In this document: piece by piece, positions 1-64,000 of the stretch
Layout: every line of letters starts with the position of its first letter
How positions within the stretch are numbered: position 1 is the stretch's first letter
Source: an uncultured Ruminococcus sp.
GTDB taxonomy: Bacteria; Bacillota; Clostridia; Oscillospirales; CAG-272
Direction: 5' to 3'
Assembly: GCA_964621755.1 (NCBI GenBank)
Contig: CAZUPI010000002.1
Coordinates: forward strand, 4,442 to 68,441
Length of the DNA: 64,000 bases
Notes under the pieces: model-generated
Databases searched by the model: none
The model's input: the letters and a program-made list of their open reading frames with translations, nothing else
What the model was told of the DNA's origin: nothing
Translations under genes and position numbers: made by a program

Positions 1-790
1 CAAATATTCCACCGTAGAGGCAGTCGAACAAATACAGTGCGATTACCCCGCAGAGAAAGACAAGCACCATTGCAAGGCCCTTGTTCGTTCTGGTGAGGTT
101 GAACATAAACACGGGAACCATGTACAGCACGCACACAATCACGACCGGAATTGCGCGGACGCGTCTCGCCATCGCATAGCCGAGAACAATGCCGGTCACA
201 ACGATGACCGAAGCGACGGCAAACCGCATGAGCGTTTCTTCATTGTACGAATATGGATCTCCCGTGATATACTGCATATAAGTCGTGTATCCGGCGTCCG
301 CCATATTCGACAAAATGAGGTCGAACAGACGTCTGAACGATTCCATCACAAACCCAATGGGGTCTGTATAGGAGGCGAACAGATACGCCGCAATTCCGCC
401 GGCCAGCAGAAACGGCGAAGCAATACGGACAGCGCGATGCAGCGACAGGGCCATCATTACAACGGCGATAACAGCGCTCCACAGCGCCACAAAGGAGGGT
501 TCCACCACAATGGTATCGGCACGAGCATTGCTCAGGATGACGATTTTGGCGGCGTCACCGAAGAACAGTATAAGGCCGCAGACGCCGATAAAAAGTATGA
601 GCGTGCGCAGAATCAATCCCACAATGGTGTACGCTGTGGACATTTCCCCGGCCGGCGATACCGTTACCGTCGGCAAAGTCGACGCGGCACGCAGTTTCGC
701 CTTCCGCTTCTGCGCGGCGTCGATTTTCTGCTGCAAGGACTCGGTCTTCCGCTTTCTGCCCTTCCCCTGATTTTTGGCAATTTTATTCAT
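1..790 (-). CDS. Polytopic membrane protein, N-terminal part (open to the left window edge). It is the third gene of the MoxR-DUF58 operon, a position typical of a transglutaminase-like membrane partner.
   Basis: The gene is absent from the supplied ORF track because it runs off the edge. My own translation from the ATG at 788-790 gives MNKIAKNQGKGRKRKTESLQQKIDAAQKRKAKL. Several hydrophobic helices follow (TIVGLILRTLILFIGVCGLILFF, FVALWSAVIAVVMMALSL, VVIVCVLYMVPVFMF), and no stop occurs down to base 1. It lies 83 nt downstream of the DUF58 gene on the same strand. The transglutaminase assignment comes from operon context only. Confidence 0.6.
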   Translation of the reverse strand, partial: MNKIAKNQGKGRKRKTESLQQKIDAAQKRKAKLRAASTLPTVTVSPAGEMSTAYTIVGLILRTLILFIGVCGLILFFGDAAKIVILSNARADTIVVEPSFVALWSAVIAVVMMALSLHRAVRIASPFLLAGGIAAYLFASYTDPIGFVMESFRRLFDLILSNMADAGYTTYMQYITGDPYSYNEETLMRFAVASVIVVTGIVLGYAMARRVRAIPVVIVCVLYMVPVFMFNLTRTNKGLAMVLVFLCGVIALYLFDCLYGGIF

Positions 791-873
791 AATATCGTTT
801 TCCCTATCATCACAATCGTATAAAAGTTTTTACGGAGGGGATGAGACTCGTAAACGAATCTCAGTAATTCAAA

Positions 874-2583
874 TCAATTCGCAACCTTTCGAATTGAATA
901 GGAGCCGTTTTCATCCTTTGCCGTTTTTAACTCGGTGAGGTCGACGCCGTCCTGCGCGAGCCTGAGCCTGCACATTTCGACGTACTCGCGTCGTATTTTC
1001 ACATCCTCATAGCGGTCCTCAGGATTGAACAAGAGCACTTCCGCCACACATCCGGTTCCGGCGCCGCCGAAGAGCCCAGGTATCGCGCTGTAATTGTTGA
1101 GCGACAAAGGGTCTATATTGGATGTACAGATGCGGATGGTCACGTTCAGCGACTCGCCAATGAGGAGCAAAAGGTCTGAGATGCTCGTATTTTCCGGAGC
1201 CGCCGGAGCGGTCGAAAAAACAGAATAGATGCTATCGAAATCCTCAGGACAGGTCAGCTCAACCGCCACAATACCGGTATCCGACCGTGCGTCGTTCCAG
1301 ATAAGCGTCACATTATTGCCGTTTCGCAGCTCATTCAGCGTTGCGGCAATCGCCATTTCAACTACGCCGTCGGCACAGAATTCATCCATATCGGGCGCAT
1401 ATTCCGGCTTGATAATACCGCCGACTGCAAGCTGTGCTTTTGTCGCGTCCTCGGCCTTCTTCCGCTCTGCTTCCAGCGCTTCTGCGGCAAGGACCTCAGC
1501 GCTCTTGTGTTCTTCTGTCGGAGGCGCTTTTTTCTTCCCGAACAGCGGCTTTCTCTCACGCTTTTCCTTCGGTGCGGATTTGGAGCCCGCCGCAAAGTCA
1601 ATCATCTCATCAATTGCCGCTGCGTCATCGGCGCCCGTGCCGCTCATTCCGCCCTTCATACGGCTGGTCTTTTTCCGTTCCGCCCTTTCTGCGGCAATGG
1701 CAGCTTTATCCGGCTTGGCCGTCTTGAGCTTGACGCGCTTGTCCTTCGGTTTGCGCTTTGCTTCGCGCTCCGCCTTTTCCCGTTCGATGCGCGCGTCCTC
1801 ATCCTCGAACACCTCCGGCGGAATCGCACGGGAGAAGTCGCAGAGAACATACACGCTTTGGGACGTATTGGTGTTGAATTCCTTGACCATCAGAGTCGTC
1901 GGAGTTTTGGAAGACAGCTTCCAGTGAATGCTCTTGAGAGTATCCCCGGGAATATATTCGCGAATGTTGCCGATTTCCGCTTTTTCCGTGGAGAACACCA
2001 GCTTTGCGGAGTCATTCGGAATATCGGTAGCGGAGGTCGCCATTTTCATGTTCATGCCGAGCTTCCGCGGGAAAACCAAAACGTTGTTATAAATATCCAC
2101 GTCAAGCCGGATTGCGAACAGGCCGAGAAAGTCGCTGATATATAGGCACTTGACGCCGATTTCGTATGTGCCACGGTACTTGAAGTTTGTCGTATGATTC
2201 ACAATGTAGCTGCCCATCGGCGCGAGGCTCATTTTCATCGACTGCTCGGTACACCGGACGCCGTCCGGCTGCGGCACGCTGATTATCGCTTCTATAAACG
2301 GATAAGCAAACGGGGAGGCATTAATAATGCGCATTTCATATTCAACGGGCTCCAGCTTTTCTGTTTTGGTGATGTCCGACCCTACATAAATGCGGATGAG
2401 CGCCTTTCCGACAAGCACGTATATCACAGAGACAATCGGAAGGATCACAAGGAACCAAAACAGCATCGCGGACGCCTTTGCACGCAGCGCCTGCGTGAAA
2501 ATCAGTCCGAATACGAGTAAAAACGCATAGAGCACCGCCGCCTTGCTGAATTTAACCGCCGGTTTTTTATTATAATTATCCAT
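874..2583 (-). CDS. DUF58 (vWA-like) protein, MoxR partner, with a large charged insertion
   Basis: 569 aa. Two N-terminal TM helices are present. The DUF58 signature is IREYIPGDTLKSIHWKLSSKTPTTLMVKEF. It lies directly downstream of the MoxR ATPase. Confidence 0.85.
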   Translation of the reverse strand: MDNYNKKPAVKFSKAAVLYAFLLVFGLIFTQALRAKASAMLFWFLVILPIVSVIYVLVGKALIRIYVGSDITKTEKLEPVEYEMRIINASPFAYPFIEAIISVPQPDGVRCTEQSMKMSLAPMGSYIVNHTTNFKYRGTYEIGVKCLYISDFLGLFAIRLDVDIYNNVLVFPRKLGMNMKMATSATDIPNDSAKLVFSTEKAEIGNIREYIPGDTLKSIHWKLSSKTPTTLMVKEFNTNTSQSVYVLCDFSRAIPPEVFEDEDARIEREKAEREAKRKPKDKRVKLKTAKPDKAAIAAERAERKKTSRMKGGMSGTGADDAAAIDEMIDFAAGSKSAPKEKRERKPLFGKKKAPPTEEHKSAEVLAAEALEAERKKAEDATKAQLAVGGIIKPEYAPDMDEFCADGVVEMAIAATLNELRNGNNVTLIWNDARSDTGIVAVELTCPEDFDSIYSVFSTAPAAPENTSISDLLLLIGESLNVTIRICTSNIDPLSLNNYSAIPGLFGGAGTGCVAEVLLFNPEDRYEDVKIRREYVEMCRLRLAQDGVDLTELKTAKDENGSYSIRKVAN

Positions 2584-2646
2584 GTTTTCTCGTTTCTACA
2601 AAAATATTGTGAATGCAAATTTTGGGGTGCGTGATAAACCCTGCGT

Positions 2647-3624
2647 TTATCTCTTGGTCTTATAAGGAGCCTCTACGCTGCGGAGGATTTCCGCCAGAAT
2701 GTCGTTCTGGGATTCGCGGTTAAGACGCGCCTCCTGAGAAAGAACGATACGGTGCGCGATACCGGGTGTGAAGACAAACGCAATATCATCCGGAAGGACA
2801 TAATCCCGTCCGCGAAGGAACGCATATGCCTGCGAGAGCTTCATGAGGAGAAGGGATGCGCGCGGAGACGCGCCCAAGGAGAGCTTTGTCGACTTACGGG
2901 TTGCATGGATGAGCTTGACAATGTAGCGACAGATTTCGGGTTCAAGAGCCACGTTCTGCACGGACGCGCGAATTCCGCGGATTGCCTCGACGCTGGTGAT
3001 GGGATTGACCTTTTCGAGCGGATTGATGCCGCGGCGGTCAGAAATGATGTTCACTTCTTCATCCTCGGTCGGATAGCCCATAGACAGGCGGATGGCGAAT
3101 CGGTCGAGCTGCGCTTCCGGAAGTGGGTATGTACCGACGTATCCGGTCGGGTTCTGCGTTGCGATGACCATAAACGGGTCCGGCACCCGATAAGTCGTGC
3201 CGTCGACGGTTACTTTCGCTTCTTCCATTGCCTCGAGAAGCGCGGACTGCGTCTTTGGCGAAGCACGGTTGATTTCGTCTGCAAGAAGGATATTCGTCAT
3301 AACGAGACCTTCACGGAATTCAAACTGTTCTTTTTGTCTGTTGTATACATTAAATCCAGTGATATCGGACGCCATGACGTCGGGGGTAAACTGCGCTCTG
3401 TTAAAGTCGAGTCCAGCTGCTCTCGCAAGTGCTGCTGCAAGGGTCGTTTTACCCGTGCCCGGTACGTCCTCGATTAACACGTGGCCGCCGGACAGCATCG
3501 CCGTAACGAGCAGCACAATTTCGTTGTGCTTACCGATGACAACCTTCTCAACCTCCGCAATCAGCGCCTGTGCGGACTTGTACGAGATTTCGTTTACTTC
3601 AATTCTGTTTTCGCTGTTTGCCAT
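2647..3624 (-). CDS. MoxR-family AAA+ ATPase
   Basis: 325 aa. Walker A context is GHVLIEDVPGTGKTTLAAALARA. The Walker B/sensor region is LLADEINRASPKTQSALLEAMEE. Length and layout are typical of the AAA_3 family. Confidence 0.95.
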   Translation of the reverse strand: MANSENRIEVNEISYKSAQALIAEVEKVVIGKHNEIVLLVTAMLSGGHVLIEDVPGTGKTTLAAALARAAGLDFNRAQFTPDVMASDITGFNVYNRQKEQFEFREGLVMTNILLADEINRASPKTQSALLEAMEEAKVTVDGTTYRVPDPFMVIATQNPTGYVGTYPLPEAQLDRFAIRLSMGYPTEDEEVNIISDRRGINPLEKVNPITSVEAIRGIRASVQNVALEPEICRYIVKLIHATRKSTKLSLGASPRASLLLMKLSQAYAFLRGRDYVLPDDIAFVFTPGIAHRIVLSQEARLNRESQNDILAEILRSVEAPYKTKR

Positions 3625-3779
3625 TTCTCCTGCTGCGGATTTGTACCGCTTCCTCCGTATACATTTTTGATTTTAATCTTATCGAATATTTTATCATAGT
3701 TTTTTTATAAATACAATAGTGTCCGCATAAAAAGTATGTATTTTTGTCACTATTGCCAACAAGTTTTTTTGAATTTTTG

Positions 3780-3808
3780 TTGTATTACATAATTTTTTAT
3801 GTTATACT
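3780..3808 (+). promoter_or_regulatory. Candidate sigma-A promoter for the FAD-oxidoreductase cluster
   Basis: TTGTAT (3780-3785), a 17-nt spacer, then TATACT (3803-3808), in the AT-rich divergent intergenic region about 80 nt upstream of the ATG at 3887. Confidence 0.35.
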
Positions 3809-3886
3809 ATGTTGAATTGAAATGGCTGCGGCACTTTTCGATAGAATTCTGCCGTAAAAAAACCGTTCACACAAAGGAAACTCGCT

Positions 3887-5344
3887 ATGATATACGACGT
3901 ACTGATTATAGGCGCAGGTTGTACCGGTGTCATGACCGCTCGCCTGCTCTCTACCAAAAACTGCACAGTCGCTGTTGCCGAAGCCGGATGCGATGTTGCA
4001 ATGGGCGCGACATGCGCCAACTCTGCCATTGTCCACGCCGGATATGATGCTAAGCCCAGCACACTCAAGGCCAAGCTCAACGTCCGCGGCAACAAGCTGA
4101 TGAAGGAACTTGCCAAACAACTTGACGTTCCGCTCCGCAAGGTCGGTTCGCACGTTGTCGGATTCGGAGACGCCGACCTGAAAACCCTCCATGAGCTTTA
4201 TGACCGCGGTATAGCAAATGGCGTTCCAAACTTAAAAATCATCGGGCAGGATGAGCTCCGCCACATGGAGCCGAACATTTCCCCCGAGGCAACAGCGTCC
4301 CTTTGGGCCCCCTCCGCCGCCATCACCTGCCCATATGGGATTACCATTGCGGCTGCTGAAAACGCGGTTACAAACGGTGTGGACTTTTACTTTAACTTCT
4401 GCGTCTCAGGCGCCTCTAGGGCCGGAGATGTTTACTACGTCTCAAACGGCACGGATACCATCGCCGCACGGTATATTGTAAACTGTGCCGGAGTGAATTC
4501 CGTGAAAGTAGCCGAAATCCTCGGAGAAAACGATTTCCCGATTACCATCATTCCGCGCCGCGGCGAGTACATCGTTCTCGACAAGGCGTGCGGCGGCATG
4601 GCGAACTCCACCCTGTTCGTATGTCCGTCTGACCGCGGCAAGGGCATTCTCGTAAGCCCGACCGTCGACGGAAACCTTCTCATTGGCCCGAACGCTTACC
4701 CCATTGAGGATGGCGACGACAAGAGCACCACCGCGCCCGGGCTCGACGAAATCACCACAGGCGCGCACCGCATCATGCCCTCGGTCAACACGAGAATGGC
4801 GATAACCTCGTTCGCAGGAGTCCGCGCCACACCGAACATTTACGATTTCTACCTCAAAGTATCTGACCAACTCCGCAGCGTGGTTCATGCAGTCGGCGTG
4901 GAATCCCCGGGATTTGCGTCCTCACCTGCCACCGCGGAATACCTCGTCGAGCTTCTCGCAGAAGCAGGTCTTGAATTGACTGACCGCGATGACTACATCC
5001 CGACCAGACGTGCGGACGGCAATCACAAGCAGTTCAACCATATGACTGACGAAGAAAAAGCCGAAGCGTGCCGCAGAAATCCTGCATACGGCAAAATCAT
5101 CTGCCGCTGCGAGACGGTAACGGAAGGCGACATCGTCGACATGATTCACGCACCGATTCCCGCGGTCACCATCGACATGATGAAAAAGCGTCTGCGCGCC
5201 GGAATGGGCAGATGCCAGGGCGGGTTCTGCTCCCCGAGAGTCGCCGCGCTCATCGCAGAGGAAACCGGCACGTCACTCGATACCGTTACCAAATCCGGCA
5301 GCGGTTCATGGCTTGTGGAAAAGCGCAAGGGAGGTAAGGAATAA
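3887..5344 (+). CDS. FAD-dependent oxidoreductase, glycerol-3-phosphate dehydrogenase (GlpA)-like, with a BFD-like [2Fe-2S] domain
   Basis: 485 aa. The N-terminal dinucleotide fold is YDVLIIGAGCTGV. The C-terminal motifs are CRCETVTEGDIVDMI and GRCQGGFC. Confidence 0.85.
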   Translation: MIYDVLIIGAGCTGVMTARLLSTKNCTVAVAEAGCDVAMGATCANSAIVHAGYDAKPSTLKAKLNVRGNKLMKELAKQLDVPLRKVGSHVVGFGDADLKTLHELYDRGIANGVPNLKIIGQDELRHMEPNISPEATASLWAPSAAITCPYGITIAAAENAVTNGVDFYFNFCVSGASRAGDVYYVSNGTDTIAARYIVNCAGVNSVKVAEILGENDFPITIIPRRGEYIVLDKACGGMANSTLFVCPSDRGKGILVSPTVDGNLLIGPNAYPIEDGDDKSTTAPGLDEITTGAHRIMPSVNTRMAITSFAGVRATPNIYDFYLKVSDQLRSVVHAVGVESPGFASSPATAEYLVELLAEAGLELTDRDDYIPTRRADGNHKQFNHMTDEEKAEACRRNPAYGKIICRCETVTEGDIVDMIHAPIPAVTIDMMKKRLRAGMGRCQGGFCSPRVAALIAEETGTSLDTVTKSGSGSWLVEKRKGGKE

Positions 5345-6639
5345 TGCACAAGAAATTAATCATCATCGGCGGCGGTCCGGCAGGTCTTGCCGCAGCATGC
5401 GCCGCAGTTCGCCGCGGTCTTGCCCCCGAAGAGGTACTCGTGCTCGAGCGTGACGGCGAACCGGGCGGGATCTTGAACCAGTGCATCCACGCCGGATTCG
5501 GTCTGCACCGCTTCGGAGAAGAACTTTCCGGTCCCGAATACGCCGGACGGTACGTCAAAATGGCGCGTGAAGCAGGTGTTTCCATTCAAACAAACTGCAT
5601 GGTTCTCTCTCTGACGAACGACCGTCGTGTAACCTTCGTCTCCCCTGAGCTTGGATACGTCACCGCGACAGCGGATGCAGTCATCCTCGCAATGGGATGC
5701 CGTGAAAGAACGCGCGGCGCATTGAACATACCAGGTTCCCGTCCGTCCGGCATTTATACCGCCGGATGCGCACAGAGATATATTAATATTGAAGGCTTCA
5801 TGCCGGGCAACCGTGTGGTTATCCTCGGTTCCGGCGACATCGGACTTATTATGGCGCGCCGTATGACTCTTGAAGGCGCGAAGGTGCTGACGGTCTGCGA
5901 AATCATGCCGTATTCAGGCGGTCTGGCGCGCAACATTGTACAGTGCCTCGACGACTTTGGAATCCCGCTCCGTCTCTCCCATACGGTCACGCAGATTCAC
6001 GGCAAGGAGCGCGTGGAAGGCGTCACCATCGCCGCTGTGGATGAAGCGAACGGCAGACACCCCATTCCGGGAACGGAAGAATACATCGCATGCGACACGC
6101 TTCTCTTATCAGTCGGTCTGATTCCGGAAAACGAACTGACAACAGGGGCAGGCATCGCGCTTGACAGAATGACCAACGGCGCGACGGTAAACCAGTTCCG
6201 CGAAACCGAAGCGGACGGCATCTACGCCTGCGGCAACGTTCTCCACGTACACGACTTAGTCGACTACGTATCCGAGGAAGCCGATATTGCCGGTACGCAC
6301 GCGGCAGCAAAAATTCTCGGCGAAGCCGGCACAGTCGTCAAATCCGTTGACGTAAAGACCGGATTCGGCGTACGCTATACTGTTCCCGAGAGAATCGACA
6401 TCACCGATACGGCGGAAGCGGTACGCGTGTTCTTCCGCGTGACCGACGTATACAAAAAGGTGCAGTTCATCATTGAAACAGAGTCCGGAGAAGTCATCGT
6501 AAAGAAGGCAAAGAGCGCGGCAGCCCCCGGCGAGATGGAATCGCTGGAAATTCCGGCCGATAAAATAGAAGCGCTCGCAAAATCGGATGACAAGTACATT
6601 ACCGTATCCTTACGCGAAATGGGAGGCAGTGACAAATGA
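5344..6639 (+). CDS. NAD(P)/FAD-dependent (pyridine nucleotide-disulfide type) oxidoreductase, partner of the GlpA-like protein
   Basis: 431 aa. The first fold is KKLIIIGGGPAGLAAA and the second Rossmann motif is VVILGSGDIGL. The start overlaps the upstream stop by 1 nt (TAATG). Confidence 0.8.
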   Translation: MHKKLIIIGGGPAGLAAACAAVRRGLAPEEVLVLERDGEPGGILNQCIHAGFGLHRFGEELSGPEYAGRYVKMAREAGVSIQTNCMVLSLTNDRRVTFVSPELGYVTATADAVILAMGCRERTRGALNIPGSRPSGIYTAGCAQRYINIEGFMPGNRVVILGSGDIGLIMARRMTLEGAKVLTVCEIMPYSGGLARNIVQCLDDFGIPLRLSHTVTQIHGKERVEGVTIAAVDEANGRHPIPGTEEYIACDTLLLSVGLIPENELTTGAGIALDRMTNGATVNQFRETEADGIYACGNVLHVHDLVDYVSEEADIAGTHAAAKILGEAGTVVKSVDVKTGFGVRYTVPERIDITDTAEAVRVFFRVTDVYKKVQFIIETESGEVIVKKAKSAAAPGEMESLEIPADKIEALAKSDDKYITVSLREMGGSDK

Positions 6640-7001
6640 TTACAAAAGAACTCACCTGCGTGGTATGTCCCGCTGGATGCAGAATCACCGTTACACTTGA
6701 CGAAAACAACAAAGTAGTCGACGTAACCGGTCAAACCTGCGTCCGCGGCAAAAAGTACGCGGAAAGCGAAGTCACAAACCCCGTCCGCACCCTGACCTCG
6801 ACAGTCACGGTCATTACAAAAGACGGTGCAAAAATGCTTCCCGTCCGCACAGACAAACCAATACCGCGCCCGACTCTATTCGACGCCATGAAAATCGTCC
6901 GCAGCATAAAAGCAGTTGCCCCCGTCCATACAGGCGACGTCATCGCGGCAAACTTCATCGAAGAGGGTACGAATCTTATTGCCTGCAAAGATATTGAGTG
7001 A
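6636..7001 (+). CDS. DUF1667 small Cys-rich protein, third member of the oxidoreductase trio
   Basis: 121 aa. The motifs are CVVCPAGC and GQTCVRGKKYA. It has a 4-nt ATGA overlap with the upstream gene. Confidence 0.75.
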   Translation: MITKELTCVVCPAGCRITVTLDENNKVVDVTGQTCVRGKKYAESEVTNPVRTLTSTVTVITKDGAKMLPVRTDKPIPRPTLFDAMKIVRSIKAVAPVHTGDVIAANFIEEGTNLIACKDIE

Positions 7002-7006
7002 TTGAA

Positions 7007-7050
7007 AATATATTAGAGGAGCTTTTTGAAAAAAGCTCCTCTAATATATT
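7007..7050. terminator. Bidirectional rho-independent terminator between convergent genes
   Basis: A perfect 20-bp stem (7007-7026 pairs with 7031-7050), AATATATTAGAGGAGCTTTT / AAAAGCTCCTCTAATATATT, with a 4-nt loop. A/T runs lie on both sides. Confidence 0.8.
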
Positions 7051-7068
7051 CCTTCTATATTTAACCAA

Positions 7069-8295
7069 TTAATATCTCCGCGGCGGTGTCTGGCCACCGT
7101 TTTGATTCTTGCCCATGTTGAGCATTTTGATGATTTCGTTAAAGTCGTCTTCCGAGATAGGGGAGTCGTCGTCCTTCTTATCGGACTCGTCCTCTTCTGT
7201 CGGCGCGGTCTTATGAGATTTCTGCTGTTCCACAACTTTCACATTCTGTTTCGCGTTGGGGCTTATTTTCCCCGATGCGAACGGACGGAGGGACGCTGCT
7301 TCCGCCTTTTTATTAAAAGAGGAGTCAGCCTCGTTCTTGTTTTCAAATCCGGTTGCGATGATGGTGACTTTCATCGTCTCTTGCAATTCAGGGTCGAACG
7401 CTGCGCCCCAAATGACAGTCGCGTCGTCTGCAGCTTCACTGGTAATGAGAGACGATGCAATTTCGATATCGTCAAGTCCGATGTCCGGCGACGCGGTGAT
7501 GCTGATAAGAATTCCCTTTGCACCGGAGATAGTCGTTTCGAGAAGCGGACTGGAAATCGCACCTCTTGCAGCTTCCTCTGCCATCCCCTTTCCGGACGCT
7601 TCGCCAACACCCATGTGCGCATATCCCGCATCCTTCATGATGGCGGTCACGTCTGCGAAGTCAAGGTTTATGTATTCGGGAATGTTGATAAGCTCTGAAA
7701 TACTCTGTACGCCATGGCGCAGAACGTCATCCGCAATCTGGAACGCGTTCATCAGCGTGATTTTTTCTTCAACCTCTTTCAGTCTCTCGTTCGGGATGAT
7801 AATGAGCGAGTCTACGTACTGCTTGAGATTTTCAATCCCCATTTCCGCCTGGTCCATTCTCTTTTTTCTTTCAAAGTTGAACGGCTTGGTGACAATTCCC
7901 ACCGTGAGGATACCCATTTCCTGCGCAATACGAGCAACGACCGGAGCCGCTCCCGTACCTGTGCCGCCGCCCATGCCGGCTGTGATAAATACCATGTCAG
8001 CACCTTGAAGAGCCTCTTTAATCTGTTCGCTGCTCTCCTCGGCAGCAGCGGCGCCAATGTCGGGATTTGAGCCCGCACCCTTGCCCTTGGCGGTTCTCTC
8101 ACCGATGGCAATCTGCTTGGGGGCGCTGGATTTGGCAAGCGCCTGCATGTCCGTATTGATGGCGATAAATTCGACGCCACGGACATTCGTAGTAATCATT
8201 CTGTTCAGGGCATTGTTACCGCCGCCTCCGACACCTACAACCTTTATATTTACACCGCTTTCATAGTTGCTATCATTATCAAAATCAAATGGCAT
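7069..8295 (-). CDS. ftsZ: Cell division GTPase FtsZ
   Basis: The motifs are [13 protein letters not shown] and the tubulin signature [13 protein letters not shown]. The ORF track starts at 8301, but the AAGGAGGG SD sits 2 nt from that ATG and 8 nt from the ATG at 8295 (MPFDFDND), so I prefer 8295. Confidence 0.97.
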
Positions 8296-8501
8296 CCCCA
8301 TGCCCTCCTTGTCCGGATTTTGTCTTATTTATTTTTGGTCAAATCTTTACCCATAATTAAAACATTATACTACATTATATAATACAATATGTCCGAAAAA
8401 TTTGCAATACTTTTTTTGAAAATAATTTTGAAATTCGTAATTTTATCGATGGGAATGAGCCCAAATGCTTGTCCCCACGGGGACATTTTCCTGAAAAAGT
8501 T

Positions 8502-9716
8502 TTAGTCCACAACCAGCCTGATATCGTACCGGACACTGGCCTCACCGACTTCGCTGATATCAATGGTAGCTGGGACCTCACGGTCGAATGCTGTATTTCC
8601 TATCGTTTTATACGCCATGCGGAGCTTGAGGTCACAGTCCGTCTCCGTGCCGACACGAAGGATATACTTTCCGTCGCAGTTTATCGTAATGCCATACTTG
8701 TCCGACAAGTCGATTTTGGTGATTCTGCCTTCCATACCGAGCGAGGATTTGCTCACCGACGACAGGACACTCTTGATATACCTCTCGTCCCGTTCGTCCG
8801 TGAAAGTAATCGTTCTTCCCGCAACCGAATATTTTATCGCCGGAAGCACCAGCTTTGTGAGTCCGGCGGCTCTGGCGCCTCCCTCATCCGTTACCGATAA
8901 AACCCGAAGTCCAGCCGACATCTCGACAATATCTCCGTAAATATTGGCATAATAGACCGCCGTGTCATCCTCTACCACAATCGCAACCGAATTCGGTACG
9001 GTCCGCGAAATCTGCACCGACTTGATGTACGGACAAAGGAATGTGATGCCTTCTGCCGCTTGTCCGGCCTGGAAGGAATAGAGGTTGTCCCCAATCTCGA
9101 ATCCGGCGGCAGCTATAACTTCGGACTCAGAGTAAATCTCGGACCCGCTCACATCCACGTCAGATATCACGAAAAATACGGAATACACGAACGCCACAAA
9201 CAGTGCGGAGACAACCAGCAGAATGAGCGCCGTAAACAGTGCGTGGCGGTTTTCCGTAGACCTTTTCCGCGCAATCGCCTGTTCTTTCGCGTCATCCTCG
9301 TCGCGCTTTCCCTTCGCTTCAATGGATTCGAACATGCTGACTATTTGCTCAAGGAAGAGTCTGAGCGGCATCTGCTTCACCGCTTCGCCGCCGTACACCC
9401 GTCCCGGTCGGTAGATGTATTCATTTCCCGCATCGTCCGTATATCCGACGGTCTTCTCTGCGGATTGGCTGGCATATGTTCGCTTCCGTTCGGGGTTGGC
9501 ACGCAAATACGCTTCCGCCCGCGCCCGTTGACTTTCCGCAAAAGCCTTTCCGAAGGGACGTTCCGCCCCGCCGGCTTTCTTCTGTGTTCCTGCATGTACG
9601 TCATGTGAGGCGCAGGTGCCGTATTCTCTTAAAATCTGTCTTGATTTTGAATCCTTGCTGCAAATCCGGTCGTAAATATACATGACGTTTTGGGGTTCCT
9701 TCTGTCTGTCCTGCAT
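8502..9716 (-). CDS. ftsQ: FtsQ/DivIB-type division protein (TM plus POTRA) with a long N-terminal tail
   Basis: 404 aa. The TM helix is ALFTALILLVVSALFVAFVYSVFFVI. A POTRA-like segment follows: ISDVDVSGSEIYSESEVIAAAGFEIGDNLYSF. The SD AAGGAGG lies 6 nt upstream of the ATG at 9716. It holds the canonical dcw position between murG and ftsZ. Confidence 0.75.
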   Translation of the reverse strand: MQDRQKEPQNVMYIYDRICSKDSKSRQILREYGTCASHDVHAGTQKKAGGAERPFGKAFAESQRARAEAYLRANPERKRTYASQSAEKTVGYTDDAGNEYIYRPGRVYGGEAVKQMPLRLFLEQIVSMFESIEAKGKRDEDDAKEQAIARKRSTENRHALFTALILLVVSALFVAFVYSVFFVISDVDVSGSEIYSESEVIAAAGFEIGDNLYSFQAGQAAEGITFLCPYIKSVQISRTVPNSVAIVVEDDTAVYYANIYGDIVEMSAGLRVLSVTDEGGARAAGLTKLVLPAIKYSVAGRTITFTDERDERYIKSVLSSVSKSSLGMEGRITKIDLSDKYGITINCDGKYILRVGTETDCDLKLRMAYKTIGNTAFDREVPATIDISEVGEASVRYDIRLVVD

Positions 9717-9769
9717 GCCGCGCCTCCTTTCGGCAACGTAAACTTATGATGATAAAGTTTTCTAAAAAA

Positions 9770-10906
9770 CTATGCTTTTTTATTTTTTGCAAGCTCGCGT
9801 AGATCGTTATAAATCAATTTATTCGAGTCCGGAACCGCGAATTGTCTGATTTTTTCACCCATCTCCGCGCGGATCTTCTCGCCCTCCGGACACAGCAGCC
9901 GTTCGACCTCGGCAATAAGAGGCTTTGCTCCATCAATAAGGTCCTTTTCCTCAAACAAAGCGGCTGCGCCGGCGTCATAGAGAACCTTTGCGTTTTTATA
10001 CTGATGATTTTCCGCAACGTTCGGAGACGGAATGAATATCGCCGGCTTGCCCGTTATCGCAAGCTCGGACACCGTCATAGCGCCCGCACGGTTGATGGTA
10101 ATGTCCGCCGCCGCCATTTTGACCGGCATATCGAAGATGTATTCGCACAGCTCGATGTTTTCAAACTTGTCGAGCCCCATTTCTTTGAACTGACTTGTGC
10201 AAAGCGCAAGCTCAATGGAACCCGTGGCGTGGATATGATAGACTTCGGGATGCTTGGCGGTAAACTCCCGCATAAGACACAGCACCGCATCGTTGACCTT
10301 TTCCGCCCCCATACTTCCGGCATATGAGAGGAGGATATATCGATATTTGTCCGGTATTCCGAGCTTTTTCCGCGCTTCTTCCTTTGACATGGACGTAAAT
10401 CCGCCCATTACGGGATTGCCTACCTGCATCAATTTTTCCTTATCGCAGGACAGCGTTTCCCCCGTCTTTGCAAAGTTGAGGTATATCCGGTCGACGTTTT
10501 TCTGAAGCATCTTCACGGCGACCCCGGCAATGGCGTTTGACTCATGCAGCGCGGTCGGGATTCCCATGGATGCAGCAGCTTTTACCACAGGCCACGAGAC
10601 ATAGCCGCCTGTTCCGACGACAATATCGGGTTTGAATTCCCGTATAATGGCGCGCGCCTTATATGGAGAGGTCAGCGCGAGATATGCCGCCTTAATGTTG
10701 GATGGAGACAGGCTCCGTTTGATGCCACGTACGTCTACATAGTATATCGGATAACCGGCCTTTGGCACGAGCTTGTTTTCAATCCCTCGCTTTGTCCCGG
10801 CATAGGCGATAACTGCATCGGGGTCGTTCATCTTGATAGTATTGGCGATAGCCAGCGCGGGATTCACATGCCCGCCCGTACCGCCTCCGGTCATAAGGAC
10901 TCTCAT
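9770..10906 (-). CDS. murG: UDP-GlcNAc:lipid I N-acetylglucosaminyltransferase MurG
   Basis: 378 aa. The N-terminal motif is MRVLMTGGGTGGHVNPALA. dcw context supports the call. Confidence 0.95.
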   Translation of the reverse strand: MRVLMTGGGTGGHVNPALAIANTIKMNDPDAVIAYAGTKRGIENKLVPKAGYPIYYVDVRGIKRSLSPSNIKAAYLALTSPYKARAIIREFKPDIVVGTGGYVSWPVVKAAASMGIPTALHESNAIAGVAVKMLQKNVDRIYLNFAKTGETLSCDKEKLMQVGNPVMGGFTSMSKEEARKKLGIPDKYRYILLSYAGSMGAEKVNDAVLCLMREFTAKHPEVYHIHATGSIELALCTSQFKEMGLDKFENIELCEYIFDMPVKMAAADITINRAGAMTVSELAITGKPAIFIPSPNVAENHQYKNAKVLYDAGAAALFEEKDLIDGAKPLIAEVERLLCPEGEKIRAEMGEKIRQFAVPDSNKLIYNDLRELAKNKKA

Positions 10907-10946
10907 AATCTATCCGTCTCCGTATATTTGAATCTGAATTTAAGAT

Positions 10947-12395
10947 TTAGGCCTTCCGCCTCAAGTCGGATTTTTTCATATAGTATTGCCTTGATATTGC
11001 GAGAAGAATTCCCATCTCAAACAGGAGCACAACCAGTGATGAGCCGCCGTATGAGAAAAACGGGAGCGTAATTCCTGTGTTCGGGAAGATATCCGCCGCA
11101 ACGCACATGTTGAAGAATGCTTGGATTCCCACATGCGTCGTGATGCCAAATGCGGTCAGCATAGTAAATTTATCCGGTGCGCGCAGGGCGATGACATATC
11201 CGCGCCACATGAACAGAAGAAACAGAACAATCAGAGCGACAGCTCCCAAAAATCCGCACTCCTCGCACCATATGGAAAAAATAAAGTCTGTATGCGCCGC
11301 AGTGAGGTAACTGAACTTCTGTCTGCTCTGTCCGAGTCCCACGCCGAACAGCCCTCCCGAACCGATGGCGTAAAGGCTCTGCGTCGTCTGATACAGCTCG
11401 TCGAGCGTATCCGCGTTTTCATCCGTGAAGGTCGTGATTCTTTTCAGCGCGTATGGATTCATAATCAGGAACGCTGTGATTGCCGCGGCACCCGCCGGAA
11501 CCGCCGTAAAGAACAGCCATTTCAGCTTGCATCCGCCGATGACGAGGATTAAAAATCCAATCATTCCGACAATGATGGTGCCGGAGAGGTGCTTTCCAAC
11601 CAGAACGAGCAGGCACGCGAGTCCGAGAATGCACACGGGATAGAATGTATTCCACCGATATCGCTGCCAAAACGACAGCTGTATATCATTCATACGCTCC
11701 TCGTATTTGCCGAAATACCAAGCAAGCATCAGCGTTATCGCGAGTTTCATGACCTCTGACGGCTGGATATTCACAAATCCAAGGGAAATCCAACGTTTCG
11801 TAACGCCCTCTTCCGTACCGATAAACAGAACGGCGATGAGGAGCACCACTGCAATGACATAGGACGCAATCGGCGCCCAGGAGCGATACCATTTCATTGG
11901 CACAAAAATCATCAGCGTCATCAGCCCGAGGCCAATCAGCACAAACGTAATCTGATTGACGATATACGCCATGCTGTTTCCCTCTTCTTTGACGGCGAGG
12001 GGATAGCTTGCGCTGAATACTGTAATACTGCCAAGGGCAACGAGGATGAGGATAATGGCGAGCATCACCCCGTCAATTCCGCCGCGCACCCTGACGATAT
12101 CCTTCTGCCACTCCGCCTCACTTTTTGCTGCCTTGCGTCGTTTTGCCTCCGTCTTGACGAGCTTGTTTTGCTGCTTTGCGATGCGGCGGTCGTTCGTACT
12201 TTCCACCGCAGTTGAGGGATTCCGGCGTCCCGGTGTTCGAACTGCGCCTGAGGAATAAATCTGTGCACCGCCGTTTTTCGTACCTGCACGCGGACGTGCG
12301 GAAGAAGATGACTTCGAGGTACGCACGATATTTTCCGGTCTGCGGCATGCGTGGCTGACTCGGTTTTCGTTTCCGTTGTAATCATTCAAATTCAC
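10947..12395 (-). CDS. ftsW: SEDS-family peptidoglycan polymerase FtsW/SpoVE with an N-terminal basic tail
   Basis: 482 aa. It has about 10 TM helices and the C-terminal motif PFFSYGGSSL. The GGAGG SD fits the in-frame TTG at 12389 better than the GVG-type start at 12395, so the start is uncertain by 2 codons. Confidence 0.9.
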   Translation of the reverse strand: MNLNDYNGNENRVSHACRRPENIVRTSKSSSSARPRAGTKNGGAQIYSSGAVRTPGRRNPSTAVESTNDRRIAKQQNKLVKTEAKRRKAAKSEAEWQKDIVRVRGGIDGVMLAIILILVALGSITVFSASYPLAVKEEGNSMAYIVNQITFVLIGLGLMTLMIFVPMKWYRSWAPIASYVIAVVLLIAVLFIGTEEGVTKRWISLGFVNIQPSEVMKLAITLMLAWYFGKYEERMNDIQLSFWQRYRWNTFYPVCILGLACLLVLVGKHLSGTIIVGMIGFLILVIGGCKLKWLFFTAVPAGAAAITAFLIMNPYALKRITTFTDENADTLDELYQTTQSLYAIGSGGLFGVGLGQSRQKFSYLTAAHTDFIFSIWCEECGFLGAVALIVLFLLFMWRGYVIALRAPDKFTMLTAFGITTHVGIQAFFNMCVAADIFPNTGITLPFFSYGGSSLVVLLFEMGILLAISRQYYMKKSDLRRKA

Positions 12396-12422
12396 GCACC
12401 TCCGTATGTTGATACCGCAGCA

Positions 12423-13433
12423 TTATTTTTGTAATCCGAACAGGATGGACAGGACCGCCGCAATGACGGTCACAACGGACGCCACGACGACGATTTTGAT
12501 TTCCGACCATCCGCATTTTTCAAAGTGATGGTGAATCGGACTCATCTTAAAGAGCCTCTTCCCGTGCGTCAGCTTAAAGTAGCCGACCTGTAAAATCACC
12601 GATGCCGTCTCGATAACATAAATGATACCGAACACCAGAACGAGAAGCGGATTGTTTATCATGAACGCGCCCCCGACGACAAGCGCGCCGAGAAAGAGCG
12701 AACCGGTATCTCCCATAAACACGCGCGCGGGATAGAAATTGTAGACCAGAAATCCGGCACACGCGCCGACCGTCACCGCGCCGAGAAGAAGCGTAGCTCC
12801 GTCCGGTTCCGCGAGGCCGTTCAGATATCCGACTGCGGTGAAGAACAGACCGACGATCAGCGTCACACTTGCGCACAAGCCGTCGATGCCATCCGTAAGA
12901 TTTACCGCGTTATCGATACCGGTGAGCAGAATCATCGCCACCGCGTAATACAGGATACCGAAGTCGATCTTGACTGCAAAAAACGGTATGTACACCGTCG
13001 TGTCAATGCCGCAGACGAGAGACATGCCAAGCAAATACAGAGCGGCAGCAATCACTTGTAAGATGAATTTCTGCGGCGCCGTAAGCCCTTCGTTCTGCTT
13101 TTTCTTGAGCTTCGCGGAGTCATCCACACATCCAATCAATCCGCCGCATACGCCGAGCGCCAATGTGAACATAAACGGCAGCGTCGAACGAATTCCATCA
13201 ATGATAGCCAGATAGACCGCTCCGCAAAGCCCGACGAGCACCGCCGCGGCGATAAAGGCAAGCCCGCCCATGGTCGGCGTACCCTCTTTGCTCTTATGCC
13301 ACCGCGGACCGATTTCCAGGATCCTCTGCCCCATCTTATGGCTTTTCAGCGCCGGAATCAACTTTCTCGAAATAAGCACGGTAATCATGAAGGTCATCAG
13401 CACCGCGATGATATACATTACGTTATAATTCAT
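12423..13433 (-). CDS. mraY: Phospho-N-acetylmuramoyl-pentapeptide transferase MraY
   Basis: A polytopic protein with MraY motifs (GPRWHKSKEGTPTMGG, NLTDGIDGL, FMGDTGS). The ORF track begins at a TTG (13448); the ATG at 13433 (MNYNVMYII) is more plausible. Confidence 0.95.
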   Translation of the reverse strand: MNYNVMYIIAVLMTFMITVLISRKLIPALKSHKMGQRILEIGPRWHKSKEGTPTMGGLAFIAAAVLVGLCGAVYLAIIDGIRSTLPFMFTLALGVCGGLIGCVDDSAKLKKKQNEGLTAPQKFILQVIAAALYLLGMSLVCGIDTTVYIPFFAVKIDFGILYYAVAMILLTGIDNAVNLTDGIDGLCASVTLIVGLFFTAVGYLNGLAEPDGATLLLGAVTVGACAGFLVYNFYPARVFMGDTGSLFLGALVVGGAFMINNPLLVLVFGIIYVIETASVILQVGYFKLTHGKRLFKMSPIHHHFEKCGWSEIKIVVVASVVTVIAAVLSILFGLQK

Positions 13434-13492
13434 GTTTTTTGCACCCAAATTTTGATTTTCAATTTATGACCGCTCGCTTGGAGAGACGCACC

Positions 13493-14953
13493 TCATCCGC
13501 GCCTTTTTTTCGTTTTGCGCTTTTTCATGCACTCTATCACGCGCTCCGCCTGCACTGCACGGCTCGCCTTTACGAGGAGGACGTCCCCGGGGCTGAGCGT
13601 CTGGAGAATCATATTCGCCATCCCCTGCGCGTCACGCGTGTCGACACAGACGAACACGTTCTCCGCGCGAATCCCCTTCTTGATTGCCGCCTCCGCAACG
13701 ATGTCCGCCATTTGCCCGTAGCAGAACAGCTTCTGTACCTGCATCTGTGCAGCATACTGTCCGAGCTGGTCGTGCATCAGGCGGGAGTACTCGCCAAGCT
13801 CCAGCATATCGCCGAGGAGAGCCGCAGAACGGGTATTTTTTCTTGCCGCCATGGTGACAAGGACGTCAATTGCCGCGCGCATAGACTCCGGACTTGCGTT
13901 GTAGCAGTCGTCAATCACCGTGATGCCGCCCACCTCGTACACATTCTGACGCATATCCGCGCTCACAAATGACTTCATGCCGCGCCGGATTTGCTCGTCG
14001 TTCATCCCGAACATAACCCCTATCGCATAGGCTGCGAGCGAGTTATAGACGTTGTGCTTCCCCAGCGCGGGGACTTCCACATTGGTGATTGCTTTGTTGG
14101 AATATATCAGGTCGTATACAATCCCGTCGATTTTCTGCCGGATGTTCACCGCGCGGAAATCGCCGTTCCGGTTGTATACGCTCATTATCTTCGGTTTCGG
14201 CTCGAGCTTTTCATACTGCTCGAATAGGAGAGGTTCGTCGGCATTGAGAAGGAGAATGCCGTCTTTCTTGAGTCCGAGTCGGATTTCCATCTTCGCACGG
14301 CAAATATTCTCACGTGTGCCGAGGGAAGCAAGGTGCGACGTGCCGATGTTCGTGACCACTGCGATATCCGGACGCACGATTTTCGTCATATATTCGATTT
14401 CCCCGAGGGCGCTCATGCCCATTTCGAGCACCGCCACCTTGTCATCCGGCGCGATTCCGAAGATGGTCAGCGGCACTCCCAATTCGTTGTTCAGGTTGCC
14501 CTGCGTCTTGTGGGTTTTGAACGCTGCGGATGCCACTGAATACACGAATTCCTTTGTCGTTGTTTTGCCGACGCTTCCGGTAATGGCGATGAACTTTGCG
14601 TTTGAGAAATCACGGTAGTATGAGGCAAGATTTCCGAGTGCCTTTATGGTATCCGGAACAATCACTGCGCAGAACGGTTTTTCCGCCGCCATTTTCTTTG
14701 CCTCCTCTGGGACATGGTTGCAGAGGAAGCAGGTCGAACCGGATTCCAGCGCTTCGGGAATAAAGTTATTTCCATCCGCGCGCTGTCCCTTTATCGCACA
14801 GAAAATCACGCCCTCTCCGCCTTCCTTCGAGTTGGTGGAAATGAATTTGTTCTCGTGGTCGGCGGAACTATCGCCGTATATCTCAAGAGTACCGCCCACC
14901 ACATCTGCAATCTCGCGGACTGTCAGTGTTTTAAGTTTCAGTTCAACGCTCAT
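13493..14953 (-). CDS. murF: UDP-MurNAc-tripeptide:D-Ala-D-Ala ligase MurF
   Basis: The Mur ligase P-loop is ITGSVGKTTTKE. The ATG at 14953 (MSVELKL) has the SD GGGAGG 5 nt upstream. The track's upstream extension to 14983 lacks an SD. Confidence 0.93.
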   Translation of the reverse strand: MSVELKLKTLTVREIADVVGGTLEIYGDSSADHENKFISTNSKEGGEGVIFCAIKGQRADGNNFIPEALESGSTCFLCNHVPEEAKKMAAEKPFCAVIVPDTIKALGNLASYYRDFSNAKFIAITGSVGKTTTKEFVYSVASAAFKTHKTQGNLNNELGVPLTIFGIAPDDKVAVLEMGMSALGEIEYMTKIVRPDIAVVTNIGTSHLASLGTRENICRAKMEIRLGLKKDGILLLNADEPLLFEQYEKLEPKPKIMSVYNRNGDFRAVNIRQKIDGIVYDLIYSNKAITNVEVPALGKHNVYNSLAAYAIGVMFGMNDEQIRRGMKSFVSADMRQNVYEVGGITVIDDCYNASPESMRAAIDVLVTMAARKNTRSAALLGDMLELGEYSRLMHDQLGQYAAQMQVQKLFCYGQMADIVAEAAIKKGIRAENVFVCVDTRDAQGMANMILQTLSPGDVLLVKASRAVQAERVIECMKKRKTKKRRG

Positions 14954-15086
14954 TTGTACCTCCCAATCGTGGAATCCTTCCACCGGGGCGCGCCCCGACC
15001 CTGTCAGCGTCTATCCCGTCTCCCTGACGTGATAACAGGGTGTCTCTATATTTATGTTGTCTTTTTTGCTTTTGTTTAAAACGGAT

Positions 15087-16592
15087 TTACCCGTACTTTT
15101 TCTCCGCCGCCGCAAGGACCTCCGCTTCTTCATCAAACGGATGTCGGCCGTCGGCGGTGATTTCGTATTTTTCATGACCTTTTCCGGCGAGGAGTATCAA
15201 ATCCCCCTCCCGTGCAGTTTCGACGGCGTATCTTATCGCCTCGCGTCTGTCGGGAATCACCGTGTAGGGCTTTGTTTTGTCGATGCCGCACAGGATTTCG
15301 CCAATAATTGCATTTGGGTCTTCGCTTCTCGGATTATCGCTTGTCACGATAGTAAAATCGGCGTACCGCTGTGCCGCCTGCGCCATTTTCGGGCGCTTCG
15401 TCCGGTCACGGTCTCCGCCGCACCCGAAAAGCACAATCAGCCTGCCTTTTTTGATTTCCGACAAGGTACTGAGAACCGCAGCAAGGGAATCCGGCGTATG
15501 CGCGTAATCGATGAACACGTCTACCGGAACGACCGTGTTCTGCGGGAACTGCACTTTATAAAGCCGCCCGTTCACACCGTCCATACTGGCAAGCGCTTCC
15601 TTGACCGTCATCGGTTCAACGCCGATTTGTATCGCGCAAGCCGCCGCCTCCATGGTGTTATAAACGGAATGCCTGCCGATTTGCGGGGTTCTTATTCGGA
15701 ATACCGCCTCATCCGAGAAGTAAACATATTCAATTCCGTCCGCACCCAGCGACACATACCGCAGAGCGCACACGTCCGATTCCGCCACCCGTCCGGGATT
15801 GGCAGAACATGTGAGTATCGGCTTTTGCGGGAACATCATCGGTATCCGGCTCATATACGCGTCGTCAAGATTTATGATTCCGAGTCTCGCGCTTTCCATG
15901 AGCCGTGCTTTTGCCGCGAAATAATTTTCCATGGTTCCGTGGCAATCGAGATGTTCCGGTGAAAGGTTCGTAAATATCGCGGCGTCAGGCGATATTGCAT
16001 CGGTTTTATGAAGCGCCAACGCCTGCGACGATGCTTCATAAATGAGCGTGTCGCAGCCGCGTTTCTTCATCTCCGCTGCCGCGCCGAAGAAGTATTCCGG
16101 GTCCGGCGTCGTCATGGCTCCGGCAATGTCAGAGACCGACGAACCGCCGTGTGTACCGAGGTCAAGCGGCTCCTCATCGGCAAGTGCGGATATCGTGGTG
16201 ATGACCCCCACGGTTCTCCCTGCCGCACGGAGAATGTGCCGCAGAAGGAACGATACTGAGGTTTTTCCCGCCGTCCCGGTGACCGCGACTTTGGTCATAC
16301 CATCGGTCGGCCGGCCCATGAAATTGTTCCAGCTGACCGACTCCACGCGTCTGGTCGAATCGGTCAGCAGCATGTTTTCCACACCGCCCACCGGTTCTTC
16401 TCCAATCACGCAGACTGCGCCGCGCTCGACCGCATCCTTCGCATAAGCGTGACCGTCGTGCCGCGTACCGCGGTGGCAAAGGAACAAATCCCCCGGTTTC
16501 ACCCGCCTTGAGTCCGACGCAATCCCACGAATCTCCAAATCGGGGACATCGCCCGTGATTCCCGTATCTCTGAGAACCTCACACAGCTTCAT
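15087..16592 (-). CDS. murE: UDP-MurNAc-L-Ala-D-Glu:meso-DAP ligase MurE
   Basis: The P-loop is VTGTAGKTSVSF. The DNPRSEDP (DNPR) motif is typical of DAP-adding MurE. The ATG at 16592 (MKLCEVL) follows a GGAGGAG SD. The track's extension to 16655 is unlikely. Confidence 0.95.
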   Translation of the reverse strand: MKLCEVLRDTGITGDVPDLEIRGIASDSRRVKPGDLFLCHRGTRHDGHAYAKDAVERGAVCVIGEEPVGGVENMLLTDSTRRVESVSWNNFMGRPTDGMTKVAVTGTAGKTSVSFLLRHILRAAGRTVGVITTISALADEEPLDLGTHGGSSVSDIAGAMTTPDPEYFFGAAAEMKKRGCDTLIYEASSQALALHKTDAISPDAAIFTNLSPEHLDCHGTMENYFAAKARLMESARLGIINLDDAYMSRIPMMFPQKPILTCSANPGRVAESDVCALRYVSLGADGIEYVYFSDEAVFRIRTPQIGRHSVYNTMEAAACAIQIGVEPMTVKEALASMDGVNGRLYKVQFPQNTVVPVDVFIDYAHTPDSLAAVLSTLSEIKKGRLIVLFGCGGDRDRTKRPKMAQAAQRYADFTIVTSDNPRSEDPNAIIGEILCGIDKTKPYTVIPDRREAIRYAVETAREGDLILLAGKGHEKYEITADGRHPFDEEAEVLAAAEKKYG

Positions 16593-16672
16593 AGAATCTC
16601 CTCCGAAAATCAAAATAAAATGACAAATCTTTGGAAATCCTATCTTTTCAGCCAAGCATACTTTTGTTTGTA

Positions 16673-19018
16673 TCAGTCTGTTCCGTCGAGGTGTCTCAAC
16701 TCGATCTGAACGATTGTACCTCTTGCCACGTACGTTCCGGCAACGGGGTATTGGCTGATTACCGTTGCGGTCGTACCATTAGTCGAGCCTGAGAATGTCA
16801 CGTTGAGCCCCGCGGCAATAGCGATGTTGTTCGCGTTGTACGCATTCATACCCAAGAGGTCGGGGACTTCAACGTCAGCTTGCGGCGTACTGTCGCCGGT
16901 GTACAGCAGGAGCAGTCCGGTGTCGCTCGAAATCGCCGAACCGGATTCCGGTATCTGCGCTGTGATGGTATCGCCGTTTCCGATTATCTCGTAATCGAAT
17001 TCGCGCCATTCGAGGTCAGCTATCGCGTTCTCGACTGTCGCACCGACGTAGTTTGACAGATTTATGTCAAGTTTCGCAAGCTCTTCTGTTGTGTATTGCG
17101 GCTCCACTCCAATGTACGGCAGAACATACGCCATCAGGTTGGCGATGTAAGGAGCCGCCACCGTACTTCCGTATACCGCGCTTTTCAGCGGCTTATCCAC
17201 TATAATAATCGCCGAGATTTGCGGGTCGTCAGCCGGGGCGTATGCCACAGTTGAGCCCACACGGTACGGCGTATTGCCGAATTCGTCGTATTCGTCTCTC
17301 TTTTCGGACGTACCGGTCTTTGCCGCGATGCGGTAGCCCTGTACGTATGCGTTTTTCGCGCCGCCGTCTGTTGCGACGCCTTCTTCCAGAATGTTGGTAA
17401 TTGTCTCGCAAGTCTCGGTGCTTACGACCTGTCTGACCTGCTCCGTTTCAAAGGACTGTATTACGTTTCCGTCATCGTCCACTATTTCCTTCAGCAGATG
17501 CGGTGTGACAAGATATCCGCCGTTTGCGACCGCTGATACTCCACGAATCTGCTGAATGGCTGTCGTTTTGAAGGTCTGCCCGAACGAATATACCGCGAGC
17601 GACACAGTAGAGAAATTCTCGTACGACGCGTAAATTCCGCTCACCTCTCCGGGCAGGTCGATGCCGGTCTTATCCATGTATCCGAATGCGTCGAAGTACT
17701 TGTAAAAGCGTTCTTTACCGACGCGCAGCGCGACGGTCATCAATATCGGGTTGCACGACTGCTGCAGACCGCGCCGGAAAGTGACGCTTCCATGACCGGT
17801 CGTCACGTGGCAGCTTATCGGTCTGGACCAGCCTTCCACCACAAGGCTTCCGGAGCAGTAAAACATTTCCTCTGTCTCGACTTCCTTTTCCTCAAGAGCC
17901 ATCGCGGTGGTGATGATTTTGAAGGTCGAACCGGGCTCATAGGTTTCGACGATAGCCTTGTTGTTCCACATCGAGTACATGAGTTCGGTGTATTTATTCT
18001 TGTATTCTTCCGAGTCAGGGTCAAGCCCAAGGGAATCAAGCTGTTCCTGTGAATACGCGTCGATGGTATACGGGTCATTCAAATCGAAGGACGGGTAAGT
18101 AGCCATCGCGAGAATCGCTCCCGTGTTGACGTCCATCACAATGCCGGTCACACGGTTTGCGGCGCCGGACTCCCAGAAGGTCTTTTCTAGCTGATTTTCA
18201 AGCTCATACTGTATGTAAATGTCGATTGTCGTGACAATGTTGTATCCGTTGTCGGCTTCAATGTACCGTTCGTACTCAAACGGCATATCCTGATTGCGTC
18301 CATCCTGCGCAAGGACATACTTACCGGATGTTCCCTCCAGAATGTTGTTGTAGTAAGCCTCCAAGCCGTAGATGCCGACGCCGTCGGAGTTGGTAAAGCC
18401 GATAACGTGGCACGCAAGGTCTCCCATTGGATAATATCGCTTTGAGGATGCGATGAAGTATATCTGCTTTTTAAGTCCGAATTGTGCGATAAAGTCCTCA
18501 ATCTTCTCCGCAAGGTCCGTTTCGACGTTATTTTTGACGACCTCATACATGCGCTTTTCCTTTTTGCACTTTTCAAGAATCGTCGCGCTGTCAACCTCGA
18601 GGTATTTTGACAGAACTTCAGAAATCATCTCATCCAGCTTATCGCCGCGATAAGTGATACCATAGTCGATATCGTCGAATATATAATACACGTCATTTTC
18701 TGCGTCGTCATCGGAATTGGCCTTCTCGTTCGCCTCCATCATATCAATGATATCTGCCGGAGAGAGAATGACGTTATAAACGGTTTTATTCGTAGCGAGG
18801 ATGTTGCCGTTGGTATCGGTAATCGTTCCGCGCTCGGGCGTGGTCTCCGTCTGGTAGGTGATTTGATTCAGCACTTTTGACTGGTAGTAGTCGTACATCT
18901 TCAGCTGATACTCCGCGAGACGCCCGATAATATAGGCGGCAAGCGCCACGAAGAGAATGAGCACAACAATCAGCTTCACCGACGTAGCCTTATCGGTTCT
19001 ATTTTTTATCCGGTTCAT
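16673..19018 (-). CDS. Class B penicillin-binding protein (FtsI/SpoVD-type) with C-terminal PASTA repeats
   Basis: 781 aa. It has an N-terminal TM helix and the transpeptidase motifs SxxK (GSTFK), SxN (QQSCNP) and KTG (AAKTGTS). Two PASTA-like repeats sit at the C-terminus. Confidence 0.93.
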   Translation of the reverse strand: MNRIKNRTDKATSVKLIVVLILFVALAAYIIGRLAEYQLKMYDYYQSKVLNQITYQTETTPERGTITDTNGNILATNKTVYNVILSPADIIDMMEANEKANSDDDAENDVYYIFDDIDYGITYRGDKLDEMISEVLSKYLEVDSATILEKCKKEKRMYEVVKNNVETDLAEKIEDFIAQFGLKKQIYFIASSKRYYPMGDLACHVIGFTNSDGVGIYGLEAYYNNILEGTSGKYVLAQDGRNQDMPFEYERYIEADNGYNIVTTIDIYIQYELENQLEKTFWESGAANRVTGIVMDVNTGAILAMATYPSFDLNDPYTIDAYSQEQLDSLGLDPDSEEYKNKYTELMYSMWNNKAIVETYEPGSTFKIITTAMALEEKEVETEEMFYCSGSLVVEGWSRPISCHVTTGHGSVTFRRGLQQSCNPILMTVALRVGKERFYKYFDAFGYMDKTGIDLPGEVSGIYASYENFSTVSLAVYSFGQTFKTTAIQQIRGVSAVANGGYLVTPHLLKEIVDDDGNVIQSFETEQVRQVVSTETCETITNILEEGVATDGGAKNAYVQGYRIAAKTGTSEKRDEYDEFGNTPYRVGSTVAYAPADDPQISAIIIVDKPLKSAVYGSTVAAPYIANLMAYVLPYIGVEPQYTTEELAKLDINLSNYVGATVENAIADLEWREFDYEIIGNGDTITAQIPESGSAISSDTGLLLLYTGDSTPQADVEVPDLLGMNAYNANNIAIAAGLNVTFSGSTNGTTATVISQYPVAGTYVARGTIVQIELRHLDGTD

Positions 19019-19253
19019 AGAAAGTAACCCTCAGTATCTTTCTGTGTCCAAGTGTAAGCGGGACGGAAGAAACTTTTGCAAAAGCCCTGTCCAAGGCTCA
19101 CACTCTCCATCCATGGGAATTCCGTATTTGGCGAGTAACTCCTGATTTGCGAGTGTCCTGTAGAAAGTATATGGATGAACTCGCCGATATATTCTGAAAA
19201 CTAACGGGCTGTCCCGCTGCCCCGCGAAACAGTCCCGCAAAATCGTTGGTGTG

Positions 19254-20150
19254 TTATCTGAAATAGTCGAACAAGCTGTCAAGAGAAGGCCAGATGGAAG
19301 AGAGCAGTACGCCGGAAACACCTGACGCTGTGCTGCCGTCTGCCTCCTCATTCTCGTCGATAATGTCAATTCGTTCACCGTCTGAGAGGGACAGATACCA
19401 GCGCTGTACTACATCCTCTTTTACCATTCCAAGCTCATCCGTTGCAATCTGCTCTATCACACGAATATCGTTTTTTTCTTCAAGTTCAAGCTCAAGGTCA
19501 GCGGCACGGTCGCGCAGTGCTGCAAGGTCATTTTCAAGCTGTGATATTTCACTCGTCGTCCGATATATCTCTGAAAAGCTCAACACAATACTCATTATCA
19601 TCATTGTGCCGATTACAAGAAATACCACAAACATTGGGGTCACCCGTCTGCCTACTGCTTTTACTTCGGTGATTTCCTCCGCCGCGTACCGCACCTGAGC
19701 CTGTTTAGGAATTTGCTTTTCTCTTGGCGCCTTTTTTTTCTGATTTGCCGCCGCGCCCGCGGCCTTCTGTCTTACGCTCGCGCTGCCCGAACCCGAATTC
19801 GAACGCCCGTCCGCAGCGTTTCTCTGCCCATACTGTATTCCCTGCCGCTCCGGCGTTTTCCTGTTCTGAGTGTGACTGCTGCCGAGCGCCGAACGGCTTC
19901 GCGGATTCTGCTGATATACATTTTCTTGTCTCGCGCCGCTTTGAGCGAAGGTCTGTCTTCTCGCGCTCATGCTGTCGTGGAAGGCAAGCTCGGAGCAGTT
20001 GACCGACGGGTCCTTCCCCATCTGCGCACGCTTCATCAGCTCTGAAGTCGGGGAAGCCTGCATGCCACTGATTGCAGCTCCGCGTCCACGGAACCGGCTT
20101 TTCATTTTTTCAGCCAGCATGTAGTCGCTGGGTACATTACCGTACATCAT
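19254..20150 (-). CDS. ftsL: FtsL/DivIC-type septum protein (single TM plus coiled coil) with a 170-aa low-complexity N-terminal tail
   Basis: 298 aa. The TM helix is MFVVFLVIGTMMIMSIVLSF. A coiled coil follows: SQLENDLAALRDRAADLELELEEKNDIRVIEQIA. The SD GGAGGAAG lies 5 nt upstream of the ATG. It sits between rsmH and the PBP gene. Confidence 0.6.
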   Translation of the reverse strand: MMYGNVPSDYMLAEKMKSRFRGRGAAISGMQASPTSELMKRAQMGKDPSVNCSELAFHDSMSARRQTFAQSGARQENVYQQNPRSRSALGSSHTQNRKTPERQGIQYGQRNAADGRSNSGSGSASVRQKAAGAAANQKKKAPREKQIPKQAQVRYAAEEITEVKAVGRRVTPMFVVFLVIGTMMIMSIVLSFSEIYRTTSEISQLENDLAALRDRAADLELELEEKNDIRVIEQIATDELGMVKEDVVQRWYLSLSDGERIDIIDENEEADGSTASGVSGVLLSSIWPSLDSLFDYFR

Positions 20151-20175
20151 GACTTCCTCCTATCTCGCTGGAATT

Positions 20176-21117
20176 TTATAATTTTTCTGCCGTTCTGAGT
20201 TTTGCGCTGTGCGAACGCTGATTTATTTTTATCTCCTCATCTGTTGGGAGAATCGGCTTCTTTGTCAATGTTTTGATGACCGGCTTTCCTCCGCACACAC
20301 ACACTGGAAAATCCGGCGGACAGGTACATCCGGTCGCCAGAGACTTAAAAACATCTTTGGTGATTCTGTCCTCAAGCGAGTGAAAGGTGATAACCGCCAT
20401 TCTCCCGCCCGGATTCAGCCGTGCCGCGGCCTCTCTGATGGAAGGCTCTATAGCGTCCAGTTCACCGTTTGTCTCAATCCGCAGCGCCTGAAACGTACGT
20501 CTCGCGGGATGCTGCGCCTCTTTCATACGCTGCGCCACCGGTATCGCGTGCGTCACAAGTTCGGCAAGCTCCGTCGTCGTCTCAATAGGTTTGACCTCAC
20601 GCTGCTCCACAATCGCCGCCGCGATCCGTCCGGCAAAACGCTCTTCGCCATAGTCTCTTATCACACGGCGAAGGTCCTCCGCAGAATAGGCGTTCACAAT
20701 ATCCGCAGCTGACATCCCGCCGCTTCTATCCATACGCATGTCCAGCGGCGCCTCCTCACCGGAGTACGAGAACCCGCGTTCTGCCGTATCAATCTGGTGA
20801 GAGGATACGCCAAGGTCCCACAGCACACCGTCGATTCGGTCCACTCCGATCATATCGAGCGCCGAACCAAAGTTGCGGAAGTTGGTCTTCACGATTTCCC
20901 ATTTTCCTGCATATGGCGCAAGCTTTTCGGAACACGCAGCAATGGCTTCATCGTCGCGGTCGAAACATATCAGACGAGACCCTTCCGGCAATCTTTTCAC
21001 AATCTCAAGTGAGTGACCGCCGCCGCCTGCCGTACAGTCCACAAAGATTCCTCCGCGCTCCGGCGCCAGCGCCTCCATGACCTCACGCACCATGACCGGT
21101 ATATGTGAAAACTCCAT
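20176..21117 (-). CDS. rsmH: 16S rRNA (cytosine1402-N4)-methyltransferase RsmH
   Basis: The N-terminus is HIPVMVREVMEAL, followed by FVDCTAGGGGHS. The ATG at 21117 (MEFSHIPV) is preferred over the track start at 21162. Confidence 0.95.
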   Translation of the reverse strand: MEFSHIPVMVREVMEALAPERGGIFVDCTAGGGGHSLEIVKRLPEGSRLICFDRDDEAIAACSEKLAPYAGKWEIVKTNFRNFGSALDMIGVDRIDGVLWDLGVSSHQIDTAERGFSYSGEEAPLDMRMDRSGGMSAADIVNAYSAEDLRRVIRDYGEERFAGRIAAAIVEQREVKPIETTTELAELVTHAIPVAQRMKEAQHPARRTFQALRIETNGELDAIEPSIREAAARLNPGGRMAVITFHSLEDRITKDVFKSLATGCTCPPDFPVCVCGGKPVIKTLTKKPILPTDEEIKINQRSHSAKLRTAEKL

Positions 21118-21175
21118 AATTCCCCTTCTGCAAGAAAAGCCATTAAAACTGAGCGGACCCAAACGAACCTATACA

Positions 21176-21595
21176 CTACAGCCCAAGCTCGGACAGCATC
21201 TTTGTATAATCGGCGGGCTCGTCGTCGAGCCTTTGCTCGTTCCAGACTTCCTCCGCCCAGATTTCAGCATATCGACCGCATCCCACTGTAATCACGTTCT
21301 TGACAATTCCCGCGAACTTCAGCATATCCGGCGGAAGAAGCACACGTCCCTGTGAATCCGGCTGCACCTCAATCGAGTTGGAATACAAATACCGCGTAAT
21401 TTCCCTCACCTGCGTTCTCGGGAGCGCGCTGATTTTCTCCGCATAGTTTGCCCATTCTTCCGCTGAATATAACGTTAAGCATTTGTCGCTGCCGCGCAAT
21501 ACCGTTATGGGCGAACCAAGCTGCTCCTTGATTTTCGCAGGGATAATAAGCCTTGCTTTGGTGTCAAGGGCGTGATGGTATTTTCCTGTAAGCAC
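21176..21595 (-). CDS. mraZ: Transcriptional regulator MraZ
   Basis: 139 aa, GTG start. It has two SpoVT/AbrB-like halves (DTKARLIIPAKIKEQL and DSQGRVLLPPDMLKFA). It is the first gene of the dcw cluster. Confidence 0.93.
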   Translation of the reverse strand: MLTGKYHHALDTKARLIIPAKIKEQLGSPITVLRGSDKCLTLYSAEEWANYAEKISALPRTQVREITRYLYSNSIEVQPDSQGRVLLPPDMLKFAGIVKNVITVGCGRYAEIWAEEVWNEQRLDDEPADYTKMLSELGL

Positions 21596-21649
21596 GCTCT
21601 TTTCACCACCATATCGTGTATTTTTCCGTATTTATCCACCCTGGTTATT

Positions 21650-21678
21650 ATTATATACTAACTATTACAATAATTCAA
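21650..21678 (-). promoter_or_regulatory. Candidate sigma-A promoter of the dcw cluster (Pmra)
   Basis: On the minus strand: TTGAAT (21678-21673), a 17-nt spacer, then TATAAT (21655-21650), about 50 nt upstream of the mraZ start. Confidence 0.5.
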
Positions 21679-21908
21679 GTAGTTTAAGAAAAAAACGGCA
21701 TGTTATTTTTAATTTAAAGTTCAGTTTTTCCTCCTTTTCCCGTCATTTCCGCCTTGAAACGACGGCTGTTTTTTCTTTTCTGCGCTTTTATCCGCACACA
21801 TATTCCAAATTTCCAATTTTATCCTTTTTATGGATATAAAAAATTCCGATTTTATCCAAAGGTTATTTCCCCATAATTTTCCATATTTATGTAGCGCCGA
21901 GAAACGCG

Positions 21909-21960
21909 TAAGGGGGACCTTTTCCCAAAAGTCCCCCTTGACCTCTTTCAAAATTTTCAA
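21909..21960 (+). repeat. G5/C5 hairpin plus C/T-rich tail intergenic element (degenerate copy), probable terminator downstream of gatB
   Basis: AAGGGGGACCTTTTCCCAAAAGTCCCCCTT is followed by GACCTCTTTCAAAATTTTC. The layout matches the copies at 25286, 27328 and 37891. Confidence 0.5.
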
Positions 21961-22003
21961 GCTGCTTTGGAAACGGCGTCGGGCAGCGTATTCGTGCCTT
22001 ATG

Positions 22004-23469
<1,466 letters not shown>

Positions 23470-23473
<4 letters not shown>

Positions 23474-24960
23474 ATGCGCACCCCTCCGGATAAAGTTTCT
23501 CCCTGCACATCTCCGCAAAGCTCCGCTTCCGCAGCGTACGCGGTGCGATACAGCAGCTTTTCACGCAGTCTGCCGCCCATAAACGTCACCCCGATTGGCA
23601 TACGCCCATCCCCGCCGGCGGGTATCGAAATGGCGGGACAGCCGGTCAGATTGGCAAGGGATGTGAACCGGTCGCTGCCATATAAATCGGTAGGATTTTC
23701 ATCAAAACTGCCAAGGTCAAAGGAGGCTCCATTGGTGGTCGGTATGAGTAAAACGTCGATTTTTGTAAATAAATCGTAAATCCGCTGACAAATCTCCGCC
23801 TGTGATGTTTTGATTTTACGGTAGTAATCCCCATTGTAGGTCGAAGACAGCGCGTAGGTTCCGGCGAGAATCCGGCGTTTAACCTCACTGCCAAACCCCG
23901 AACTGCGCGATTTCTTCATGATGCTTGCAACACTGTCTCCCGACTCTTCGCGAACCGTACGTCCGTACCGCATTCCGTCATACCGTGCAAGATTAGACGA
24001 CGCCTCCGCCGCCGATATCGTGAGATAAATCTCCTCCGCTTCGTCGAGGTACGGCAGGTCGACACAGGTAACGTCCGCGCCGAGCTTCCGCAGCGTCTCC
24101 CCTGCGCGGACCACACACTTCAATGTATCGGCATCCACAAATTGTTCGCATCCCTGCATCACGCCAATTTTCAAGCCGGACACCCCGTCTTCGATTTCGT
24201 CCGTATAATTGACGTCCCGGACGGTCAAGTCAAGCGTCGTCATATCGCGCCCATCCCGTCCAGCAAGCGCCGACAAAACATACGCGCTGTCGCGCACGTC
24301 CCGCGTTATCGGGCAGACTGTGTCAAGAGAGGACGCAAATTCCGTCACGCCGTAGCGCGAAACGACACCGTATGTGGGCTTCATGGCACAGACTCCGCAG
24401 AAGGACGCCGGTTGACGCGCTGAGCCTCCCGTGTCTGTCGCAATCGCCCACGCTGCCATGTGTGCGGCAACGGCGGCAGCAGAACCGCCGGACGATCCGC
24501 CTGCCGACTTTGTTAAGTCAAGCGGATTTTTGGTTGCGCCAAAAATCGACTTTTCGCAGCTTGACCCCATCGCAAACTCGTCGAGGTTCGTCTTTCCGAG
24601 CACCACTCCGCCCTGCTCCACTGCCCGTTCATACACTGTCGCGCAGTACTGCGGCATAAAACCGCGGAGCATCTCAGACGCGCAAGTCATCGGCGCGCCG
24701 CGCATAGCAATATTGTCCTTCACGGCGAACGGAATTCCGCACAGCGCCGGTACCTGCTCTCCTGAGGCAATCATCGCGTCCGCACGCGCCGCTCCCTTTT
24801 TGGCAAGGTCATACGTCTCCGCGACATAAGCGTTGACCGAAGGATTGACAGCCTCGACCTCTTCAACATATGCGCGAAGAACCTCGTCAGCCGTAAATTC
24901 CCTGCGTCTCAGCGCTCGCGACAGCTCAACTACGGTCATTTTCAAAATTTCGTGATTCAT
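23470..24960 (-). CDS. gatA: Glutamyl-tRNA(Gln) amidotransferase subunit A
   Basis: The amidase signature is GGSSGGSAAAVAA. The start is either the ATG at 24972 (overlapping the gatC stop) or the ATG at 24960, which is preceded by a GAGGTG SD; I prefer 24960. Confidence 0.95.
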
Positions 24961-24968
24961 TTGGCACC

Positions 24969-25250
24969 TCATTGCACAACCCGCGGAACTGTCGTCCGCA
25001 CGGTCAGCGAATCCTCATCCCGGCGCACAACATCGTGACAGACCTTTACAACGTCTGCGTCCGTCTCAAGTTTGTCATCCTTCTCCGGTACCGCCACCAG
25101 CCACGCAGTATCCGGTATTCCGGAAGCACTGCCCTTTATCGCTCCGGCTGCCCGCTTTATCATCGCCGCAATTTTTGCAAAATCCTCCTCTAACGCATCC
25201 CAATCCTTTGCATCAAGCATCGCCGCGTCTATAAGAGCTTCCAAATCCAT
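24969..25250 (-). CDS. gatC: Glutamyl-tRNA(Gln) amidotransferase subunit C
   Basis: 93 aa, acidic, immediately upstream of gatA and gatB. Confidence 0.85.
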   Translation of the reverse strand: MDLEALIDAAMLDAKDWDALEEDFAKIAAMIKRAAGAIKGSASGIPDTAWLVAVPEKDDKLETDADVVKVCHDVVRRDEDSLTVRTTVPRVVQ

Positions 25251-25285
25251 ATTGTTCTCCTAATTTTTGTTGTATGGGGAGAACG

Positions 25286-25334
25286 TTAGGGGGATTTTTT
25301 CAAAAAATCCCCCTAAAACCCCCTTAAAACTTTT
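25286..25334 (+). repeat. G5/C5 hairpin plus C-rich tail intergenic element, between nfo and gatC
   Basis: TTAGGGGGATTTTTT/CAAAAAATCCCCCTAA is followed by AACCCCCTTAAAACTTTT. Confidence 0.6.
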
Positions 25335-25409
25335 ATATTATTGATGGAATATAGTTTATCCAAAAAACGAGTCTATATAGGCCTTTTTACAAAAAGGTTC
25401 TCCGGTCCA

Positions 25410-26255
25410 TCACATTTTGTAAACTCCGCGCAGCAAAGCAATTTCGTGCGCATAGCCGTCGAGCTCGTTCGGCGTCTCAAGATAGAACGGCAGACTGCGC
25501 AGAAGCGGGTGGTTGATGACAGCCGTCAGCGCCGGAAGGCCTATGCAGCCCTCGCCGATTTTGGCATGCCTGTCCTTATGAGATGTCGGCGGATTCATGG
25601 AATCGTTCAGATGCACCGCACGGAGCTTATCAATGCCGACAACGCGGTCGAACTCGCGCAGCACACCGTCGAGGTCCCCAATGATATCGTAACCCGCGTC
25701 GCTCACGTGGCAAGTATCGAAGCATACGCCTAAGTTGTCGCGGAAGCGCGTGTCAACACGTTCGATAATTGAGGCAAGCTCTTCAAAAGAGCGTCCGATT
25801 TCCGTCCCTTTTCCCGCCATTGTCTCAAGCATCACAACCGTGCTCATCCCCTCCCACATTACGTGGTCGAGCATATCCGCAATATAGGCAATGCCTATAT
25901 CAACTCCCTGTCCCGTGTGACATCCGGGGTGAAAGTTGTACAGCGAGCCCGGTAGATTTTTCAGAAAAACCAGCTCCTCGTGCATCGACTCACACGAGTA
26001 TTGCCGGACCTCTTCCCTTGCCGAACAGGGGTTATATGTGTACGGCGCGTGCGCAAGCGGCATCACCATCCCACGGTCCGCAATAAACTGCCGAAGCGCC
26101 GCAATATCGTCGGGGTCGGGCTTCTTCGCACTGCGGCTGCCCCCTTTGGGATTTTTTGTAAAATACTGGAATGTGTCCCCGCCAATGGACGCAATCCGCT
26201 CGCCCATTGCAAGATATCCGCCCTCCGTTGATAAATGGCATCCTATCTTTAACAT
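25410..26255 (-). CDS. nfo: Deoxyribonuclease IV (endonuclease IV, AP endonuclease)
   Basis: 281 aa with a TIM-barrel Nfo-like layout (MLKIGCHLS, LETMAGKGTEIG, VCFDTCHVSDAGYD, HLNDS). The SD AAGGAGAG lies upstream. Confidence 0.9.
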   Translation of the reverse strand: MLKIGCHLSTEGGYLAMGERIASIGGDTFQYFTKNPKGGSRSAKKPDPDDIAALRQFIADRGMVMPLAHAPYTYNPCSAREEVRQYSCESMHEELVFLKNLPGSLYNFHPGCHTGQGVDIGIAYIADMLDHVMWEGMSTVVMLETMAGKGTEIGRSFEELASIIERVDTRFRDNLGVCFDTCHVSDAGYDIIGDLDGVLREFDRVVGIDKLRAVHLNDSMNPPTSHKDRHAKIGEGCIGLPALTAVINHPLLRSLPFYLETPNELDGYAHEIALLRGVYKM

Positions 26256-26432
26256 AATTTCAATCTCTCCTTCGGAATCACGCGCCGCCTTTTTTCTATG
26301 TATCGGTCGGTTTTGCGAATTTTGCTTGATTTATTTTTTAATAAAATTGCAAGTTGATTATAAATGTAATAAATTTGTAATAAAATAATTGTATAATTAA
26401 GTACATAACTATAAATTGAAGAGGTATCTCCA

Positions 26433-27305
26433 TTGAAGTCGCGTGTCTACAGATTCCGGGCAGTATGGATGTACTGTCGTGATATCGTCGGACTCATCAC
26501 CGATGATAAAATCACAATCTACGCGGCCCAGGCGTCGTTTTTTGTCATAATCTCCGCCGTGCCGTTTCTCTCCCTCCTCATTTCCATCATCGGTATTGTG
26601 GCGCCTGCTGAAGTGCCGGATTTTTTCGGCAATCTTCCCGTCTCTGATAGTTTTGCCGACATTCTCAACACTATCCTCACTGAGCTGAAGACCGCTCCGA
26701 ACGTTTCCCTGTTGTCCGTTTCCGCCGTGACGACCCTTTGGAGCGCCTCTAAGGGAATCACCGCCATACGAGGCGGCATCGAAAAAGTATACCATGCAAA
26801 GCGCGGAAAAAATATCGTCTCCCGTCGGATAAAGTCGCTTGTGATCACCCTTGTCTTCATCGCCCTTATCGTCGCCGTGGTGGTTCTTCTTTTGTTTGGG
26901 GATTTCATCTCAGACCAGTTGAGCATCATTCACATCTCCGATATCGTACTGCGGATGCGGGCGCCGTTTTTTGTACTGTTCATGTGCATTATCTTCACCG
27001 CGACGTACGCCTTCACGGCCAAGCGAAGCGAATTCGTCAAGGGTGGGATTTTGCCGCACATTCCCGGCGCCGTCTTCTCCTCTGTGGGGTGGGTTGCTTT
27101 CTCTTATTTTTATTCTCTCTACATCAACCATTTTCCGAACGCGTCATACATTTACGGCAGTCTCGCCGCCGTGTGTTTGATTATGCTGTGGCTTTACTTC
27201 TGTATGATAATTCTTCTTCTCGGCGCTGAAGTCAACAAAATCTACTTTGCCGGCAAGCCGCATGATGCGACCGCCTCTGAGGGAGAGAATTCCCGTTCAG
27301 AATAA
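26433..27305 (+). CDS. YihY/BrkB-family membrane protein
   Basis: 290 aa, about 6 TM helices, TTG start with a GAGG SD. The N-terminal ITIYAAQASFFVIISAVPFL is typical of the family. Confidence 0.8.
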   Translation: MKSRVYRFRAVWMYCRDIVGLITDDKITIYAAQASFFVIISAVPFLSLLISIIGIVAPAEVPDFFGNLPVSDSFADILNTILTELKTAPNVSLLSVSAVTTLWSASKGITAIRGGIEKVYHAKRGKNIVSRRIKSLVITLVFIALIVAVVVLLLFGDFISDQLSIIHISDIVLRMRAPFFVLFMCIIFTATYAFTAKRSEFVKGGILPHIPGAVFSSVGWVAFSYFYSLYINHFPNASYIYGSLAAVCLIMLWLYFCMIILLLGAEVNKIYFAGKPHDATASEGENSRSE

Positions 27306-27327
27306 AAATAGCAATATCGTTAATAAC

Positions 27328-27400
27328 TTAGGGGGACCTTTTCTTTCAGGAAAGGTCCCCCTAAGAACCCCTCCAAACCTTTTTTTAGGCGGGGGGAATT
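27328..27400 (+). repeat. G5/C5 hairpin plus C-rich tail plus G-rich box element (full-length copy) between convergent yihY and mltG, probable bidirectional terminator
   Basis: TTAGGGGGACCTTTTCTTTCAGGAAAGGTCCCCCTAA, then GAACCCCTCCAAACCTTTTTTT, then AGGCGGGGGGAATT. It is colinear with the copy at 37891. Confidence 0.65.
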
Positions 27401-27407
27401 ATTATTT

Positions 27408-29009
27408 TCACTGCGCGTCCGGAACGTCGCCCGTTGTCTGCTGAGTCGTCTCGGCGTTGAATTCAGCGATATAAGCGTCATGTTCGGCCTTTGTGGCTGA
27501 GAAGTACGTTACACCTTTATTGGCTACAAAGTAGTAATAATTCGTCGATACTGGCGACAGAGCGGCAAGCATAGCGCTCGCACTGGGATTTGCAATCGGT
27601 CCCGGCGGCAATCCGTCATGGGTGTATGTGTTATACGGCGTATCGTATAACAGGTCACTCGCCGTCACCGTCTTCGGGCGCTCGCCCGTATCATGCGCTA
27701 TCGCATACAGCACCGTCGCGTCACTCTCAAGCTGTGGGAACGACCATTTGTTATTCAAACGGTTATGGAACACCGACGATACTAAGAAGAATTCGGATGA
27801 CGAAGCTGCCTCCTTTTCTATTAAAGAGGCAAGAGTTATCATCTCATCGACTGTGTAGCCAAGCTCGGCACACTGGTCTCGGTATTCCTTTGTGAAGATT
27901 TGCGTGAAGCGTTTCAGCAGCTTATCAATTACGGTTGCTTCGCTTGAACTCTTGTAGAACTCATATGTGTCCGGGAACAGGTATCCGTCTAGACGGTATA
28001 TCCGGTTTTCGGTTCTTCCGCTTTCCTCAAGCTCATCGATAAACCAGTAGTCGAAATCATAATTCTGTATTACGTCCACGTATCCCTCTCGCGTACCGAT
28101 TCCGTACGATACGAACAAATCGATGATTTCATCCGTCGTATAACCTTCCGGTATCGTGATACGTTCCGTTCCGCTGACGGGCTTTTCCTTGAACTCAGCT
28201 AGCAAGGCGTCGTAGTTCATCATCGGAGACACAGAGTACGTGCCGGCTAAGAATTCGCCGTTGTCATGCTCGGCTACCGCGTACAGCTTGAAGATTGTCG
28301 GGTATTTGATAACGTCGTTTTTATACAGAATTTCCGATACCTCCTCAAGTGTCGCATACTCCGGTATCGTAATCTCGACCACCTCATCCGACTTCACGAA
28401 TGCGTACACATCATTCGAAACAACGATCATCGTTATCGCTAAAAATATCGATATCACCAGCACAAATATAATGTAAACTACCGCCCTGACGACGCTGACG
28501 ACTGTGTTGCCTCCCTCGTCGCTCCCGGGATATTTGCGCTCTTTTTTTGTGCTTTTGACACTGCTGTTTCTGTTTTCTGACGCTGTGACACGATGCACAT
28601 TGGCATTCTCGACCGTGCCAATCGACATATCCGTCATCTTGGTCTTCATCAGACCTTCTTCCGCTCTTTGCTGCACCATTCGGTTTCGGGCGGCTGGAGG
28701 AGTGCTCTGCGCCGGCGTATTGGCACTGCCACTACTGCTTGGCCGAACCACTTGTCTGCCCGTTCCCATCCGCGTCTGCGGCACACGATTCTGCTGAGGT
28801 CTTCCCGCACGGGTATTCTGCATATTCTGCGTACCTTGTGTCTTATGCGTATTCTGCGTACCGTTTTCTTGGATGCGGTTCCGCAGGTTTTCGGACGACC
28901 GATTTGCCGTCTGCGGATTTTGGGCACTATTCGGGCGCAGGTTACCTGAACTCGTCCTGTTCGTTGGTCCGTTTTGTTGTGGTTGGTTATAGTTATCCGT
29001 AAATATCAC
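27408..29009 (-). CDS. mltG: Endolytic murein transglycosylase MltG (YceG family) with a long Q/N/R/P-rich N-terminal tail
   Basis: 533 aa. A TM helix (VVRAVVYIIFVLVISIFLAITMIVV) is followed by a YceG domain (LASLIEKEA, YNTYTHDGLPPGPIANP). The GTG start at 29009 is not well supported by an SD, so the exact start is uncertain. Confidence 0.85.
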   Translation of the reverse strand: MIFTDNYNQPQQNGPTNRTSSGNLRPNSAQNPQTANRSSENLRNRIQENGTQNTHKTQGTQNMQNTRAGRPQQNRVPQTRMGTGRQVVRPSSSGSANTPAQSTPPAARNRMVQQRAEEGLMKTKMTDMSIGTVENANVHRVTASENRNSSVKSTKKERKYPGSDEGGNTVVSVVRAVVYIIFVLVISIFLAITMIVVSNDVYAFVKSDEVVEITIPEYATLEEVSEILYKNDVIKYPTIFKLYAVAEHDNGEFLAGTYSVSPMMNYDALLAEFKEKPVSGTERITIPEGYTTDEIIDLFVSYGIGTREGYVDVIQNYDFDYWFIDELEESGRTENRIYRLDGYLFPDTYEFYKSSSEATVIDKLLKRFTQIFTKEYRDQCAELGYTVDEMITLASLIEKEAASSSEFFLVSSVFHNRLNNKWSFPQLESDATVLYAIAHDTGERPKTVTASDLLYDTPYNTYTHDGLPPGPIANPSASAMLAALSPVSTNYYYFVANKGVTYFSATKAEHDAYIAEFNAETTQQTTGDVPDAQ

Positions 29010-29035
29010 CTCTCATATCGATTGAGGTAGTACCG

Positions 29036-29944
29036 CTATAGCTTTGTCAGGGTCGCTACAACGAAAATTATCACGAGAAGCAGAAACGTCGGTGTGATGA
29101 AAGCCTCCGAAATCCGCACGAAGATATTCTTTCTGCGGTCGGCATGGGTTACGTAGTCTGATGCCACGTTTCTGTTTGCCATATCGCGGTAGATTCCGTG
29201 CGCCTCAAAGCACATCAGCATCCCTGATATGATCACCACCGTCGCGAGAATTATCACGAGAAGAGTCATGCTGACATTCTGCTTGTCCACAATGGTCAGC
29301 ACGTATTTCTCGAACAGCAGTACTGCGGCGTTGTTCAGTGCGTGAATGCACACGGACGCGACAACCGAGCGCGTCGCGTATGTAACACCCGACAGCACGA
29401 TACCGGAAAAGAAATACACGGGAAACCGTGCAAAGCTGAAGTGTGACATTGCAAACATGACCGCGCTCATGACAACTGCAATCGACGCGCCGTATCGCTC
29501 ATACTCGCCAATGACGATTCCGCGAAACAGAAATTCCTCCGTCACCGCCGGAAGTACCGCAAACGCAAGCACAAGATATGCGCCGTCGAAAAACCGCTCA
29601 TTCATCGCAAACGACGCATAATCCGTCGTCGAGGAAGCGGCGAACGACTCCGGTGTAACGGTGTACATCAGGACGCTGATGAGCAGCACGCCCGCCACCA
29701 TAAACACCGTCGCATACAGCAAGTACAGGATGTCAGATGAAGCAAACATCCGCAGCCGCACTTTAGCCGAAAAGTCACGTCCGCGCACCTTATAGTAGAA
29801 CAGCGACGGCACGGAGTACGTGATAAGCTGTATCACAACGACCGCCAGATAGGGATTTTCGTTCAGCCCAAGCGCATCCGCGGACAAAAAGCGCGCCGCT
29901 AAAATCAGCAGAAACACCACGATGAGGAGCACCGGGGTGAACAT
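29036..29944 (-). CDS. CPBP-family intramembrane glutamic endopeptidase
   Basis: The motifs are TEEFLFRG and CIHALNN in a polytopic protein. The track ORF extends to 30214, but that part overlaps the upstream cyclo-ligase gene. The ATG at 29944 (MFTPVLLIVVF) is the plausible start. Confidence 0.8.
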   Translation of the reverse strand: MFTPVLLIVVFLLILAARFLSADALGLNENPYLAVVVIQLITYSVPSLFYYKVRGRDFSAKVRLRMFASSDILYLLYATVFMVAGVLLISVLMYTVTPESFAASSTTDYASFAMNERFFDGAYLVLAFAVLPAVTEEFLFRGIVIGEYERYGASIAVVMSAVMFAMSHFSFARFPVYFFSGIVLSGVTYATRSVVASVCIHALNNAAVLLFEKYVLTIVDKQNVSMTLLVIILATVVIISGMLMCFEAHGIYRDMANRNVASDYVTHADRRKNIFVRISEAFITPTFLLLVIIFVVATLTKL

Positions 29945-29976
29945 AGTCGCTTTTGGCTTGGCTACAGGAGGCACAG

Positions 29977-30585
29977 TTACGCCTTTCCGGGACGTGTCTT
30001 TTTCTGGTCTTTGGTGACACGAACTCCCTTTTCGGTAAGAAGGATATCCACTGACACATCGAACCGCCCGCGCGGCACTTCGTTCAGGATATAGTCCGAG
30101 TAAACCACGCCGATGGTGCATCCCGAAAAGATAGAGAGATACCGGTCGTAGAATCCCTTGCCATATCCGAGGCGGTAACCCTCCTTGTCGTACACCAGTC
30201 CGGGGACGAAGCAAACCGCTCCGCCCGTCTCGTTCTGCGCATCGTATACGGGATTTTCTTCCGGCGGCTCGCAGATACCGTATGCATCCGGTTTCAGCTC
30301 ATCAAGGGACGTTACCTCGTGGTACTTCATAGTATGGGTCTTCTTGTCGCATTTTGGGAACAGCACCTTCTTCCCCTTTGCAAACGCCGCCTCCGCAATG
30401 GCGGAAACGTCGATTTCATCCGCGGACGCCGCGTACAAAAGCACGTACTCCGCATATCGGAAGCTGATAAGCCCCTCCGCAGCCGTACAGATAGCGGAGT
30501 CACGCTTCTGCTTTTCCTCCGCGCTCATCTGGCGGCGAAGCTGCTTATATTCCTCTCTGATGTCGTCTTTTTGTTTTTTTATCAT
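29977..30585 (-). CDS. 5-formyltetrahydrofolate cyclo-ligase
   Basis: The family motifs are VCFVPGLVYDKEGYRLGYGKGFYDRYL. The family-length protein starts at the ATG at 30585 (MIKKQKDD). The reading frame stays open upstream to 30648/30678 through the duplicated tmk initiation region (see findings). Confidence 0.85.
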   Translation of the reverse strand: MIKKQKDDIREEYKQLRRQMSAEEKQKRDSAICTAAEGLISFRYAEYVLLYAASADEIDVSAIAEAAFAKGKKVLFPKCDKKTHTMKYHEVTSLDELKPDAYGICEPPEENPVYDAQNETGGAVCFVPGLVYDKEGYRLGYGKGFYDRYLSIFSGCTIGVVYSDYILNEVPRGRFDVSVDILLTEKGVRVTKDQKKTRPGKA

Positions 30586-30636
30586 TTCGCAAGCACAGCA
30601 GCACCAAGTTCCTCTGCTGCCTTCTCTCCTTTCATA

Positions 30637-31023
30637 AAATTTACTCATAATGTTCACTTCCGGGATAAATTTTCTCAATCAAACGGCGCGTCGTCTTTGA
30701 GCACCATCTCCATATATTGCTGCTTTGTTATCAGCACTCTGCGCGGCTTCTGACCTTCCGATCCGCTGACATAGCCGAGGTTTTCCATTGCGTCTATCAA
30801 TTTTGCCGCACGTCCGTAGCCGAGGGACAGTTTGCGCTGTATTAGGGATGTCGATATTTTTCCGCTGTCGACCGCAAGCTCTATGGCAGCCTTCAGCATG
30901 GGGTCTTCGTTTTCTCCATCCTCGTCAGACTGCACAGCGCCTCCGGCAGACACAGACGCGCCCTTCTTCCCTCCCCCGCATTTCAGCGTTTCCTGCTCAA
31001 TTTGCTTCTGCACTTCCTCGGAA
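30637..31023. repeat. 387-bp direct repeat, copy 1 (ectopic copy of the ftsK 3' end plus tmk start)
   Basis: My base-by-base comparison with 32344-32730 (offset 1707) found one mismatch (30989 T versus 32696 C). Confidence 0.9.
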
Positions 31024-31532
31024 CACGTCAGTGCGGTCAGCGTAAGGGCAAATTCAAGGGCGGCGCCCATTCCGCACGCCGTAACAAATTTACCGTCTAC
31101 TTCAACGCGGCCGCCGGTATAGTCCGCGCCGTCGAGATATTTTTCAAAGCCGGGGAAACAGGTTGCACGACGCCCGCGCAGCAGGCCGCGCTTGCCGGGA
31201 ATCATGGGAGCCGCACAAATCGCTGCAACATACGCCCCCTCCGACACAGCCCGGTCAAGGAAGCGCTCTACGAGTTCGGATTCATCGAGATTTTTTGCGC
31301 CTGGCATTCCACCGGGAAAGATAATCATATTGATTTTTTCCTCTTCCGCGAGCTTTGCCGCCTTTTTGGCGGTCAGGTCGGCATTCACTGTAATACCATG
31401 CGCGCCGTTTACCGCGGAATCTCCCGCTTTGATTGAAACGGTCTTCACATCAAGGCCCGCCCGACGAAGCACATCTATCGGGGTGAGAGCCTCAATTTCC
31501 TCAAAGCCATCTGCCAAAAACTCTATTATCAT
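30675..31532 (-). CDS. Chimeric ORF: a DJ-1/PfpI domain fused to the FtsK linker plus gamma (winged-helix) domain
   Basis: The N-terminal 170 aa are DJ-1-like (LADGFEEIEALTPIDVLRRAG, nucleophile elbow AAICAAP, GMGAALEFAL). From SEEVQKQIEQ onward the last 116 aa match the FtsK C-terminus except for one residue. The ATG at 31532 has a GAAGGTGA SD. Confidence 0.8.
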   Translation of the reverse strand: MIIEFLADGFEEIEALTPIDVLRRAGLDVKTVSIKAGDSAVNGAHGITVNADLTAKKAAKLAEEEKINMIIFPGGMPGAKNLDESELVERFLDRAVSEGAYVAAICAAPMIPGKRGLLRGRRATCFPGFEKYLDGADYTGGRVEVDGKFVTACGMGAALEFALTLTALTCSEEVQKQIEQETLKCGGGKKGASVSAGGAVQSDEDGENEDPMLKAAIELAVDSGKISTSLIQRKLSLGYGRAAKLIDAMENLGYVSGSEGQKPRRVLITKQQYMEMVLKDDAPFD

Positions 31533-31683
31533 AGTAATCACCTTCATACAAATGAATATTTATATTATCTGCATTATTATACCATTGTTACGCAAAAAAG
31601 CGGTTAACAATCCATAAACAATCTTACATTTTAATGGATTATTTACAATTTCATCCTCATTTTTCATGGGGCGTGCAAAGGAT

Positions 31684-32355
31684 TTACATTAGGTCTGCGA
31701 CGACTGCGCGAATCTTCTCCGCGATTTTTTTCCGCGAATACGGTTCCGTGCCATCGTCGTCCGCGCACTTTACTACCGTCCATCCGCACTTATCTGCCAC
31801 ATACATGGCAGCCTCGCGGCACCGGTGAAGATATCCGACATCTTTCTCATGGATATCGAGCTTTGCTCCCGTCTCCTCGCTGCGCTTTTGCACCATGGCG
31901 TCGGACACCGTGTCCGGCATATCGAGCAGAATCACGCGGTCCGGTGACGGAAGCCCGAGTTTTTCAAATTCAAAATCCCACAGCCACGTGAGAAAACCGT
32001 CCCACTGCTCCCGCGGCAGCTTCGAAATCTGGTGATAAGCGTTCGCAGTGGTATATCGGTTTGCGATAAGGTAAGTATCGGAGTTGAGGTAATCCGCCCT
32101 CCACTGCGTCACGTAGCTGACATAGCGGTCTGCGGCGAAAAACATAGAGGCGGCATACGCATTCGTGTCGTCCGGATGTTCCCCAAGCTCTCCGCGCAGA
32201 TACAGCTCGACAAGGGCTGCTCCTGCGCTCCCGTAGCTTGGGAAATCAATCACACGTACCCTTTTGCCGGCTCTCTCCAGAAATTCGCGCAGATACAGTA
32301 TCTGCGTTCCTTTTCCGGAACCGTCGAGTCCCTCCAGTACAATAAATTTACTCAT
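31684..32355 (-). CDS. tmk: Thymidylate kinase
   Basis: The N-terminus is MSKFIVLEGLDGSGKGTQ (P-loop). The SD GGAAGTGA lies 5 nt upstream of the ATG at 32355. The track's upstream extension begins at a TTG inside the ftsK stop region. Confidence 0.93.
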   Translation of the reverse strand: MSKFIVLEGLDGSGKGTQILYLREFLERAGKRVRVIDFPSYGSAGAALVELYLRGELGEHPDDTNAYAASMFFAADRYVSYVTQWRADYLNSDTYLIANRYTTANAYHQISKLPREQWDGFLTWLWDFEFEKLGLPSPDRVILLDMPDTVSDAMVQKRSEETGAKLDIHEKDVGYLHRCREAAMYVADKCGWTVVKCADDDGTEPYSRKKIAEKIRAVVADLM

Positions 32356-32730
32356 AATGTTCACTTCCGGGATAAATTTTCTCAATCAAACGGCGCGTCG
32401 TCTTTGAGCACCATCTCCATATATTGCTGCTTTGTTATCAGCACTCTGCGCGGCTTCTGACCTTCCGATCCGCTGACATAGCCGAGGTTTTCCATTGCGT
32501 CTATCAATTTTGCCGCACGTCCGTAGCCGAGGGACAGTTTGCGCTGTATTAGGGATGTCGATATTTTTCCGCTGTCGACCGCAAGCTCTATGGCAGCCTT
32601 CAGCATGGGGTCTTCGTTTTCTCCATCCTCGTCAGACTGCACAGCGCCTCCGGCAGACACAGACGCGCCCTTCTTCCCTCCCCCGCATTTCAGCGCTTCC
32701 TGCTCAATTTGCTTCTGCACTTCCTCGGAA
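32344..32730. repeat. 387-bp direct repeat, copy 2 (native ftsK 3' end / tmk start junction)
   Basis: See copy 1. Here both flanks continue into sequence that is family-typical for FtsK and Tmk. Confidence 0.9.
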
Positions 32731-35489
32731 TACGTTCCGTCGACGGGGTTCATATTTTTGATGTACGACACCACTTCTTCCACATCCTCTTCCGACACAA
32801 ACGCGCCCTGCACGCGCACCGGCGTCATTGCGCCGACCGGGGAGAACAGCATGTCGCCTCGACCAATGAGGGTCTCTGCACCAACTTTATCGAGAATAAC
32901 GCGCGAGTCGACCTGCGAGGACACGGCAAACGCGATTCTCGACGGAATGTTCGCTTTGATAAGACCGGTGATGACGTTTACCGACGGTCTTTGCGTACCG
33001 ATGATAAGGTGCATTCCCGCCGCTCTTGCCTTCTGCGCGATACGGCAGATGGAATCCTCCACCTCGTCCGGCGCTGTCATCATGAAGTCCGCCAACTCGT
33101 CGATGATGATCACAATTCGATTCATGAATTCGTAGTCGGGGTCGTCCTTCGTCACTTTGTTGTATGCTGTGATGTCACGTACTCCCACCGCCTCAATCAG
33201 TCCGAACCGCCGCTCCATTTCGCTGACTGCCCACGATAGGGAGCCCGCCGCCTTCTTCGGGTCACTGATGACCGGAGACAGGAGATGCGGGATGCCGTTG
33301 TAGATGTTCAGCTCGACCTTCTTCGGGTCGATGAGTATCATCTTCACGTCGTCCGGCGACGCTTTATAAAGCAGGCTCGTGATAATCGAGTTGATGCAGA
33401 CCGATTTACCGGAACCGGTCGTACCGGCAATCAGAAGATGCGGCATTTTGGCAATGTCGAAATACACGGCTTCTCCCGCCACGTCCTCTCCGAGACATAC
33501 GGTCAGCTTGCTTTTCGCGTTCACAAATCGGTCGTCACAGATAAGGGTTCTAAGGTGTACCGTCGCTTGATTTTTGTTCGGGACCTCAATGCCGACTGCG
33601 GATTTCCCCGGAATCGGCGCTTCAATACGAACGCCCTTCGTCGCCAGATTCAGCGCGATGTCGTCGACAAGGCTGGTAATGGAACGAACACGCGTCCCGG
33701 GTTCAGGGAACAATTCATACCGAGTAATGGTCGGACCGCGGGAAATATCCTCGATTTTGGTTTTTACATTAAAGCTCTTGAGCGTTTCCACCAGCTTTAC
33801 TGCATTGTCCTGAAGTTCATCCTTGATATCCTCGTCGTTGTTTGAGGTATCCTCGGTCAAAAGTTCGACCGGCGGGAACTTGTAGTCCGGCGCAGCTGCC
33901 TTGACCTTCGCGCTCTCATGATTTTCCGCTGTTGAGATTGCCCCGCGTTTCACTTCAAGGCTGGTTGAGACGTTCTGCTTATACGCCTCCGACAGCTTGT
34001 CAAGAAGCTCCGCATCCTCGGGATTGACGAAGATGTTCGACACGTCGTACTCCCCATCATCCGACACACCCGACACCGAGGCCGCGAGACGAACCGTATC
34101 TGTGGTATCCGCGTTCTCTTTGGATTTGGAATGGATTTCCATTGCCGCAACTTCTACCGCATCAAGCACATCGCCGCCCGTGATTTCGGTTTCGGAACCA
34201 TCGGCGTCTGTAAAGTCCTCCGCGTCCTCATTCTGGGGATTCTCCTCCAGCACTTCTCCTGTCTCAGTGTCCACCACAACGGATTGCCTGTGTATCGTTT
34301 TGGGGAGGGGCTGCGGCTCGGCGGTCTCACGGATTCCCTCTGTTTTACGGCTTTTCTCGATTCTCTCACGTGTACGGCGCATCACTTCGTCGAAAATTTT
34401 CTCGTCGACCGCTCCTGTGTCCACTTTCGTATCGGTAAGAGCCTCTTTTACCTTTGCCTCGTCGACTGCGTCGTCAGACTCCATCAGTACCGTGCCTCCC
34501 GCAACGACTGTTTCCTCATATTGGTTTCTCGCCGCAGTGTCCTCGACAGGATGCGCGTTTTGCTGCTCGTCATCCGTGGGGATTTCGATGTCTGCCGCGC
34601 TGCGCTTCTTCACCCGGTATATCGTTCCCTGCGGCGATGGGTTCTGGGGAACTATGGGCGTTATCGGCGTAAGCTGATTTTCCGCAGCCGGCAATTCAAC
34701 CGGGTATGCCGGTGTCTCCCGCTGGCGCCTTCTCTTTTCGCGCAAGTACTCAAGGTATTCTTCTTCGCGCACCTTCTGCCGTTCGCGCCGTGCGGGATTC
34801 TGTCTCTCCATCATTCGCTCATCCATGCGCTGACGGCGGTTGTCAATCGCAACCTTAATTTTGTATGCAATATAAATAAACACACCTCTGGGTGTCATCC
34901 CCGCCACATAGAGCACAAGGAGCGCTATTGCGGCAAAGAGGAGGATGAGCGAGCAGATTTTTCCGAATCCGCGGAGAAGCAGCTCGCCGAGGAGTCCGCC
35001 GATGACCCCGCCGCCCACGAAGATTTTTCCGTCGTCAAAGTGCGCGGCAGCGGACAAAGTAGCTTCTCCCCCACCGAGGATATGCAGAAGCATTGCGAGT
35101 AGGATAAAAATAATTCCCATACATGAGGTTCGCCCGACGAACGCACCGTCCTCCATATCCCGCCGCCACGTAATCGCGCGGATAAGGATAAGTATGGGGA
35201 GCACATACGCAGCTCCCGCGAACAGTCCTGCGAGAACATCGCGGATTCCGCCGCCGATTTTACCTTCCCCGGCAATGATGCAGACGGCGAGCAAGAGCGC
35301 GCACAGTGCGACTATGTATGGTGTCAGCTGATAGACAAACCCCTCCTCACGAGGGGTATCTGTACGAGCCTCAGCGGATTTTTTTGAAGTCTGCTTTTTG
35401 GTCTCAGCAGATTTTGCGGATGCAGATTTAGATTTTGACGTTGTTTTGGCTTTTGTTCCGGAGCTTTTCGTATTCTTCGTTTGCGCCAT
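32382..35489 (-). CDS. ftsK: DNA translocase FtsK/SpoIIIE
   Basis: 1035 aa. It has 4 N-terminal TM helices, a long acidic linker, a motor domain with Walker A (GTTGSGKSV) and Walker B (IVIIIDELAD), and a C-terminal gamma domain (ISTSLIQRKLSLGYGRAAKLID). Confidence 0.95.
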   Translation of the reverse strand: MAQTKNTKSSGTKAKTTSKSKSASAKSAETKKQTSKKSAEARTDTPREEGFVYQLTPYIVALCALLLAVCIIAGEGKIGGGIRDVLAGLFAGAAYVLPILILIRAITWRRDMEDGAFVGRTSCMGIIFILLAMLLHILGGGEATLSAAAHFDDGKIFVGGGVIGGLLGELLLRGFGKICSLILLFAAIALLVLYVAGMTPRGVFIYIAYKIKVAIDNRRQRMDERMMERQNPARRERQKVREEEYLEYLREKRRRQRETPAYPVELPAAENQLTPITPIVPQNPSPQGTIYRVKKRSAADIEIPTDDEQQNAHPVEDTAARNQYEETVVAGGTVLMESDDAVDEAKVKEALTDTKVDTGAVDEKIFDEVMRRTRERIEKSRKTEGIRETAEPQPLPKTIHRQSVVVDTETGEVLEENPQNEDAEDFTDADGSETEITGGDVLDAVEVAAMEIHSKSKENADTTDTVRLAASVSGVSDDGEYDVSNIFVNPEDAELLDKLSEAYKQNVSTSLEVKRGAISTAENHESAKVKAAAPDYKFPPVELLTEDTSNNDEDIKDELQDNAVKLVETLKSFNVKTKIEDISRGPTITRYELFPEPGTRVRSITSLVDDIALNLATKGVRIEAPIPGKSAVGIEVPNKNQATVHLRTLICDDRFVNAKSKLTVCLGEDVAGEAVYFDIAKMPHLLIAGTTGSGKSVCINSIITSLLYKASPDDVKMILIDPKKVELNIYNGIPHLLSPVISDPKKAAGSLSWAVSEMERRFGLIEAVGVRDITAYNKVTKDDPDYEFMNRIVIIIDELADFMMTAPDEVEDSICRIAQKARAAGMHLIIGTQRPSVNVITGLIKANIPSRIAFAVSSQVDSRVILDKVGAETLIGRGDMLFSPVGAMTPVRVQGAFVSEEDVEEVVSYIKNMNPVDGTYSEEVQKQIEQEALKCGGGKKGASVSAGGAVQSDEDGENEDPMLKAAIELAVDSGKISTSLIQRKLSLGYGRAAKLIDAMENLGYVSGSEGQKPRRVLITKQQYMEMVLKDDAPFD

Positions 35490-35695
35490 AATTCTCCCCT
35501 TCCGGACTTTTTATTATAAGTGAGTTTACCGTGGACTCAAGGTTTATGGAATCTCCCGCTGTACTCACGTGATTTTCATATTTTTCCCTGACGATATAAC
35601 GCCACTATATATTTTACCATGACAAGGGAAAAAATACAAGGTTTATTTTCGGTGAATAATATGGGAAAAAATCAACAAATTAATTTATAAATATT

Positions 35696-36118
35696 GTGAT
35701 AATGAGAGAGATGGCAAAATTTTGTATGAAAATGAAATTTTTTCCAAAAGATGCGGCAGTATTCCTTCTTGTGACCCTTCTATCGGCATGTGCGGGCTTT
35801 CTGAATGGAATCATCGGAGTCGGCGGCGGCATGTTGTTCATGCTGATTCCCGGCCTTGTGAGGCACGATTGTGATGCAAAAGAAATTTTCGCGTTCGCGA
35901 TGGCGTGTGTTATTCCAATCTCAGCGGTCTCCCTTCTGTTTTACCGCGGCGTCGGAGCTGTTGACAGTGTTCCCATGCTTTTGTCGATTCTCGCCCCCTC
36001 TATTCTTGGCGGTGCGGCAGGCGCTATGTTGTGCGATAAAATAAAATCGAAGTGGCTGAACATCGCCTTTGCGGTTCTGACCATTTACTCGGGCGCTTCC
36101 ATGATATTTAGGAGATAA
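35696..36118 (+). CDS. TSUP (TauE/SafE, DUF81) family transporter, N-terminal half-size subunit
   Basis: About 4 TM helices and the motif GIIGVGGGMLFML. The start codon is ambiguous: GTG at 35696, or an ATG at 35702, 35711 or 35726. Confidence 0.7.
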   Translation: MIMREMAKFCMKMKFFPKDAAVFLLVTLLSACAGFLNGIIGVGGGMLFMLIPGLVRHDCDAKEIFAFAMACVIPISAVSLLFYRGVGAVDSVPMLLSILAPSILGGAAGAMLCDKIKSKWLNIAFAVLTIYSGASMIFRR

Positions 36119-36122
36119 GCCA

Positions 36123-36494
36123 ATGAAAATCTGGGATATTATCATTCTGTTTCTTCTGTCTGCGGTTGCGGGAACGGGAATCGGCGGCGGCGGACTGTTT
36201 GTGGTCTATCTGGTGGCCATTGCGGACTATCCTCAAAATGCGGCGCAGGCCATCAACCTTCTGTCCTTTCTGTTTGCGGCTGGTGTGTCCACATGGATAC
36301 GTCTGAAAAGAAGCGGCGGACGCTCGGATATCCCCGCCGTTCTCTATTGTTCCGCGGTTGCCCTTCCGGGTGTGTATCTTGGAAGTCTGACACGGCAGGC
36401 CATGGAGGAAAGCATCCTGCGCATGGTATTTGGCGGAATCCTATGTGCTGTCGGAACGATTGTCCTGATTCGCGGATTCAAAAAAAAATCATAA
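36123..36494 (+). CDS. TSUP (TauE/SafE, DUF81) family transporter, C-terminal half-size subunit
   Basis: 123 aa, about 4 TM helices, motif GTGIGGGGLFVVYL. The SD GGAGA is embedded in the end of the upstream gene, with a 4-nt gap. Confidence 0.7.
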   Translation: MKIWDIIILFLLSAVAGTGIGGGGLFVVYLVAIADYPQNAAQAINLLSFLFAAGVSTWIRLKRSGGRSDIPAVLYCSAVALPGVYLGSLTRQAMEESILRMVFGGILCAVGTIVLIRGFKKKS

Positions 36495-36502
36495 CATTTT
36501 TA

Positions 36503-36530
36503 TTGACATTCCTAAAAGATATGATATAAT
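36503..36530 (+). promoter_or_regulatory. Strong sigma-A-type promoter with an extended -10
   Basis: TTGACA (36503-36508), a 16-nt spacer ending in TGa, then TATAAT (36525-36530). It lies about 120 nt upstream of the ATG at 36650. Confidence 0.55.
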
Positions 36531-36649
36531 ATAAAAAGAATAATTTTGTCGATATTTCATCCCTGTGAGTTCTCCCGAGCGCATAGGAGAATTTTATAAA
36601 ACGATAAAAAACATTTTTTTCGTCCTCCCGACGGGAAAGTGAGGTAAAT

Positions 36650-37870
36650 ATGGAAAAATATAGAGTTGGCGTCGTTGGACTTGGCGGCCGCGGTATGGGT
36701 CATATACACGGCATCATGACTGAGCGCGACGACGTAATTGTTACCGCAGTCTGTGACGTATACGAAGACCGTATCGCGAACGCACAAAAGCTGTGTAAGG
36801 AAAAGAAGGATTGGGACGTTTTCGGCACGACCGATTATCGTGCTCTCATCGAGCGTGACGACGTTGACGTAGTATTCGCGTTCTCCGCATGGGAAAATCA
36901 CATTCCGGTTGCCCTGTACGCCATGAACTGTGGCAAACAGGTTGCGATTGAAGTAGGCGGCGCGTATTCTCTCGACGACTGCTGGTCCCTTGTCAATACA
37001 TACGAACGCACCGGCATCCACTGCATGATGCTGGAAAATTGCTGCTATGACCGCAACGAAATGATGGTCATGCGCATGGTCCGCGAAGGCGTCTTCGGCA
37101 GAATCGTACACTGCGAGGGCGGCTATCAGCATGACCTCCGTGAAGAAATCAGCCTCGGTGCAGAAAACCGCCATTATAGACTCCGCAACTACCAGAACCG
37201 CAACTGCGAAAACTATCCGACTCACGAGTTGGGTCCGATTGCAAAGATTCTCGACATCAACCGCGGAAACCGCATGCTCTGCCTGTCTTCGATGGCGTCC
37301 GGCGCGTTCGGTCTGAACGACTACGCACACAAGAAGGAGAACGTTAATTCGGAGCTGCAAACTTACCGTTTTGCACAGGGCGATGTAGTAAAGACGAACA
37401 TCAAGTGTGCAAACGGCGAGCTGATTACGCTCACCCTTGACACAACCCTCCCGCGCAATTACTCGAGAAACTTCACCGTCCGCGGTACAAACGGCTATTT
37501 CAGCGAGACTTGCAACGCCGTTTACCTTGAGAACGTACACGGTGAATGGGCTCGTAACTTCTACAACAACGTAAAAGAGTATCGCGAAAAGTATGAGCAT
37601 CCGGTATGGCGCAAATTTGAGGTAGAAGGTGTAAAGGGCGGTCACGGCGGCATGGACTGGCTGGTCTTCGACGGCTACTTTGAAGCGCTCCACAACGGCG
37701 ATGTTCCCCCGATTGACACCTATGATACCGCTGCATGGATGTCCATCACACCCCTCTCCGAAATCTCCATTCGGAACAACGGTCAGTCCGTCGACATTCC
37801 GGACTTTACCCGCGGCATGTGGACGCACCGCCCCGACAAGAATCACGGCTTCTATGCATTGGATAAATAA
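36650..37870 (+). CDS. Gfo/Idh/MocA-family NAD-dependent oxidoreductase, GH109-like
   Basis: 406 aa. The Rossmann N-terminus is YRVGVVGLGGRGMGHI and the internal motif is ENYPTHELGPIAKIL. No signal peptide is present. The long antisense ORF is a shadow. Confidence 0.8.
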   Translation: MEKYRVGVVGLGGRGMGHIHGIMTERDDVIVTAVCDVYEDRIANAQKLCKEKKDWDVFGTTDYRALIERDDVDVVFAFSAWENHIPVALYAMNCGKQVAIEVGGAYSLDDCWSLVNTYERTGIHCMMLENCCYDRNEMMVMRMVREGVFGRIVHCEGGYQHDLREEISLGAENRHYRLRNYQNRNCENYPTHELGPIAKILDINRGNRMLCLSSMASGAFGLNDYAHKKENVNSELQTYRFAQGDVVKTNIKCANGELITLTLDTTLPRNYSRNFTVRGTNGYFSETCNAVYLENVHGEWARNFYNNVKEYREKYEHPVWRKFEVEGVKGGHGGMDWLVFDGYFEALHNGDVPPIDTYDTAAWMSITPLSEISIRNNGQSVDIPDFTRGMWTHRPDKNHGFYALDK

Positions 37871-37890
37871 TATCAATTTAAATAAAAAAT

Positions 37891-37965
37891 CGGAGAGGAC
37901 CTTTTACAGGAAAAGGTCCTCTCCGAACCCCTCTCCAAAACTTTTTTGAGCCGGAGGGGGATTTT
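37891..37965 (+). repeat. Hairpin plus C-rich tail plus G-rich box element (full-length, sequence-variant copy) between convergent genes, probable bidirectional terminator
   Basis: CGGAGAGGACCTTTTACAGGAAAAGGTCCTCTCCG, then AACCCCTCTCCAAAACTTTTTT, then GAGCCGGAGGGGGATTTTT. It is colinear with 27328-27400. Confidence 0.65.
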
Positions 37966-37971
37966 TATTTT

Positions 37972-38856
37972 TTATTTTTGGGGGATTGGAGCTCTGCTGC
38001 GTTGTTTGATACGGATTTTGGAGACAATTTCTGTGACCGCGCAGACTGCGGCAAAGCATATCAGTTCTGCCGTGACAACCGCCGCGCCGGTCTGGAGAGA
38101 AAAGCGGCAGGCCGTGAAGAATCCGGCGATAAAGCAGACGACCGATATCCCCGCCGACAGCCAAAGAGTCGCACCGAAGCTCTTTGTCAGCCGCATCGCG
38201 GTAAGCGCCGGAAAAATGATTAGGGCAGAAATCATGATCGACCCCATCATCTTCATTCCGACCACGATGGTAATCCCCGTCAGCACTGCTAGGACAACGC
38301 CGAACAAGTTGGTGCGAACCCCCGCTGCCCCGGCGAAAGTTTCGTCGAAGGTCACCGCAAATATCGTCTTGCGGCATACGAGGAACCATCCAAGCACCAC
38401 CGCCGACAGCACAATCGAAATTACCATATCCTTGTCCGATATCGTTACTACCGAGGCGGAGCCAAACAGGGAGTTGCAGATATCGCCGCTCCGGCCGCCC
38501 GTAAAGTTGTACATCAGCGTTCCGACCGCGACCGCCCCCGTTGAAACTACCGCACAGGCAGCGTCCCCATTCATTCGTCCCTCATTTTTTGATAACCGGA
38601 GAATCAATACCGCCGCAAGAATGACAATCGGAACGGACACTTCCATGGAATATGATGCCCCTACTCCCGCGCAAGTGGACAGTGCCAGTGCAAAAAATCC
38701 GACATGGGACAGGCCATCCCCAATCATTGAATACCGCTTCAAAACCAGGCTCACCCCGAGAACCGACGAGCAAAGAGATACCAGCACGCCAACAACCAGC
38801 GCCCGCAAAATCACGCGCATTAAAAACTCCGACGCAAACATCTCAGCAAATGTCAT
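37972..38856 (-). CDS. znuB: Metal (Zn/Mn-type) ABC transporter permease, ABC-3 family
   Basis: 294 aa, polytopic, with the motif KRYSMIGDGLSHVGF. Metal specificity is inferred from the adjacent Fur-family regulator only. Confidence 0.8.
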   Translation of the reverse strand: MTFAEMFASEFLMRVILRALVVGVLVSLCSSVLGVSLVLKRYSMIGDGLSHVGFFALALSTCAGVGASYSMEVSVPIVILAAVLILRLSKNEGRMNGDAACAVVSTGAVAVGTLMYNFTGGRSGDICNSLFGSASVVTISDKDMVISIVLSAVVLGWFLVCRKTIFAVTFDETFAGAAGVRTNLFGVVLAVLTGITIVVGMKMMGSIMISALIIFPALTAMRLTKSFGATLWLSAGISVVCFIAGFFTACRFSLQTGAAVVTAELICFAAVCAVTEIVSKIRIKQRSRAPIPQK

Positions 38857-38926
38857 AATGTTGTCACTCCATATTTTGTGAATTTATCCATAAAAACGAC
38901 CGCAACGTACAGCCATTCTGTGCTCG

Positions 38927-39649
38927 TCAGGAATTGTGCATCTTTTCATCCGTTTCATCGTCCAAACGTTCGTGGGCGGTGTACTCCTCGACCGTACCGT
39001 AAAAGGAATGCCCGCGGCACATGGACAAAACGTGTCCCGCCTCATGCAGAGCACAGCCGACGTCATGCGAGACCATCATGATAGCAAGACCGCGCTCGCG
39101 GTTGAGCATCCGCACTGCATGATACATTTCATGTGCGGCTTCCGGGTCGAGCCCGTTCATCGGTTCATCCAGCAGAAGGAGAAGGTCCGACGCACACATC
39201 GCACGCGCCAGAAGCACGCGCTGTCTCTGACCGCCGGAAAGCTCGCCGAAGCATTTGTCCGCAAGCGCATCGACGTGCAGAAGTTTCATATATTCCGCGG
39301 CGCGTTTTTTGGACTTGCGCTTCCAGAATAATCCGGTGTTATCGCGTCTGACGCATCCTGACACCACGACCTCACGCACCGACGCCGGAAAGTCGCGCTG
39401 TATCTTTGACTGCTGAGGCAGGTAGCCAATCCCCGCGCGTCTCAGTTCCGGCGATATCATCAATCTCCCCGCTACGGGTTTGATTTCTCCCGTCACGGCA
39501 CGCAACAGGGTACTCTTGCCGGACCCGTTCTCGCCAACCACACACAAATAGTCGCCGCGCGCCAGCGTAAAGCTCACGTTCTCCGCAGCGGTGTGTCCGT
39601 CAAACGCAAGCGTGATATTTTGAGCTGTTATCAAATTACTCAAAGCCAT
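38927..39649 (-). CDS. znuC: Metal ABC transporter ATP-binding protein
   Basis: 240 aa. Walker A is GENGSGKST, the signature is LSGGQRQR and Walker B is LLLLDEP. Confidence 0.88.
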   Translation of the reverse strand: MALSNLITAQNITLAFDGHTAAENVSFTLARGDYLCVVGENGSGKSTLLRAVTGEIKPVAGRLMISPELRRAGIGYLPQQSKIQRDFPASVREVVVSGCVRRDNTGLFWKRKSKKRAAEYMKLLHVDALADKCFGELSGGQRQRVLLARAMCASDLLLLLDEPMNGLDPEAAHEMYHAVRMLNRERGLAIMMVSHDVGCALHEAGHVLSMCRGHSFYGTVEEYTAHERLDDETDEKMHNS

Positions 39650-39682
39650 TTTCTCCTTTGCCTTTTACAAAGCGGATAAAGT

Positions 39683-40636
39683 TCAGTTTAAAGCAGCTTT
39701 CAGAGACTCCGCGTTGCTTTGCATGATTTGGACGTAGGTGATTCCCGCGTCAAAATCGGATTTCGTGACGTTATGCGCGGAATGAAGGGTCAGAATGCCG
39801 CACCCGGTTTCGCGTGATATTGCCTCCGCGGTTTTTCCGTCAGAAAACTCGATGATAAACACATATGGGATGTTTTCGGACGTTACCCTGTTTATCAGAA
39901 AATCCACCGTTGCAAGAGCGGGCTCGGTAGCGGAGGAGCATCCCGTAAAAGCAGCATAATAGGTAAGTCCGTATTCTTCCGCGAGATACCGGAATGGAAA
40001 ACGGTCCGCCACCACAATGGTTTTTCGCGCGGCGGTCTCGACGATATTGCGAAGTTCCGCGTCAATCTGTTCCAGCTTGGCGATATAATCCGCGGCGTTT
40101 GCGGTAAAAGTATCGGCAAAATCGGGCGCGGCAGCAATTATAGTATCGCGCACAGCTGTTGTGATGGTCACCGCATTCCGCGGACTTGTCCAGACATGCT
40201 CGTCGATTTCCGCTTCGTCTTCATTGGCTTCTTCTTCTGACTCCATGCCTTCGACGAGCTCCTCTTCGTATGTCTCTACAGCATCGATGGCGCACACCGC
40301 TGCAATGTCGCTTGCGCCCGCAGCAGAGAGAACTGAATCCACCCAATCCTCACTTTCTCCCCCGACATACACGAATACATCGGCTTTTTCTATGAGCGCG
40401 ATATCCTCAAGGGTAGCTTCAAAATCGTGCGCATCGGTCCCGGGTGAGAGAAGCATATACACGTCGCACACGTCGCCGCAGACGGCGCGCGCAAAGTCGT
40501 ACATTGCAAAATTCGTCGCAACAACGGTCAGCCTGTCAGGGGATTTGTCGGCGGCGCTGCTGCTTCTGCAGGAAAAAAGTCCCAGACACAGCAGAGCGGC
40601 AGACAGAATAGTCAAAATTCGTTTAAATTTCATCAT
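39683..40636 (-). CDS. znuA: Metal ABC transporter substrate-binding lipoprotein (TroA/ZnuA-like) with an acidic loop
   Basis: The start at 40636 (MMKFKRILTILSAALLCLGLFSC) gives a signal peptide plus lipobox. An acidic loop (EGMESEEEANEDEAEIDEH) precedes VWTSP. Confidence 0.8.
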   Translation of the reverse strand: MMKFKRILTILSAALLCLGLFSCRSSSAADKSPDRLTVVATNFAMYDFARAVCGDVCDVYMLLSPGTDAHDFEATLEDIALIEKADVFVYVGGESEDWVDSVLSAAGASDIAAVCAIDAVETYEEELVEGMESEEEANEDEAEIDEHVWTSPRNAVTITTAVRDTIIAAAPDFADTFTANAADYIAKLEQIDAELRNIVETAARKTIVVADRFPFRYLAEEYGLTYYAAFTGCSSATEPALATVDFLINRVTSENIPYVFIIEFSDGKTAEAISRETGCGILTLHSAHNVTKSDFDAGITYVQIMQSNAESLKAALN

Positions 40637-41084
40637 TTGGAACCTCGTTATGATTATGTTCGTGCTCTTCATTGCGCTCGGCCTGCTCCAGACCGGCGCA
40701 ATCGCCGCACAATCCGTAAATTACAGTTTTGCCGCAGTCGACGACAAAGGCATGTTCCCGGCGGAAATGGGAGACGATTTCTTCCATAAAAGTGCAGTCC
40801 ATATGGATGAGCTTTCCACAATTCTGACACTTCAAGTGGATATGGGACGCGCACGCTTCAGAAGAATTGAATTGATAGTACGCGCAGTCGCCATGTCCTG
40901 ATCCGCCTGTAAATCGTTTGATTTTTCCCTCCTCTGCGAGGGATGCAAGGGTACGGAAAACGGTCGCCTCACCGGCTTCTACCTTTCCAATAATGTCCTT
41001 CGCCGAAAAGCATTCGTCCTCATTGTCCATGAAAAAACGCAGTATCTCATCGCGCTGCTTCGTTTTATATACTCGTTTCGCCAT
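40623..41084 (-). CDS. Fur-family metalloregulator (Zur-like)
   Basis: The start at 41084 (MAKRVYKTKQRDEIL) gives a winged-helix N-terminus. Two Cys pairs are present (CQNCGK and CGDC). It is the first gene of the metal-uptake operon and overlaps the SBP gene start by 14 nt. Confidence 0.8.
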   Translation of the reverse strand: MAKRVYKTKQRDEILRFFMDNEDECFSAKDIIGKVEAGEATVFRTLASLAEEGKIKRFTGGSGHGDCAYYQFNSSEACASHIHLKCQNCGKLIHMDCTFMEEIVSHFRREHAFVVDCGKTVIYGLCGDCAGLEQAERNEEHEHNHNEVPNDEI

Positions 41085-41103
41085 CTTCACACCCGCCAAA
41101 TTA

Positions 41104-41160
41104 ATTTTGGTAATCATTTTCATTTTTGATGATTATAGCACGTTTTGATTTGAAAGTCAA
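41104..41160 (-). promoter_or_regulatory. Promoter of the Fur-family/znu operon with an overlapping Fur/Zur-box-like inverted repeat
   Basis: On the minus strand: TTGACT (41160-41155), a 17-nt spacer, then TATAAT (41137-41132). The inverted repeat TAATCAT (41111-41117) / ATGATTA (41129-41135) spans the -10 and the start site. The segment TTGGTAATCATTTTC resembles the core GTAATnATTAC of Firmicute Zur boxes. Confidence 0.45.
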
Positions 41161-41172
41161 TATCAAATATTC

Positions 41173-41206
41173 AAAAAGGTGTAGAGGGGTCTGGGGGGAT
41201 TCTCCC
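41173..41206 (-). repeat. Partial, inverted copy of the C-rich tail element
   Basis: The reverse complement reads GGGAGAATCCCCCCAGACCCCTCTACACCTTTTT. Compare AGAACCCCTCCAAACCTTTTT at 27364. Confidence 0.35.
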
Positions 41207-41213
41207 ACTGCTC

Positions 41214-41242
41214 TTGACAGGATTCCATTTATATGATATCAT
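41214..41242 (+). promoter_or_regulatory. Candidate sigma-A promoter (extended -10) for the MIF-like/flavin reductase genes
   Basis: TTGACA (41214-41219), a 17-nt spacer ending in TGa, then TATCAT (41237-41242). Confidence 0.45.
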
Positions 41243-41299
41243 ACATACAATTCCAAAATCTACATATATTATATAGGTACAGAGAAAAGGAGAAATTGT

Positions 41300-41644
41300 A
41301 TGCCGTTTATTGAAGTAAAGACAAATACCGCAATTGCAAAAGAATCCGAGCTTGCGATAAAATCCGAAATCGCAAAACTGCTCGCCGAGAGTTTCCCCGG
41401 GAAGACAGAAAACTGGCTCATGCTTGATTTCGCAGAAAATTGCCGCATGTACTTCTCAGGTAGCGATAAACCGTGTGCGATGGTCCGCATTGCCCTTTTC
41501 GGTCACGGCAGCGGCAAGTCCTTCGACAAAATGACCGCCGGAGTATGCTCGCTGATAGAAAGCAGACTCGCTATCCCCGCCGACCGTGTTTACGTAAAAT
41601 ATGAAGAAGTCAGCCACTGGGGCTGGAACGGCGGGAACTTTTGA
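41300..41644 (+). CDS. MIF / D-dopachrome tautomerase family protein (N-terminal Pro tautomerase)
   Basis: 114 aa. MPFIEVKTNTA, DKPCAMVRIALFG and IPADRVYVKYEEVSHWGWNGGNF align by eye along the full length with mammalian MIF ([49 protein letters not shown]). Confidence 0.8.
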   Translation: MPFIEVKTNTAIAKESELAIKSEIAKLLAESFPGKTENWLMLDFAENCRMYFSGSDKPCAMVRIALFGHGSGKSFDKMTAGVCSLIESRLAIPADRVYVKYEEVSHWGWNGGNF

Positions 41645-41656
41645 AAATAACACATT

Positions 41657-42211
41657 TTGGGGAGGCATTTTATGAAAAATTTCAGACACATTGAACCGAG
41701 CGAGCTTGTAGACAATCCAATCAAGCTCATCGGAGAAGACTGGATGCTGGTTACGTCCGCAAATACAGAAGGCCCGCTCACATGCGGAAAGGACTACAAT
41801 ACCATGACCGCAAGCTGGGGTGGGGTCGGCGTCCTTTGGGGGCGCCCGGTGGTATTTGTGTTCATACGCCCGCAGCGCCACACATTTGAGTTTACCGAAG
41901 CAAACGATCGCCTGACGCTGACATTCTATCCCGAAACGTACCGCAAGACGCTCTCGTACTGCGGAAAATACAGCGGCCGCGAGGTGGATAAAGCAAAAGA
42001 GTGCGGTCTGACACCGGTCTTCGATGTAAACAAGGATGGACGCGCCGTCTGGTTCAATGAGGCACGGCTTGTCATAAAGGCAAAAAAGCTCTACGCAGAC
42101 GTGATAAAGCGCGACGCCTTTACGGATGACGCTCCTCTGGCAAACTATTCAAACAACGATTTCCATACCATGTATGTGTGTGAAATCACAGAAGTGCTGG
42201 CGGCAGATTGA
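41657..42211 (+). CDS. Flavin reductase-like (flavoredoxin) domain protein
   Basis: 184 aa, with YNTMTASWGGVGVLWGRPVVFVFIRPQRHTFEF, typical of the FMN-binding split-barrel family. Confidence 0.7.
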   Translation: MGRHFMKNFRHIEPSELVDNPIKLIGEDWMLVTSANTEGPLTCGKDYNTMTASWGGVGVLWGRPVVFVFIRPQRHTFEFTEANDRLTLTFYPETYRKTLSYCGKYSGREVDKAKECGLTPVFDVNKDGRAVWFNEARLVIKAKKLYADVIKRDAFTDDAPLANYSNNDFHTMYVCEITEVLAAD

Positions 42212-42331
42212 CTGCACGACAACCTTAAAAATGGTGCGGCGGATGATAAAAACCTCCGCCGCATTGTCATTTTATACAAAAAATTGACCAAATATACTAC
42301 ACCTAAAACCCCTTAAATTTGTTATTCTCTA

Positions 42332-42360
42332 TTGCATTATCAAAAAATATAGTGTATAAT
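42332..42360 (+). promoter_or_regulatory. Candidate sigma-A promoter of the EF-G paralogue
   Basis: TTGCAT (42332-42337), a 17-nt spacer, then TATAAT (42355-42360). A terminator-like hairpin (GCGGCGGA/TCCGCCGC) lies upstream at about 42236-42264. Confidence 0.5.
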
Positions 42361-42461
42361 AATAAGGCAGGGCTTTTCTCAGCCCGATTTTATGTGACAT
42401 AATTCATAAAGCGTCCTCTAAGAAAAGATTATAATTCATCATATACATAAAGGAGTTACAA

Positions 42462-44530
42462 ATGGCAGATATTACCACAAAAAACATCCGTAACGTTGTT
42501 CTGCTCGGACATGGTGGCTCGGGCAAAACTTCCATCGCGGAAGCAGCTTTATATCTTGCAAAGGCGACCGACAGACTCGGTAAGACCACAGCCGGAAATA
42601 CGGTTTGTGATTACGACCCTGAAGAAATAAAACGCGGTTTTTCCCTCACCCTCTCTCTGGCTCCCGTGATGTGGAAGGATTCAAAGATTAATTTCATCGA
42701 CACGCCCGGTTTTTTTGATTTTCAGGGCGAGGTTGACGCAGCTATACGCGTTGCAGACGCAGCTATCATTGCGCTCGACGGCAAGGCTGGCGTTGAAGTC
42801 GGTGCTGAACTGGCTTGGGATAAGGCACAGGAAGCCGGAATTCCCTGTGCGTTCTTTGTAAATAAATGCGACGACTCCGATGCTGACTTCCAGCGCGTCT
42901 TCGACGAGCTCCACGAGAAGTTTGGCTCCGCGGTCTGCCCCACCCTCGTTCCCATTAAAGAGGGCAAGGAAATCAAGTTCCTCGACCTCATCGCAAGAAA
43001 GACCTACGCCTTCGATGCTAACGGCACACGCAAAGCTACAGACTTCTCCGCCGAAGAGGAAGACACTGCCTCCCAATATACCGATACCCTGAACGAAGCG
43101 CTCGCACAGACAAGTGAGGAGCTCCTCGACAAGTACTTCGAAACCGCTGAAATCACCCAAGAAGAAGCAGTAGAAGCACTTCACAGCGGCATCATCGACG
43201 GCACCATCGTTCCGGTATTCAGCGGCTGTGCTGTCAACCTGTGGGGCATCAACTTCCTGCTCGACACCATCTCCGACTCCTTCCCGCGCCCGACCGCAAA
43301 GAAGGTAGAAAAAGTGATCGACGGCGACGGACTAAAAGACATTGCCATCGACCCAGCGGGAGAATGCGCTATCTTCGTATTCAAGACCATCGCCGACCCG
43401 TTCGTGGGTAAGATGTCCTTCTTCAAAGTTATGTCCGGTACGCTCACCAACGACCTTACACTGAAGAACAACACATCCGGCTCGTCCGAAAAGATGGCTC
43501 ATATCTACACCATCCGCGGCAAGAAGCAGACAGAAGTGACCTCCCTCTGCTGCGGTGATATCGGTATGACCGCAAAGCTCGCCGCTACCAACACAAACGA
43601 CACACTCACCGTTTCCTCCGATATAGAATATAAGAAGATTTCCTTCGCACATCCTTACATGACAATGGCGATCACGCCTGCCGCAAAGGGAGACGAAGAC
43701 AAAATCTCCACCGGTATCGCAAGAATCCTCGAAGAAGACCCGACCCTCCTGTACGAGAACAATGCAGAAACAAAGCAGATGACCATCTCCGGTATGGGCG
43801 ACATCCAGCTTGACGTTCTTGTAGCAAGACTGAAGTCCCGCTTCGGCACATCGGTTCTCCTTGAAGCACCGAAGATCGCATACCGCGAAACCATCAAGGG
43901 CACCTCAGACGTTGAAGGTAAACATAAAAAGCAGTCCGGCGGTTCCGGTCAGTACGGTCATGTTAAGATGAGATTCTCACACGGCGAGGCAGAAGGTCTG
44001 ACCTTCACCCAGTCCGTTGTCGGCGGTACCGTTCCGAAGAACTTCTATCCGGCAGTTGAAAAAGGACTTCTCGAAGCAATGCAAAGGGCGTCCTCGCCGG
44101 ATATCCGGTTGTCAACCTCGCAGCAGACCTGTACGATGGCTCCTATCACCCGGTTGACTCGAACGAAATCTCGTTCAAGCTTGCAGCTCGCCTTGCATAT
44201 AAGGAAGGGCTTCCGAAGGCAAAACCGATTCTTCTCGAGCCCATCGGAACCTTAAAAGTAACCGTTCCCGATTCTCTCGTAGGCGACGTCATCGGTGATC
44301 TCAACAAGAGACGCGGTCGTGTCCTCGGCATGAACCCACACGAAACTAAGAGCGGCTACCAGGTAGTAGAGGCAGACGTTCCGAAGGCAGAAATGTCCGA
44401 TTACACCATCGCCCTTCGCGCAATGTCCCAAGGCCGCGGTAAATACGACTTCTCAGTAGACCGCTACGAAGAAGTTCCCTCCTCTGTTGCACAGAAGATC
44501 ATCGCTGAAGCAAAGGTTGAAGAGGACTAA
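42462..44530 (+). pseudogene. Elongation factor G paralogue interrupted by a 1-nt deletion (pseudogene or homopolymer sequencing error)
   Basis: The G1 motif is LLGHGGSGKTSIAEA. Frame 0 reads EKGLLEAMQ, then nonsense to the stop at 44255. From 44084 the -1 frame reads KGVLAGYPVVNLAADLYDGSYHPVDSNEISFKLAARLAYKEGLPKAKPILLEPI and runs to the TAA at 44530, which is canonical EF-G domain IV/V sequence. Adding one base gives 689 aa. Confidence 0.85.
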
Positions 44531-44552
44531 TAGAAACATAACAACATAACGA

Positions 44553-44592
44553 AAAGGGTGAAGTATTTTCTGAAAATACTTCACCCTTTTTT
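44553..44592. terminator. Rho-independent terminator between convergent genes
   Basis: A 17-bp stem (AAAGGGTGAAGTATTTT/AAAATACTTCACCCTTT) is followed by a T run. Confidence 0.8.
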
Positions 44593-44644
44593 CATCCGTA
44601 CGGCAGCACGAAGCATAAAATCCCGCGTTCTCTATCTGTCTTGT

Positions 44645-45160
44645 TCACTCATTCTCCCACCTGTACTCATCAGATAGAAGAAGCCACGTGGAGCGGTCTG
44701 CGGTACCGGTCGGGGTCAAACCGTTGACTTGCTGGAAAAGCCGAACCGCATCGGCGGTCTGGGACCCGTAGACGCCGGACAAGGGAACCGCGGGATAGGC
44801 ATAGATGAGCCGGAGAGAATTTAAGATGATTTGGAGAAGAAGGACGATGTCACTTCGTTCGCCGAGACTGTTTTGCTGGAGGATATTGTCCGGCAGGGGG
44901 CGCAGAAGAACCGGACGCCGCTGGTCCTGCCCCTGCCGATATTCAGACGCAATTGCATCCCATGTGGCAAGGTCGGTTATGCCGGTCACGGGAAGACCGC
45001 GCGTCTGCTGAAACTGCCGCACCGCCTGCTCCGTTTCTTTATTATAAAATCCGGTAACGTTGACGCGCAGAGCCGGGCTGTCTTGCGTGAACGACAAATA
45101 TCGCAGCATTCCCTGTAGATTCAAAATACGCTCAGTGCTGTCCGCTATATTAACAAACAT
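44645..45160 (-). CDS. Protein with two peptidoglycan-binding (PG_binding_1-like) repeats and no signal peptide
   Basis: The start at 45160 (MFVNIADSTE) has the SD GGGGGAG. The two repeats are GFYNKETEQAVRQFQQTRGLPVTGITDLATWDAI and GVYGSQTADAVRLFQQVNGLTPTGTADRSTWLLL. Confidence 0.75.
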   Translation of the reverse strand: MFVNIADSTERILNLQGMLRYLSFTQDSPALRVNVTGFYNKETEQAVRQFQQTRGLPVTGITDLATWDAIASEYRQGQDQRRPVLLRPLPDNILQQNSLGERSDIVLLLQIILNSLRLIYAYPAVPLSGVYGSQTADAVRLFQQVNGLTPTGTADRSTWLLLSDEYRWENE

Positions 45161-45173
45161 CACACACTCCCCC

Positions 45174-46574
45174 TTACGTCGGCAGAACGCCGCCGAACTG
45201 CGTCGGTGAGCCGTAGTCTCCGTCCACCAGCGTCCGGTACGTACTGGCAATGGAATTCCACGTCGCCGCTCCAACGATTCCGCTCGGCTCCAATCCAAAG
45301 AGTCCTTGATAAATCTGCACCGCCCGTTCCGTGCTCGCGCCGAATTCCCCATCGACTGTCAGCTTCGGTATCTCCGTGTAGGTGTCAGATATCCGGTTCA
45401 AGTAGGTCTGAAGAAGCTCTACGTTACTCCCTGTTGAACCGACTAACAGCGGAAAACCCGGGTACGGCTGCGTCGTGGTGAAGTATCCCGCCGGCAGAGA
45501 TGCCAGCAAATTCCGGTACGTCGTGTACAGTGCGTTCCACGTCACCGTGTTGACCGTACCCGTGACCGGGAGCCCATAGTCGTATTGAAAATCCTCTACG
45601 GAAGCACGCGTGTTCGGTCCGTAAATTCCATCTATCACCACAGGACGCACGTAGTTGTTGAACGCCGCAATAAACGCCAGAAAATATTGCAGCTCACGTA
45701 CTCCTACCCCGGTGGAACCCTCCGCAAGTTCCGTGTTAAACACCAGCGTAACATCCTCAAGCGGGATTCCCTCGGAGTTGATGTCTGTGATTCGTTTGAC
45801 ACCGTTGTATATTCGCTCAATTGCATACCACGTGGCGGAACCAACTACCCCGTCCGGCGTCAGGGAAAACTGCCGCTGAAAGGCCTTGACCGCATCCTCA
45901 GTCTCCGCATCGAAAAATCCGTCAGGCTGTGAGATTTTGGGAATCCCCGGATAGTTTTTCGAAATGCGATTCAGACGCACCTGCACAAACCGGACGTCGT
46001 TTCCCACCACCCCAAGCCGCAAGGGACGACCGGAGTACGCCTCCACGTTCCCCGCAATCGGCGCGTTGTATACAAGGTCAATGTTGTCTCCGAAATAGTA
46101 CCGCAGGATTTCATACGGGGTCATCCCATTCTCCGCCAAAGAGACGCTTCCCCACTGTGAAAGTCCCGCACACTGCACTTCAATTCCGTCGCAGTAAGCG
46201 GCAAACAGCGGTTCCACCGACCCGCGGCGTCGAATATAATTATTGAAGATTTCATCAACAATCTGAGAAATGTTCTCAAAAATATCGCGCCCGTATACGA
46301 AGCTCTGGTCAATCGAAGTGGAATTGGTGATGTCAAAATCATAGCCGCGGCTGGGATAGTATTCCGTATAGACGCGGTTCAGAGCAAAGCTGATTTGCGA
46401 CAGAATGTTTGCGCGCAGTGCCGACTCCGGCCACGTGGGATAAATCTCGCTCGACGCGACATTTTTGATGTAATCTACAAACGAGACTGTCACGTTTCGC
46501 GCATCGGAATCAGGCCTGCCGAGGTGAACCGTAATGCTTTCCGGAATCACCGGAAGAAGCGCACCGTCGTTCAT
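45174..46574 (-). CDS. SpoIID/LytB-like domain protein with three PG_binding_1-like repeats and no signal peptide
   Basis: 466 aa. The N-terminal domain is YIKNVASSEIYPTWPESALRANILSQISFALNRVY followed by GLSQWGSVSLAENGMTPYEILRYYFG. Three repeats of the type DGxFGxxTxxAVxxFQxxFGLxxxGxVGxxTW follow. It has an ATGA overlap with the upstream gene. Confidence 0.7.
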   Translation of the reverse strand: MNDGALLPVIPESITVHLGRPDSDARNVTVSFVDYIKNVASSEIYPTWPESALRANILSQISFALNRVYTEYYPSRGYDFDITNSTSIDQSFVYGRDIFENISQIVDEIFNNYIRRRGSVEPLFAAYCDGIEVQCAGLSQWGSVSLAENGMTPYEILRYYFGDNIDLVYNAPIAGNVEAYSGRPLRLGVVGNDVRFVQVRLNRISKNYPGIPKISQPDGFFDAETEDAVKAFQRQFSLTPDGVVGSATWYAIERIYNGVKRITDINSEGIPLEDVTLVFNTELAEGSTGVGVRELQYFLAFIAAFNNYVRPVVIDGIYGPNTRASVEDFQYDYGLPVTGTVNTVTWNALYTTYRNLLASLPAGYFTTTQPYPGFPLLVGSTGSNVELLQTYLNRISDTYTEIPKLTVDGEFGASTERAVQIYQGLFGLEPSGIVGAATWNSIASTYRTLVDGDYGSPTQFGGVLPT

Positions 46575-47311
46575 TGCCCCCTCCCCCTCTCTCTTTCCTC
46601 CTCATCATAGTAGCAGCTCGGGGGATTCGGAAGATTGCTGCTCTCTCCACGCAGACCGGTTTGACCGGAATTCTGGTCGGCCTGCCTGCCGTTTTGGTCA
46701 TATGGCCGCGCATTTTGAATATCCTGCATATCCATCTGAGTCGGGGACTGCCCAGCTTCGCCTATATCCCGGCTGTTTTGAGAATCAGGAGAAGGATTTC
46801 CTCGTCCGCCTGCATTGTTCCGCGGCGTCATGACTCCGCCGGAGACTGTGCCATTCTGGTCGCCAATTTCCTCACGCTGAACGCCGCCGGGCTGAGGCGA
46901 CATGCCTTCGGGAGTTTCATAAATCATCACCCGCCCGTTGTCCGCTCCGGCGATTCGGTCCTCTTCGGTAAGAGGAACCATATCGATGGGCTGAATGGCG
47001 GTGATTCTATCAAAAATCGGAATGCCGATACCCTCGACGGGATAATAGCCGTCGTATGTAACGGATATATTGTATACCGAATAGGGGCGCGCCGCCCCCG
47101 GCGTCATACTCTCTCCTGCCGCCGGCGCGGGAAGAGATACAATGGGCGCGAGCCCGTTCTCGTTGGTGCGCAGAGAATAGATTACATCCCCATTCTCCGA
47201 TGTCGTTTCGTCAGGGTACTCGAAAATCTGCACGACTGCGCCCTGCACCGGGAGCGACCCGCCAGCCTCAGTCACACGCACTCTCAGAAATCCGGTTCCG
47301 CTTTCATTCAT
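46571..47311 (-). CDS. Hypothetical protein with an N-terminal carboxypeptidase-regulatory-like (Ig/prealbumin-type) beta domain and a Q/N/G-rich tail
   Basis: 246 aa. The N-terminus is GFLRVRVTEAGGSLPVQGAVVQIFE and NISVTYDGYYPVEG. No signal peptide or TM helix is present. It is the first gene of the three-gene operon. Confidence 0.55.
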   Translation of the reverse strand: MNESGTGFLRVRVTEAGGSLPVQGAVVQIFEYPDETTSENGDVIYSLRTNENGLAPIVSLPAPAAGESMTPGAARPYSVYNISVTYDGYYPVEGIGIPIFDRITAIQPIDMVPLTEEDRIAGADNGRVMIYETPEGMSPQPGGVQREEIGDQNGTVSGGVMTPRNNAGGRGNPSPDSQNSRDIGEAGQSPTQMDMQDIQNARPYDQNGRQADQNSGQTGLRGESSNLPNPPSCYYDEEERERGRGQ

Positions 47312-47775
47312 TCTGCATTTATCCTCGCTTTCATATATGCTTCGATACAGAATATGCCGTAAAATCAGAAGTGGTGCATCGAAAATCAGAAATCTAATAA
47401 AATGGAATAATCTGGATAATTAAAGCGTTGCTTTACAGAAATATATTCCATAAAAAGAAATTTTTGTTAGATATCGTTAATTTCCTTTTAATGGAATGGT
47501 TTTTACATATTTTTACAAATTTGATTCCAAAATAAGTAAATATTATGTTTCAGTTCCAGATTCCGCTCAAAATTCGCCGCTAAAAATAAAGCACTGCTTG
47601 ATTTTTAAGAAATTCCAAAAAAAATGAAAATTCAACAAATACTTTATTGCAATCCATAAAATTCTGTGATATTCTGAAATCACAAGGAGGCGTTTCCAAA
47701 ATATTATCAATCGCTCGAGCTAAAAATATCCATAATTCACCATTCAATCTTCATTTATATTAACGGAGGTACACT

Positions 47776-49509
47776 ATGACTGACAGAAACATTATCGGAC
47801 AGAAAATCGCATCCCTCAGAAAGGCCAAGGGTATCACTCAGGCGGACCTTGCGAACATGGTCGGGGTCAGCCCGCAAGCTGTATCTCAGTGGGAACGCAG
47901 TGAAACTTTACCCGATATTCTTACGCTTCCCCGTCTCGCAGAGATTTTTGATGAAAGTATATCCGCTCTTCTTGGAATAGAAGATTCTGCCCCCACAACA
48001 AATGCGGAAGCAGAAGCAGTGGAAGAACCCGCGACAGAAGAGAGCACTCCCGCCGCCGATACAGATACAGTGGAAGAACCTGAAATCGTCGAAAGCGAGG
48101 CCGACGACGAAAAAAAATGCGATCCGTACGGTTGCGAAAACGAGGAATCCTCCACAACTACAGACCGTACGGATACCATCGAGGATGCTGTAAATGCTGC
48201 CGCCGACATCGATGCCGCTTTGGATGCTGTTGAAGCAGAACATGACAAGCTCACGGAAGAAGCCGAAGCAGAAGAACACGAGGAGCCTGAAAAACATGAA
48301 GAACCGGACTCTGATGACTTCACCTTCCATACGCCGAATATACACATCCCTGAAATCAACTTTCCCGAAATCCGCCTGCCCGGCGGACGTGTGATTCCGG
48401 CTAAGAAAATCCCGGCAAAAGATATCAACGGAAAGACCATAACTGTAGAAAATGTCGCAGAGAAGATAGCGGATAAAATGAATAACATCGATTTTGACTT
48501 CAACTCTGCAAAATCAACATGCCAGATTGCGGATGTTTCTGGCTTCTCACTCCCTGTGAGCAAATATACCATCGATTTTGACGACTCGAACGAAAGCTAC
48601 GAAGTTGCCATCATCAAGGACGGAAAGATTGTGAAGCGCTTCTCCGCTTCCCCGAACAATTTTGTACAGCTCGTGGTAAACGGAAACATCAATACCCTTA
48701 ATGCGGCTATATCTGTTGAAGTAAACGGTAACGTAGGAGACGCAGCTTCCGGATTTGACATGACAATCAACGGAAACGTCGATGGCGACGCGCACGCGAG
48801 TATGACTCTGACCTGCGGTGATGTAGCCGGCGACGCCTCTTCAAACATGACGCTCAACTGCAACAATGTGGGAGGCGACGCGCACGCAAATATGACGCTG
48901 AACGTAAACGGCAGAGTCGGATACGATGACGACGATAACGACGATGACGACCGCGACATACAGGTCGACGGCATGAACGTCACGATAAACGGCGACTACG
49001 ACGGCGACCTGTCGGCTGCGGCAAATGTAACCGTATGCGGAAGTGTTCTGGGCAACGTCGATGCCGGTGGTTCCGTCAGCGCGGACGGCGATATCGACGG
49101 CGACGTTGATGCAGGCGATTCCGTCACAGCAGGCGGCGATATCAACGGCGACGTCGATGCAGGTAATGATGTAACGGCAGGCGGCGATATCAACGGCGAC
49201 GTCGATACCGGAAAGGACGTTATCGCAGAAGGCGACATCAACGGAGACGTTGACACGGGCGGTTCCGTCACAGCAGGCGGAGACATCGGCGGCGACATTG
49301 ACACGGGCGGTTCCGTCATAGCAGGCGGAAACATCGACGGCGCCGTTGACACATCTGGAAACGTATCGATTGGCGGAGACGCTGCGGGAGACATCAGCGG
49401 AAACAACGTCACGGTAACGGGAAACGTATACGGCGACATTACCGCGGACGGAAAAGTCAAAATTTACGGCGCCGCCCCCAATTGCGAAAATGATGATGAC
49501 GAAGAATGA
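47776..49509 (+). CDS. XRE-family HTH protein fused to an acidic linker and long Gly/Asp-rich beta-solenoid (bactofilin-like) repeats
   Basis: 577 aa with the SD ACGGAGGT. The HTH_3 N-terminus is IGQKIASLRKAKGITQADLANMVGVSPQAVSQWERSE. A D/E-rich linker of about 130 aa follows. The C-terminus carries 16-aa repeats (AGGDINGDVDAGNDVT). No TM segment is present. Confidence 0.85.
   Translation: MTDRNIIGQKIASLRKAKGITQADLANMVGVSPQAVSQWERSETLPDILTLPRLAEIFDESISALLGIEDSAPTTNAEAEAVEEPATEESTPAADTDTVEEPEIVESEADDEKKCDPYGCENEESSTTTDRTDTIEDAVNAAADIDAALDAVEAEHDKLTEEAEAEEHEEPEKHEEPDSDDFTFHTPNIHIPEINFPEIRLPGGRVIPAKKIPAKDINGKTITVENVAEKIADKMNNIDFDFNSAKSTCQIADVSGFSLPVSKYTIDFDDSNESYEVAIIKDGKIVKRFSASPNNFVQLVVNGNINTLNAAISVEVNGNVGDAASGFDMTINGNVDGDAHASMTLTCGDVAGDASSNMTLNCNNVGGDAHANMTLNVNGRVGYDDDDNDDDDRDIQVDGMNVTINGDYDGDLSAAANVTVCGSVLGNVDAGGSVSADGDIDGDVDAGDSVTAGGDINGDVDAGNDVTAGGDINGDVDTGKDVIAEGDINGDVDTGGSVTAGGDIGGDIDTGGSVIAGGNIDGAVDTSGNVSIGGDAAGDISGNNVTVTGNVYGDITADGKVKIYGAAPNCENDDDEE
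49033..49416 (+). repeat. Eight imperfect 48-bp tandem repeats inside the HTH-solenoid gene
   Basis: The units begin at 49033, 49081, 49129, 49177, 49225, 49273, 49321 and 49369. An example unit is GCAGGCGGCGATATCAACGGCGACGTCGATGCAGGTAATGATGTAACG. Confidence 0.85.
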
Positions 49510-49618
49510 CGAATAGCATAAATCGCGTGGGAAGGAAAACTTCCCACGCTTTTTATTGCAATTTCACAGACGCCATAGTATAATGTAAGGTAGAATTCAT
49601 CCCAAACGGAGGAAACAT

Positions 49619-50314
49619 ATGAAAAAAATTGCACTGACCTGCTCTGTTGGAAACAGCTACACCCTCCATCCGCGTTACATAAATTATATCACAGCCGCGG
49701 CAAAGCAGTTCCAAATGGAAGTCATGCCAATCATCCTGCCTTCTGTAACAGACCCCGCCATACTGGACGAATTTGTAAAATCCTTCGACGGCTTTCTTTT
49801 CACAGGCGGCGTAGATATAAACCCATCCCTATACGGCGAGGAACTGCACGAAAAATGCGGCGAAATTCAGCCTCTCCGCGATACGCATGAACTGATGCTT
49901 CTCGAGCGAATCCGAAAATCGGGTGTTCCGGCGTTCGGAATCTGCCGCGGGATACAGGTGATGGCGGTCGCAGCCGGGGGTAAGCTCTGGCAGGACATCT
50001 ATGCACAAAAACTGGGCGAGGGCGCAGAACACTGCGTCAGGGACGAAAACGACCGCACGCACCATCCGGTAACGTTGTCCGGCTCTCTCGCAGAAGTTGC
50101 CGGTACCACAAGCGTCACAACCAACAGCTACCACCATCAAGCGGTAAAATCGGTCCCCGCAAACATCGAAATCTGTGCTCTCACCCCCGACGGCCTTATC
50201 GAAGCCATCAATGACACATCCCTCCCCTATTACCGTGCCGTTCAATGGCATCCCGAACTTCACTCCGATGAACTATCCTACAAAATTATAAAGCCGTTTT
50301 TTGACGCGCTGTAA
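49619..50314 (+). CDS. Gamma-glutamyl-gamma-aminobutyrate hydrolase-like peptidase C26 / class I glutamine amidotransferase
   Basis: 231 aa. The nucleophile elbow is AFGICRGIQVM and the His motif is QWHPE. Confidence 0.85.
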   Translation: MKKIALTCSVGNSYTLHPRYINYITAAAKQFQMEVMPIILPSVTDPAILDEFVKSFDGFLFTGGVDINPSLYGEELHEKCGEIQPLRDTHELMLLERIRKSGVPAFGICRGIQVMAVAAGGKLWQDIYAQKLGEGAEHCVRDENDRTHHPVTLSGSLAEVAGTTSVTTNSYHHQAVKSVPANIEICALTPDGLIEAINDTSLPYYRAVQWHPELHSDELSYKIIKPFFDAL

Positions 50315-50366
50315 CGGAACGCTGCCATCGACAGAAAGGACATCCCATGAATCAAGAACTGTATGA

Positions 50367-51407
50367 TTTTATAACGGAACGCCGACAGAGAGCGTTTCGG
50401 CAGGAGCCGCTGGACGACCGCTCCGGACAGTATGCGGCAAATGGACTTTCACCGCGGGCAAGGCGGAGACATTCCGCGAAGCGCTGCAATTCTTCCGCAT
50501 TATCCACTATGCGCTTTGGGCGGAGGGAAATTATCACAACACGATTGGCAGGTTCGACAAGTACATGATGCTCGGCGGGTCAGACGGAATGGGCGGCGAG
50601 ATTTATAACAAGCTTACCGCGATGTGTCTGCGCGCGTCGGGCGAGTTGAAGCTCATCGACCCCAAAATCAACCTTCGCGTGACGAAAAATACGCCCCTGG
50701 GGGTCTATCAGGAAGGGACAAAACTCACAAAGGTTGGGCTTGGCTTCCCGCAGTACTCGAACGACGATGTTGTGATTCCGGCCCTCGTGAATCTCGGATA
50801 CGACGACGAAATCGCACATTTGCTTCGCAGCGAGTCGCCGAAGGTCGGGAGTGCCGATTCAGATACCGCCGACGAGCAGCTTGTATGGCTGACCGAGGTA
50901 TTCTCCGCTTCCCTGCGCGGGAAAAAGAATGAACGCGGCGGAATCTGGCGCGCCGGAACCGGTTCCGCGATGTTTTATCTGTGGCACGCGGAAGAAATCG
51001 GTGCGTCCCCTGACGGCAGGCGGCGCGGTGAGCCGTTCGCTGCCAACTACTCGGCATCCCTGTTCGCCAAAATCGACGATCCGGTCCATATCGTGAAATC
51101 CTTCACGAAACCGGACCTTGCGAAGGTCATCAACGGCGGTCCTTTGACGCTTGAATTCGACAGCAAAATTTTTGCGAATGAGGAAAGCATGACTAAGGTG
51201 GCGTCTCTTGTAAAATATTTCGTGAGCCGCGGTGGACATCAGCTCCAGCTCAATGCGGTATCCCACGAGGCGCTCCTCGACGCGCAGATTCATCCGGAAA
51301 AGTACGAGCGGCTGATTGTACGCATCTGGGGCTGGAGTGCCTATTTTGTGGAACTGGACAAGGGCTTCCAGGACCATGTGATACGCAGGCAAGAGTATCG
51401 CATGTAA
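50367..51407 (+). pseudogene. Deletion-riddled remnant of a glycyl radical enzyme (PFL-like). The only ATG-initiated ORF is 50565-51407.
   Basis: The C-terminus carries a glycyl-radical motif (LIVRIWGWSAYFVEL) preceded by GASPDGRRRGEPFAANYS. Upstream in the same frame, AETFREALQFFRIIHYALW..GRFDKYM matches the mid-region of GREs but has no start codon. The total is about 1 kb against about 2.4 kb for intact enzymes, and the catalytic Cys loop is absent. Confidence 0.7.
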
Positions 51408-51446
51408 GGCGCGCTCGCAAGGATGGATAAAAATATTTGAAAATGT

Positions 51447-51474
51447 TTGTTGATTTAAAAAGATGTGGTATATT
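51447..51474 (+). promoter_or_regulatory. Candidate promoter (extended -10) of the ABC importer operon
   Basis: TTGTTG (51447-51452), a 16-nt spacer ending in TGg, then TATATT (51469-51474). Confidence 0.35.
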
Positions 51475-51555
51475 CCGTCTGTTTCAGGTTATACTAAGCA
51501 GCACAGACGACGGTTTTATTCGTGAAATCTGCCGCAATCTGTTTGGAGGCAACTC

Positions 51556-53703
51556 ATGAAAAAGTTTTTATCACTTGCGCTTGCCGTTTTGATACCACTC
51601 TCCTCGGCGGCTATACTCGCTTCCTGCGGCAAGGTAAGCGACGAAGACAACGTTATCATTCTTGGCAATACAACGGAACTTTCGGGTGACTTCCGTTTTC
51701 CCGGGTACGGCGCCTCATCATCCAGCGCTGCTGACCAGGACATCAACAAACTCACCGTCGGCTATTCCACCATGGAAACAAACCAGACCGGTGAATACGT
51801 ATGGAATGAAACCGCAGTTAAATCCCATACAGAGGAAGTTGTTGACAATGGGGACGGTACCGAAAACTATAGGATAACCATCGAAATCAACGAAGATCTG
51901 ACCTTCTCCGACGGTACTCCCATTACTGCGGATAACTACCTGGCCTACACGTTAGCGTTCAGTACCATCGTCGCACGCAACGCGGGCAGCACAGGTATGG
52001 CCGGGCAGTCCTTAGTAGGTTTTGCCGACTTCGCCAACTATGCCGGCGAGGGCGTCAAAGTAAATCCAGAAGCAAATGCTGCCAAAGAATTCGCAGGTGT
52101 TCGCAAGCTCGGCGAATACGAATTCTCCCTCGAGATTGACGGCGCTACCGGATTTTATCCCTACTACTACGCATACATTTACTCGGCAGTCACCCCCTAC
52201 GATTTGGGGCTTATCTTCGGCGACGGCGTATCCATCAAGGACGACGGCAAGGGCTGCTACCTCGAAGGCAGCTGGTATGAGCAGCGCGCTGACTCCACCG
52301 CTGACGCTCTCGCTTTCAAGAAATCCGCGCACATGCAGGAAGCGCGTTATGACACAACAAAATATCCCTTCTCCGGTCCTTATACCATCACAGCATGGGA
52401 TGAAGGTACCAAGCAGGCTACTCTGACCAGAAACGACCTGTTCCAGGGCAACTTTGAAGATCAAAAGCCGGCCATTCTCACAGTTGTGTATGTCAAAATC
52501 GTTGCCGAAACACAGATTGACCTCCTAACAAGCGGGGGCGTTGACGTCCTTTCAGGCGTGACCGGCGGCGATATGACAAAGGCGGCGCTTCAGGTTGTCG
52601 GCAGCGGCTTCAAGGAAAACCACTATCAAAAAGCCGGTTACGGCAAAATTCAGTTTGACTGCGACTTCGGTCCCACTCTGTTCGTGGAGGTCCGCCAGGC
52701 AATCGCGACCCTTCTCGACAGACCTACGTTTGCCACCACCTTTACAGGAGGCTACGGAAAAGTTGTAAACGGTCCGTATTCGGAAGACTCCTGGATGTAT
52801 CTCGCCGCAAGGGACACACTGGAAGACGCCATGAACACATACGAATACTCCCTTGCAAACGCCAAAACCATCCTGGAAGAAGGAGGCTGGATATACAATT
52901 CCAAGGGGGAACCATATGTTGAAGGTGCGTCCGGCGTTGACAAAGTGCGTTACAAGAAAATAACAAGAGAAGAGCTTGAGACGCTTACTACAAAAGACTG
53001 TGTAGAAGCCACCATCAACTACCAATCCGTAAACAATACCGACAGCATCGTCTATAAAACCACAGAAATAAATGGTGCATACTATATCCCGCTGGCAATC
53101 AACTGGTTCTCTACCGCCGACAACGCGGTATCCGACCTTCTTTCCACCATGCTCGCAAACGGCACTGATGTGACAGCTGCGGGTATGGTAATCCGTCAGG
53201 CAGTCGGCGACTTCAACTCTCTCCTCGGCGAAATTTATCGTGAACCTTCGTACGGCTACAACGGCGTTATCAAATACAGTATGTATAACCTCGCAACAAG
53301 CTTTACCAGCACGATATATGACTTCTCCTGGAACTGGTCTCTTGACCCGAATTACTTTGCGTACTCGGTAAACAAGCTCTACGACGAGTACGACGCGGCG
53401 TTCCCGTACTATGATGCAGACGGCAGCCACGAAAAACGCAGCTATGCGGAAGCATTGGAAAAGTCCGGCGGCAAGCTTGGTATGGACTACCTGTCCATGG
53501 CAATGGTATACGACGCCGCATCCAACGAAGAATACCTGGAATGGTGGACAGCGTATATCCAGAGATGGAACGAGCTTATCCCCGATATCCCGCTGTACTG
53601 CAACTTCTACTACGACGTATACAACGAAAAGATTCAAGATTACTACACCTCTCCTTATTGGAGAACTGCTGATGCTGTTCTTTACTGCTCTATCAAGGGC
53701 TGA
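51556..53703 (+). CDS. ABC transporter substrate-binding lipoprotein, family 5 (Opp/Dpp type), oversized
   Basis: 715 aa. The signal peptide plus lipobox is LSSAAILASCGK. SBP_bac_5-like segments are present (DLTFSDGTPITADNY). The SD is GGAGG. Confidence 0.85.
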   Translation: MKKFLSLALAVLIPLSSAAILASCGKVSDEDNVIILGNTTELSGDFRFPGYGASSSSAADQDINKLTVGYSTMETNQTGEYVWNETAVKSHTEEVVDNGDGTENYRITIEINEDLTFSDGTPITADNYLAYTLAFSTIVARNAGSTGMAGQSLVGFADFANYAGEGVKVNPEANAAKEFAGVRKLGEYEFSLEIDGATGFYPYYYAYIYSAVTPYDLGLIFGDGVSIKDDGKGCYLEGSWYEQRADSTADALAFKKSAHMQEARYDTTKYPFSGPYTITAWDEGTKQATLTRNDLFQGNFEDQKPAILTVVYVKIVAETQIDLLTSGGVDVLSGVTGGDMTKAALQVVGSGFKENHYQKAGYGKIQFDCDFGPTLFVEVRQAIATLLDRPTFATTFTGGYGKVVNGPYSEDSWMYLAARDTLEDAMNTYEYSLANAKTILEEGGWIYNSKGEPYVEGASGVDKVRYKKITREELETLTTKDCVEATINYQSVNNTDSIVYKTTEINGAYYIPLAINWFSTADNAVSDLLSTMLANGTDVTAAGMVIRQAVGDFNSLLGEIYREPSYGYNGVIKYSMYNLATSFTSTIYDFSWNWSLDPNYFAYSVNKLYDEYDAAFPYYDADGSHEKRSYAEALEKSGGKLGMDYLSMAMVYDAASNEEYLEWWTAYIQRWNELIPDIPLYCNFYYDVYNEKIQDYYTSPYWRTADAVLYCSIKG

Positions 53704-53735
53704 GTACAGCGTATAAATCAACTGATAACGGACAG

Positions 53736-53768
53736 ACTATTGGGAGTGCGACAATCACTCCCAATAGT
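53736..53768 (+). promoter_or_regulatory. Intercistronic stem-loop between the SBP and permease genes (partial terminator or mRNA stabiliser)
   Basis: A 13-bp perfect stem (ACTATTGGGAGTG/CACTCCCAATAGT) with a 7-nt loop. Only a short T tract follows. Confidence 0.5.
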
Positions 53769-53871
53769 TTATATGTCCCACTTTAGCAAATATCCCTGCA
53801 CGTTTTATCCAATGAAACGTACAACCGGCCGCGCATATTCTATTTTTAAATTTCGAATTCTGAGGTGTATT

Positions 53872-54891
53872 ATGGGAAAGTACATACTGAAACGTATCGG
53901 TTATATGCTGCTTGTCCTCGTGATTCTCTCCTTTCTCATGTATCTTATTTACAATATGATACCGTACGATAGAGCGCGTGCCCTCGTCGAAGAACAAAAG
54001 GCGGTCTATAAAAATGACCCGGCAGGATTCGAGCGTGCATACCAGAATTACCGCCACCAGTTAGGCCTCGACCGGAGCGTCGTATTCCGCTACCTCCATT
54101 GGATTGGTCTTGTGCCAATTGACGGAGTCTACGACGGTTTGCTGCAGGGCAACTTCGGCTGGAGCTTCCAATACAACCGCCCCGCAACGGAGGTCCTCGT
54201 CGAACCGATGCGCAATACCATCTTTATTAATATCTTCGCAACCCTATTCGCTCTCGGTATTACCCTCCCTCTCGGCATCTTCTGTGCCGTACACCGCGGC
54301 AGCAAACGGGACTCCGCCGTTCAAATCGGCACCATCGTCGGCTACAGCATCCCGAGCTTTATCATCGCAATTCTGTTCATCTGTCTCTTTGCCGTCATTA
54401 TCCCGATATTCCCCGTCAGCGGTATGAAAACCCCCGGAAGCAGTTACTCTGGAATCAAAAAATTCTTCGACGAGCTTTACTACATGGGACTTCCCCTCGT
54501 CGTGATGACCTTTTCCTCCCTCGGCGGCATGACCCGTTACGTCCGCGCTTCCATGACCGAAGCACTCTCTATGGACTGTATCCGCACCGCACGTGCAAAA
54601 GGACTGCATGAAAAGGTCGTTATTTATTCTCACGCTTGGAGAAACGCCCTCATCCCGATTATCACCCTGATTATCGGATGGTTTATCGGCATCTTCTCCG
54701 GCTCCCTTATGATTGAAAATATTTTTGCTCTCAACGGAATGGGGCGTATCTACATCAACTCGCTCAACTCCAACGACTATGAGGTGGTGCTGATTCTGCA
54801 AATGTTCTACGTCACCCTTGCGCTGCTCGGCAATCTGATAATAGACATTGCATACGGCGTCGCAGATCCGCGTGTCCGTGTGTCAAAGTAA
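53872..54891 (+). CDS. ABC transporter permease (OppB/DppB type)
   Basis: The start at 53872 (MGKYILKRIGYMLLVLVI) is canonical for OppB-like proteins. About 339 aa with 6 TM helices. The track's upstream extension lacks an SD. Confidence 0.9.
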   Translation: MGKYILKRIGYMLLVLVILSFLMYLIYNMIPYDRARALVEEQKAVYKNDPAGFERAYQNYRHQLGLDRSVVFRYLHWIGLVPIDGVYDGLLQGNFGWSFQYNRPATEVLVEPMRNTIFINIFATLFALGITLPLGIFCAVHRGSKRDSAVQIGTIVGYSIPSFIIAILFICLFAVIIPIFPVSGMKTPGSSYSGIKKFFDELYYMGLPLVVMTFSSLGGMTRYVRASMTEALSMDCIRTARAKGLHEKVVIYSHAWRNALIPIITLIIGWFIGIFSGSLMIENIFALNGMGRIYINSLNSNDYEVVLILQMFYVTLALLGNLIIDIAYGVADPRVRVSK

Positions 54892-54909
54892 CCGGAACGG
54901 AGGAAAATC

Positions 54910-56829
54910 ATGAAAAAAAAGAAAAAATCACTCCGTCATTCATGGCTCGGCAGAATGTTCTGGGGCGCATCCAAAACTCTCGACGACAATCCCGATAAAT
55001 ACGCAAGTCCCGGGAAACTCGCCGTACAACGCTTCTTCCGCCGTCCCGCAGCCTGCGTTGCGCTTGCAATCATCATCGTCATGTTTCTGTTCGTCTTTAT
55101 CGGGCCGCTTATCAACCCAATTGACCTTTCTTATTCGGAAACCCTCCACAAAAATCTCGGTCCCTCCTATGACATGATATCCATTCCGTCCGCTCTTGCG
55201 AGGGACGTCAAGGAAATTTCATCTTATTCCTCCTTTTCTCTCGGGCTTGACAACGCCGGAAACGTCTACACATGGGGCAAAACCTACCTGAAGGATGTCA
55301 AAATCGATATTTCGGACATCCCTGAAGAAGTGCAAAACAACAATATCGTTCACGCGGCTGCCGGTATCGACCACGCTGTGGCCATCTCCGAAGACGGTCA
55401 CCTCTACTGCTGGGGCGCATATGACAACGGTCAGTACGGTATGAACGGCAGCATGATTTCCATAGCAAAGCCGCAGCCGTACGACCTCATCACCGGCACG
55501 ATTGACGTGGCAAATGTAAAACAGCTCATCTGCGGCAACCAGGTCACAGCAATTGTCATGAACGACGGCTCCTCTTATATGTGGGGCAACTACAATATCG
55601 GCGCCACCAACATTACCTCGTTTGACGATATTCCCAACCTCGAAAAGGTCGTGTTCCTCCAATCCCTCATTGTCGGCATCACACAGGACGGTAAATTCGT
55701 TTGCGGCAAGACCTCCGCGTTTGACTCGTATGAAATCATCAATGCAAACGGCGCCGCTGCGCTCACCAATCTCTGGGATTTTCTGGATGACCATAAAGTC
55801 GTCGATATTGCGTCCAATATGACAAACGCCTGTCTCCTGCTTGAGGACGGTTCTCTTCTTATCGTCGGGGCGTCTGGGGACAACTCCCGCGCGATTCCGA
55901 CCATCCCGGACGGCGAAACCGTAACGGCAGTCTACGGCGGCGCAAGGCACTACGCCCTCCTCACCGACGCCGGACGTGTTCTCACATGGGGCGGCAGCGC
56001 GCTCAGCCAGACCGATATTCCCGTCTCTATGCAAAATCCCGGCGCCGCTGACAACCTCTACTGCGTCGGTTTCCAGACTTATGCTGAAAAAGACGGCGAA
56101 ATTGTGGAAAAGTGGGGCTTCAAAGGCTATCTCATGGGAACCGACGAGATCGGACGGGACATATTTGTCCGCGTGATGAACGGCGGTAAAATGACCATGA
56201 CCATCGGTGCGGTCGCGGTTATTCTTTCCTCTGTCATCGGCATCATCATCGGCTGTATCTCGGGCTACTTCGGCGGAAAGGTCGACATTTTTCTCATGCG
56301 TGTGACCGAGATTTTTTCCGCCATTCCGTTTCTGCCGTTCGCACTTGTCCTGTCTGCAATCCTCCGTCAAACGGACGTAAAGGAGGACACGCGAATTTTC
56401 CTCATCATGGTTGTGCTCGGTATTCTGACGTGGACCGGACTGGCGCGGCTCGTCCGCGGTCAAGTACTCGCGGAACGGGAAAAGGAATTTGTTCTGGCAG
56501 CACAGTCGATGGGGGTCCCCGAGAGCCGTATCGCGTTCAAGCACATCCTGCCAAACGTCATTTCGGTCATCATCGTATCCCTTACCCTTGACTTCGCCGG
56601 ATGTATGCTCACCGAAGCGTCCCTGTCTTACCTCGGCTTCGGCGTACAGCTTCCCCGTCCGACATGGGGCAACATGCTCTACGGATGCAACAGCTCAATT
56701 GTCATCAAATCCTACTGGTGGAGATGGGTCTTCCCAGCCCTCTTCCTTTCGGCCAGCACCATTTCCATCAACGTAATCGGTGATACCCTGCGCGATATTT
56801 TTGACCCGAAGTCGGAGGTTGAAAAATAA
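54910..56829 (+). CDS. ABC transporter permease (OppC/DppC type) with a roughly 310-aa RCC1-like beta-propeller inserted in the first external loop
   Basis: 639 aa. TM1 is CVALAIIIVMFLFVFIGPLI. Seven repeats of about 45-50 aa follow (GNVYTWG, GHLYCWGAYDNGQYG, GSSYMWG, GKFVCG, GSLLIVG, GRVLTWG, EIVEKWG). Canonical OppC sequence then resumes: LMGTDEIGRDIFVRVMNGGKMTMTIG plus 5 TM helices. Confidence 0.85.
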   Translation: MKKKKKSLRHSWLGRMFWGASKTLDDNPDKYASPGKLAVQRFFRRPAACVALAIIIVMFLFVFIGPLINPIDLSYSETLHKNLGPSYDMISIPSALARDVKEISSYSSFSLGLDNAGNVYTWGKTYLKDVKIDISDIPEEVQNNNIVHAAAGIDHAVAISEDGHLYCWGAYDNGQYGMNGSMISIAKPQPYDLITGTIDVANVKQLICGNQVTAIVMNDGSSYMWGNYNIGATNITSFDDIPNLEKVVFLQSLIVGITQDGKFVCGKTSAFDSYEIINANGAAALTNLWDFLDDHKVVDIASNMTNACLLLEDGSLLIVGASGDNSRAIPTIPDGETVTAVYGGARHYALLTDAGRVLTWGGSALSQTDIPVSMQNPGAADNLYCVGFQTYAEKDGEIVEKWGFKGYLMGTDEIGRDIFVRVMNGGKMTMTIGAVAVILSSVIGIIIGCISGYFGGKVDIFLMRVTEIFSAIPFLPFALVLSAILRQTDVKEDTRIFLIMVVLGILTWTGLARLVRGQVLAEREKEFVLAAQSMGVPESRIAFKHILPNVISVIIVSLTLDFAGCMLTEASLSYLGFGVQLPRPTWGNMLYGCNSSIVIKSYWWRWVFPALFLSASTISINVIGDTLRDIFDPKSEVEK

Positions 56830-57857
56830 TGGAGAAAAAAAACGATGTTTTGCTTCAGGTAAAGAATCTGCATACCTACTTTAAAACCAGAAACGGCATC
56901 ATCAAGGCGGTAAACGACGTCTCATACGAGCTTTGCGCCGGTAAGACCCTCGGTATCGTAGGTGAGTCCGGTTCCGGCAAAAGCGTATCGGCCATGAGCA
57001 TTCTCCGCCTTCTGGACGCCAACGGCTATATCGCGGAGGGAGAAATCCTCTTTCGCGGACAAAATCTCGTCACCCTTCCCATTCAAGATATGTACAACAT
57101 CCGCGGAAATAAAATTTCGGTTATCTTCCAGGAACCGATGACGAGCTTAAACCCGGTCTTTACGATAAAAAGACAGCTTTCCGAACCGTTCATGATTCAC
57201 CAGAAGATGTCCATGGAGGAGGCCGCAAAAAAGAGTCTTGAAATGCTCGAAGCGGTGCAGATTCCAAACCCGGAAGCGGTTCTCCGGCAATATCCGCACC
57301 AGCTCTCCGGCGGTATGAGACAGCGCGTCATGATAGCGATGGCGCTCGCCTGCAAGCCGGACATTCTCATCGCGGACGAGCCGACCACAGCCCTTGACGT
57401 CACGATTCAGGCACAGATTCTCAAGCTCATGAACGACCTCCAGCGCACCAACGGCACGTCGATTCTCTTCATCACCCATGACCTCGGCGTCATCAATGAA
57501 ATGGCGGACGACGTAGTCGTCATGTACTGTGGGCAGGCGGTCGAACAGGCGCCGGCAAAGGTGATTTTCACCGACTGCAAGTTCAGCCATCCGTATACAG
57601 AGGGGCTGATGTTCTCCATCCCGCGTCTGAACGACACACGCGCGAAGCTCGACCCGATTCCCGGCGTAGTCCCGCACCCCCTCGCCCTGCCGAAGGGATG
57701 CAAATTCTCGCCGCGGTGCAAATACTGCACACAGAAGTGCATAGACGACGAGCCCAAGCTGCTGCCGGCAGGTGAAAATCAGCTTATCCGGTGCCACTAT
57801 CCCGAAAAAGCGGTGAGGAGGAGCGCAGAGCATGAAAAAATTGCTATCCATCAATAA
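56829..57857 (+). CDS. ABC transporter ATP-binding protein (OppD/DppD type)
   Basis: 342 aa. Walker A is GESGSGKSV, the signature is LSGGMRQR and Walker B is ILIADEPTTALD. The C-terminal oligo_HPY region contains Cys residues (CKFSPRCKYC). Confidence 0.92.
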   Translation: MEKKNDVLLQVKNLHTYFKTRNGIIKAVNDVSYELCAGKTLGIVGESGSGKSVSAMSILRLLDANGYIAEGEILFRGQNLVTLPIQDMYNIRGNKISVIFQEPMTSLNPVFTIKRQLSEPFMIHQKMSMEEAAKKSLEMLEAVQIPNPEAVLRQYPHQLSGGMRQRVMIAMALACKPDILIADEPTTALDVTIQAQILKLMNDLQRTNGTSILFITHDLGVINEMADDVVVMYCGQAVEQAPAKVIFTDCKFSHPYTEGLMFSIPRLNDTRAKLDPIPGVVPHPLALPKGCKFSPRCKYCTQKCIDDEPKLLPAGENQLIRCHYPEKAVRRSAEHEKIAIHQ

Positions 57858-59436
57858 CCTGAAAAAATACTTCCCTCTCGCGAAAAAAAGCCTTTTTCAA
57901 AAGGAGCAATACTATGTGCGCGCCAACGACGATATCTCCCTTGACATCTACGAAGGCGAGACGTTCGGATTGGTAGGGGAATCGGGATGCGGCAAATCGA
58001 CGCTTGGACGTGTGATTCTCCAACTCTATCATCAGACCGCCGGGAGTACCATGTACTACGGCCGAACCCTTGCGCAGGCTGCACCGAGTTATGTCATCGA
58101 TACGTTAAAGCACGCGGAGGAGTACGTTGCCGCGTACCATGCTGCGGAAAAGAAAGCGGCGGAAGCTGTGGAAAAGTGCAAACTTCTCGGGGAGAACGCA
58201 ACATTTCTCGACCTGCAAAGCAAAAATCTCGCACTTGCAAAAGCACAGACCGCGTGCAGCAAGACAGCAAAAATTCTCGGCGGCTTTGCAGCGGAAGGAA
58301 CCCGCGAAGGAGCGGACGCTCTGCTTGCCCTATTTGAAATAAACGTAGAAGAAGCGGAAATCCGCCGCAAAATCGAGGATATCGAGCTGGAAACGGAGCT
58401 CATGGAAGGAAAAATCGAGGACCAGAAGAAAGCGGGCAGCTCGATCGACTCACGGAACAGCAAGCTGTCCGGTCTGCGCGAGAAGAAAAAAACATTGGAG
58501 ACGGAAAGAAAAGCGGTCGGTGATAAGCGCGCAGCAGCAGAAGCGAAAGTGGAAACGCTGCGCACAAAGTACCGCGGTCACGCCGAATTTGATAAATACG
58601 AAGCGATGCTTGACGACGGCATTGACCTTTCAAGATTGACCGCTGCCGAAATGCGCGCGATTCGCCGCGACCTGCAAATTATCTTCCAAGACCCGTACTC
58701 CTCGCTGAACCCGCGTATGACCGTCGGTCAGATAATCGCAGAAGGGTTGGTGACACACAAATTTTTCAAACGCGGATCACCGAAAATGAAGGAATACATC
58801 CTCCGCGAAATGGAGAACTGCGGATTACCGGACTACATGTACAGCCGTTATCCGCACCAATTTTCGGGCGGTCAGCGTCAGAGAATCTGCATCGCACGTT
58901 CTCTCGCCGTTAAGCCAAAATTTGTGGTCTGCGACGAGTGCGTATCCGCGCTTGACGTGTCGATTCAGTCGCAGATTATCAACCTGCTTCAGGAGCTGAA
59001 GGAAAAGGAAAAGCTGACGTACCTGTTCATCTCCCACAATCTGTCGGTCGTACGGTACATCTCAGACCGAATCGGCGTCATGTACCTTGGAAATATGGTA
59101 GAAGTAGCGCCGACGGACACGATATTTAAAGACCCGCGTCATCCTTACACCGTAGCGCTCCTGTCCTCCATCCCCACAACGGACCTCGAAGGCTCCAAAA
59201 AGGAACGCATCATCCTTGGCGGAAACATCCCCAGCCCGATAAAGCCGCCGTCCGGATGCAAGTTTCACCCCCGCTGCTACATGGCGTGCGACAAATGCAA
59301 GCGTGTTCCTCCGCCGTACGTAGAAGTTGAGCCGGGTCATTTTGTAGCCTGTCACAATCTCGACCGCAAGGTCGATGAAAATGGAGCCTACCTATTCGAA
59401 CTCCACCAATCCGAAGCGGAGCTTGGAAAGGATTGA
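57832..59436 (+). CDS. ABC transporter ATP-binding protein (OppF/DppF type) with a roughly 190-aa coiled-coil insertion after the Walker A region
   Basis: 534 aa. Walker A is GESGCGKST. An insertion at aa 81-268 is rich in A/E/K heptad-like sequence. Canonical sequence then resumes: LQIIFQDPYSSLNPRMTVGQ, FSGGQRQR, FVVCDECVSALD. Confidence 0.88.
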   Translation: MKKLLSINNLKKYFPLAKKSLFQKEQYYVRANDDISLDIYEGETFGLVGESGCGKSTLGRVILQLYHQTAGSTMYYGRTLAQAAPSYVIDTLKHAEEYVAAYHAAEKKAAEAVEKCKLLGENATFLDLQSKNLALAKAQTACSKTAKILGGFAAEGTREGADALLALFEINVEEAEIRRKIEDIELETELMEGKIEDQKKAGSSIDSRNSKLSGLREKKKTLETERKAVGDKRAAAEAKVETLRTKYRGHAEFDKYEAMLDDGIDLSRLTAAEMRAIRRDLQIIFQDPYSSLNPRMTVGQIIAEGLVTHKFFKRGSPKMKEYILREMENCGLPDYMYSRYPHQFSGGQRQRICIARSLAVKPKFVVCDECVSALDVSIQSQIINLLQELKEKEKLTYLFISHNLSVVRYISDRIGVMYLGNMVEVAPTDTIFKDPRHPYTVALLSSIPTTDLEGSKKERIILGGNIPSPIKPPSGCKFHPRCYMACDKCKRVPPPYVEVEPGHFVACHNLDRKVDENGAYLFELHQSEAELGKD

Positions 59437-59457
59437 AAAGACGCGCAAGGAGAATCT

Positions 59458-59664
59458 ATGTTTGAAAAATTCAAAAGGGTAATAAAGGCGCACGAAGGAA
59501 AGCAACTCACGAATAACGAATGGAATGAGGGACTTAAAAGACAGGGCGGACTGGAAAAATACGATTTTCTCGCGATGGTAATCGCCGCCTCTGTTGTCAT
59601 TATCCCGGTATGTCTCGTGCTGCTCGTGATTCTTTCTGCGGTATGCTGCCTGTTTCTGTTGTAA
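59458..59664 (+). CDS. Small tail-anchored membrane protein, last ORF of the ABC operon
   Basis: 68 aa. The SD AAGGAGA lies 5 nt upstream. A polar N-terminal half is followed by one C-terminal TM helix (FLAMVIAASVVIIPVCLVLLVILSAVCCLFLL). Confidence 0.55.
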   Translation: MFEKFKRVIKAHEGKQLTNNEWNEGLKRQGGLEKYDFLAMVIAASVVIIPVCLVLLVILSAVCCLFLL

Positions 59665-59708
59665 CGGAATGTAACAGATATTTTTTCCTTTCCATCTAGC
59701 GATAAAGT

Positions 59709-59750
59709 AAAGGGTACAGTTTCTTGCATAGACTGTACCCTTTGTTTTGT
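59709..59750 (+). terminator. Rho-independent terminator of the ABC operon
   Basis: A 12-bp stem (AAAGGGTACAGT/ACTGTACCCTTT) with an 11-nt loop is followed by TGTTTTGTT. Confidence 0.7.
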
Positions 59751-59844
59751 TGATTTTAACTATTTTATCACGCGTCCAATTATGGTATACTATTTTTACT
59801 TATAGGAAAATTTTCTGATAAATTATCATGGAGAAAAGAAAAAC

Positions 59845-61029
59845 ATGAAGGAAGTCATTCTCTGCAAGTACGGTGAGATAATCCTCAAAGGGACGAACAA
59901 GGGCATGTTTGAAACACAGCTGCTGCGTGAAGTAAAGCGCCGCGCCGCGCTAATTGGAAATTATACCGTGCGATACAATCAAAGCACCGTCTACGTCGAG
60001 CCCAACGATGAGGAAGCCATTGCCCAAATCGACGCCATGTACGCTCAGTTCGGCAAGGTTTTCGGATTCGCTGGAATCTGCCGCGCCGCAGTCTGTGAAA
60101 AGACCCTTGACTCCATTCTCGAAACGGCGCGCGCATACCTTCCCGAAAAGCTCGCCGGTGTAAAGACCTTCAAATGTACTGCCAAACGGAGCGACAAAAA
60201 ATTCCCCCTATCCTCTCCTGAGCTGTCCGGCGAAGTCGGCGCGGCTATTCTTGAGACGATGCCGCACCTGACAGTCGACCTCACCAACCCCGACGTGATT
60301 GTAAAAATTGAGGTCCGTGAAACCAACGCCTATATCCACGCCGGTCAAGAACGCGGCGCGGGCGGTATGCCTATCGGTTCTGCCGGACGGGGACTTCTGC
60401 TGTTGTCCGGCGGCATCGACTCTCCGGTAGCGGGATATATGATGATGAAGCGCGGCATGACAGTCGATTGTCTCCATTTTGAGAGCTTCCCGTACACCAG
60501 CGAAGCCGCCCGGGAGAAAGTCCTCACTCTCGCTACAGAGCTGACCGAGTACTGCGGGAAAATCAAAGTACACATCATCTCGCTGACGCATATTCAGGAA
60601 CTCATGCGCGATACCTGCGAAGAAGACTACTTCACCCTTCTTCTCCGTCGTTTCATGATGCGTCTGGCGTCAAAATGCGCGGCGGAAAACAGCTGTGAGG
60701 TTCTCGTGACCGGTGAATCGCTCGGTCAGGTCGCGTCCCAAACCATGAAAGCCATGTGCGTAACGGAAAACGCCGCTGACCGCCCAATCTTCCGCCCCTG
60801 TATCGGGATGGATAAAGAGGAAATCATCAAGATTTCCCGCGAAATCGGCACCTTCGAGACCTCCATTCTTCCGTACGATGACTGCTGCACGGTATTCACT
60901 CCAAAGCACCCGCGCACTCAGCCGGAGCTTGCCAAAGTCCTTCTTCAGGAAGAAAAGCTCGATATCGACGCACTCGTCGAGGAGGCATGGGCGACCAGAA
61001 ATACAGTCGTTCTGTATCAGGAGCTGTGA
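59845..61029 (+). CDS. thiI: tRNA uracil 4-sulfurtransferase ThiI (THUMP plus PP-loop, no rhodanese domain)
   Basis: 394 aa. The N-terminus is ILCKYGEIILKG and the PP-loop is LLLLSGGIDSPVA. Confidence 0.9.
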   Translation: MKEVILCKYGEIILKGTNKGMFETQLLREVKRRAALIGNYTVRYNQSTVYVEPNDEEAIAQIDAMYAQFGKVFGFAGICRAAVCEKTLDSILETARAYLPEKLAGVKTFKCTAKRSDKKFPLSSPELSGEVGAAILETMPHLTVDLTNPDVIVKIEVRETNAYIHAGQERGAGGMPIGSAGRGLLLLSGGIDSPVAGYMMMKRGMTVDCLHFESFPYTSEAAREKVLTLATELTEYCGKIKVHIISLTHIQELMRDTCEEDYFTLLLRRFMMRLASKCAAENSCEVLVTGESLGQVASQTMKAMCVTENAADRPIFRPCIGMDKEEIIKISREIGTFETSILPYDDCCTVFTPKHPRTQPELAKVLLQEEKLDIDALVEEAWATRNTVVLYQEL

Positions 61030-61156
61030 TTTTTTCTAAAAACGCAAGTGCGGCAGGGAGATGCGGTTTCCAAAAAGTACCTCCCTCGAGTTTATTTCGT
61101 AAAGGAAAATGAACGGACGCAAATTCAACTATCTACCACATGAAAGGGATTCTGAA

Positions 61157-62617
61157 ATGAAAAGAGACGACTACAGTCTTGCACTGTTATGCGACTTCTA
61201 CGAGCTGACAATGGGTCGCGGCTATTTTGAAACCGAAATGCGTACTAAAATCGCATATTTTGACGTATTTTTCCGCCGCGTTCCCGATGGAGGCGGATAT
61301 GCTATCGCCGCTGGGCTTGAGCAGATTGTCCATTATATTGAAAACCTCAAATTCTCTGAAGAAGATATTGCGTTCCTGCGTGAGAAGAAAATTTTCTCCG
61401 AGGAATTTCTCGCTTATCTCTCTACATTCCGCTTTTCCGGCGATATCTGGGGTGTCCCCGAAGGAAGCGTTATCTTCCCGGGCGAGCCGATTCTGACGGT
61501 CCGTGCCCCCGTAATTGAAGCACAGCTCATCGAAACCTATGTTCTTCTCGCCCTCAACCACCAGTCTCTCATCGCCACCAAGGCCTCCCGCATGGTTCGC
61601 GCCGCAAAGGGACGTCCCATCTCCGAATTCGGCAGCCGCCGTGCACATGGTGAGGACGCGGCAGTCTACGGTGCGAGAGCCGCCTACATCGGCGGATGCA
61701 CCGGAACGGCCTGCACCCTTTCCGATAAACTCTACGGAGTCCCCGCAGGCGGTACAATGGCGCACTCATGGGTGCAGATGTTCGATAACGAATACGACGC
61801 TTTCACCACCTACTGCCGCCTTTATCCGAACAACCCCACCCTTCTCGTCGACACATACAGCGTATTCGGCTCAGGAATCCCGAACGCCATCCGCGCCGTA
61901 AAGGACATTCTGTGGCCGATGGGGTTGAAGAAATGCGGCATCCGTATTGATTCCGGCGACATCGCCTATCTCACCAAAAAGGCGCGTCGGGTTCTCGACG
62001 AAGCCGGACTTACCGACTGCAAAATCATCGTTTCCAATTCGCTTGACGAATACCTTATCAGCGAGATTCTGGCGCAGGACGCCTGCATTGATGCATTTGG
62101 CGTAGGCGAACGCCTCATCACGGCTAAGAGCGACGCCGTTTTCGGATGCGTATACAAGCTCGCGGCAGTGGAAGATGAAAACGGCGTCATCACCCCGCGA
62201 ATCAAAGTCAGCGAAAACGCCGCGAAAATCACGAACCCGCACTTCAAAAAGCTGTTCCGCATGTACTCGAACGAAACAGGCAAAGCGGAAGCGGACCTTA
62301 TCATGCTTTATAACGAGACTGTCGACCAGACGAAGCCGCTCGAGATTTTTGACCCTGAATACACATGGAAGTGCTGCGTGCTGGAGAACTTCACCGCCCG
62401 GGAAATGTTGGTTTCGGTATTCCAAAACGGCAAGCTCGTCTACAACCTGCCGCCGCTCGATGAAATCCGCGAACACTGCACGCGTGAAATTGCGACCATG
62501 TGGAAAGAGGTCCTCCGTTTTGAAAATCCACACAACTATTACGTCGACCTCTCACAGAATCTGTGGGATTTGAAGCATCAGATGATTTCGAAATACATCA
62601 AGGGAAACCGTGGATAA
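61157..62617 (+). CDS. pncB: Nicotinate phosphoribosyltransferase
   Basis: The start at 61157 (MKRDDYSLALLCDFYELTMG) has a GAAAGGGA SD. The family motifs are FGSRRAHG and GTMAHSWV. Confidence 0.9.
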   Translation: MKRDDYSLALLCDFYELTMGRGYFETEMRTKIAYFDVFFRRVPDGGGYAIAAGLEQIVHYIENLKFSEEDIAFLREKKIFSEEFLAYLSTFRFSGDIWGVPEGSVIFPGEPILTVRAPVIEAQLIETYVLLALNHQSLIATKASRMVRAAKGRPISEFGSRRAHGEDAAVYGARAAYIGGCTGTACTLSDKLYGVPAGGTMAHSWVQMFDNEYDAFTTYCRLYPNNPTLLVDTYSVFGSGIPNAIRAVKDILWPMGLKKCGIRIDSGDIAYLTKKARRVLDEAGLTDCKIIVSNSLDEYLISEILAQDACIDAFGVGERLITAKSDAVFGCVYKLAAVEDENGVITPRIKVSENAAKITNPHFKKLFRMYSNETGKAEADLIMLYNETVDQTKPLEIFDPEYTWKCCVLENFTAREMLVSVFQNGKLVYNLPPLDEIREHCTREIATMWKEVLRFENPHNYYVDLSQNLWDLKHQMISKYIKGNRG

Positions 62618-63518
62618 AAACGAAACGATTCTAAACCGCTGTACAATCTGCCCCCGCATGTGCGGTGCTGACCGCTGCAAAAGCCCCGGATACTGCGGTG
62701 CAACAGACAAAGTTGAAATTGCAAGAGTGATGCTGCATCACTGGGAGGAGCCGTGTATCAGCGGTACGGACAAGACCCGCGGTTCCGGAGCCGTCTTCTT
62801 CACGCATTGTCCCCTTGGGTGTGCGTACTGCCAGAATCGCGACATCAGCCGCCGCACGTCTGTCGGGACGGTTTACACAACTGAAGAGCTCGCGAAAGTT
62901 TTTCTCAAGCTGCAAAAGGACGGCGCGTACAACATCAACCTCGTCAGTCCGACCCAGTACACGCCGCATATTATGGATGCGGTGCGGTCAGCACGTTCGT
63001 GCGGTCTCGCCCTTCCGGTGGTCTGGAATACTGGCGGGTACGAGCTGCCTGAGACGGTATCCGCTCTGCGCGGCATAGTCGATATTTTTTTGACAGACTT
63101 CAAGTATGCCTCACCGGACGCCGCGTCGCTGTACTCGTTTGCAAAGGATTATCCGTTCTATGCTGCGGAATCTCTCGCAAAAATGTACGAAATTACCGGC
63201 AAATATGAGTTTGACGAAAGCGGCATGATGAAGCGCGGGGTCATCATCCGGCATCTGATTCTGCCCGGTTATCGTGCGGATTCAGCGGCAGTACTTGAGA
63301 AAATTGCGGCTGTCGTTCCGGTTTCCGACGTCCGGTTGTCGCTGATGGCGCAGTACACGCCCGAATTTCTCGCAGACGACGAAAAATTCGCCAAAATCCG
63401 CCGTCGAATTACCTCGTTTGAGTACCAGTCCGTTCTCGACAAAGCAGTCCGCTTAGGCTTTGACGGCTACTCACAGGAGCGCACCTCCGCCACCAAAAAA
63501 TTCACGCCGGAATTTTGA
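62610..63518 (+). CDS. Radical SAM protein, PflX-type (putative activating-enzyme-like)
   Basis: 302 aa, GTG start overlapping the pncB stop. An N-terminal Cys cluster (CTICPRMCGADRCKSPGYCG) is followed by the radical SAM motif CPLGCAYC. Confidence 0.8.
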   Translation: MDKNETILNRCTICPRMCGADRCKSPGYCGATDKVEIARVMLHHWEEPCISGTDKTRGSGAVFFTHCPLGCAYCQNRDISRRTSVGTVYTTEELAKVFLKLQKDGAYNINLVSPTQYTPHIMDAVRSARSCGLALPVVWNTGGYELPETVSALRGIVDIFLTDFKYASPDAASLYSFAKDYPFYAAESLAKMYEITGKYEFDESGMMKRGVIIRHLILPGYRADSAAVLEKIAAVVPVSDVRLSLMAQYTPEFLADDEKFAKIRRRITSFEYQSVLDKAVRLGFDGYSQERTSATKKFTPEF

Positions 63519-63609
63519 GGAAAGCACCATACAATGATTTCCATCTATAATTCCTTATTTTTCGGGAATGCTTTTTATAGCACATCACCCCGAAAGGAGT
63601 TATACCAGG

Positions 63610-63852
63610 ATGGAAAATCCAAATCCCAATAAACCGCGTCCCTACAAAGAACCGTTTTTCAATGAAGAAATGCCGCTTGGGCTCGGAATGGCGCTCGTGC
63701 AGAACTCGTCCGCGCTCGACCGTTTTTCACGCCTGACAGAATCCGAGAAGCACGACCTGATAAACAGCGTCCACGGCATCACTTCCAAAGAAGAAATGCG
63801 CTCCTTCGTCGAGGCTTTTGCCGGAGGAGATGACGCAAAAAGGATTTTTTAG
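63610..63852 (+). CDS. Small hypothetical protein
   Basis: 80 aa counted from the ATG at 63610 (MENPNPNKPRPYKEPFF), which is preceded by the SD AAAGGAG. No recognisable motif is present. Confidence 0.5.
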   Translation: MENPNPNKPRPYKEPFFNEEMPLGLGMALVQNSSALDRFSRLTESEKHDLINSVHGITSKEEMRSFVEAFAGGDDAKRIF

Positions 63853-63925
63853 GGAGCATTCAAAATTTTGCGGGGAAAACTTTTTTAAAAAAAGTTTTCC
63901 CCGCCCCCCTTTCCAATCCGTTTGG
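63851..63925 (+). repeat. Related hairpin element (variant) downstream of the small ORF, probable terminator
   Basis: TTCAAAATTTTG, then the hairpin CGGGGAAAACTTTTTT/AAAAAAAGTTTTCCCCG, then CCCCCCTTTCC. It shares the CAAAAyTTTT and G-rich/C-rich boxes with the other copies. Confidence 0.45.
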
Positions 63926-63971
63926 ACATGGGGTAAAATCAAAAATATACTTTACATAGGAGTGTCCCTGT

Positions 63972-64000
63972 ATGAATATTGAAACGGAACGAAAGTTTTT
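63972..64000 (+). CDS. Start of a CDS running off the right edge
   Basis: ATG with an AGGAG SD upstream. The N-terminus MNIETERKF resembles the start of CYTH-domain proteins, but only 9 codons are visible. Confidence 0.3.

Follow-up and report, generated by a model that had tools for sequence, protein, structure and literature searches.

Opp/Dpp importers are a main peptide uptake route of gut anaerobes, and among type I ABC importers they serve as structural models. A gene cluster at 51447-59759 of the window (the whole stretch of 64,000 nucleotides that was analyzed, from an uncultured Ruminococcus sp.) raised the question of what kind of importer it encodes, and whether its oversized subunits belong to a single co-adapted and undescribed system, as a preliminary description of this DNA had proposed.

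Organization and family of the operon

The cluster comprised six ORFs, all on the + strand, in the order SBP (substrate-binding protein), OppB, OppC, OppD, OppF and a small ORF. Its features were as follows.

51447-51474, +, promoter-like site: TTGTTG (51447-51452), 16-nt spacer, extended -10 TGgTATATT (51466-51474); read by eye
51556-53703, +, enlarged substrate-binding lipoprotein (SBP) of family 5/cluster C, 715 aa (SBP_bac_5, E = 2e-28)
53730-53778, +, intergenic hairpin 3′ of the SBP gene, perfect 14-bp stem followed by UUUAUAU, inside the 168-nt gap
53872-54891, +, canonical OppB-type permease, 339 aa (BPD_transp_1_N and BPD_transp_1)
54910-56829, +, OppC-type permease with a propeller in its P1 loop, 639 aa (OppC_N at aa 33-85, RCC1 repeats, BPD_transp_1 at aa 444-634)
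55192-56124, +, seven-bladed RCC1-like beta-propeller, extracytoplasmic, OppC aa ~95-405 (RCC1_2, 69.1 bits against a cut-off of 22)
56829-57857, +, canonical OppD-type ATPase with a Cys-rich C-terminal region, 342 aa (ABC_tran and oligo_HPY)
57832-59436, +, OppF-type ATPase with an internal insertion, 534 aa (split ABC_tran match and oligo_HPY)
58066-58617, +, 184-aa helical insertion (the "arm"), OppF aa 79-262, one short and one long antiparallel helical hairpin (alignment, AF2)
59458-59664, +, small tail-anchored membrane protein, 68 aa (AAGGAG 7 nt 5′ of the ATG)
59703-59759, +, intrinsic-terminator-like hairpin (59703-59749, 20-pair stem in the scan) and T-run at the end of the operon

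The junctions, taken from the ORF coordinates, were in order a gap of 168 nt, a gap of 18 nt, an overlap of 1 nt, an overlap of 26 nt and a gap of 21 nt. ORF calling and folding found the six ORFs, their sizes and junctions, the stem-loop behind the SBP gene and the strong terminator where the preliminary description had placed them. The post-SBP hairpin folded at -30.6 kcal/mol (z = -5.2; all 200 shuffles gave a weaker fold), and the terminal hairpin folded at -27 kcal/mol (z = -5.8 relative to shuffles). The genes form one transcription unit framed by the post-SBP hairpin and the terminal terminator. The single promoter-like site of the earlier account was readable, but it was weak: the -35 element fitted the consensus at 3/6 positions only, and for this reason the site was absent from the list of the consensus scanner. 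It is a plausible but weak candidate promoter. The six ORFs are real genes rather than chance frames, because the same order recurs in dozens of other genomes.

Pfam domains of the family were present on all five large proteins, and the SBP, the two permeases and the two ATPases stood in the family gene order. The SBP belonged to family 5, or cluster C (SBP_bac_5, 100 bits; cut-off 32.4); the permeases were of distinct OppB and OppC types, with all four domains exceeding their cut-offs; and both ATPases combined ABC_tran with the oligo_HPY C-terminal region. The solved structures closest by sequence and fold were Opp/Dpp subunits of E. coli and M. tuberculosis, and the best solved matches of the ATPases were OppD/OppF and DppD/DppF. 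The six genes almost certainly form a self-contained operon that encodes an Opp/Dpp-family (PepT, TC 3.A.1.5) type I ABC importer.

The best NCBIfam models across the operon were Opp4B, Opp4C, OppD and OppF. Every named equivalog (Opp4A/B/C, OppB/C/D/F, DppB/C/D/F, NikA-E, GsiA-D) scored under its cut-off: Opp4C reached 304.7 of 350 bits, Opp4B 224.8 of 450, Opp4A 38.5 of 650, OppD 378.9 of 575 and OppF 354.2 of 540. Staphylococcal Opp4 thus supplied the top curated models for OppC and OppB, at scores under the equivalog cut-offs. The Opp4C model, which has 278 positions and no propeller, matched the OppC of the window in two stretches, and the better one covered the transmembrane part only (aa 405-634).

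E. coli OppBCDF and DppABCDF (8z21, 8z1v-8z1z) and M. tuberculosis OppABCD (8j5q-t) and DppABCD (8wd9-b) belong to the same family and have the same subunit set, namely a cluster C SBP, OppB- and OppC-type permeases and two oligo_HPY ATPases. The M. tuberculosis SBP is a lipoprotein, like that of the window (PMC10954201). In contrast to the operon studied here, these importers have no domain in the OppC/DppC P1 loop, no insertion after Walker A and no sixth small subunit. Their structures aligned with the proteins of the window over the transmembrane and NBD parts only, and their SBPs are ~150-200 aa shorter. Mollicute OppD (MMSYN1_0167, 561 positions) and OppF (MMSYN1_0168, 649 positions) are also PepT-family ATPases far exceeding 330 aa; the OppF of the window matched MMSYN1_0168 in three separated stretches, at 295.8 bits against a cut-off of 800, which is no more than a lead.

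Outer and inner elaborations

The preliminary description had placed extra mass on both faces of the importer, and this was borne out by the propeller in the TM1-TM2 P1 loop of OppC on the outside and the helical insertion of a cytoplasmic ATPase on the inside. TM1 (aa 50-68) and TM2 (aa 432-450) of OppC enclose the propeller in the extracytoplasmic P1 loop, and the transmembrane part of the AF2 model superposed on E. coli and M. tuberculosis OppC/DppC. The AF2 models of the two subunits with insertions, built from 45-49 fairly similar sequences, had modest overall confidence (mean pLDDT 72 and 77), and across the propeller region the pLDDT was ~90, with three to four strands per blade. The domain showed both the RCC1 repeats and the closed seven-bladed propeller that mark an RCC1-like domain. 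RCC1 scored 26.8 bits (cut-off 21.7), the whole-domain model WD40_RLD stayed under its cut-off (103 against 150), and seven blade motifs lay near aa 122, 168, 225, 266, 320, 360 and 402.

Foldseek matched the propeller to UVR8, BLIP-II (TM-score 0.74-0.79), HERC2, RPGR and RCC1, which share its fold and repeat family at an identity of only 16-20%. BLIP-II, also a secreted bacterial protein, was the nearest in size. Such RCC1-like domains serve as protein-binding platforms. Guanine-nucleotide exchange or another known RCC1 activity is not expected of an extracytoplasmic bacterial propeller. In no solved structure did an RCC1-like propeller lie inside a loop of a polytopic membrane permease. Its length was near constant (310-339 aa in 79/81 sequences) while its sequence drifted, with a median identity to the window of 41%, vs. 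75% for the transmembrane part of OppC.

The SBP carried a signal peptide and the lipobox LASC, with the lipoprotein cysteine at Cys24. Its nearest solved relative was OppA 9p48 (562 aa; E = 2.6e-25 with the single sequence and 1.6e-37 with the family profile), and a literature search on this PDB entry returned nothing relevant. The SBP was ~150 aa longer than 9p48, and the surplus comprised, by sequence alignment only, an N-terminal linker and two internal stretches of ~46 and ~38 residues. The "extension" of the preliminary description was not recovered as a module: as far as the alignment tells, the enlargement is diffuse, with no discrete extra part.

When OppF was aligned to M. tuberculosis OppD (8j5q_D), the query jumped from residue 78 to residue 263, and the solved chain continued without a gap. 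The arm was located past the Walker A strand and ahead of the Q-loop, in an otherwise complete OppF NBD. The four helices that AF2 predicted for it span aa 95-122, 125-153, 157-201 and 206-247; the block-mean pLDDT was 71-97, mostly at least 86. Helix 3 had a net charge of -7 and helix 4 of +6, and 67% of the heptad a/d positions were hydrophobic. The short hairpin was conserved, and the long one varied in both sequence and length. A Foldseek search with the whole OppF model matched the NBD only, and no solved NBD aligned over the insertion. A homologue search with the insertion as sole query returned three fragments, and a representative search gave 31 matches, mostly fragments; this count is uninformative on distribution, because in a set clustered at 50% other sequences evidently stand for the OppFs that carry the insertion. 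An SMC/Rad50-type ATPase was considered and rejected, since SMC_N scored 23.9 bits against a cut-off of 40 and the match reflected the shared ATPase core. Antiparallel helical elements that extend from an ABC ATPase and reach a partner are known from the ABC-F arm (e.g., EttA) and from Rad50/SMC coiled coils. These belong to other protein families and have other insertion points, and their likeness to the OppF arm is one of logic only.

The 68-aa ORF with a transmembrane segment was present as the preliminary description had stated, but it proved to be more than a footnote. A homologue was found directly 3′ of OppF in 67/70 loci, and other gene callers also called the ORF, at 63-72 aa. The protein consists of a basic/acidic N-terminal region of ~36 aa, a GGLEKxD motif and a single C-terminal transmembrane segment with a conserved Pro. 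No Pfam or NCBIfam family matched it. Judged by this conservation, the ORF is a sixth component of the operon. Membrane proteins of <100 aa encoded in or near a transporter operon, such as KdpF with KdpABC and AcrZ with AcrB, are proposed to bind and tune the transporter; they have no sequence relationship with the 68-aa protein. To our knowledge, no small single-pass accessory protein has been described for an Opp/Dpp importer.

Distribution and co-occurrence of the elaborations

The loci for the co-occurrence counts were chosen by the propeller permease, and 80 species-level genomes were fetched. The order SBP-OppB-OppC(RCC1)-OppD-OppF was found in 80/80 of these loci, which came from Oscillospiraceae, Lachnospiraceae and Christensenellales and included the isolates Acetatifactor muris DSM 23669 (L056) and Faecousia intestinalis CLA-AA-H192 (L055). 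The RCC1-permease domain set was common to all 120 90%-identity protein clusters among the matches listed. The operon subfamily is widespread in gut and rumen Clostridia, in human and animal guts. In databases its components are labeled only "ABC transporter permease subunit" or "ATP-binding cassette domain-containing protein." No description of the architecture was found in solved structures, curated models or the literature searched, and literature searches on a propeller in OppC, on the OppF insertion and on mollicute OppF returned nothing relevant. To this extent the idea of an undescribed system held, but the operon is not a one-off; it is a variant, widespread but uncharacterized, within a known type of transporter.

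The preliminary description had made the co-occurrence of the elaborations its test, and they did occur together among the propeller-permease loci. SBP homologues of 693-842 aa were present in 70/70 loci that include this gene. Of 76 loci, 71 had the OppF insertion at full length (171-196 aa), 3 had a shortened form and 2 had none. All elaborations were also present together in the more divergent locus L166. In the reverse direction, a metagenome scan seeded on the single narrow insertion motif [KR]YEAMLD[DK] gave a low-diversity sample dominated by a few species, in which no reliable insertion-bearing OppF without a propeller OppC was found.

Two loci in which an insertion-bearing OppF followed a propeller-less OppC (L091 and L130) were rejected as cases of independence. 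They are almost certainly assembly chimeras: their OppD switched in mid-gene to 100% amino-acid identity with an abundant CAG:110-type operon, and coverage was <2x. The mosaic contigs L087, L096 and L106 had a common breakpoint where the transmembrane part of OppC begins, owing to chimerism or recombination, and were left out of the evidence. Such mosaics among short, low-coverage metagenome contigs of this importer family, together with a frameshifted OppF in one long-read contig, might suggest that the long ORFs themselves are products of gene fusion or of errors in assembly or sequencing, or that the insertions are decaying mobile DNA. We consider this extremely improbable. The same intact frames were found in 80 genomes, two isolates included, the insertion lengths were tightly constrained, AF2 folded both insertions at high confidence, and the composition of the region was unremarkable.

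Proposed working of the importer and alternative readings

As a whole, the locus is best explained, with middling confidence, as an Opp/Dpp importer with outer and inner add-on modules and peptides as the likely substrate. The organization of the add-ons into these two modules is itself probable, and we infer their functions as follows. In the outer module, the RCC1-like propeller would take the place of the normally short P1 loop of OppC, and would therefore adjoin the docking place of the SBP. In M. tuberculosis DppABCD, DppB has a 56-aa scoop loop as its P1 loop, the two permeases are alike in topology except in TMH1 and P1, and the SBP contacts chiefly the P1 and P3 loops of DppB and the P3 loop of DppC (PMC10954201). 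As a protein-binding platform, the propeller would hold or select the enlarged SBP, which is tethered to the membrane; pre-capture of the ligand by the propeller is the less likely option. Distances of the propeller and the SBP were correlated (raw r = 0.88; partial Mantel r = 0.44, p = 0.001, over 67 loci and controlled for OppB and the transmembrane part of OppC). Fast evolution that both share outside the cell, or genetic linkage, could produce this covariation instead of physical contact, and we suggest only tentatively, from sequence comparison, that the propeller binds the SBP.

The inner module would consist of two helical hairpins: a short conserved one that packs close to the ATPase, and a long, variable, charge-complementary antiparallel one, the arm. 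The arm may bind the cytoplasmic N-terminal segment (~36 residues) of the small tail-anchored protein, which would then be a sixth subunit stabilizing or regulating the ATPase. We give this binding a little less than an even chance. Taken together, these proposals would define a distinct class of six-subunit type I ABC importers, in which the propeller is a receptor for its own SBP or for a macromolecular ligand, the microprotein clamps the ATPase arm and thereby regulates or stabilizes the motor, and the modules are exchanged or lost independently; so complete a picture is somewhat unlikely.

Two other readings were weighed against the same comparative data. The arm might serve for dimerization of the transporter, recruitment of a soluble partner (a peptidase or regulator) or autoinhibition, with the small protein contacting the permeases in the membrane or acting independently. 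This would be in keeping with the variable sequence and length of the long hairpin, with the retention of the small protein in loci with 135-aa and 142-aa insertions, with its weak residual covariation with the insertion (partial correlation 0.14) and with its peak conservation in the membrane-adjacent and intramembrane segment, GGLEKxD..AM...P. The length of the OppF insertion did not covary significantly with that of the small protein's N-terminal segment (rho = 0.29, p = 0.06). Against this reading, the small gene was gone in exactly three of 70 checkable loci, those with the shortest or absent insertions (L003 and L004, none; L072, 105 aa), which amounts to two independent events only, as L003 and L004 are one lineage. 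The pairwise distances of the small protein also tracked OppF (r = 0.41-0.43) and OppD, not the membrane and outer subunits (r = 0.01-0.03 for the SBP or propeller). We regard an arm that does not bind the small protein as rather unlikely. The preliminary description had read the cluster as one co-adapted machine, with the conjecture that it captures a polymeric or surface-bound ligand. In such a machine, outer capture by the propeller and SBP would be coupled to the cytoplasmic arm, and the system would combine transporter and sensor or link uptake to a cytoplasmic partner or oligomerization. The elaborations do occur together in nearly every locus examined, L166 among them, and the propeller and the OppF insertion showed a small but non-zero partial correlation (0.22). 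However, they formed two separable blocks. Pairwise-distance correlations grouped the SBP, OppB and OppC with its propeller in an outer block, and OppD, OppF with its arm and the small protein in an inner block, with low correlations between the blocks (r = 0.14-0.59). The lineage of L003 and L004 kept the propeller and the large SBP while the OppF insertion was cleanly lost, and the small ORF with it. In L005 and L012, OppF alone was discordant, with 50% identity to L007 vs. 77-85% for the remaining four proteins. Near the operon, no sensor-output domain and no regulator gene was conserved. A single coupled machine is improbable. The core function does not require the inner module, since the transporter is intact in a lineage that lacks both the arm and the small protein.

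For the two-module importer, oligopeptides are the most likely substrate, by a judgment slightly better than even. The PepT family is chemically diverse and also handles nickel, opines, haem and oligosaccharides. The substrate might accordingly be a glycopeptide, a cell-wall fragment, an oligosaccharide or a metal chelate instead, in which case the propeller would bind a glycan or cell-wall polymer. The SBP fell under every curated equivalog cut-off (Opp4A, 38.5 of 650 bits), and beyond 9p48 its profile gave weak matches only, to solved peptide, nickel, opine and haem binders. These observations leave room for a non-peptide substrate, but the closest solved relative of the SBP, by a wide margin, was deposited as the peptide-binding protein OppA, and an M3 oligoendopeptidase gene adjoined the operon in 8/80 loci. 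Apart from this peptidase, no conserved neighbors were found beyond the operon in the 80 loci, and no glycoside hydrolase or metal-handling family reached the conserved-neighbor threshold. A substrate other than an oligopeptide is on balance unlikely.

Even if neither proposed interaction holds, the annotation of a common gene cluster of the gut is improved. As Acetatifactor muris DSM 23669 and Faecousia intestinalis CLA-AA-H192 are cultured, the questions of interaction are testable. Docking of the SBP by the propeller, if real, would offer a new answer to the question of how Gram-positive importers retain and select their tethered binding proteins. Should the small protein bind the arm, it would be, as far as we found, the first accessory microprotein of Opp/Dpp importers and a new regulatory point on the ABC motor.

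Organization of the operon

The six genes, all on the forward strand at exactly the positions of the preliminary description, encoded an Opp/Dpp-type ABC importer. The features, in window coordinates, were as follows:

51447–51474, promoter-like site (TTGTTG, 16-nt spacer, TGgTATATT)
51556–53703, forward strand, SBP, ORF of 715 aa with a signal peptide and the lipobox LASC (Cys24) at its start
53730–53778, intergenic hairpin in the 168-nt gap (-30.6 kcal/mol, z = -5.2)
53872–54891, forward strand, OppB-like permease, ORF of 339 aa (Pfam BPD_transp_1_N and BPD_transp_1)
54910–56829, forward strand, OppC-like permease, ORF of 639 aa (Pfam OppC_N, RCC1 repeats and BPD_transp_1)
56829–57857, forward strand, OppD-like ATPase, ORF of 342 aa (Pfam ABC_tran and oligo_HPY)
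57832–59436, forward strand, OppF-like ATPase, ORF of 534 aa (Pfam ABC_tran, as a split match, and oligo_HPY)
59458–59664, forward strand, small ORF of 68 aa
59703–59749, terminator-like hairpin followed by a T-run at the operon end (z = -5.8)

The junctions were also as first given, namely a 168-nt gap, an 18-nt gap, a 1-nt overlap, a 26-nt overlap and a 21-nt gap. The promoter-like site was absent from the list of the consensus scanner, and a promoter at this position is plausible but weak. The SBP matched Pfam SBP_bac_5, and the small ORF had no Pfam match. The best NCBIfam models for the operon proteins were Opp4B, Opp4C, OppD and OppF, all with scores below the curated cut-off, which indicated membership of the Opp/Dpp (PepT) family but of no named equivalog.

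The nearest solved relative of the SBP was 9p48 ("OppA," 562 aa; E = 1.6e-37 with the family profile), compared with which it had a longer N-terminal part and two internal expansions of ~46 and ~38 residues. The large non-canonical module ascribed to the SBP was thus real as an enlargement relative to 9p48 but not as a discrete module: the extra length was diffuse, with no additional Pfam domain. Judged from its sequence, the SBP is a diffusely enlarged member of cluster C.

Two adjoining ORFs of 73 and 280 aa (50347–51407, forward strand) directly preceded the operon. Of the 647 positions of a PFL-like model, the 280-aa ORF matched only 340–423; it also matched the glycine-radical C-terminal domain, and it resembles what is left of a glycyl-radical enzyme after truncation or fragmentation. 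Also upstream (49619–50314, forward strand) was a Peptidase_C26/class-I glutamine amidotransferase gene of the gamma-glutamyl hydrolase type, which was not conserved beside the operon in the neighborhoods of 80 homologous loci from other genomes.

Cys-rich C-terminal motifs were observed in OppD (CKFSPRCKYCTQKC...C, aa 298–324, window 57719–57799) and in OppF (CKFHPRCYMACDKC...C, aa 476–508, window 59257–59355), and the cysteines of the latter were invariant in the OppF alignment. The equivalent region of Mycobacterium tuberculosis OppD binds an iron-sulfur cluster.

Distribution of the operon

The propeller permease was not rare; its domain set was common to all 120 of the 90%-identity clusters listed. 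A scan in which each species was represented by one genome returned at least 536 confirmed candidates, some of which may be ordinary OppCs, since two seed motifs lay within the transmembrane part. Gene order and protein sizes were verified in the best 80 of these loci, five of which were short contigs with only a partial operon (four for OppF). Among these 80, the gene order was invariant, and the SBP was 693–842 aa in every locus having one. The carriers, from the guts of humans, mice, rabbits and ruminants, belonged to Oscillospiraceae, Lachnospiraceae, Christensenellales, Faecousia and Ca. Scatosoma. Two of them were isolates, one being Acetatifactor muris DSM 23669 (L056) and the other Faecousia intestinalis CLA-AA-H192 (L055). 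Two loci were titled "Bacteroidaceae" (L037) and "Acidiphilium sp. CAG:727" (L042); all other carriers were Clostridia, so these two are probably mis-binned or misnamed. No conserved flanking genes were found around the operon in the 80 neighborhoods, indicating that it is self-contained.

Propeller, ATPase insertion and small membrane protein

Hydropathy placed the first two transmembrane segments of OppC at aa 50–68 and 432–450, leaving a first extracytoplasmic loop (P1) of ~360 residues that contained seven blade motifs. The AF2 model (45 homologues) had a pLDDT of ~90 across this loop. In Foldseek searches, the transmembrane part matched OppC/DppC of Escherichia coli and M. tuberculosis, and the loop matched the seven-bladed RCC1-like propellers of UVR8, BLIP-II (TM-score 0.74–0.79), HERC2, RPGR and RCC1. 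In M. tuberculosis DppABCD, DppB and DppC share a topology except for TMH1 and the P1 loop; the P1 loop of DppB, 56 aa long and termed the "scoop loop," reaches into the SBP, which is contacted mainly by the P1 and P3 loops of DppB and the P3 loop of DppC (PMC10954201). On this geometry, the propeller occupies a usually minor loop beside the SBP docking surface, where it may be a platform for protein binding, with the enlarged, tethered SBP as its partner.

When OppF was aligned with the solved M. tuberculosis OppD, the alignment passed directly from residue 78 to residue 263 of the query while the solved chain was ungapped, which defined an insertion at aa 79–262, between the strand following Walker A and the Q-loop. 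The AF2 model (49 homologues) showed four helices (95–122, 125–153, 157–201, and 206–247), with higher confidence than the NBD core (block-mean pLDDT mostly ≥86). The net charges of the long helix pair were complementary (-7 and +6), and 67% of the heptad a/d positions were hydrophobic; the earlier term "coiled coil" is fair. Across relatives, conservation was seen in the first hairpin and in the closing segment (aPxY..T, KILGGF, FxKYEAxLDxGiDL), and the long hairpin varied in sequence and length. A structure search with the whole OppF model found no solved ABC ATPase aligning over the insertion.

The full insertion (171–196 aa) was present in 71 of the 76 OppF loci from the best 80 of at least 536 candidates. 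It was shortened in three (L001, 135 aa; L021, 142 aa; L072, 105 aa) and absent from L003 and L004, which are among the closer relatives of the window (OppC identity 70–74%, the same thiI gene downstream). As these two close relatives had a complete canonical OppF of 333–362 aa, the insertion was cleanly lost there, with the propeller and large SBP kept. The suggested co-occurrence of the elaborations held for the large SBP throughout and for most insertions, but not in this lineage. In a window-near sub-lineage (L001, L164 and proteins P0127–P0130 and P0135), OppF was 482–484 aa with an insertion of ~135 aa and a trimmed long-hairpin tip, and the small gene was kept in L164.

Directly 3′ of OppF, 67 of 70 checkable loci carried a protein of 56–119 aa. 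These proteins formed one family, with an N-terminus that is basic, an acidic stretch and the motif GGLEKxD or a related one; their only transmembrane segment is C-terminal and has a conserved proline. Independent gene callers also called this gene (63–72 aa), and the copy in the window had a good ribosome-binding site. The gene was missing in L003, L004, and L072, the three loci with the shortest insertions among the 70 (L001, which stops at a contig edge, was outside this set); it was kept in L021 and in the short-insertion type L164. Because the losses represent two independent events, the tie between a short or absent insertion and loss of the small gene is suggestive rather than proven. 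The insertion, or arm, might bind the small protein at the latter's cytoplasmic segment, and the small protein would then be a sixth, regulatory or stabilizing subunit.

Outer and inner parts of the transporter

Pairwise-distance (mirror-tree) correlations over the loci separated an outer block of SBP, OppB, OppC propeller and OppC transmembrane part (r = 0.74–0.88) from an inner block of OppD, OppF core and OppF insertion (r = 0.80–0.85), with cross-block correlations of only 0.14–0.59. The small protein tracked OppF (0.41–0.43), not the SBP or propeller (0.01–0.03). With OppB and the transmembrane part of OppC controlled for, the propeller and SBP remained correlated, at a partial Mantel r of 0.44 (p = 0.001). 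These statistics, confounded by linkage and unequal evolutionary rates, are support and not proof. In L005 and L012, SBP, OppB, OppC and OppD were 77–85% identical to those of locus L007 and OppF only 50%, being nearer to the Faecousia-type OppF (59–62%); this discordant history suggests replacement of OppF alone. The preliminary description had proposed a single co-adapted machine. Given the two distance blocks, and L003 and L004, which dropped the insertion and the small gene yet kept the propeller and large SBP, that proposal is less well supported than a transporter of two modules.

In the reverse direction, a metagenome scan seeded on the insertion motif returned mostly the same operon, and in this narrow sample no reliable case of an insertion without a propeller was found. 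The more divergent L166 had an insertion-bearing OppF with a propeller OppC ahead and a same-family small gene behind; its OppF was split by a frameshift into ORFs of 436 and 98 aa (positions 8001–9558 of L166), so that the sequence is in error or the gene is a pseudogene. Two contigs, L091 and L130, appeared to combine a propeller-less OppC with an insertion-bearing OppF. Their coverage was below 2x, and from ~aa 175 onward the identity of OppD with the CAG:110-type operon of an abundant species jumped from 27–77% (30-residue windows) to 100%, so they are probably assembly chimeras.

Three metagenome mosaics (L087, L096, and L106) shared a breakpoint at ~5018–5063 of locus L117, where the transmembrane part of OppC begins. 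Upstream, the SBP, OppB and propeller were highly divergent, that of L106 being 97% identical to Faecousia intestinalis; downstream, 3.2–7.7 kb were 87–94% identical to the CAG:110-type locus. Here, two explanations were proposed: the contigs may be chimeras that arose during assembly at a conserved stretch, or recombinants in which the outer module was really exchanged as a cassette.

The architecture was absent from the literature searched, the curated models and the solved structures. The substrates are probably peptides, as the nearest solved SBP is an OppA and M3 oligoendopeptidases were neighbors in eight loci. The operon represents a widespread, unnamed clostridial subfamily of Opp/Dpp-type ABC importers in which the P1 loop holds a propeller, one ATPase has an arm and a small membrane protein is conserved, and it is a new variation on a well-known type of system rather than a new type.

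Follow-up and report, generated by a model that had tools for sequence, protein, structure and literature searches.

Among type I ABC transporters, the Opp/Dpp importers serve as models, and the loops of their permeases are short in all of the solved complexes matched here (E. coli, M. tuberculosis). The locus described below raises the question of what an OppC-type permease is doing with a first extracytoplasmic loop that appears to hold a whole folded domain. A first-pass annotation had read this loop as a seven-blade RCC1-like β-propeller and suggested a built-in second receptor, a lectin or cell-wall anchor, or a docking platform for an oversized substrate-binding protein (SBP). The literature search returned no relevant paper joining RCC1 with OppC, an ABC permease or an oligopeptide permease. 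The DNA analyzed is a 64,000-nt window from an uncultured Ruminococcus sp. (GCA_964621755.1, CAZUPI010000002.1, positions 4,442-68,441 of the forward strand). Coordinates are positions in this window, and all features lie on its + strand.

An Opp-type cassette

Five genes in the window encode an Opp/Dpp-type (type I) ABC importer. The SBP is a 715-aa family 5/cluster C substrate-binding lipoprotein (51556-53703; Pfam SBP_bac_5, E 2e-28). The other four are a 338-aa OppB-type permease read from the ATG at 53875 (53875-54891; Pfam BPD_transp_1, E 3e-33, and BPD_transp_1_N), the OppC-type permease of 639 aa plus stop that carries the propeller insert (54910-56829; Pfam, PDB sequence search, AF2 and Foldseek), a 342-aa OppD-type ATPase (56829-57857; Pfam ABC_tran and oligo_HPY) and a 534-aa OppF-type ATPase (57832-59436; the same two Pfam families and PDB 8z21_D and 8j5q_D). 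The operon partners of OppC are shared with canonical Opp/Dpp systems: a family-5 SBP, OppB, and OppD and OppF with the Cys-rich oligo_HPY C-terminal domain. The intergenic spacing across OppB, OppC, OppD and OppF is 18, -1 and -26 nt. A promoter and terminator scan gave counts equal to the shuffled background, and one hairpin alone is notable: a terminator-like 20-bp stem followed by a T run 3′ of OppF (59703-59749; consensus match only) that is possibly the operon end.

The flanks of the cassette are unrelated from genome to genome across 80 loci. All-against-all clustering of the flanking ORFs found no conserved neighbor gene beside the cassette, and no regulator gene is conserved near it at these loci. 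The commonest flanking gene encodes a PepF-like M3 peptidase (7/80 loci). Other peptidases also occur near the cassette, M1 in locus L081 and C26 in the window.

Anatomy of the OppC permease

The permease begins with an OppC_N domain that includes TM1 (aa 33-85, 55006-55164; Pfam OppC_N 41.4 bits, E 1.4e-10, cut-off 23.9). TM1 spans aa 48-68 (55051-55113), with a hydropathy peak at 50-68 and a model helix at 46-68. A 27-residue linker delimited by the AF2 model and the orthologue alignment (aa 69-95, 55114-55194) leads to the insert and contains two prolines, P85 and P93, conserved in at least 95% of the aligned orthologues. On the far side of the insert lies the extracytoplasmic OppC/DppC motif GTDxxGRD (aa 410-417, 56137-56160), located by alignment to E. 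coli OppC ahead of TM2. Gly410, Thr411 and Gly415 of this motif are invariant, and Asp412, Arg416 and Asp417 are conserved in at least 90%. The next transmembrane segment by hydropathy is residues 432-450. The TM2-TM6 domain (56161-56826) matches Pfam BPD_transp_1 (aa 444-634, E 2.9e-32, 112.3 bits, cut-off 26.4) and contains an EAA-type coupling segment, AAQSMGVPESRIAFKHILPN (aa 530-549), that aligns with the matching segment of E. coli OppC.

The PDB sequence search aligned query residues 38-78 with E. coli OppC 29-67 and query residues 406-635 with OppC 81-301. The alignment breaks at 67/81, so the insert stands in for about 13 residues. The AF2 model of OppC has a mean pLDDT of 84 overall and about 90 or more in the insert. 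This predicted model superposes by Foldseek on the six-TM fold of solved OppC/DppC and matches E. coli OppC (8z21_B) with E 7e-16, TMt 0.72 and rmsd 2.2 over 227 columns; sequence identity is 40%, and the superposition covers TM2-TM6. The permease thus has the OppC_N domain, the GTDxxGRD motif, the six-TM core and the EAA segment of canonical OppC/DppC (E. coli OppBCDF 8z21 and DppABCDF 8z1v-8z1z; M. tuberculosis OppABCD 8j5q and DppABCD 8wd9), and differs from them in a TM1-TM2 loop of about 340 residues folded as a propeller in place of about 13. No NCBIfam equivalog (Opp4C, OppC, DppC, NikC and others) reached its cut-off, the best being Opp4C (304.7 bits against 350). By sequence, OppC membership holds at the family level only, substrate specificity is not assignable, and peptide transport is a predicted function.

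A seven-bladed propeller in the TM1-TM2 loop

In the AF2 model, the first extracytoplasmic loop of OppC holds a 310-residue, seven-bladed RCC1-like β-propeller (aa 96-405, 55195-56124), and Pfam, PDB sequence matches and Foldseek point to the same fold. Pfam RCC1_2 matches three stretches of the insert (E 2.2e-19, 69.1 bits, cut-off 22) and RCC1 matches with 26.8 bits (cut-off 21.7). These matches, like those to the OppC domains, are much stronger than chance would give. The whole-domain WD40_RLD model scores E 2.1e-29 and 103.4 bits, which is below its gathering cut-off of 150, and an NCBIfam scan of the insert alone returned no family. The PDB sequence matches for aa 96-409 are HERC2, UVR8, RPGR, RCC1 and BLIP-II. 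For the insert, Foldseek returned UVR8 (E 3.5e-14), RPGR and BLIP-II (TMt 0.73-0.77) with E values from 1e-14 to 1e-12, and the modeled propeller superposes over its full length on seven-bladed UVR8 and BLIP-II. The similarity to BLIP-II is at the level of a shared fold: the phmmer match (E 2.6e-8) covers aa 307-408 only, and identity in the Foldseek alignments is 19-20%.

In the model the strands of the insert fall into seven groups, each of three to four, and these are read as seven blades closed into a ring. Blade 1 (aa 96-142, 55195-55335) is defined by the DSSP strand groups of the AF2 model, and blade 2 (aa 143-199, 55336-55506) carries the best RCC1 signature, GIDHAVAISEDGHLYCWGAYDNGQYG, by Pfam, DSSP and the orthologue alignment. 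DSSP and the AF2 model delimit blade 3 (aa 200-240, 55507-55629), blade 4 (aa 241-293, 55630-55788), blade 5 (aa 294-334, 55789-55911), blade 6 (aa 335-378, 55912-56043) and blade 7 (aa 379-405, 56044-56124). Blades 4, 5 and 7 are divergent, and blade 4, which has an extra hairpin, is the most variable among orthologues (majority fraction 0.39). The last strand of blade 7 ends in WGF and in the model passes straight into the conserved OppC segment. The domain is compact and its N and C termini are adjacent, so its expression, deletion or swap should be straightforward.

The propeller shares with the RCC1-like domains (RCC1, UVR8, the RPGR RLD, the HERC1/2 RLDs and BLIP-II) its seven blades and the pattern G-x-x-H...G-x-V-x-x-W-G-x-N-x-x-G-Q-L-G, which is clearest in blades 2, 3 and 6. 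It differs from them in sequence, with 17-21% identity and a WD40_RLD score below cut-off, and in setting: those known so far belong to soluble eukaryotic proteins of the cytosol or nucleus or to the secreted BLIP-II, and none is inside a membrane transporter. A Ran-GEF, UV-B-sensing or β-lactamase-inhibitor function is not implied, and Ran/GTPase exchange-factor activity is not expected of an extracytoplasmic bacterial domain.

Nearly every propeller position conserved in at least 95% of orthologues belongs to the RCC1 scaffold (G, W, H or Q of the signature), and no conserved non-scaffold surface patch was identifiable from the sequences of the 79 orthologues. Pfam detected no carbohydrate- or wall-binding signature in OppC-RCC1. 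The nearest non-permease relatives of the propeller are RCC1-repeat proteins. Some of these bear no other name than "alpha-tubulin suppressor-like RCC1 family protein", and one relative has a TIG domain (PF01833). Others are giant multi-repeat proteins of 2,000-7,000 aa, presumably surface proteins.

These results bear out the structural part of the first-pass reading. The eight peptide strings it quoted all occur in the 639-aa product (aa 110-123, 156-177, 212-226, 254-266, 306-320, 347-361 and 393-403, and LMGTDEIGRDIFVRV at 408-422), and the interval it gave, 55192-56124, corresponds to aa 95-405, the propeller. The repeats it placed about 45-50 aa apart have terminal Gly residues that lie 40-57 aa from one another (mean about 47). 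Its assignment of a seven-blade RCC1/BLIP-II-type propeller to the first extracytoplasmic loop agrees with the HMM matches to RCC1_2, RCC1, OppC_N and BPD_transp_1, with structure prediction, with the fold search that recovered OppC as well as UVR8, BLIP-II and RPGR, and with the topology described next. The return to canonical OppC sequence that it described is seen in the E. coli OppC alignment, which resumes at aa 406, and the five further TM helices it counted agree with the model and with the six-TM structures solved for DppC/OppC (PMC12136057).

Topology of the insert

The annotation also had the insert face outward, and the distribution of charge agrees. The 47 N-terminal residues of OppC contain 13 K/R and 3 D/E, the insert contains 20 K/R and 43 D/E, and this positive-inside bias is repeated in 77/79 orthologues. 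The insert is predicted to be outside the cell from the charge bias and from homology to the cryo-EM structures. The last strand runs directly into the GTDxxGRD element and the first strand is on a 27-residue linker, so the propeller should be close to the outer face of the membrane, on the side of OppC and beside the site where the SBP caps OppB and OppC in the solved Opp/Dpp complexes.

Distribution and phylogeny

The breadth of the permease-plus-RCC1 combination had been left as a question by the annotation, and the architecture proves widespread. The species-level genomes that have it, all from uncultured gut Clostridia, number at least 79, with an insert length of 325-351 aa, and its Pfam architecture is common to more than 120 90%-identity clusters drawn from NCBI, ENA, JGI and Logan, some of which contain as many as about 1,000 sequences. 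One clade of the TMD tree takes in all of the 50%-identity clusters, of which 33 are full-length and 13 fragmentary. Such wide conservation implies a function. The SBP-OppB-OppC-OppD-OppF cassette is found wherever contig extent permits and always includes the SBP gene, also in divergent members whose insert is 38% identical. Median identity over orthologues is 41% for the propeller and 74% for the TMD. Longer family members (773-1142 aa) bear further extracytoplasmic modules in the same OppC loop.

A sister clade on the TMD tree (P0218, P0230 and others; TMD identity 38-45%) has an insert of 150-480 aa at the same site between OppC_N and BPD_transp_1. This insert has no Pfam match and is unrelated to the propeller; remote homology between the two was ruled out by hhalign (probability 0.3%). 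A metagenome scan with P0218 for the sister-clade cassette yielded no more than a contig of 3.9 kb and an Opp locus of the ordinary kind, neither of them informative.

The SBP, OppB and the ATPases

The SBP has a signal peptide and the lipobox L-A-S-C (Cys24), and its N terminus is MKKFLSLALAVLIPLSSAAILASCGK. The best Foldseek matches of its AF2 model (pLDDT 81) are B. subtilis AppA (1xoc; E 1.9e-24, TMt 0.77), Thermus OppA, NikA and L. lactis OppA, with about 700 aligned columns. Model and fold search describe one cluster-C fold enlarged by distributed insertions, and they revealed no discrete extra domain. The SBPs of propeller-bearing cassettes fall into two length classes (566-670 and 680-772 aa), and propeller length is constant. 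The link that the first-pass annotation had drawn to an "oversized SBP" is weakened by these results. An extra SBP domain serving as a handle for the propeller was considered and rejected on the same grounds.

An SBP homologue with 67% identity lies apart from any Opp cassette; it is fused to an F5/8 type C domain, and the glycan-degrading genes around it include rhamnosidase, GH109, dockerin, GDSL and deacetylase genes. Its occurrence shows that the SBP family is not strictly dependent on the propeller, and the substrate of the importer may be something other than plain peptide. Opp-family SBP folds also bind chitin oligosaccharides, and 7ebi is one of the fold matches of the window SBP.

The N-terminal TM1-TM2 region of OppB is canonical; OppB scores 220 bits against NCBIfam Opp4B, below cut-off. 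OppD contains Walker A (GESGSGKS), signature (LSGGMRQR) and Walker B (...ADEP) motifs and the C-terminal Cys cluster, and scores 379 bits against NCBIfam OppD, again below cut-off. Unlike canonical Opp, the window OppF is interrupted after the Walker A region and before the Q-loop by an insertion of 184 aa (aa 79-262, 58066-58617), marked by a break in the alignment to Mtb OppD: query residues 6-78 and 263-451 align with contiguous OppD residues 351-423 and 422-607. The insertion is rich in A/E/K/L with a single Pro and is presumed from this composition to be helical or a coiled coil. A long OppF is present in 69/70 complete propeller cassettes; the exception keeps the propeller with an OppF of normal length, 354 aa. 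The catalytic motifs of OppD and OppF and of the TMD are intact and highly conserved.

Mirror-tree correlations with SBP-core distances were 0.90 for the propeller, about 0.85 for the TMD and 0.93 for OppB (range 0.84-0.93), which are alike and therefore do not single out the propeller. Distances of SBP, OppB and OppC are decoupled from those of OppD and OppF.

Discussion

Other type I importers show that a permease can carry a module outside the membrane. In Gram-positive importers of the GlnPQ and OpuA type, extracytoplasmic modules are covalently tethered to the permease, and the fused module is the SBP. In the window, unlike those systems, it is a propeller without an SBP fold that is fused to the permease, and the SBP is a lipoprotein with a gene of its own. 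Like the propeller, MalF P2 of the E. coli maltose importer MalFGK2-E is a large folded domain that the TMD of a type I importer carries on its extracytoplasmic side; it differs in belonging to the MalF family, in its TM3-TM4 position and in its Ig-like fold of about 185 aa, compared with OppC, TM1-TM2 and a propeller of about 310 aa (PMC6906923). The propeller is not a member of the MalF P2 family, and MalF P2 is possibly its best functional analogue only.

By this analogy, it is tentatively proposed that the propeller is a protein-protein platform that would capture, orient or retain the membrane-anchored SBP at the translocator. MalF P2 binds its SBP with a Kd of 7-22 μM and stays bound throughout the cycle (PMC6906923); the propeller would bind the lipoprotein SBP as MalF P2 binds MalE throughout maltose transport. 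In E. coli DppABCDF the SBP caps DppB and DppC, the TM1-TM2 periplasmic regions differ between B and C, and that of DppB is a scoop motif that enters the SBP cleft (PMC12136057). OppB would retain a normal scoop region here, and the propeller may also seal the OppC side of the SBP-TMD cavity. Transport would otherwise proceed as in canonical Opp: SBP docking and ATP would close OppD/OppF, the substrate, probably an oligopeptide, would then be freed into the OppB/OppC cavity, and hydrolysis would reset the importer. The RCC1-like fold matches are protein binders by the titles of their PDB entries (BLIP-II with β-lactamase, RPGR with PDE6D and RPGRIP1, UVR8 with COP1 and RUP2). Fast evolution of the propeller with scaffold residues alone invariant is expected of a co-evolving protein interface and not of a fixed small-ligand pocket. 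Counted against docking are the mirror-tree correlations, which do not separate the propeller from the TMD or OppB, the lack of a discrete extra domain in the SBP and an SBP length that falls into two classes beside a constant propeller; the sequences also weigh against it, in that the propeller appears to have no conserved non-scaffold patch and an SBP homologue exists without the propeller cassette.

The propeller could instead be an independent ligand or envelope module, such as a lectin, a domain that binds peptidoglycan or teichoic acid, or a second receptor for the substrate, although this is rather unlikely; that it positions the transporter in the wall or pre-concentrates a bulky glycopeptide or oligosaccharide near the pore is similarly unlikely. 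Its predicted place outside the cell, its RCC1-repeat relatives, including the TIG-containing protein and the giant presumed surface proteins, and the oligosaccharide binding known for Opp-family SBP folds (7ebi) all fit such a module, and the SBP homologue with F5/8 type C among glycan genes hints at glycan-related ligands. However, no conserved polar or aromatic pocket is seen past the RCC1 scaffold residues, carbohydrate- or wall-binding Pfam signatures are absent, the fold matches bind proteins, and the most recurrent neighbors of the cassette are peptidases, not CAZymes. Protein binding could also be directed at a partner other than the SBP, for example a secreted or wall-bound peptidase, which would couple degradation to uptake, or an enzyme inhibited in the manner of BLIP-II. 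The BLIP-II similarity and the other protein-binding RCC1-like domains, the fast-evolving surface and the extra modules added to the same loop in longer members are consistent with this idea, but BLIP-II shares only the fold and no conserved partner gene adjoins the cassette in 80 loci; the idea is quite improbable.

A sensor or regulatory gate, in which the propeller and the helical OppF insertion would relay an extracellular cue to the ATPase or make the complex a signaling device instead of a simple importer, is highly improbable. The two unusual insertions do occur together on the OppC-OppF half in nearly all complete cassettes, the specific partner of DppC in E. coli is DppF (PMC12136057), and the title of a paper cited in PMC6906923 reports that MalF P2 signals substrate availability to MalK. 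Yet the ATPase and TMD catalytic motifs are conserved as in working importers, one propeller cassette has an OppF of normal length, the OppF-insert distances track the ATPases and not the propeller (r 0.30), and no regulator gene is conserved nearby. There is practically no chance that OppC-RCC1 is an artefact. An assembly chimera, which the first-pass annotation had named as a risk, or a gene-call fusion would have as its sole basis the metagenome-type contig. The gene is one uninterrupted ORF with TM1 before and TM2-TM6 after the insert, base composition is uniform over the region, and both the junctions and the length of the insert are found again in 79 species-level assemblies of independent origin and in over 120 protein clusters; a chimera was rejected on this recurrence. 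With the strong RCC1 signal and the predicted outward position of the insert, none of the outcomes that the annotation named as refuting it was observed.

Docking of the SBP is the reading preferred here. A bolder one, considered unlikely, makes the propeller a second, permease-borne receptor that together with the OppF insertion would set apart some Opp-type importers of gut Clostridia as a new subclass. It would select or pre-process bulky substrates (glycopeptides, host- or diet-derived peptides, wall fragments) or gate transport through coupling to the ATPase, and the sister-clade domain would work on the same principle.

New here is a whole clade of gut Clostridia with an OppC that bears a folded 310-residue propeller predicted to lie outside the cell, and a sister clade in which another domain occupies this site. 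Should the propeller dock the SBP, evolution would have arrived independently at a second answer to the task that MalF P2 performs in maltose uptake, and this would help to explain how Gram-positive cells retain a lipoprotein SBP at the translocator. Binding of something else would represent a new coupling of substrate capture to transport in abundant gut anaerobes. To our knowledge, few bacterial RCC1-like repeats have a known function, and through OppC-RCC1 these repeats would gain a defined extracytoplasmic job.

The permease contains an RCC1-like domain

The permease gene is a single open reading frame (window 54910–56829, + strand) that encodes 639 residues and contains the region 55192–56124, where the first-pass annotation had described an RCC1-like propeller embedded in an OppC-type permease. 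The eight sequence strings quoted there were all found in the protein, termed OppC-RCC1, at residues 110–123, 156–177, 212–226, 254–266, 306–320, 347–361, 393–403, and 408–422. Pfam analysis placed an OppC_N domain at residues 33–85, which scored 41 bits against a cut-off of 24, and BPD_transp_1 at residues 444–634, which scored 112 bits. It also matched three RCC1_2 repeats, with 69 bits for a cut-off of 22, and a single RCC1 repeat, with 26.8 bits for a cut-off of 21.7. The whole-domain WD40_RLD model matched residues 96–321 with 103 bits, which is below its cut-off of 150. PDB sequence searches matched residues 29–67 and 81–301 of Escherichia coli OppC (8z21_B) to residues 38–78 and 406–635 (E = 4e-49), and matched HERC2, UVR8, RPGR, RCC1, and BLIP-II to residues 96–409 (E = 8e-23 to 3e-8). 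OppC-RCC1 therefore has ~327 residues in place of ~13 in E. coli OppC. The Pfam and PDB matches lie far above chance and bear out the presence of RCC1-like repeats in an OppC-type permease. Judged by its repeat HMMs and predicted fold, the insert is an RCC1-like domain despite the low whole-domain Pfam score. The OppC_N and BPD_transp_1 domains, the fold, and the operon assign the protein to the OppC/DppC permease family, at the family level. OppC-RCC1 reached no NCBIfam equivalog cut-off, and thus no specific substrate class can be assigned.

Structure and topology of the propeller

An AlphaFold2 model of OppC-RCC1 calculated with 39 homologs as input had a mean pLDDT of 84 and a pTM of 0.76, with block means within the insert mostly at 86–96 and three blocks at 73–82. 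DSSP analysis of the model delineates TM1 as a helix (residues 46–68) followed by a linker, seven groups of three to four strands, and then the OppC helices. The strand groups were read as blades 1–7 at residues 96–142, 143–199, 200–240, 241–293, 294–334, 335–378, and 379–405. Foldseek searches of the PDB aligned the transmembrane part with OppC/DppC of E. coli and Mycobacterium tuberculosis (TMt 0.63–0.73, rmsd 2.2–3.9) and the insert with UVR8 (E = 3.5e-14), the RPGR RLD, the HERC1/2 RLDs, and BLIP-II (TMt 0.73–0.77). The model and these matches confirm the seven-blade propeller reading. A 27-residue linker lies on the amino-terminal side of the propeller, and the last strand of blade 7 (…EKWGF) leads directly into the conserved YLMGTDEIGRD segment, so that the propeller has no carboxy-terminal tether.

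The amino-terminal 47 residues contain 13 K/R versus 3 D/E, whereas the loop contains 20 K/R versus 43 D/E. The amino terminus is net positive in 77 of 79 orthologs, and the insert is net negative in the same proportion (77/79). DppC has six transmembrane helices with a periplasmic TM1–TM2 region in the cryo-EM structures of DppBCDF and DppABCDF (PMC12136057). The strand and linker anatomy, the charge bias, and the DppC topology locate the propeller outside the cytoplasmic membrane, and the positive-inside rule together with homology places it facing outward, in support of the extracytoplasmic loop assignment in the first-pass annotation. Modeling and sequence comparison thus show the predicted fold, insertion site, and outward orientation of the propeller, and there is very little doubt about this anatomy. 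Overall, the HMMs, PDB sequence search, AlphaFold2 model, and Foldseek results uphold both the original observation and its structural interpretation.

The transporter cassette and its genomic context

OppC-RCC1 is the third gene of a closely packed five-gene cassette on the + strand that has a GGAGG-type ribosome-binding site at every start and gaps of 18, −1, and −26 nt after OppB. The cassette begins with a family-5 substrate-binding lipoprotein (SBP; 51556–53703) of 715 residues with an LASC lipobox, followed by OppB (53875–54891), OppC-RCC1, OppD (56829–57857), and the 534-residue OppF (57832–59436). OppD and OppF both retain the Walker A, signature, and Walker B-Glu motifs and a carboxy-terminal Cys-rich oligo_HPY region; the matching region of E. 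coli Dpp binds [4Fe-4S] clusters (PMC12136057). OppF contains a 184-residue insertion (58066–58617, +; residues 79–262) that falls exactly between segments that are contiguous in the alignment to M. tuberculosis OppD and E. coli OppF. Located after the Walker A region and before the Q-loop, it has abundant A, E, K, and L and a single Pro, and is probably a helical or coiled-coil arm judging from its composition. Of 70 complete RCC1 cassettes, 69 encode an OppF of 509–624 residues.

The rest of the window is an ordinary Firmicute chromosome with a dcw cluster, gatAB, ftsK, znuA, and other genes. The complete dcw cluster (7069–21162, −; mraW, a DivIC-like gene, a PBP with PASTA domains, two Mur ligases, mraY, ftsW, murG, ftsQ, and ftsZ) is itself ordinary and marks the window as chromosomal. 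The nearest genome, an uncultured 'Eubacteriales' MAG (L001), has 82% OppC identity, and thiI and NAPRT are downstream in both. A peptidase C26/class-I glutamine amidotransferase-like gene of the γ-glutamyl hydrolase type (49619–50314, +) precedes the SBP gene by 1.2 kb, and its position next to the cassette is not conserved among other genomes. Immediately upstream of the transporter is a 280-residue ORF (50565–51407, +) that matches the PFL-like domain internally only (profile positions 340–423) and has a carboxy-terminal glycine-radical domain; these matches suggest a truncated or vestigial glycyl-radical enzyme. A radical-SAM gene is located at 62610–63518. The 577-residue product of 47776–49509 (+) has a Cro/C1-type HTH at its amino terminus, joined through a low-complexity acidic linker to a bactofilin domain extended by a large number of G-D-x-x-G/D-V repeats, an unusual fusion of a DNA-binding domain to a polymer-forming domain. 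A 290-residue protein (30675–31547, −) combines DJ-1/PfpI and FtsK gamma (KOPS-recognizing winged-helix) domains in one fusion; its gene is ~0.8 kb downstream of full-length FtsK (32382–35489, −) with a thymidylate kinase-like gene in between. The 597-residue product of 42462–44255 (+) is an EF-G/RF3-like translational GTPase paralog with GTP_EFTU and EF-G domains 2, III, and IV, and no EFG_C match.

Distribution and conservation

A search with the full-length protein retrieved >120 clusters at 55–85% identity, all with the identical Pfam architecture and named only 'ABC transporter permease subunit' in public databases. Close matches to the insert alone (38–70% identity) were all OppC-type proteins or fragments, followed by free RCC1 proteins at 21–31%. 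The best 80 of 599 relatives in species-representative genomes were examined as loci. The matches covered most of the protein, usually residues 1–639, at 47–82% identity. Nearly all 80 are labeled as gut Clostridia MAGs (Oscillospiraceae, Lachnospiraceae, Christensenellales, Acetatifactor, Faecousia, Ruminococcus, Subdoligranulum) and two carry other labels (Bacteroidaceae, Bacilli); the labeled sources are human and mouse gut catalogs and rabbit and ruminant samples. OppB accompanies the permease at 78 loci, OppD at 79, OppF at 76, and the SBP at 75, and the cassette is complete wherever the contig permits. No flanking gene is conserved among these 80 loci.

The insert is 325–351 residues long in 79 orthologs and has a median identity to the window protein of 41% versus 74% for the transmembrane domain (TMD). 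Blade 4 is the most variable, and RCC1 scaffold residues account for nearly all positions with ≥95% conservation. Divergent members (38% insert identity) retain a large SBP (754 residues) and a long OppF (543 residues). These data show that the presence and size of the domain are under strong purifying retention and that the SBP-dependent Opp-type cassette is constantly associated with it. The SBP, OppB, and OppC distance matrices from the 80 loci correlate with each other at 0.84–0.93 and with those of OppD/OppF at only 0.1–0.4, and OppD and OppF correlate at 0.81–0.86. This pattern suggests that the ATPase pair may have a different history, for instance through gene conversion or exchange; compressed variance alone could also account for it.

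An exhaustive HMMER search covered 1.84 billion 50%-identity representatives, and the best 150 matches were classified with TM1, propeller, and TMD HMMs. They comprised 33 full-length and 13 fragmentary RCC1-insert permeases, 44 permeases with another large loop-1 insert (150–480 residues), and 10 short-loop permeases; the remainder were TMD fragments that lack TM1, along with free RCC1-repeat proteins 1,400–7,200 residues in length. Some RCC1-insert permeases (P0169, P0174, P0180, P0183; 773–1142 residues) have extra loop material, giving loop-1 inserts of 450–835 residues, and in P0174 the RCC1 matches near both loop ends are several hundred residues apart with a long, charged, helical-looking stretch between them. 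The other large inserts (P0218, P0225, P0226, P0230, P0234, P0259, and the gene at 659–2539 of related locus L083 are examples) contain no Pfam domain, and 39 of the 44 are mutually homologous. A relationship between these inserts and the propeller was ruled out (hhalign probability 0.3%). A crude TMD tree (neighbor-joining, midpoint-rooted, without support values) brings every RCC1 permease together in one clade, with 30 members and a further short sequence, perhaps from a truncated gene call, and places all permeases with the other insert in a separate clade. The simplest reading of the sequence data is that the propeller was acquired once, anciently, and then stably kept, and that a sister lineage gained a different domain in parallel at the same site.

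The SBP and its possible substrates

Foldseek superposed the SBP model (pLDDT 81) over its full length on Bacillus subtilis AppA, Thermus OppA, NikA, and Lactococcus lactis OppA, which identifies it as an enlarged SBP of cluster C that has no separate domain added. SBP length is bimodal in complete RCC1 cassettes (566–670 and 680–772 residues). A 1132-residue SBP homolog with 67% identity (P0314; 9001–12399 of related locus L085) also contains a fused F5/8 type C domain. Its gene has no adjacent Opp permease genes and is surrounded by genes for rhamnosidase, GH109, a dockerin protein, GDSL esterase, and polysaccharide deacetylase, a hint that ligands of the SBP family may be glycan-related. 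AppA/OppA similarity and occasional peptidase neighbors favor a peptide substrate; the homolog in a glycan-degrading neighborhood outside an Opp cassette widens the choice, and the substrate may alternatively be an oligosaccharide or glycopeptide.

Role of the propeller

The functions suggested in the first-pass annotation stand as hypotheses. In the favored reading, the propeller would be a platform that docks or retains the SBP. The SBP caps DppB and DppC in DppABCDF, where the TM1–TM2 periplasmic regions are specialized for SBP contact, as in the DppB scoop motif (PMC12136057). MalF P2, a folded TMD insert of the maltose importer, binds its SBP and stays attached through the cycle, and the isolated loop binds MalE with a Kd of 7–22 μM (PMC6906923). 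The propeller is not homologous to MalF P2 and would be a functional analog only. These precedents favor docking, as do the RCC1-like propellers in solved structures, which are protein-binding modules, and the fast-evolving surface on a fixed scaffold in the 79 orthologs. The suggested link to an oversized SBP is weakened because the SBP has no separate handle domain and varies in size independently of the propeller, and docking is weakened further by the 67%-identical homolog that works outside any Opp cassette. Mirror-tree distances do not set the propeller–SBP pair apart (SBP, OppB, and OppC are all at 0.84–0.93). Docking or retention, argued by analogy, is therefore put forward tentatively and may well be wrong; the anatomy and the docking mechanism taken as one statement command slightly more confidence, still short of an even chance.

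A role as a ligand- or cell-wall-binding module is unlikely. It is less likely still that the propeller recruits or inhibits another extracellular protein; its predicted fold resembles that of BLIP-II, and it is not a demonstrated inhibitor of the BLIP-II type. The F-type ATPase is the partner of the OppC-type subunit in E. coli Dpp, which would put the propeller and the OppF insertion on the same half-transporter, and a regulatory propeller coupled to that insertion is a very improbable further reading. The chance that the architecture is an artefact is negligible, and its recurrence in >120 clusters and in 33 full-length proteins among the best 150 50%-identity representatives confirms how far the permease–RCC1 combination has spread.

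The RCC1-bearing OppC is a well-supported, real, and conserved feature, and full-text literature searches found no paper on an RCC1 propeller in an ABC permease. OppC-RCC1 varies a well-understood machine by domain insertion. A permease that bears an extracytoplasmic propeller is an unusual arrangement among type I ABC importers and is widespread in gut Clostridia.

Follow-up and report, generated by a model that had tools for sequence, protein, structure and literature searches.

A predicted all-helical domain inside the OppF-type ATPase of a Clostridia peptide-type ABC importer whose OppC permease carries an RCC1-like beta-propeller

In the window, that is, the whole stretch of 64,000 nucleotides from an uncultured Ruminococcus sp. 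that was analysed here, we found an OppF-type ATPase whose nucleotide-binding domain (NBD) contains, in a surface loop, an insert confidently predicted to be a folded, all-helical domain of ~185 residues with up-down-up-down topology. The neck and base of this domain (AP.Y entry, GGF turn, EF..YE..LDDG exit) are conserved and adjoin the NBD, the distal ~26 residues of each strand of its second hairpin form a solvent-exposed antiparallel coiled coil, and this distal hairpin differs freely between homologues in both sequence and length, some lineages lacking it. The insert marks out a Clostridia-specific operon family with an extracellular RCC1 beta-propeller on OppC.

Sequence comparison identified OppF as the nucleotide-binding subunit, of OppF/DppF type and with its motifs intact, of a five-gene peptide-type ABC importer of the PepT family. 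Pfam recognized all five members of the set, in which OppF is accompanied by two BPD_transp_1 permeases, a second ATPase and an SBP_bac_5 protein. The 5' end of oppF shares 26 nt with the 3' end of oppD. In OppC, the RCC1-like beta-propeller follows the first transmembrane helix (OppC_N) and precedes the BPD_transp_1 core, and the match of the substrate-binding protein (SBP) to PF00496 is restricted to residues 106-452. Nickel, opines and oligosaccharides are further ligands of family-5 SBPs.

The ATPase motifs (GESGCGKST, Q286, FSGGQ, D368-E369 and H402) are invariant in 120 homologues and align with those of solved OppF and OppD proteins, and the C-terminus of OppF contains oligo_HPY (PF08352, E 1.5e-18). 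The four cysteines C476, C482, C489 and C507, which constitute a putative [4Fe-4S] ligand set, are spaced 6/7/18 as compared with 6/7/17 in E. coli DppF, where the cluster ligands are C293, C299, C306 and C323 (PMC12136057). The NCBIfam OppF equivalog model NF011659 scored 354.2 bits, under its cut-off of 540, because the insert splits the match into two stretches; judged by these models, the protein is OppF-type, yet not the E. coli equivalog. The closest solved relatives, Mtb OppD (8j5q_D) and E. coli OppF/DppF (8z21_D, 8z1v_D; Foldseek E 2e-21, phmmer E 2e-84), have the ATPase motifs and the four-cysteine C-terminal oligo_HPY domain in common with OppF, and their systems likewise comprise two permeases, a second ATPase and a family-5 SBP. 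They differ in lacking the ~185 residues added where the strand that follows Walker A gives way to the helix preceding the Q-loop, which break the Pfam ABC_tran match into two stretches, and in having no RCC1 propeller on the partner OppC.

An earlier note, made from the sequence alone, had proposed an insertion into an otherwise canonical OppF-type NBD whose flanks lie close together in E. coli-type OppF, and both points held. The strings on which it relied are present as quoted, namely GESGCGKSTLGRVILQLYHQTAGSTMYYGRTL (residues 49-80), AEKKAAEAVEKCKLL (105-119), EEAEIRRKIEDIELETELMEGKIEDQKK (173-200), KKKTLETERKAVGDKRAAAEAKVETLRTKY (218-247) and MRAIRRDLQIIFQDPYSSLNPR (274-295). In the phmmer alignment with E. 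coli OppF (8z21_D), residues 2-84 of OppF matched chain residues 9-92 and residues 268-511 matched 90-332; since these are adjoining segments, E. coli OppF is contiguous at the insert site and ~183-186 residues of the insert have no counterpart there. The GC content of the insert DNA is 0.52, equal to that of the flanks, its sole bias is the purine richness expected from A/E/K codons, and no tandem repeats were found in the insert region; flank-like GC and the lack of tandem repeats rule out that it arose recently, by expansion of a repeat or from foreign DNA. Each of the 120 best full-length homologues (65-85% identical, 482-589 aa) has the insert at this position, which indicates that it is real and maintained by selection and did not arise by chance or from misassembly. 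The features of the operon and of the insert are listed in Table 1.

Table 1. Coordinates in the window of the operon genes, the ATPase motifs and the parts of the OppF insert
Feature	Residues	Position	Strand	Basis or remark
Family-5 substrate-binding lipoprotein, lipobox LASC	715 aa	51556..53703	+	ORF list, Pfam
oppB permease		53860..54891	+	Pfam
oppC permease	639 aa	54910..56829	+	Pfam
RCC1-like beta-propeller in OppC	~93-402	55186-56115		Pfam
oppD, canonical partner ATPase without insert	342 aa	56829..57857	+	
oppF-type ATPase gene	534 aa	57832..59436	+	ORF list, Pfam ABC_tran and oligo_HPY
Walker A GESGCGKST	49-57	57976..58002	+	invariant alignment columns
Insert in OppF	81-268	58072..58635	+	phmmer to 8z21_D; MAFFT with canonical OppD of the same operon
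Entry neck helix APSYVIDTL	85-93	58084..58110	+	
Helix 1, outward from NBD	95-122	58114..58197	+	AlphaFold2 DSSP, pLDDT >90
Helix 2, returning to NBD	125-153	58204..58290	+	
Helix 3, outward, 45 residues	157-201	58300..58434	+	AlphaFold2
Distal antiparallel coiled-coil hairpin	176-232	58357..58527	+	variable, dispensable
Hairpin tip GSSI, G/S-rich, variable	202-205	58435..58446	+	AlphaFold2 DSSP
Helix 4, return, 42 residues	206-247	58447..58572	+	
Exit neck helix AEFDKYE	251-257	58582..58602	+	leads to canonical DDGIDLSRL strand
Q-loop glutamine Q286, 3' of insert	286	58687..58689	+	alignment to solved OppF, homologue columns
ABC signature FSGGQ through Walker B FVVCD and catalytic E369	344-348 (FSGGQ) to 369	58861..58938	+	
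H-loop H402	402	59035..59037	+	invariant column
C-terminal cysteines	476, 482, 489, 507	59257..59352	+	oligo_HPY, invariant
Terminator-like hairpin, 20-pair stem, closes operon		59703..59749	+	

AlphaFold2 modelled the full OppF with a pTM of 0.77 and a pLDDT of 85-98 across the insert, and the insert alone with a pLDDT of 95.9 and a pTM of 0.86. The four long helices were predicted at pLDDT 92-98, a level that AlphaFold2 can give to long helices paired within one molecule or between molecules alike, and the insert is evidently not disordered low-complexity sequence. The turns that join the helices are only 2-4 residues long, so that adjacent helices must be antiparallel, with 28-29 residues per helix in hairpin 1 and 42-45 in hairpin 2. 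Helix 1 has a hydrophobic period of 3.4, and helix 2 begins at a conserved ATFFDLQxKNL and finishes at a near-universal ILGGF turn (148-152). An internal duplication relating hairpin 1 to hairpin 2 was ruled out (hhalign probability 1.8%). The insert had been described as one coiled-coil arm of roughly 190 residues; its helical and partly coiled-coil character is borne out by the model and by the heptads of helix 4, but it is a four-helix structure, not a single arm. Its conserved base comprises two hairpins together with the neck, and about 57 residues (176-232) alone form the protruding hairpin.

The insert is not peculiar to one genome. At least 157 Clostridia genomes, counted at species level, encode an OppF that carries it, and the carriers include the cultivable Acetatifactor aquisgranensis. 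Homologue sets were built by full-length protein search and exhaustive profile search, the latter giving a family of 93 clusters at 50% identity; owing to the word index, a search with the insert alone returned a single match, a 302-aa fragment. Among the matches listed, those that keep the N-terminus have their alignment start at about residue 69-128, mostly 75-85, and many others are fragments. Wherever the upstream sequence of a close relative could be read, the gene order was SBP-OppB-OppC (RCC1 propeller)-OppD-OppF (insert), and the operon is kept in two loci with short insert variants (L003, L039). Co-occurrence with the RCC1-bearing permease thus applies to every testable close relative, but not to a distant insert-bearing relative with a plain OppC (L084); another distant relative (L085) has no permease adjacent. 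Together, L084 and L085 suggest that any functional link between insert and propeller is not general. The reverse search with the RCC1 region gave only 25 matches, mostly fragments from the same clade.

The NBDs of ABC importers are usually minimal, and the accessory domains known on such NBDs are C-terminal (MalK, MetN and OpuA). The OppF described here is different in holding a confidently folded domain inside the NBD, without a Pfam, NCBIfam or PDB match and in only one of the two ATPases. On balance, and with moderate confidence, we take the modelled insert to be a rigid module in the cytoplasm, serving docking or architecture, on the transporter half formed by OppC and OppF. The stalk would probably stand outside ATP hydrolysis and, as a rigid projection on the outer face of the NBD, reach into the cytoplasm, where it could serve as a docking or architectural element for some other portion of the transporter, for a further transporter, or for a cytoplasmic protein whose gene lies elsewhere in the genome; its conserved base may be the surface that matters for function, with the distal coiled coil as a spacer. 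In E. coli, DppC pairs with DppF (PMC12136057), which by homology would put propeller and stalk on one transporter half, the former on the outer and the latter on the inner side of the membrane. In the core clade, the stalk is strictly linked to the extracellular beta-propeller, which is expected directly above it on the permease. It is conceivable, though we hold this as a speculation with little weight, that the OppC-OppF half acts as a trans-membrane coupling device, in which the propeller senses or captures a polymeric or surface ligand and the stalk recruits or positions a cytoplasmic machine. If so, the complex would be a transceptor or nanomachine, not a plain importer, and the recruited machine might be a peptidase, a regulator or a second transporter.

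The most serious competitor of the docking reading, unlikely though we consider it, is neutral embellishment, in which a tolerant loop has taken up a helical domain that is a lineage-specific, harmlessly folding passenger. Identity to the OppF studied is 84-86% in the NBD, 51% in the insert base and 27% in the distal hairpin, which is lost in some lineages (it is missing from homologues of 482-484 aa); single hairpins are absent from distant members, among which hairpins have been gained or lost independently; and no conserved flanking or partner gene was found near the operon, the largest neighbour cluster comprising 7 loci. The poor conservation and loss of the distal hairpin, the absent hairpins and the missing partner gene would suit a passenger, and the last also counts against docking; the gradient of conservation from NBD to distal hairpin is in line with the docking reading as well. 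The base is harder to reconcile with it, because its invariants across 120 homologues include the polar residues T91, Q129 and N132. P85, Y87 and T91 of the entry neck are invariant in the close clade, as is F253 of the exit neck, and at 42-57% overall identity distant members still retain the neck elements, though only the NBD-proximal P85/Y87, G150/G151 and D261/G263/D265. Moreover, the heptad pattern is upheld despite sequence drift, and the insert has been kept across the at least 157 species.

Large insertions at the same site in the Mollicutes OppD/OppF models also speak for a tolerant loop. NF043078 (MMSYN1_0168, 649 positions) and NF043079 (MMSYN1_0167, 561 positions) carry insertions of ~340 and ~225 positions there, respectively, as estimated from profile offsets. 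Residues 8-77 and 86-310 of the canonical OppD aligned with Mollicutes profile positions 1-70 and 298-520, and residues 22-76 and 320-460 of OppF with positions 14-67 and 470-610. The whole-protein scores fell far under the cut-offs of the Mollicutes models (295.8 vs 800 and 239 vs 740), the insert alone had no match to NF043078 or NF043079 at E<=1, and in Mollicutes both ATPases are enlarged, in contrast to OppF alone in the Clostridia operon. On these comparisons, the Mollicutes insertions are unrelated to the Clostridia insert and the loop has repeatedly accepted insertions, as expected if it faces away from functional interfaces; insertion into the post-Walker-A loop thus appears to recur in this family, in Clostridia as well as in Mollicutes. 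The view that such arms are "not of importers" was therefore too strong.

A less probable alternative to docking is that the stalk is an allosteric brake or gate, which would tune closure of the OppD-OppF dimer, much as the regulatory domains at the C-termini of MalK and MetN do, and might be driven by a cytoplasmic signal. The insert does sit in the beta-subdomain beside the nucleotide pocket, immediately before the Q-loop strand, and the neck is apparently rigid, its junctions with the NBD being modelled at pLDDT 72-95 on both sides. Against this, the insert has no recognizable ligand-binding fold. Foldseek with the insert model against the PDB returned nothing below E 0.1, only generic helices of BAR, SNX and gamma-TuRC proteins; the insert profile against PDB sequences gave generic coiled coils alone, each above E 0.1; and Pfam and NCBIfam with the insert alone gave sub-threshold coiled-coil noise alone (SPAM, DUF3933, ASRP). 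In addition, the C-terminal Fe-S domains of the PepT family already hold the NBDs together (PMC12136057).

We give somewhat lower credence again to an intermolecular coiled coil, in which helices 3 and 4 would pair between OppF subunits and so cluster or dimerize transporters. The weak matches of the insert profile were to the oligomeric coiled coils Lpp, Jun, gp26 and ZapB, and the heptad pattern of helix 4 is strong, with a/d positions unbroken through L212, L215, L222, V229, A236, V240, L243 and Y247 and a period of 3.5 (p<0.001, the observed power being reached in 0 of 1000 shuffles); heptad periodicity of helix 3 across the alignment was not significant. However, the position of the tip and the equal deleted arms fit an intramolecular hairpin. 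The strongest helix-breaking 5-mer lies at 0.49 +/- 0.09 of the segment from GGF to F253 in the 61 homologues with an unambiguous call, and the deletion in the short homologues is symmetric about the predicted tip, removing 26 residues of helix 3, the tip and 26 residues of helix 4. Usable evidence on hairpin symmetry is limited to these two observations, the correlation of arm lengths across homologues being uninformative because total length is near-uniform and errors in locating the tip yield negative correlation. With its 4-residue turn, the heptads of helix 4 and the 26+26 deletion, the helix 3/helix 4 pair has the character of an antiparallel two-stranded coiled-coil hairpin, and the short variants L003 and L039 keep the operon without this region.

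Helical hairpins are better known from other ABC ATPases, and the earlier note had drawn on SMC/Rad50, UvrA and ABC-F proteins for comparison. UvrA is not known to have coiled-coil arms. In ABC-F proteins (EttA arm, inter-NBD linker), helical hairpins jut from the NBD as an interaction surface, but these proteins have two tandem NBDs per chain and no membrane partners, and their arm is part of the alpha-helical subdomain or of the stretch joining the NBDs; the single NBD of OppF and its two-permease transporter operon rule out ABC-F membership. SMC, Rad50 and RecN resemble OppF in that an antiparallel helical hairpin interrupts the ABC ATPase fold, but the topology differs, with the coiled coil of SMC/Rad50 after the Q-loop and the OppF insert (81-268) before Q286. 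The SMC/Rad50 arms are hundreds of residues long with a hinge or CxxC hook; those of OppF, ~10 times shorter, measure 42-45 residues and end in GSSI with neither. Unlike these proteins, OppF is, by its sequence, a transporter subunit with an Fe-S-type C-terminal domain. An SMC/Rad50- or ABC-F-like non-transport function, such as DNA or ribosome binding, is hardly credible, since its support (an SMC_N match of 23.9 bits, below the cut-off of 40, and precomputed PF02463 annotation on many homologues) is set against an insert that precedes the Q-loop, which refutes it on topology, and against a chain that has one NBD and the C-terminal domain of an OppF and is encoded in a transporter operon that is strictly conserved.

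No description of the insert was found in the literature on OppF, on RCC1-bearing ABC permeases, on the OppF/OppD inserts of Mycoplasma or on importer NBD insertions, and the operon family represents peptide-type importers of an asymmetric, uncharacterized subclass, borne by anaerobes that are abundant in the gut. For annotation, it is useful to know that insert-bearing OppFs miss equivalog cut-offs and attract spurious SMC_N matches.

The observation in the earlier note of extra residues in an otherwise canonical OppF was confirmed, and its interpretation was partly supported. The insert is real, selected and uncharacterised. A phmmer comparison with solved E. coli OppF (8z21_D) matched query residues 2-84 to chain residues 9-92 and query residues 268-511 to chain residues 90-332, so the E. 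coli protein is contiguous where the window protein has ∼183-186 extra residues; all sequence strings quoted in the note are present in it. The insert is preceded by the strand (YYGRTL) that comes after the Walker A helix, and is followed by a short helix and a strand running to the Q-loop (DLSRLTAAEMRAIRRDLQIIFQ286). Motifs, operon, structure and C-terminal domain all mark the protein as an OppF/DppF-type nucleotide-binding domain (NBD). The insert splits its match to the NCBIfam OppF equivalog, which leaves the score under the cut-off. The Walker A, Q-loop, signature, Walker B with catalytic glutamate, and H-loop are all present and invariant among 120 homologues, as are four C-terminal cysteines, spaced to match the [4Fe-4S] ligands of E. 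coli DppF (PMC12136057).

The insert DNA contains no tandem repeat and has the GC content of its flanks. Two alternative-frame ORFs overlap it, 58089-58565 (- strand, 158 aa) and 57987-58337 (+ strand, other frame, 116 aa); the A/E/K coding sequence here is purine-rich (AT skew up to 0.5), and these frames most likely arise from it rather than being genes.

The five-gene operon and the insert in its last gene (window coordinates)
Feature	Position	Strand	Remark
Family-5 substrate-binding lipoprotein	51556-53703	+	715 aa
OppB	53860-54891	+	
OppC	54910-56829	+	639 aa; RCC1-like beta-propeller between first transmembrane helix and permease core
OppD	56829-57857	+	342 aa; canonical
OppF	57832-59436	+	534 aa
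Insert in OppF	58072-58635		residues 81-268; phmmer alignment to 8z21_D
Terminator-like hairpin	59703-59749		20-bp stem; downstream of OppF

The possibility that the insert is disordered low-complexity sequence was contradicted by AlphaFold2, which gave a mean pLDDT of 95.9 and a pTM of 0.86 for the insert alone; for full OppF with a 120-sequence alignment the pTM was 0.77, with pLDDT 85-98 over residues 80-260. Helices were predicted at 85-93, 95-122, 125-153, 157-201, 206-247 and 251-257, and the connections between them are just 2-4 residues long, indicating an up-down-up-down topology of two hairpins (helices 1 and 2, at 95-122 and 125-153, then helices 3 and 4, at 157-201 and 206-247). 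That helices 3 and 4 form an antiparallel coiled-coil hairpin in their outer part is shown in three ways. First, the a/d heptad pattern of helix 4 is unbroken, with a period of 3.5 that was reached by 0 of 1000 shuffles; for helices 1 and 2 the periods are close to 3.4 (p about 0.04), and periodicity of helix 3 across the alignment was not significant. Second, the strongest helix-breaking segment falls midway along the GGF-to-F253 segment (0.49 ± 0.09 in the 61 homologues giving an unambiguous call). Third, residues 176-232 are missing from five homologues of 482-484 aa; the loss takes 26 residues from each of helices 3 and 4, together with the tip. Instead of the single ∼190-aa coiled-coil arm proposed in the earlier note, the insert is therefore best seen as a neck and base, both conserved, bearing a coiled-coil tip ∼4 nm long that is variable and dispensable. 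Internal duplication of one hairpin to give the other was also considered and was rejected, none being detectable.

Identity to the window protein is graded, from 84-86% in the NBD through 51% in the insert base to 27% in the distal hairpin. In distant relatives that bear the insert (42-57% overall identity), all that is kept is NBD-proximal, namely the AP.Y entry, the GG[FL] turn joining helices 2 and 3 and the EF..YE..LD.GIDL exit, and either hairpin may be absent. These data show that the ATPase is intact and carries a folded helical stalk, rigidly attached. We propose that this stalk juts from the NBD's outer face and has an architectural or docking role. Its functional surface would then be the conserved base, which includes two invariant polar residues at the hairpin 1 tip (Q129 and N132), with the distal coiled coil acting as a spacer. 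Alternatively, the insert might be a neutral embellishment of a permissive loop; the stalk might also act as an allosteric brake on NBD closure, or form an intermolecular coiled coil clustering transporters.

No Pfam or NCBIfam family, no relative among PDB sequences and no significant Foldseek match was found for the insert. Membership of SMC/Rad50 was ruled out by insertion point, arm length, apex and Pfam score, and that of ABC-F by domain architecture. About half of the insert-bearing OppF homologues carry a precomputed PF02463 (SMC_N) match, so automated pipelines could mislabel them as SMC-like; in the window OppF this match is under the gathering score. The view that such inserts are foreign to importers was too strong, since the curated OppD/OppF models of JCVI-syn1 (Mollicutes), the closest precedent, have ∼225/∼340 extra positions at exactly this site, although with no detectable similarity to the window insert. 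With both groups extended there, this loop seems to be a site of repeated insertion in PepT-family NBDs. We found no paper describing either the Clostridia insert or the Mollicutes case.

The insert is a family trait in gut Clostridia, not a singular oddity. It occurs in 120 of the 120 best full-length matches (65-85% identical, 482-589 aa), whose named carriers are MAGs of Eubacteriales, Ruminococcaceae, Clostridia and Lachnospiraceae; Acetatifactor aquisgranensis is a cultured carrier. A scan of one genome per species with a single strict insert motif confirmed 157 loci, and the 80 listed are all annotated Clostridia or unclassified, mostly from animal gut, including Oscillospiraceae, Acutalibacteraceae, Christensenellaceae and Lachnospiraceae. 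When 1.84 billion representatives were searched exhaustively by profile, 93 clusters were obtained, with no apparent stand-alone homologue of the insert; among the matches listed, those keeping the N-terminus begin at about residue 69-128 (most at 75-85), the full-length members retrieved are OppF-like with the insert at the same site, and many of the remainder are fragments.

Co-occurrence with the RCC1-bearing permease, which the earlier note proposed to check, was borne out among close relatives. In tblastn searches of each operon part against the 80 loci, the complete collinear SBP-OppB-OppC_N-RCC1-OppC_TMD-OppD-OppF(insert) order was present at every locus with enough upstream sequence. 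The same operon was found in L081, of a 464-aa short-insert lineage, and in L087, a locus reached from the RCC1 side; short-tip variants (L003) retain the propeller. However, at L084 a distant insert-bearing ATPase (P0226, 497 aa) adjoins a plain 300-aa OppC, and L085 (GCA_021442595.1, Lachnospiraceae) has OppD and insert-bearing OppF without adjacent permease or SBP genes, so the coupling is not universal. The L085 pair lies downstream of CobW_C and DUF1980_C genes. DppC partners DppF in E. coli DppBCDF (PMC12136057), and by homology propeller and stalk would share one half-transporter.

The RCC1-like region of OppC spans ∼310 residues (about 55186-56115; PF25390, PF13540 and PF00415 matches); lying after the OppC_N first transmembrane helix and before the BPD_transp_1 core, it is presumably extracellular. 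Its homologues are nearly all OppC fragments from the same clade as the window operon. The substrate-binding protein is unusually long, with lipobox LASC and PF00496 limited to residues 106-452, and this long form is kept across the operon family (e.g., 721 aa in L081). Among related loci, no conserved gene other than operon members adjoins the operon. Directly upstream of the operon in the window lies a 280-aa ORF (50565-51407) whose matches are confined to PFL-like positions 340-423 and to the glycine-radical domain; it looks like a truncated glycyl-radical enzyme remnant. A 577-aa protein (47776-49509) has an HTH_3 (XRE-type) domain at its N-terminus and bactofilin repeats at its C-terminus.

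This operon type occurs twice in some genomes. L047 and L050, from one MAG (CAZMAZ01), are divergent paralogues; L048 and L049, likewise from a single MAG (CAZNCN01), lie on different contigs and gave the same tblastn coordinates and identities. A distant insert-bearing OppF, P0171 at L083 (JGI 3300002449), has a TP_0584_C-family gene nearby, a context hinting that the insert may range beyond Clostridia, possibly into spirochaetes. The ATPase motifs are degenerate in P0201 (511 aa) and P0129 (445 aa), two distant insert-bearing paralogues (Walker A as SETNSGSD or GEAGSGKS with altered context; Q-loop FQDP replaced; signature gone); both may be non-catalytic NBDs retaining the stalk. P0178 (485 aa) and P0173 (433 aa) join an OppF N-terminus and the first part of the insert to unrelated C-terminal sequence, one resembling an ABC-F second NBD and the other a DnaC/IstB-type ATPase; they are either assembly chimeras or real fusions.
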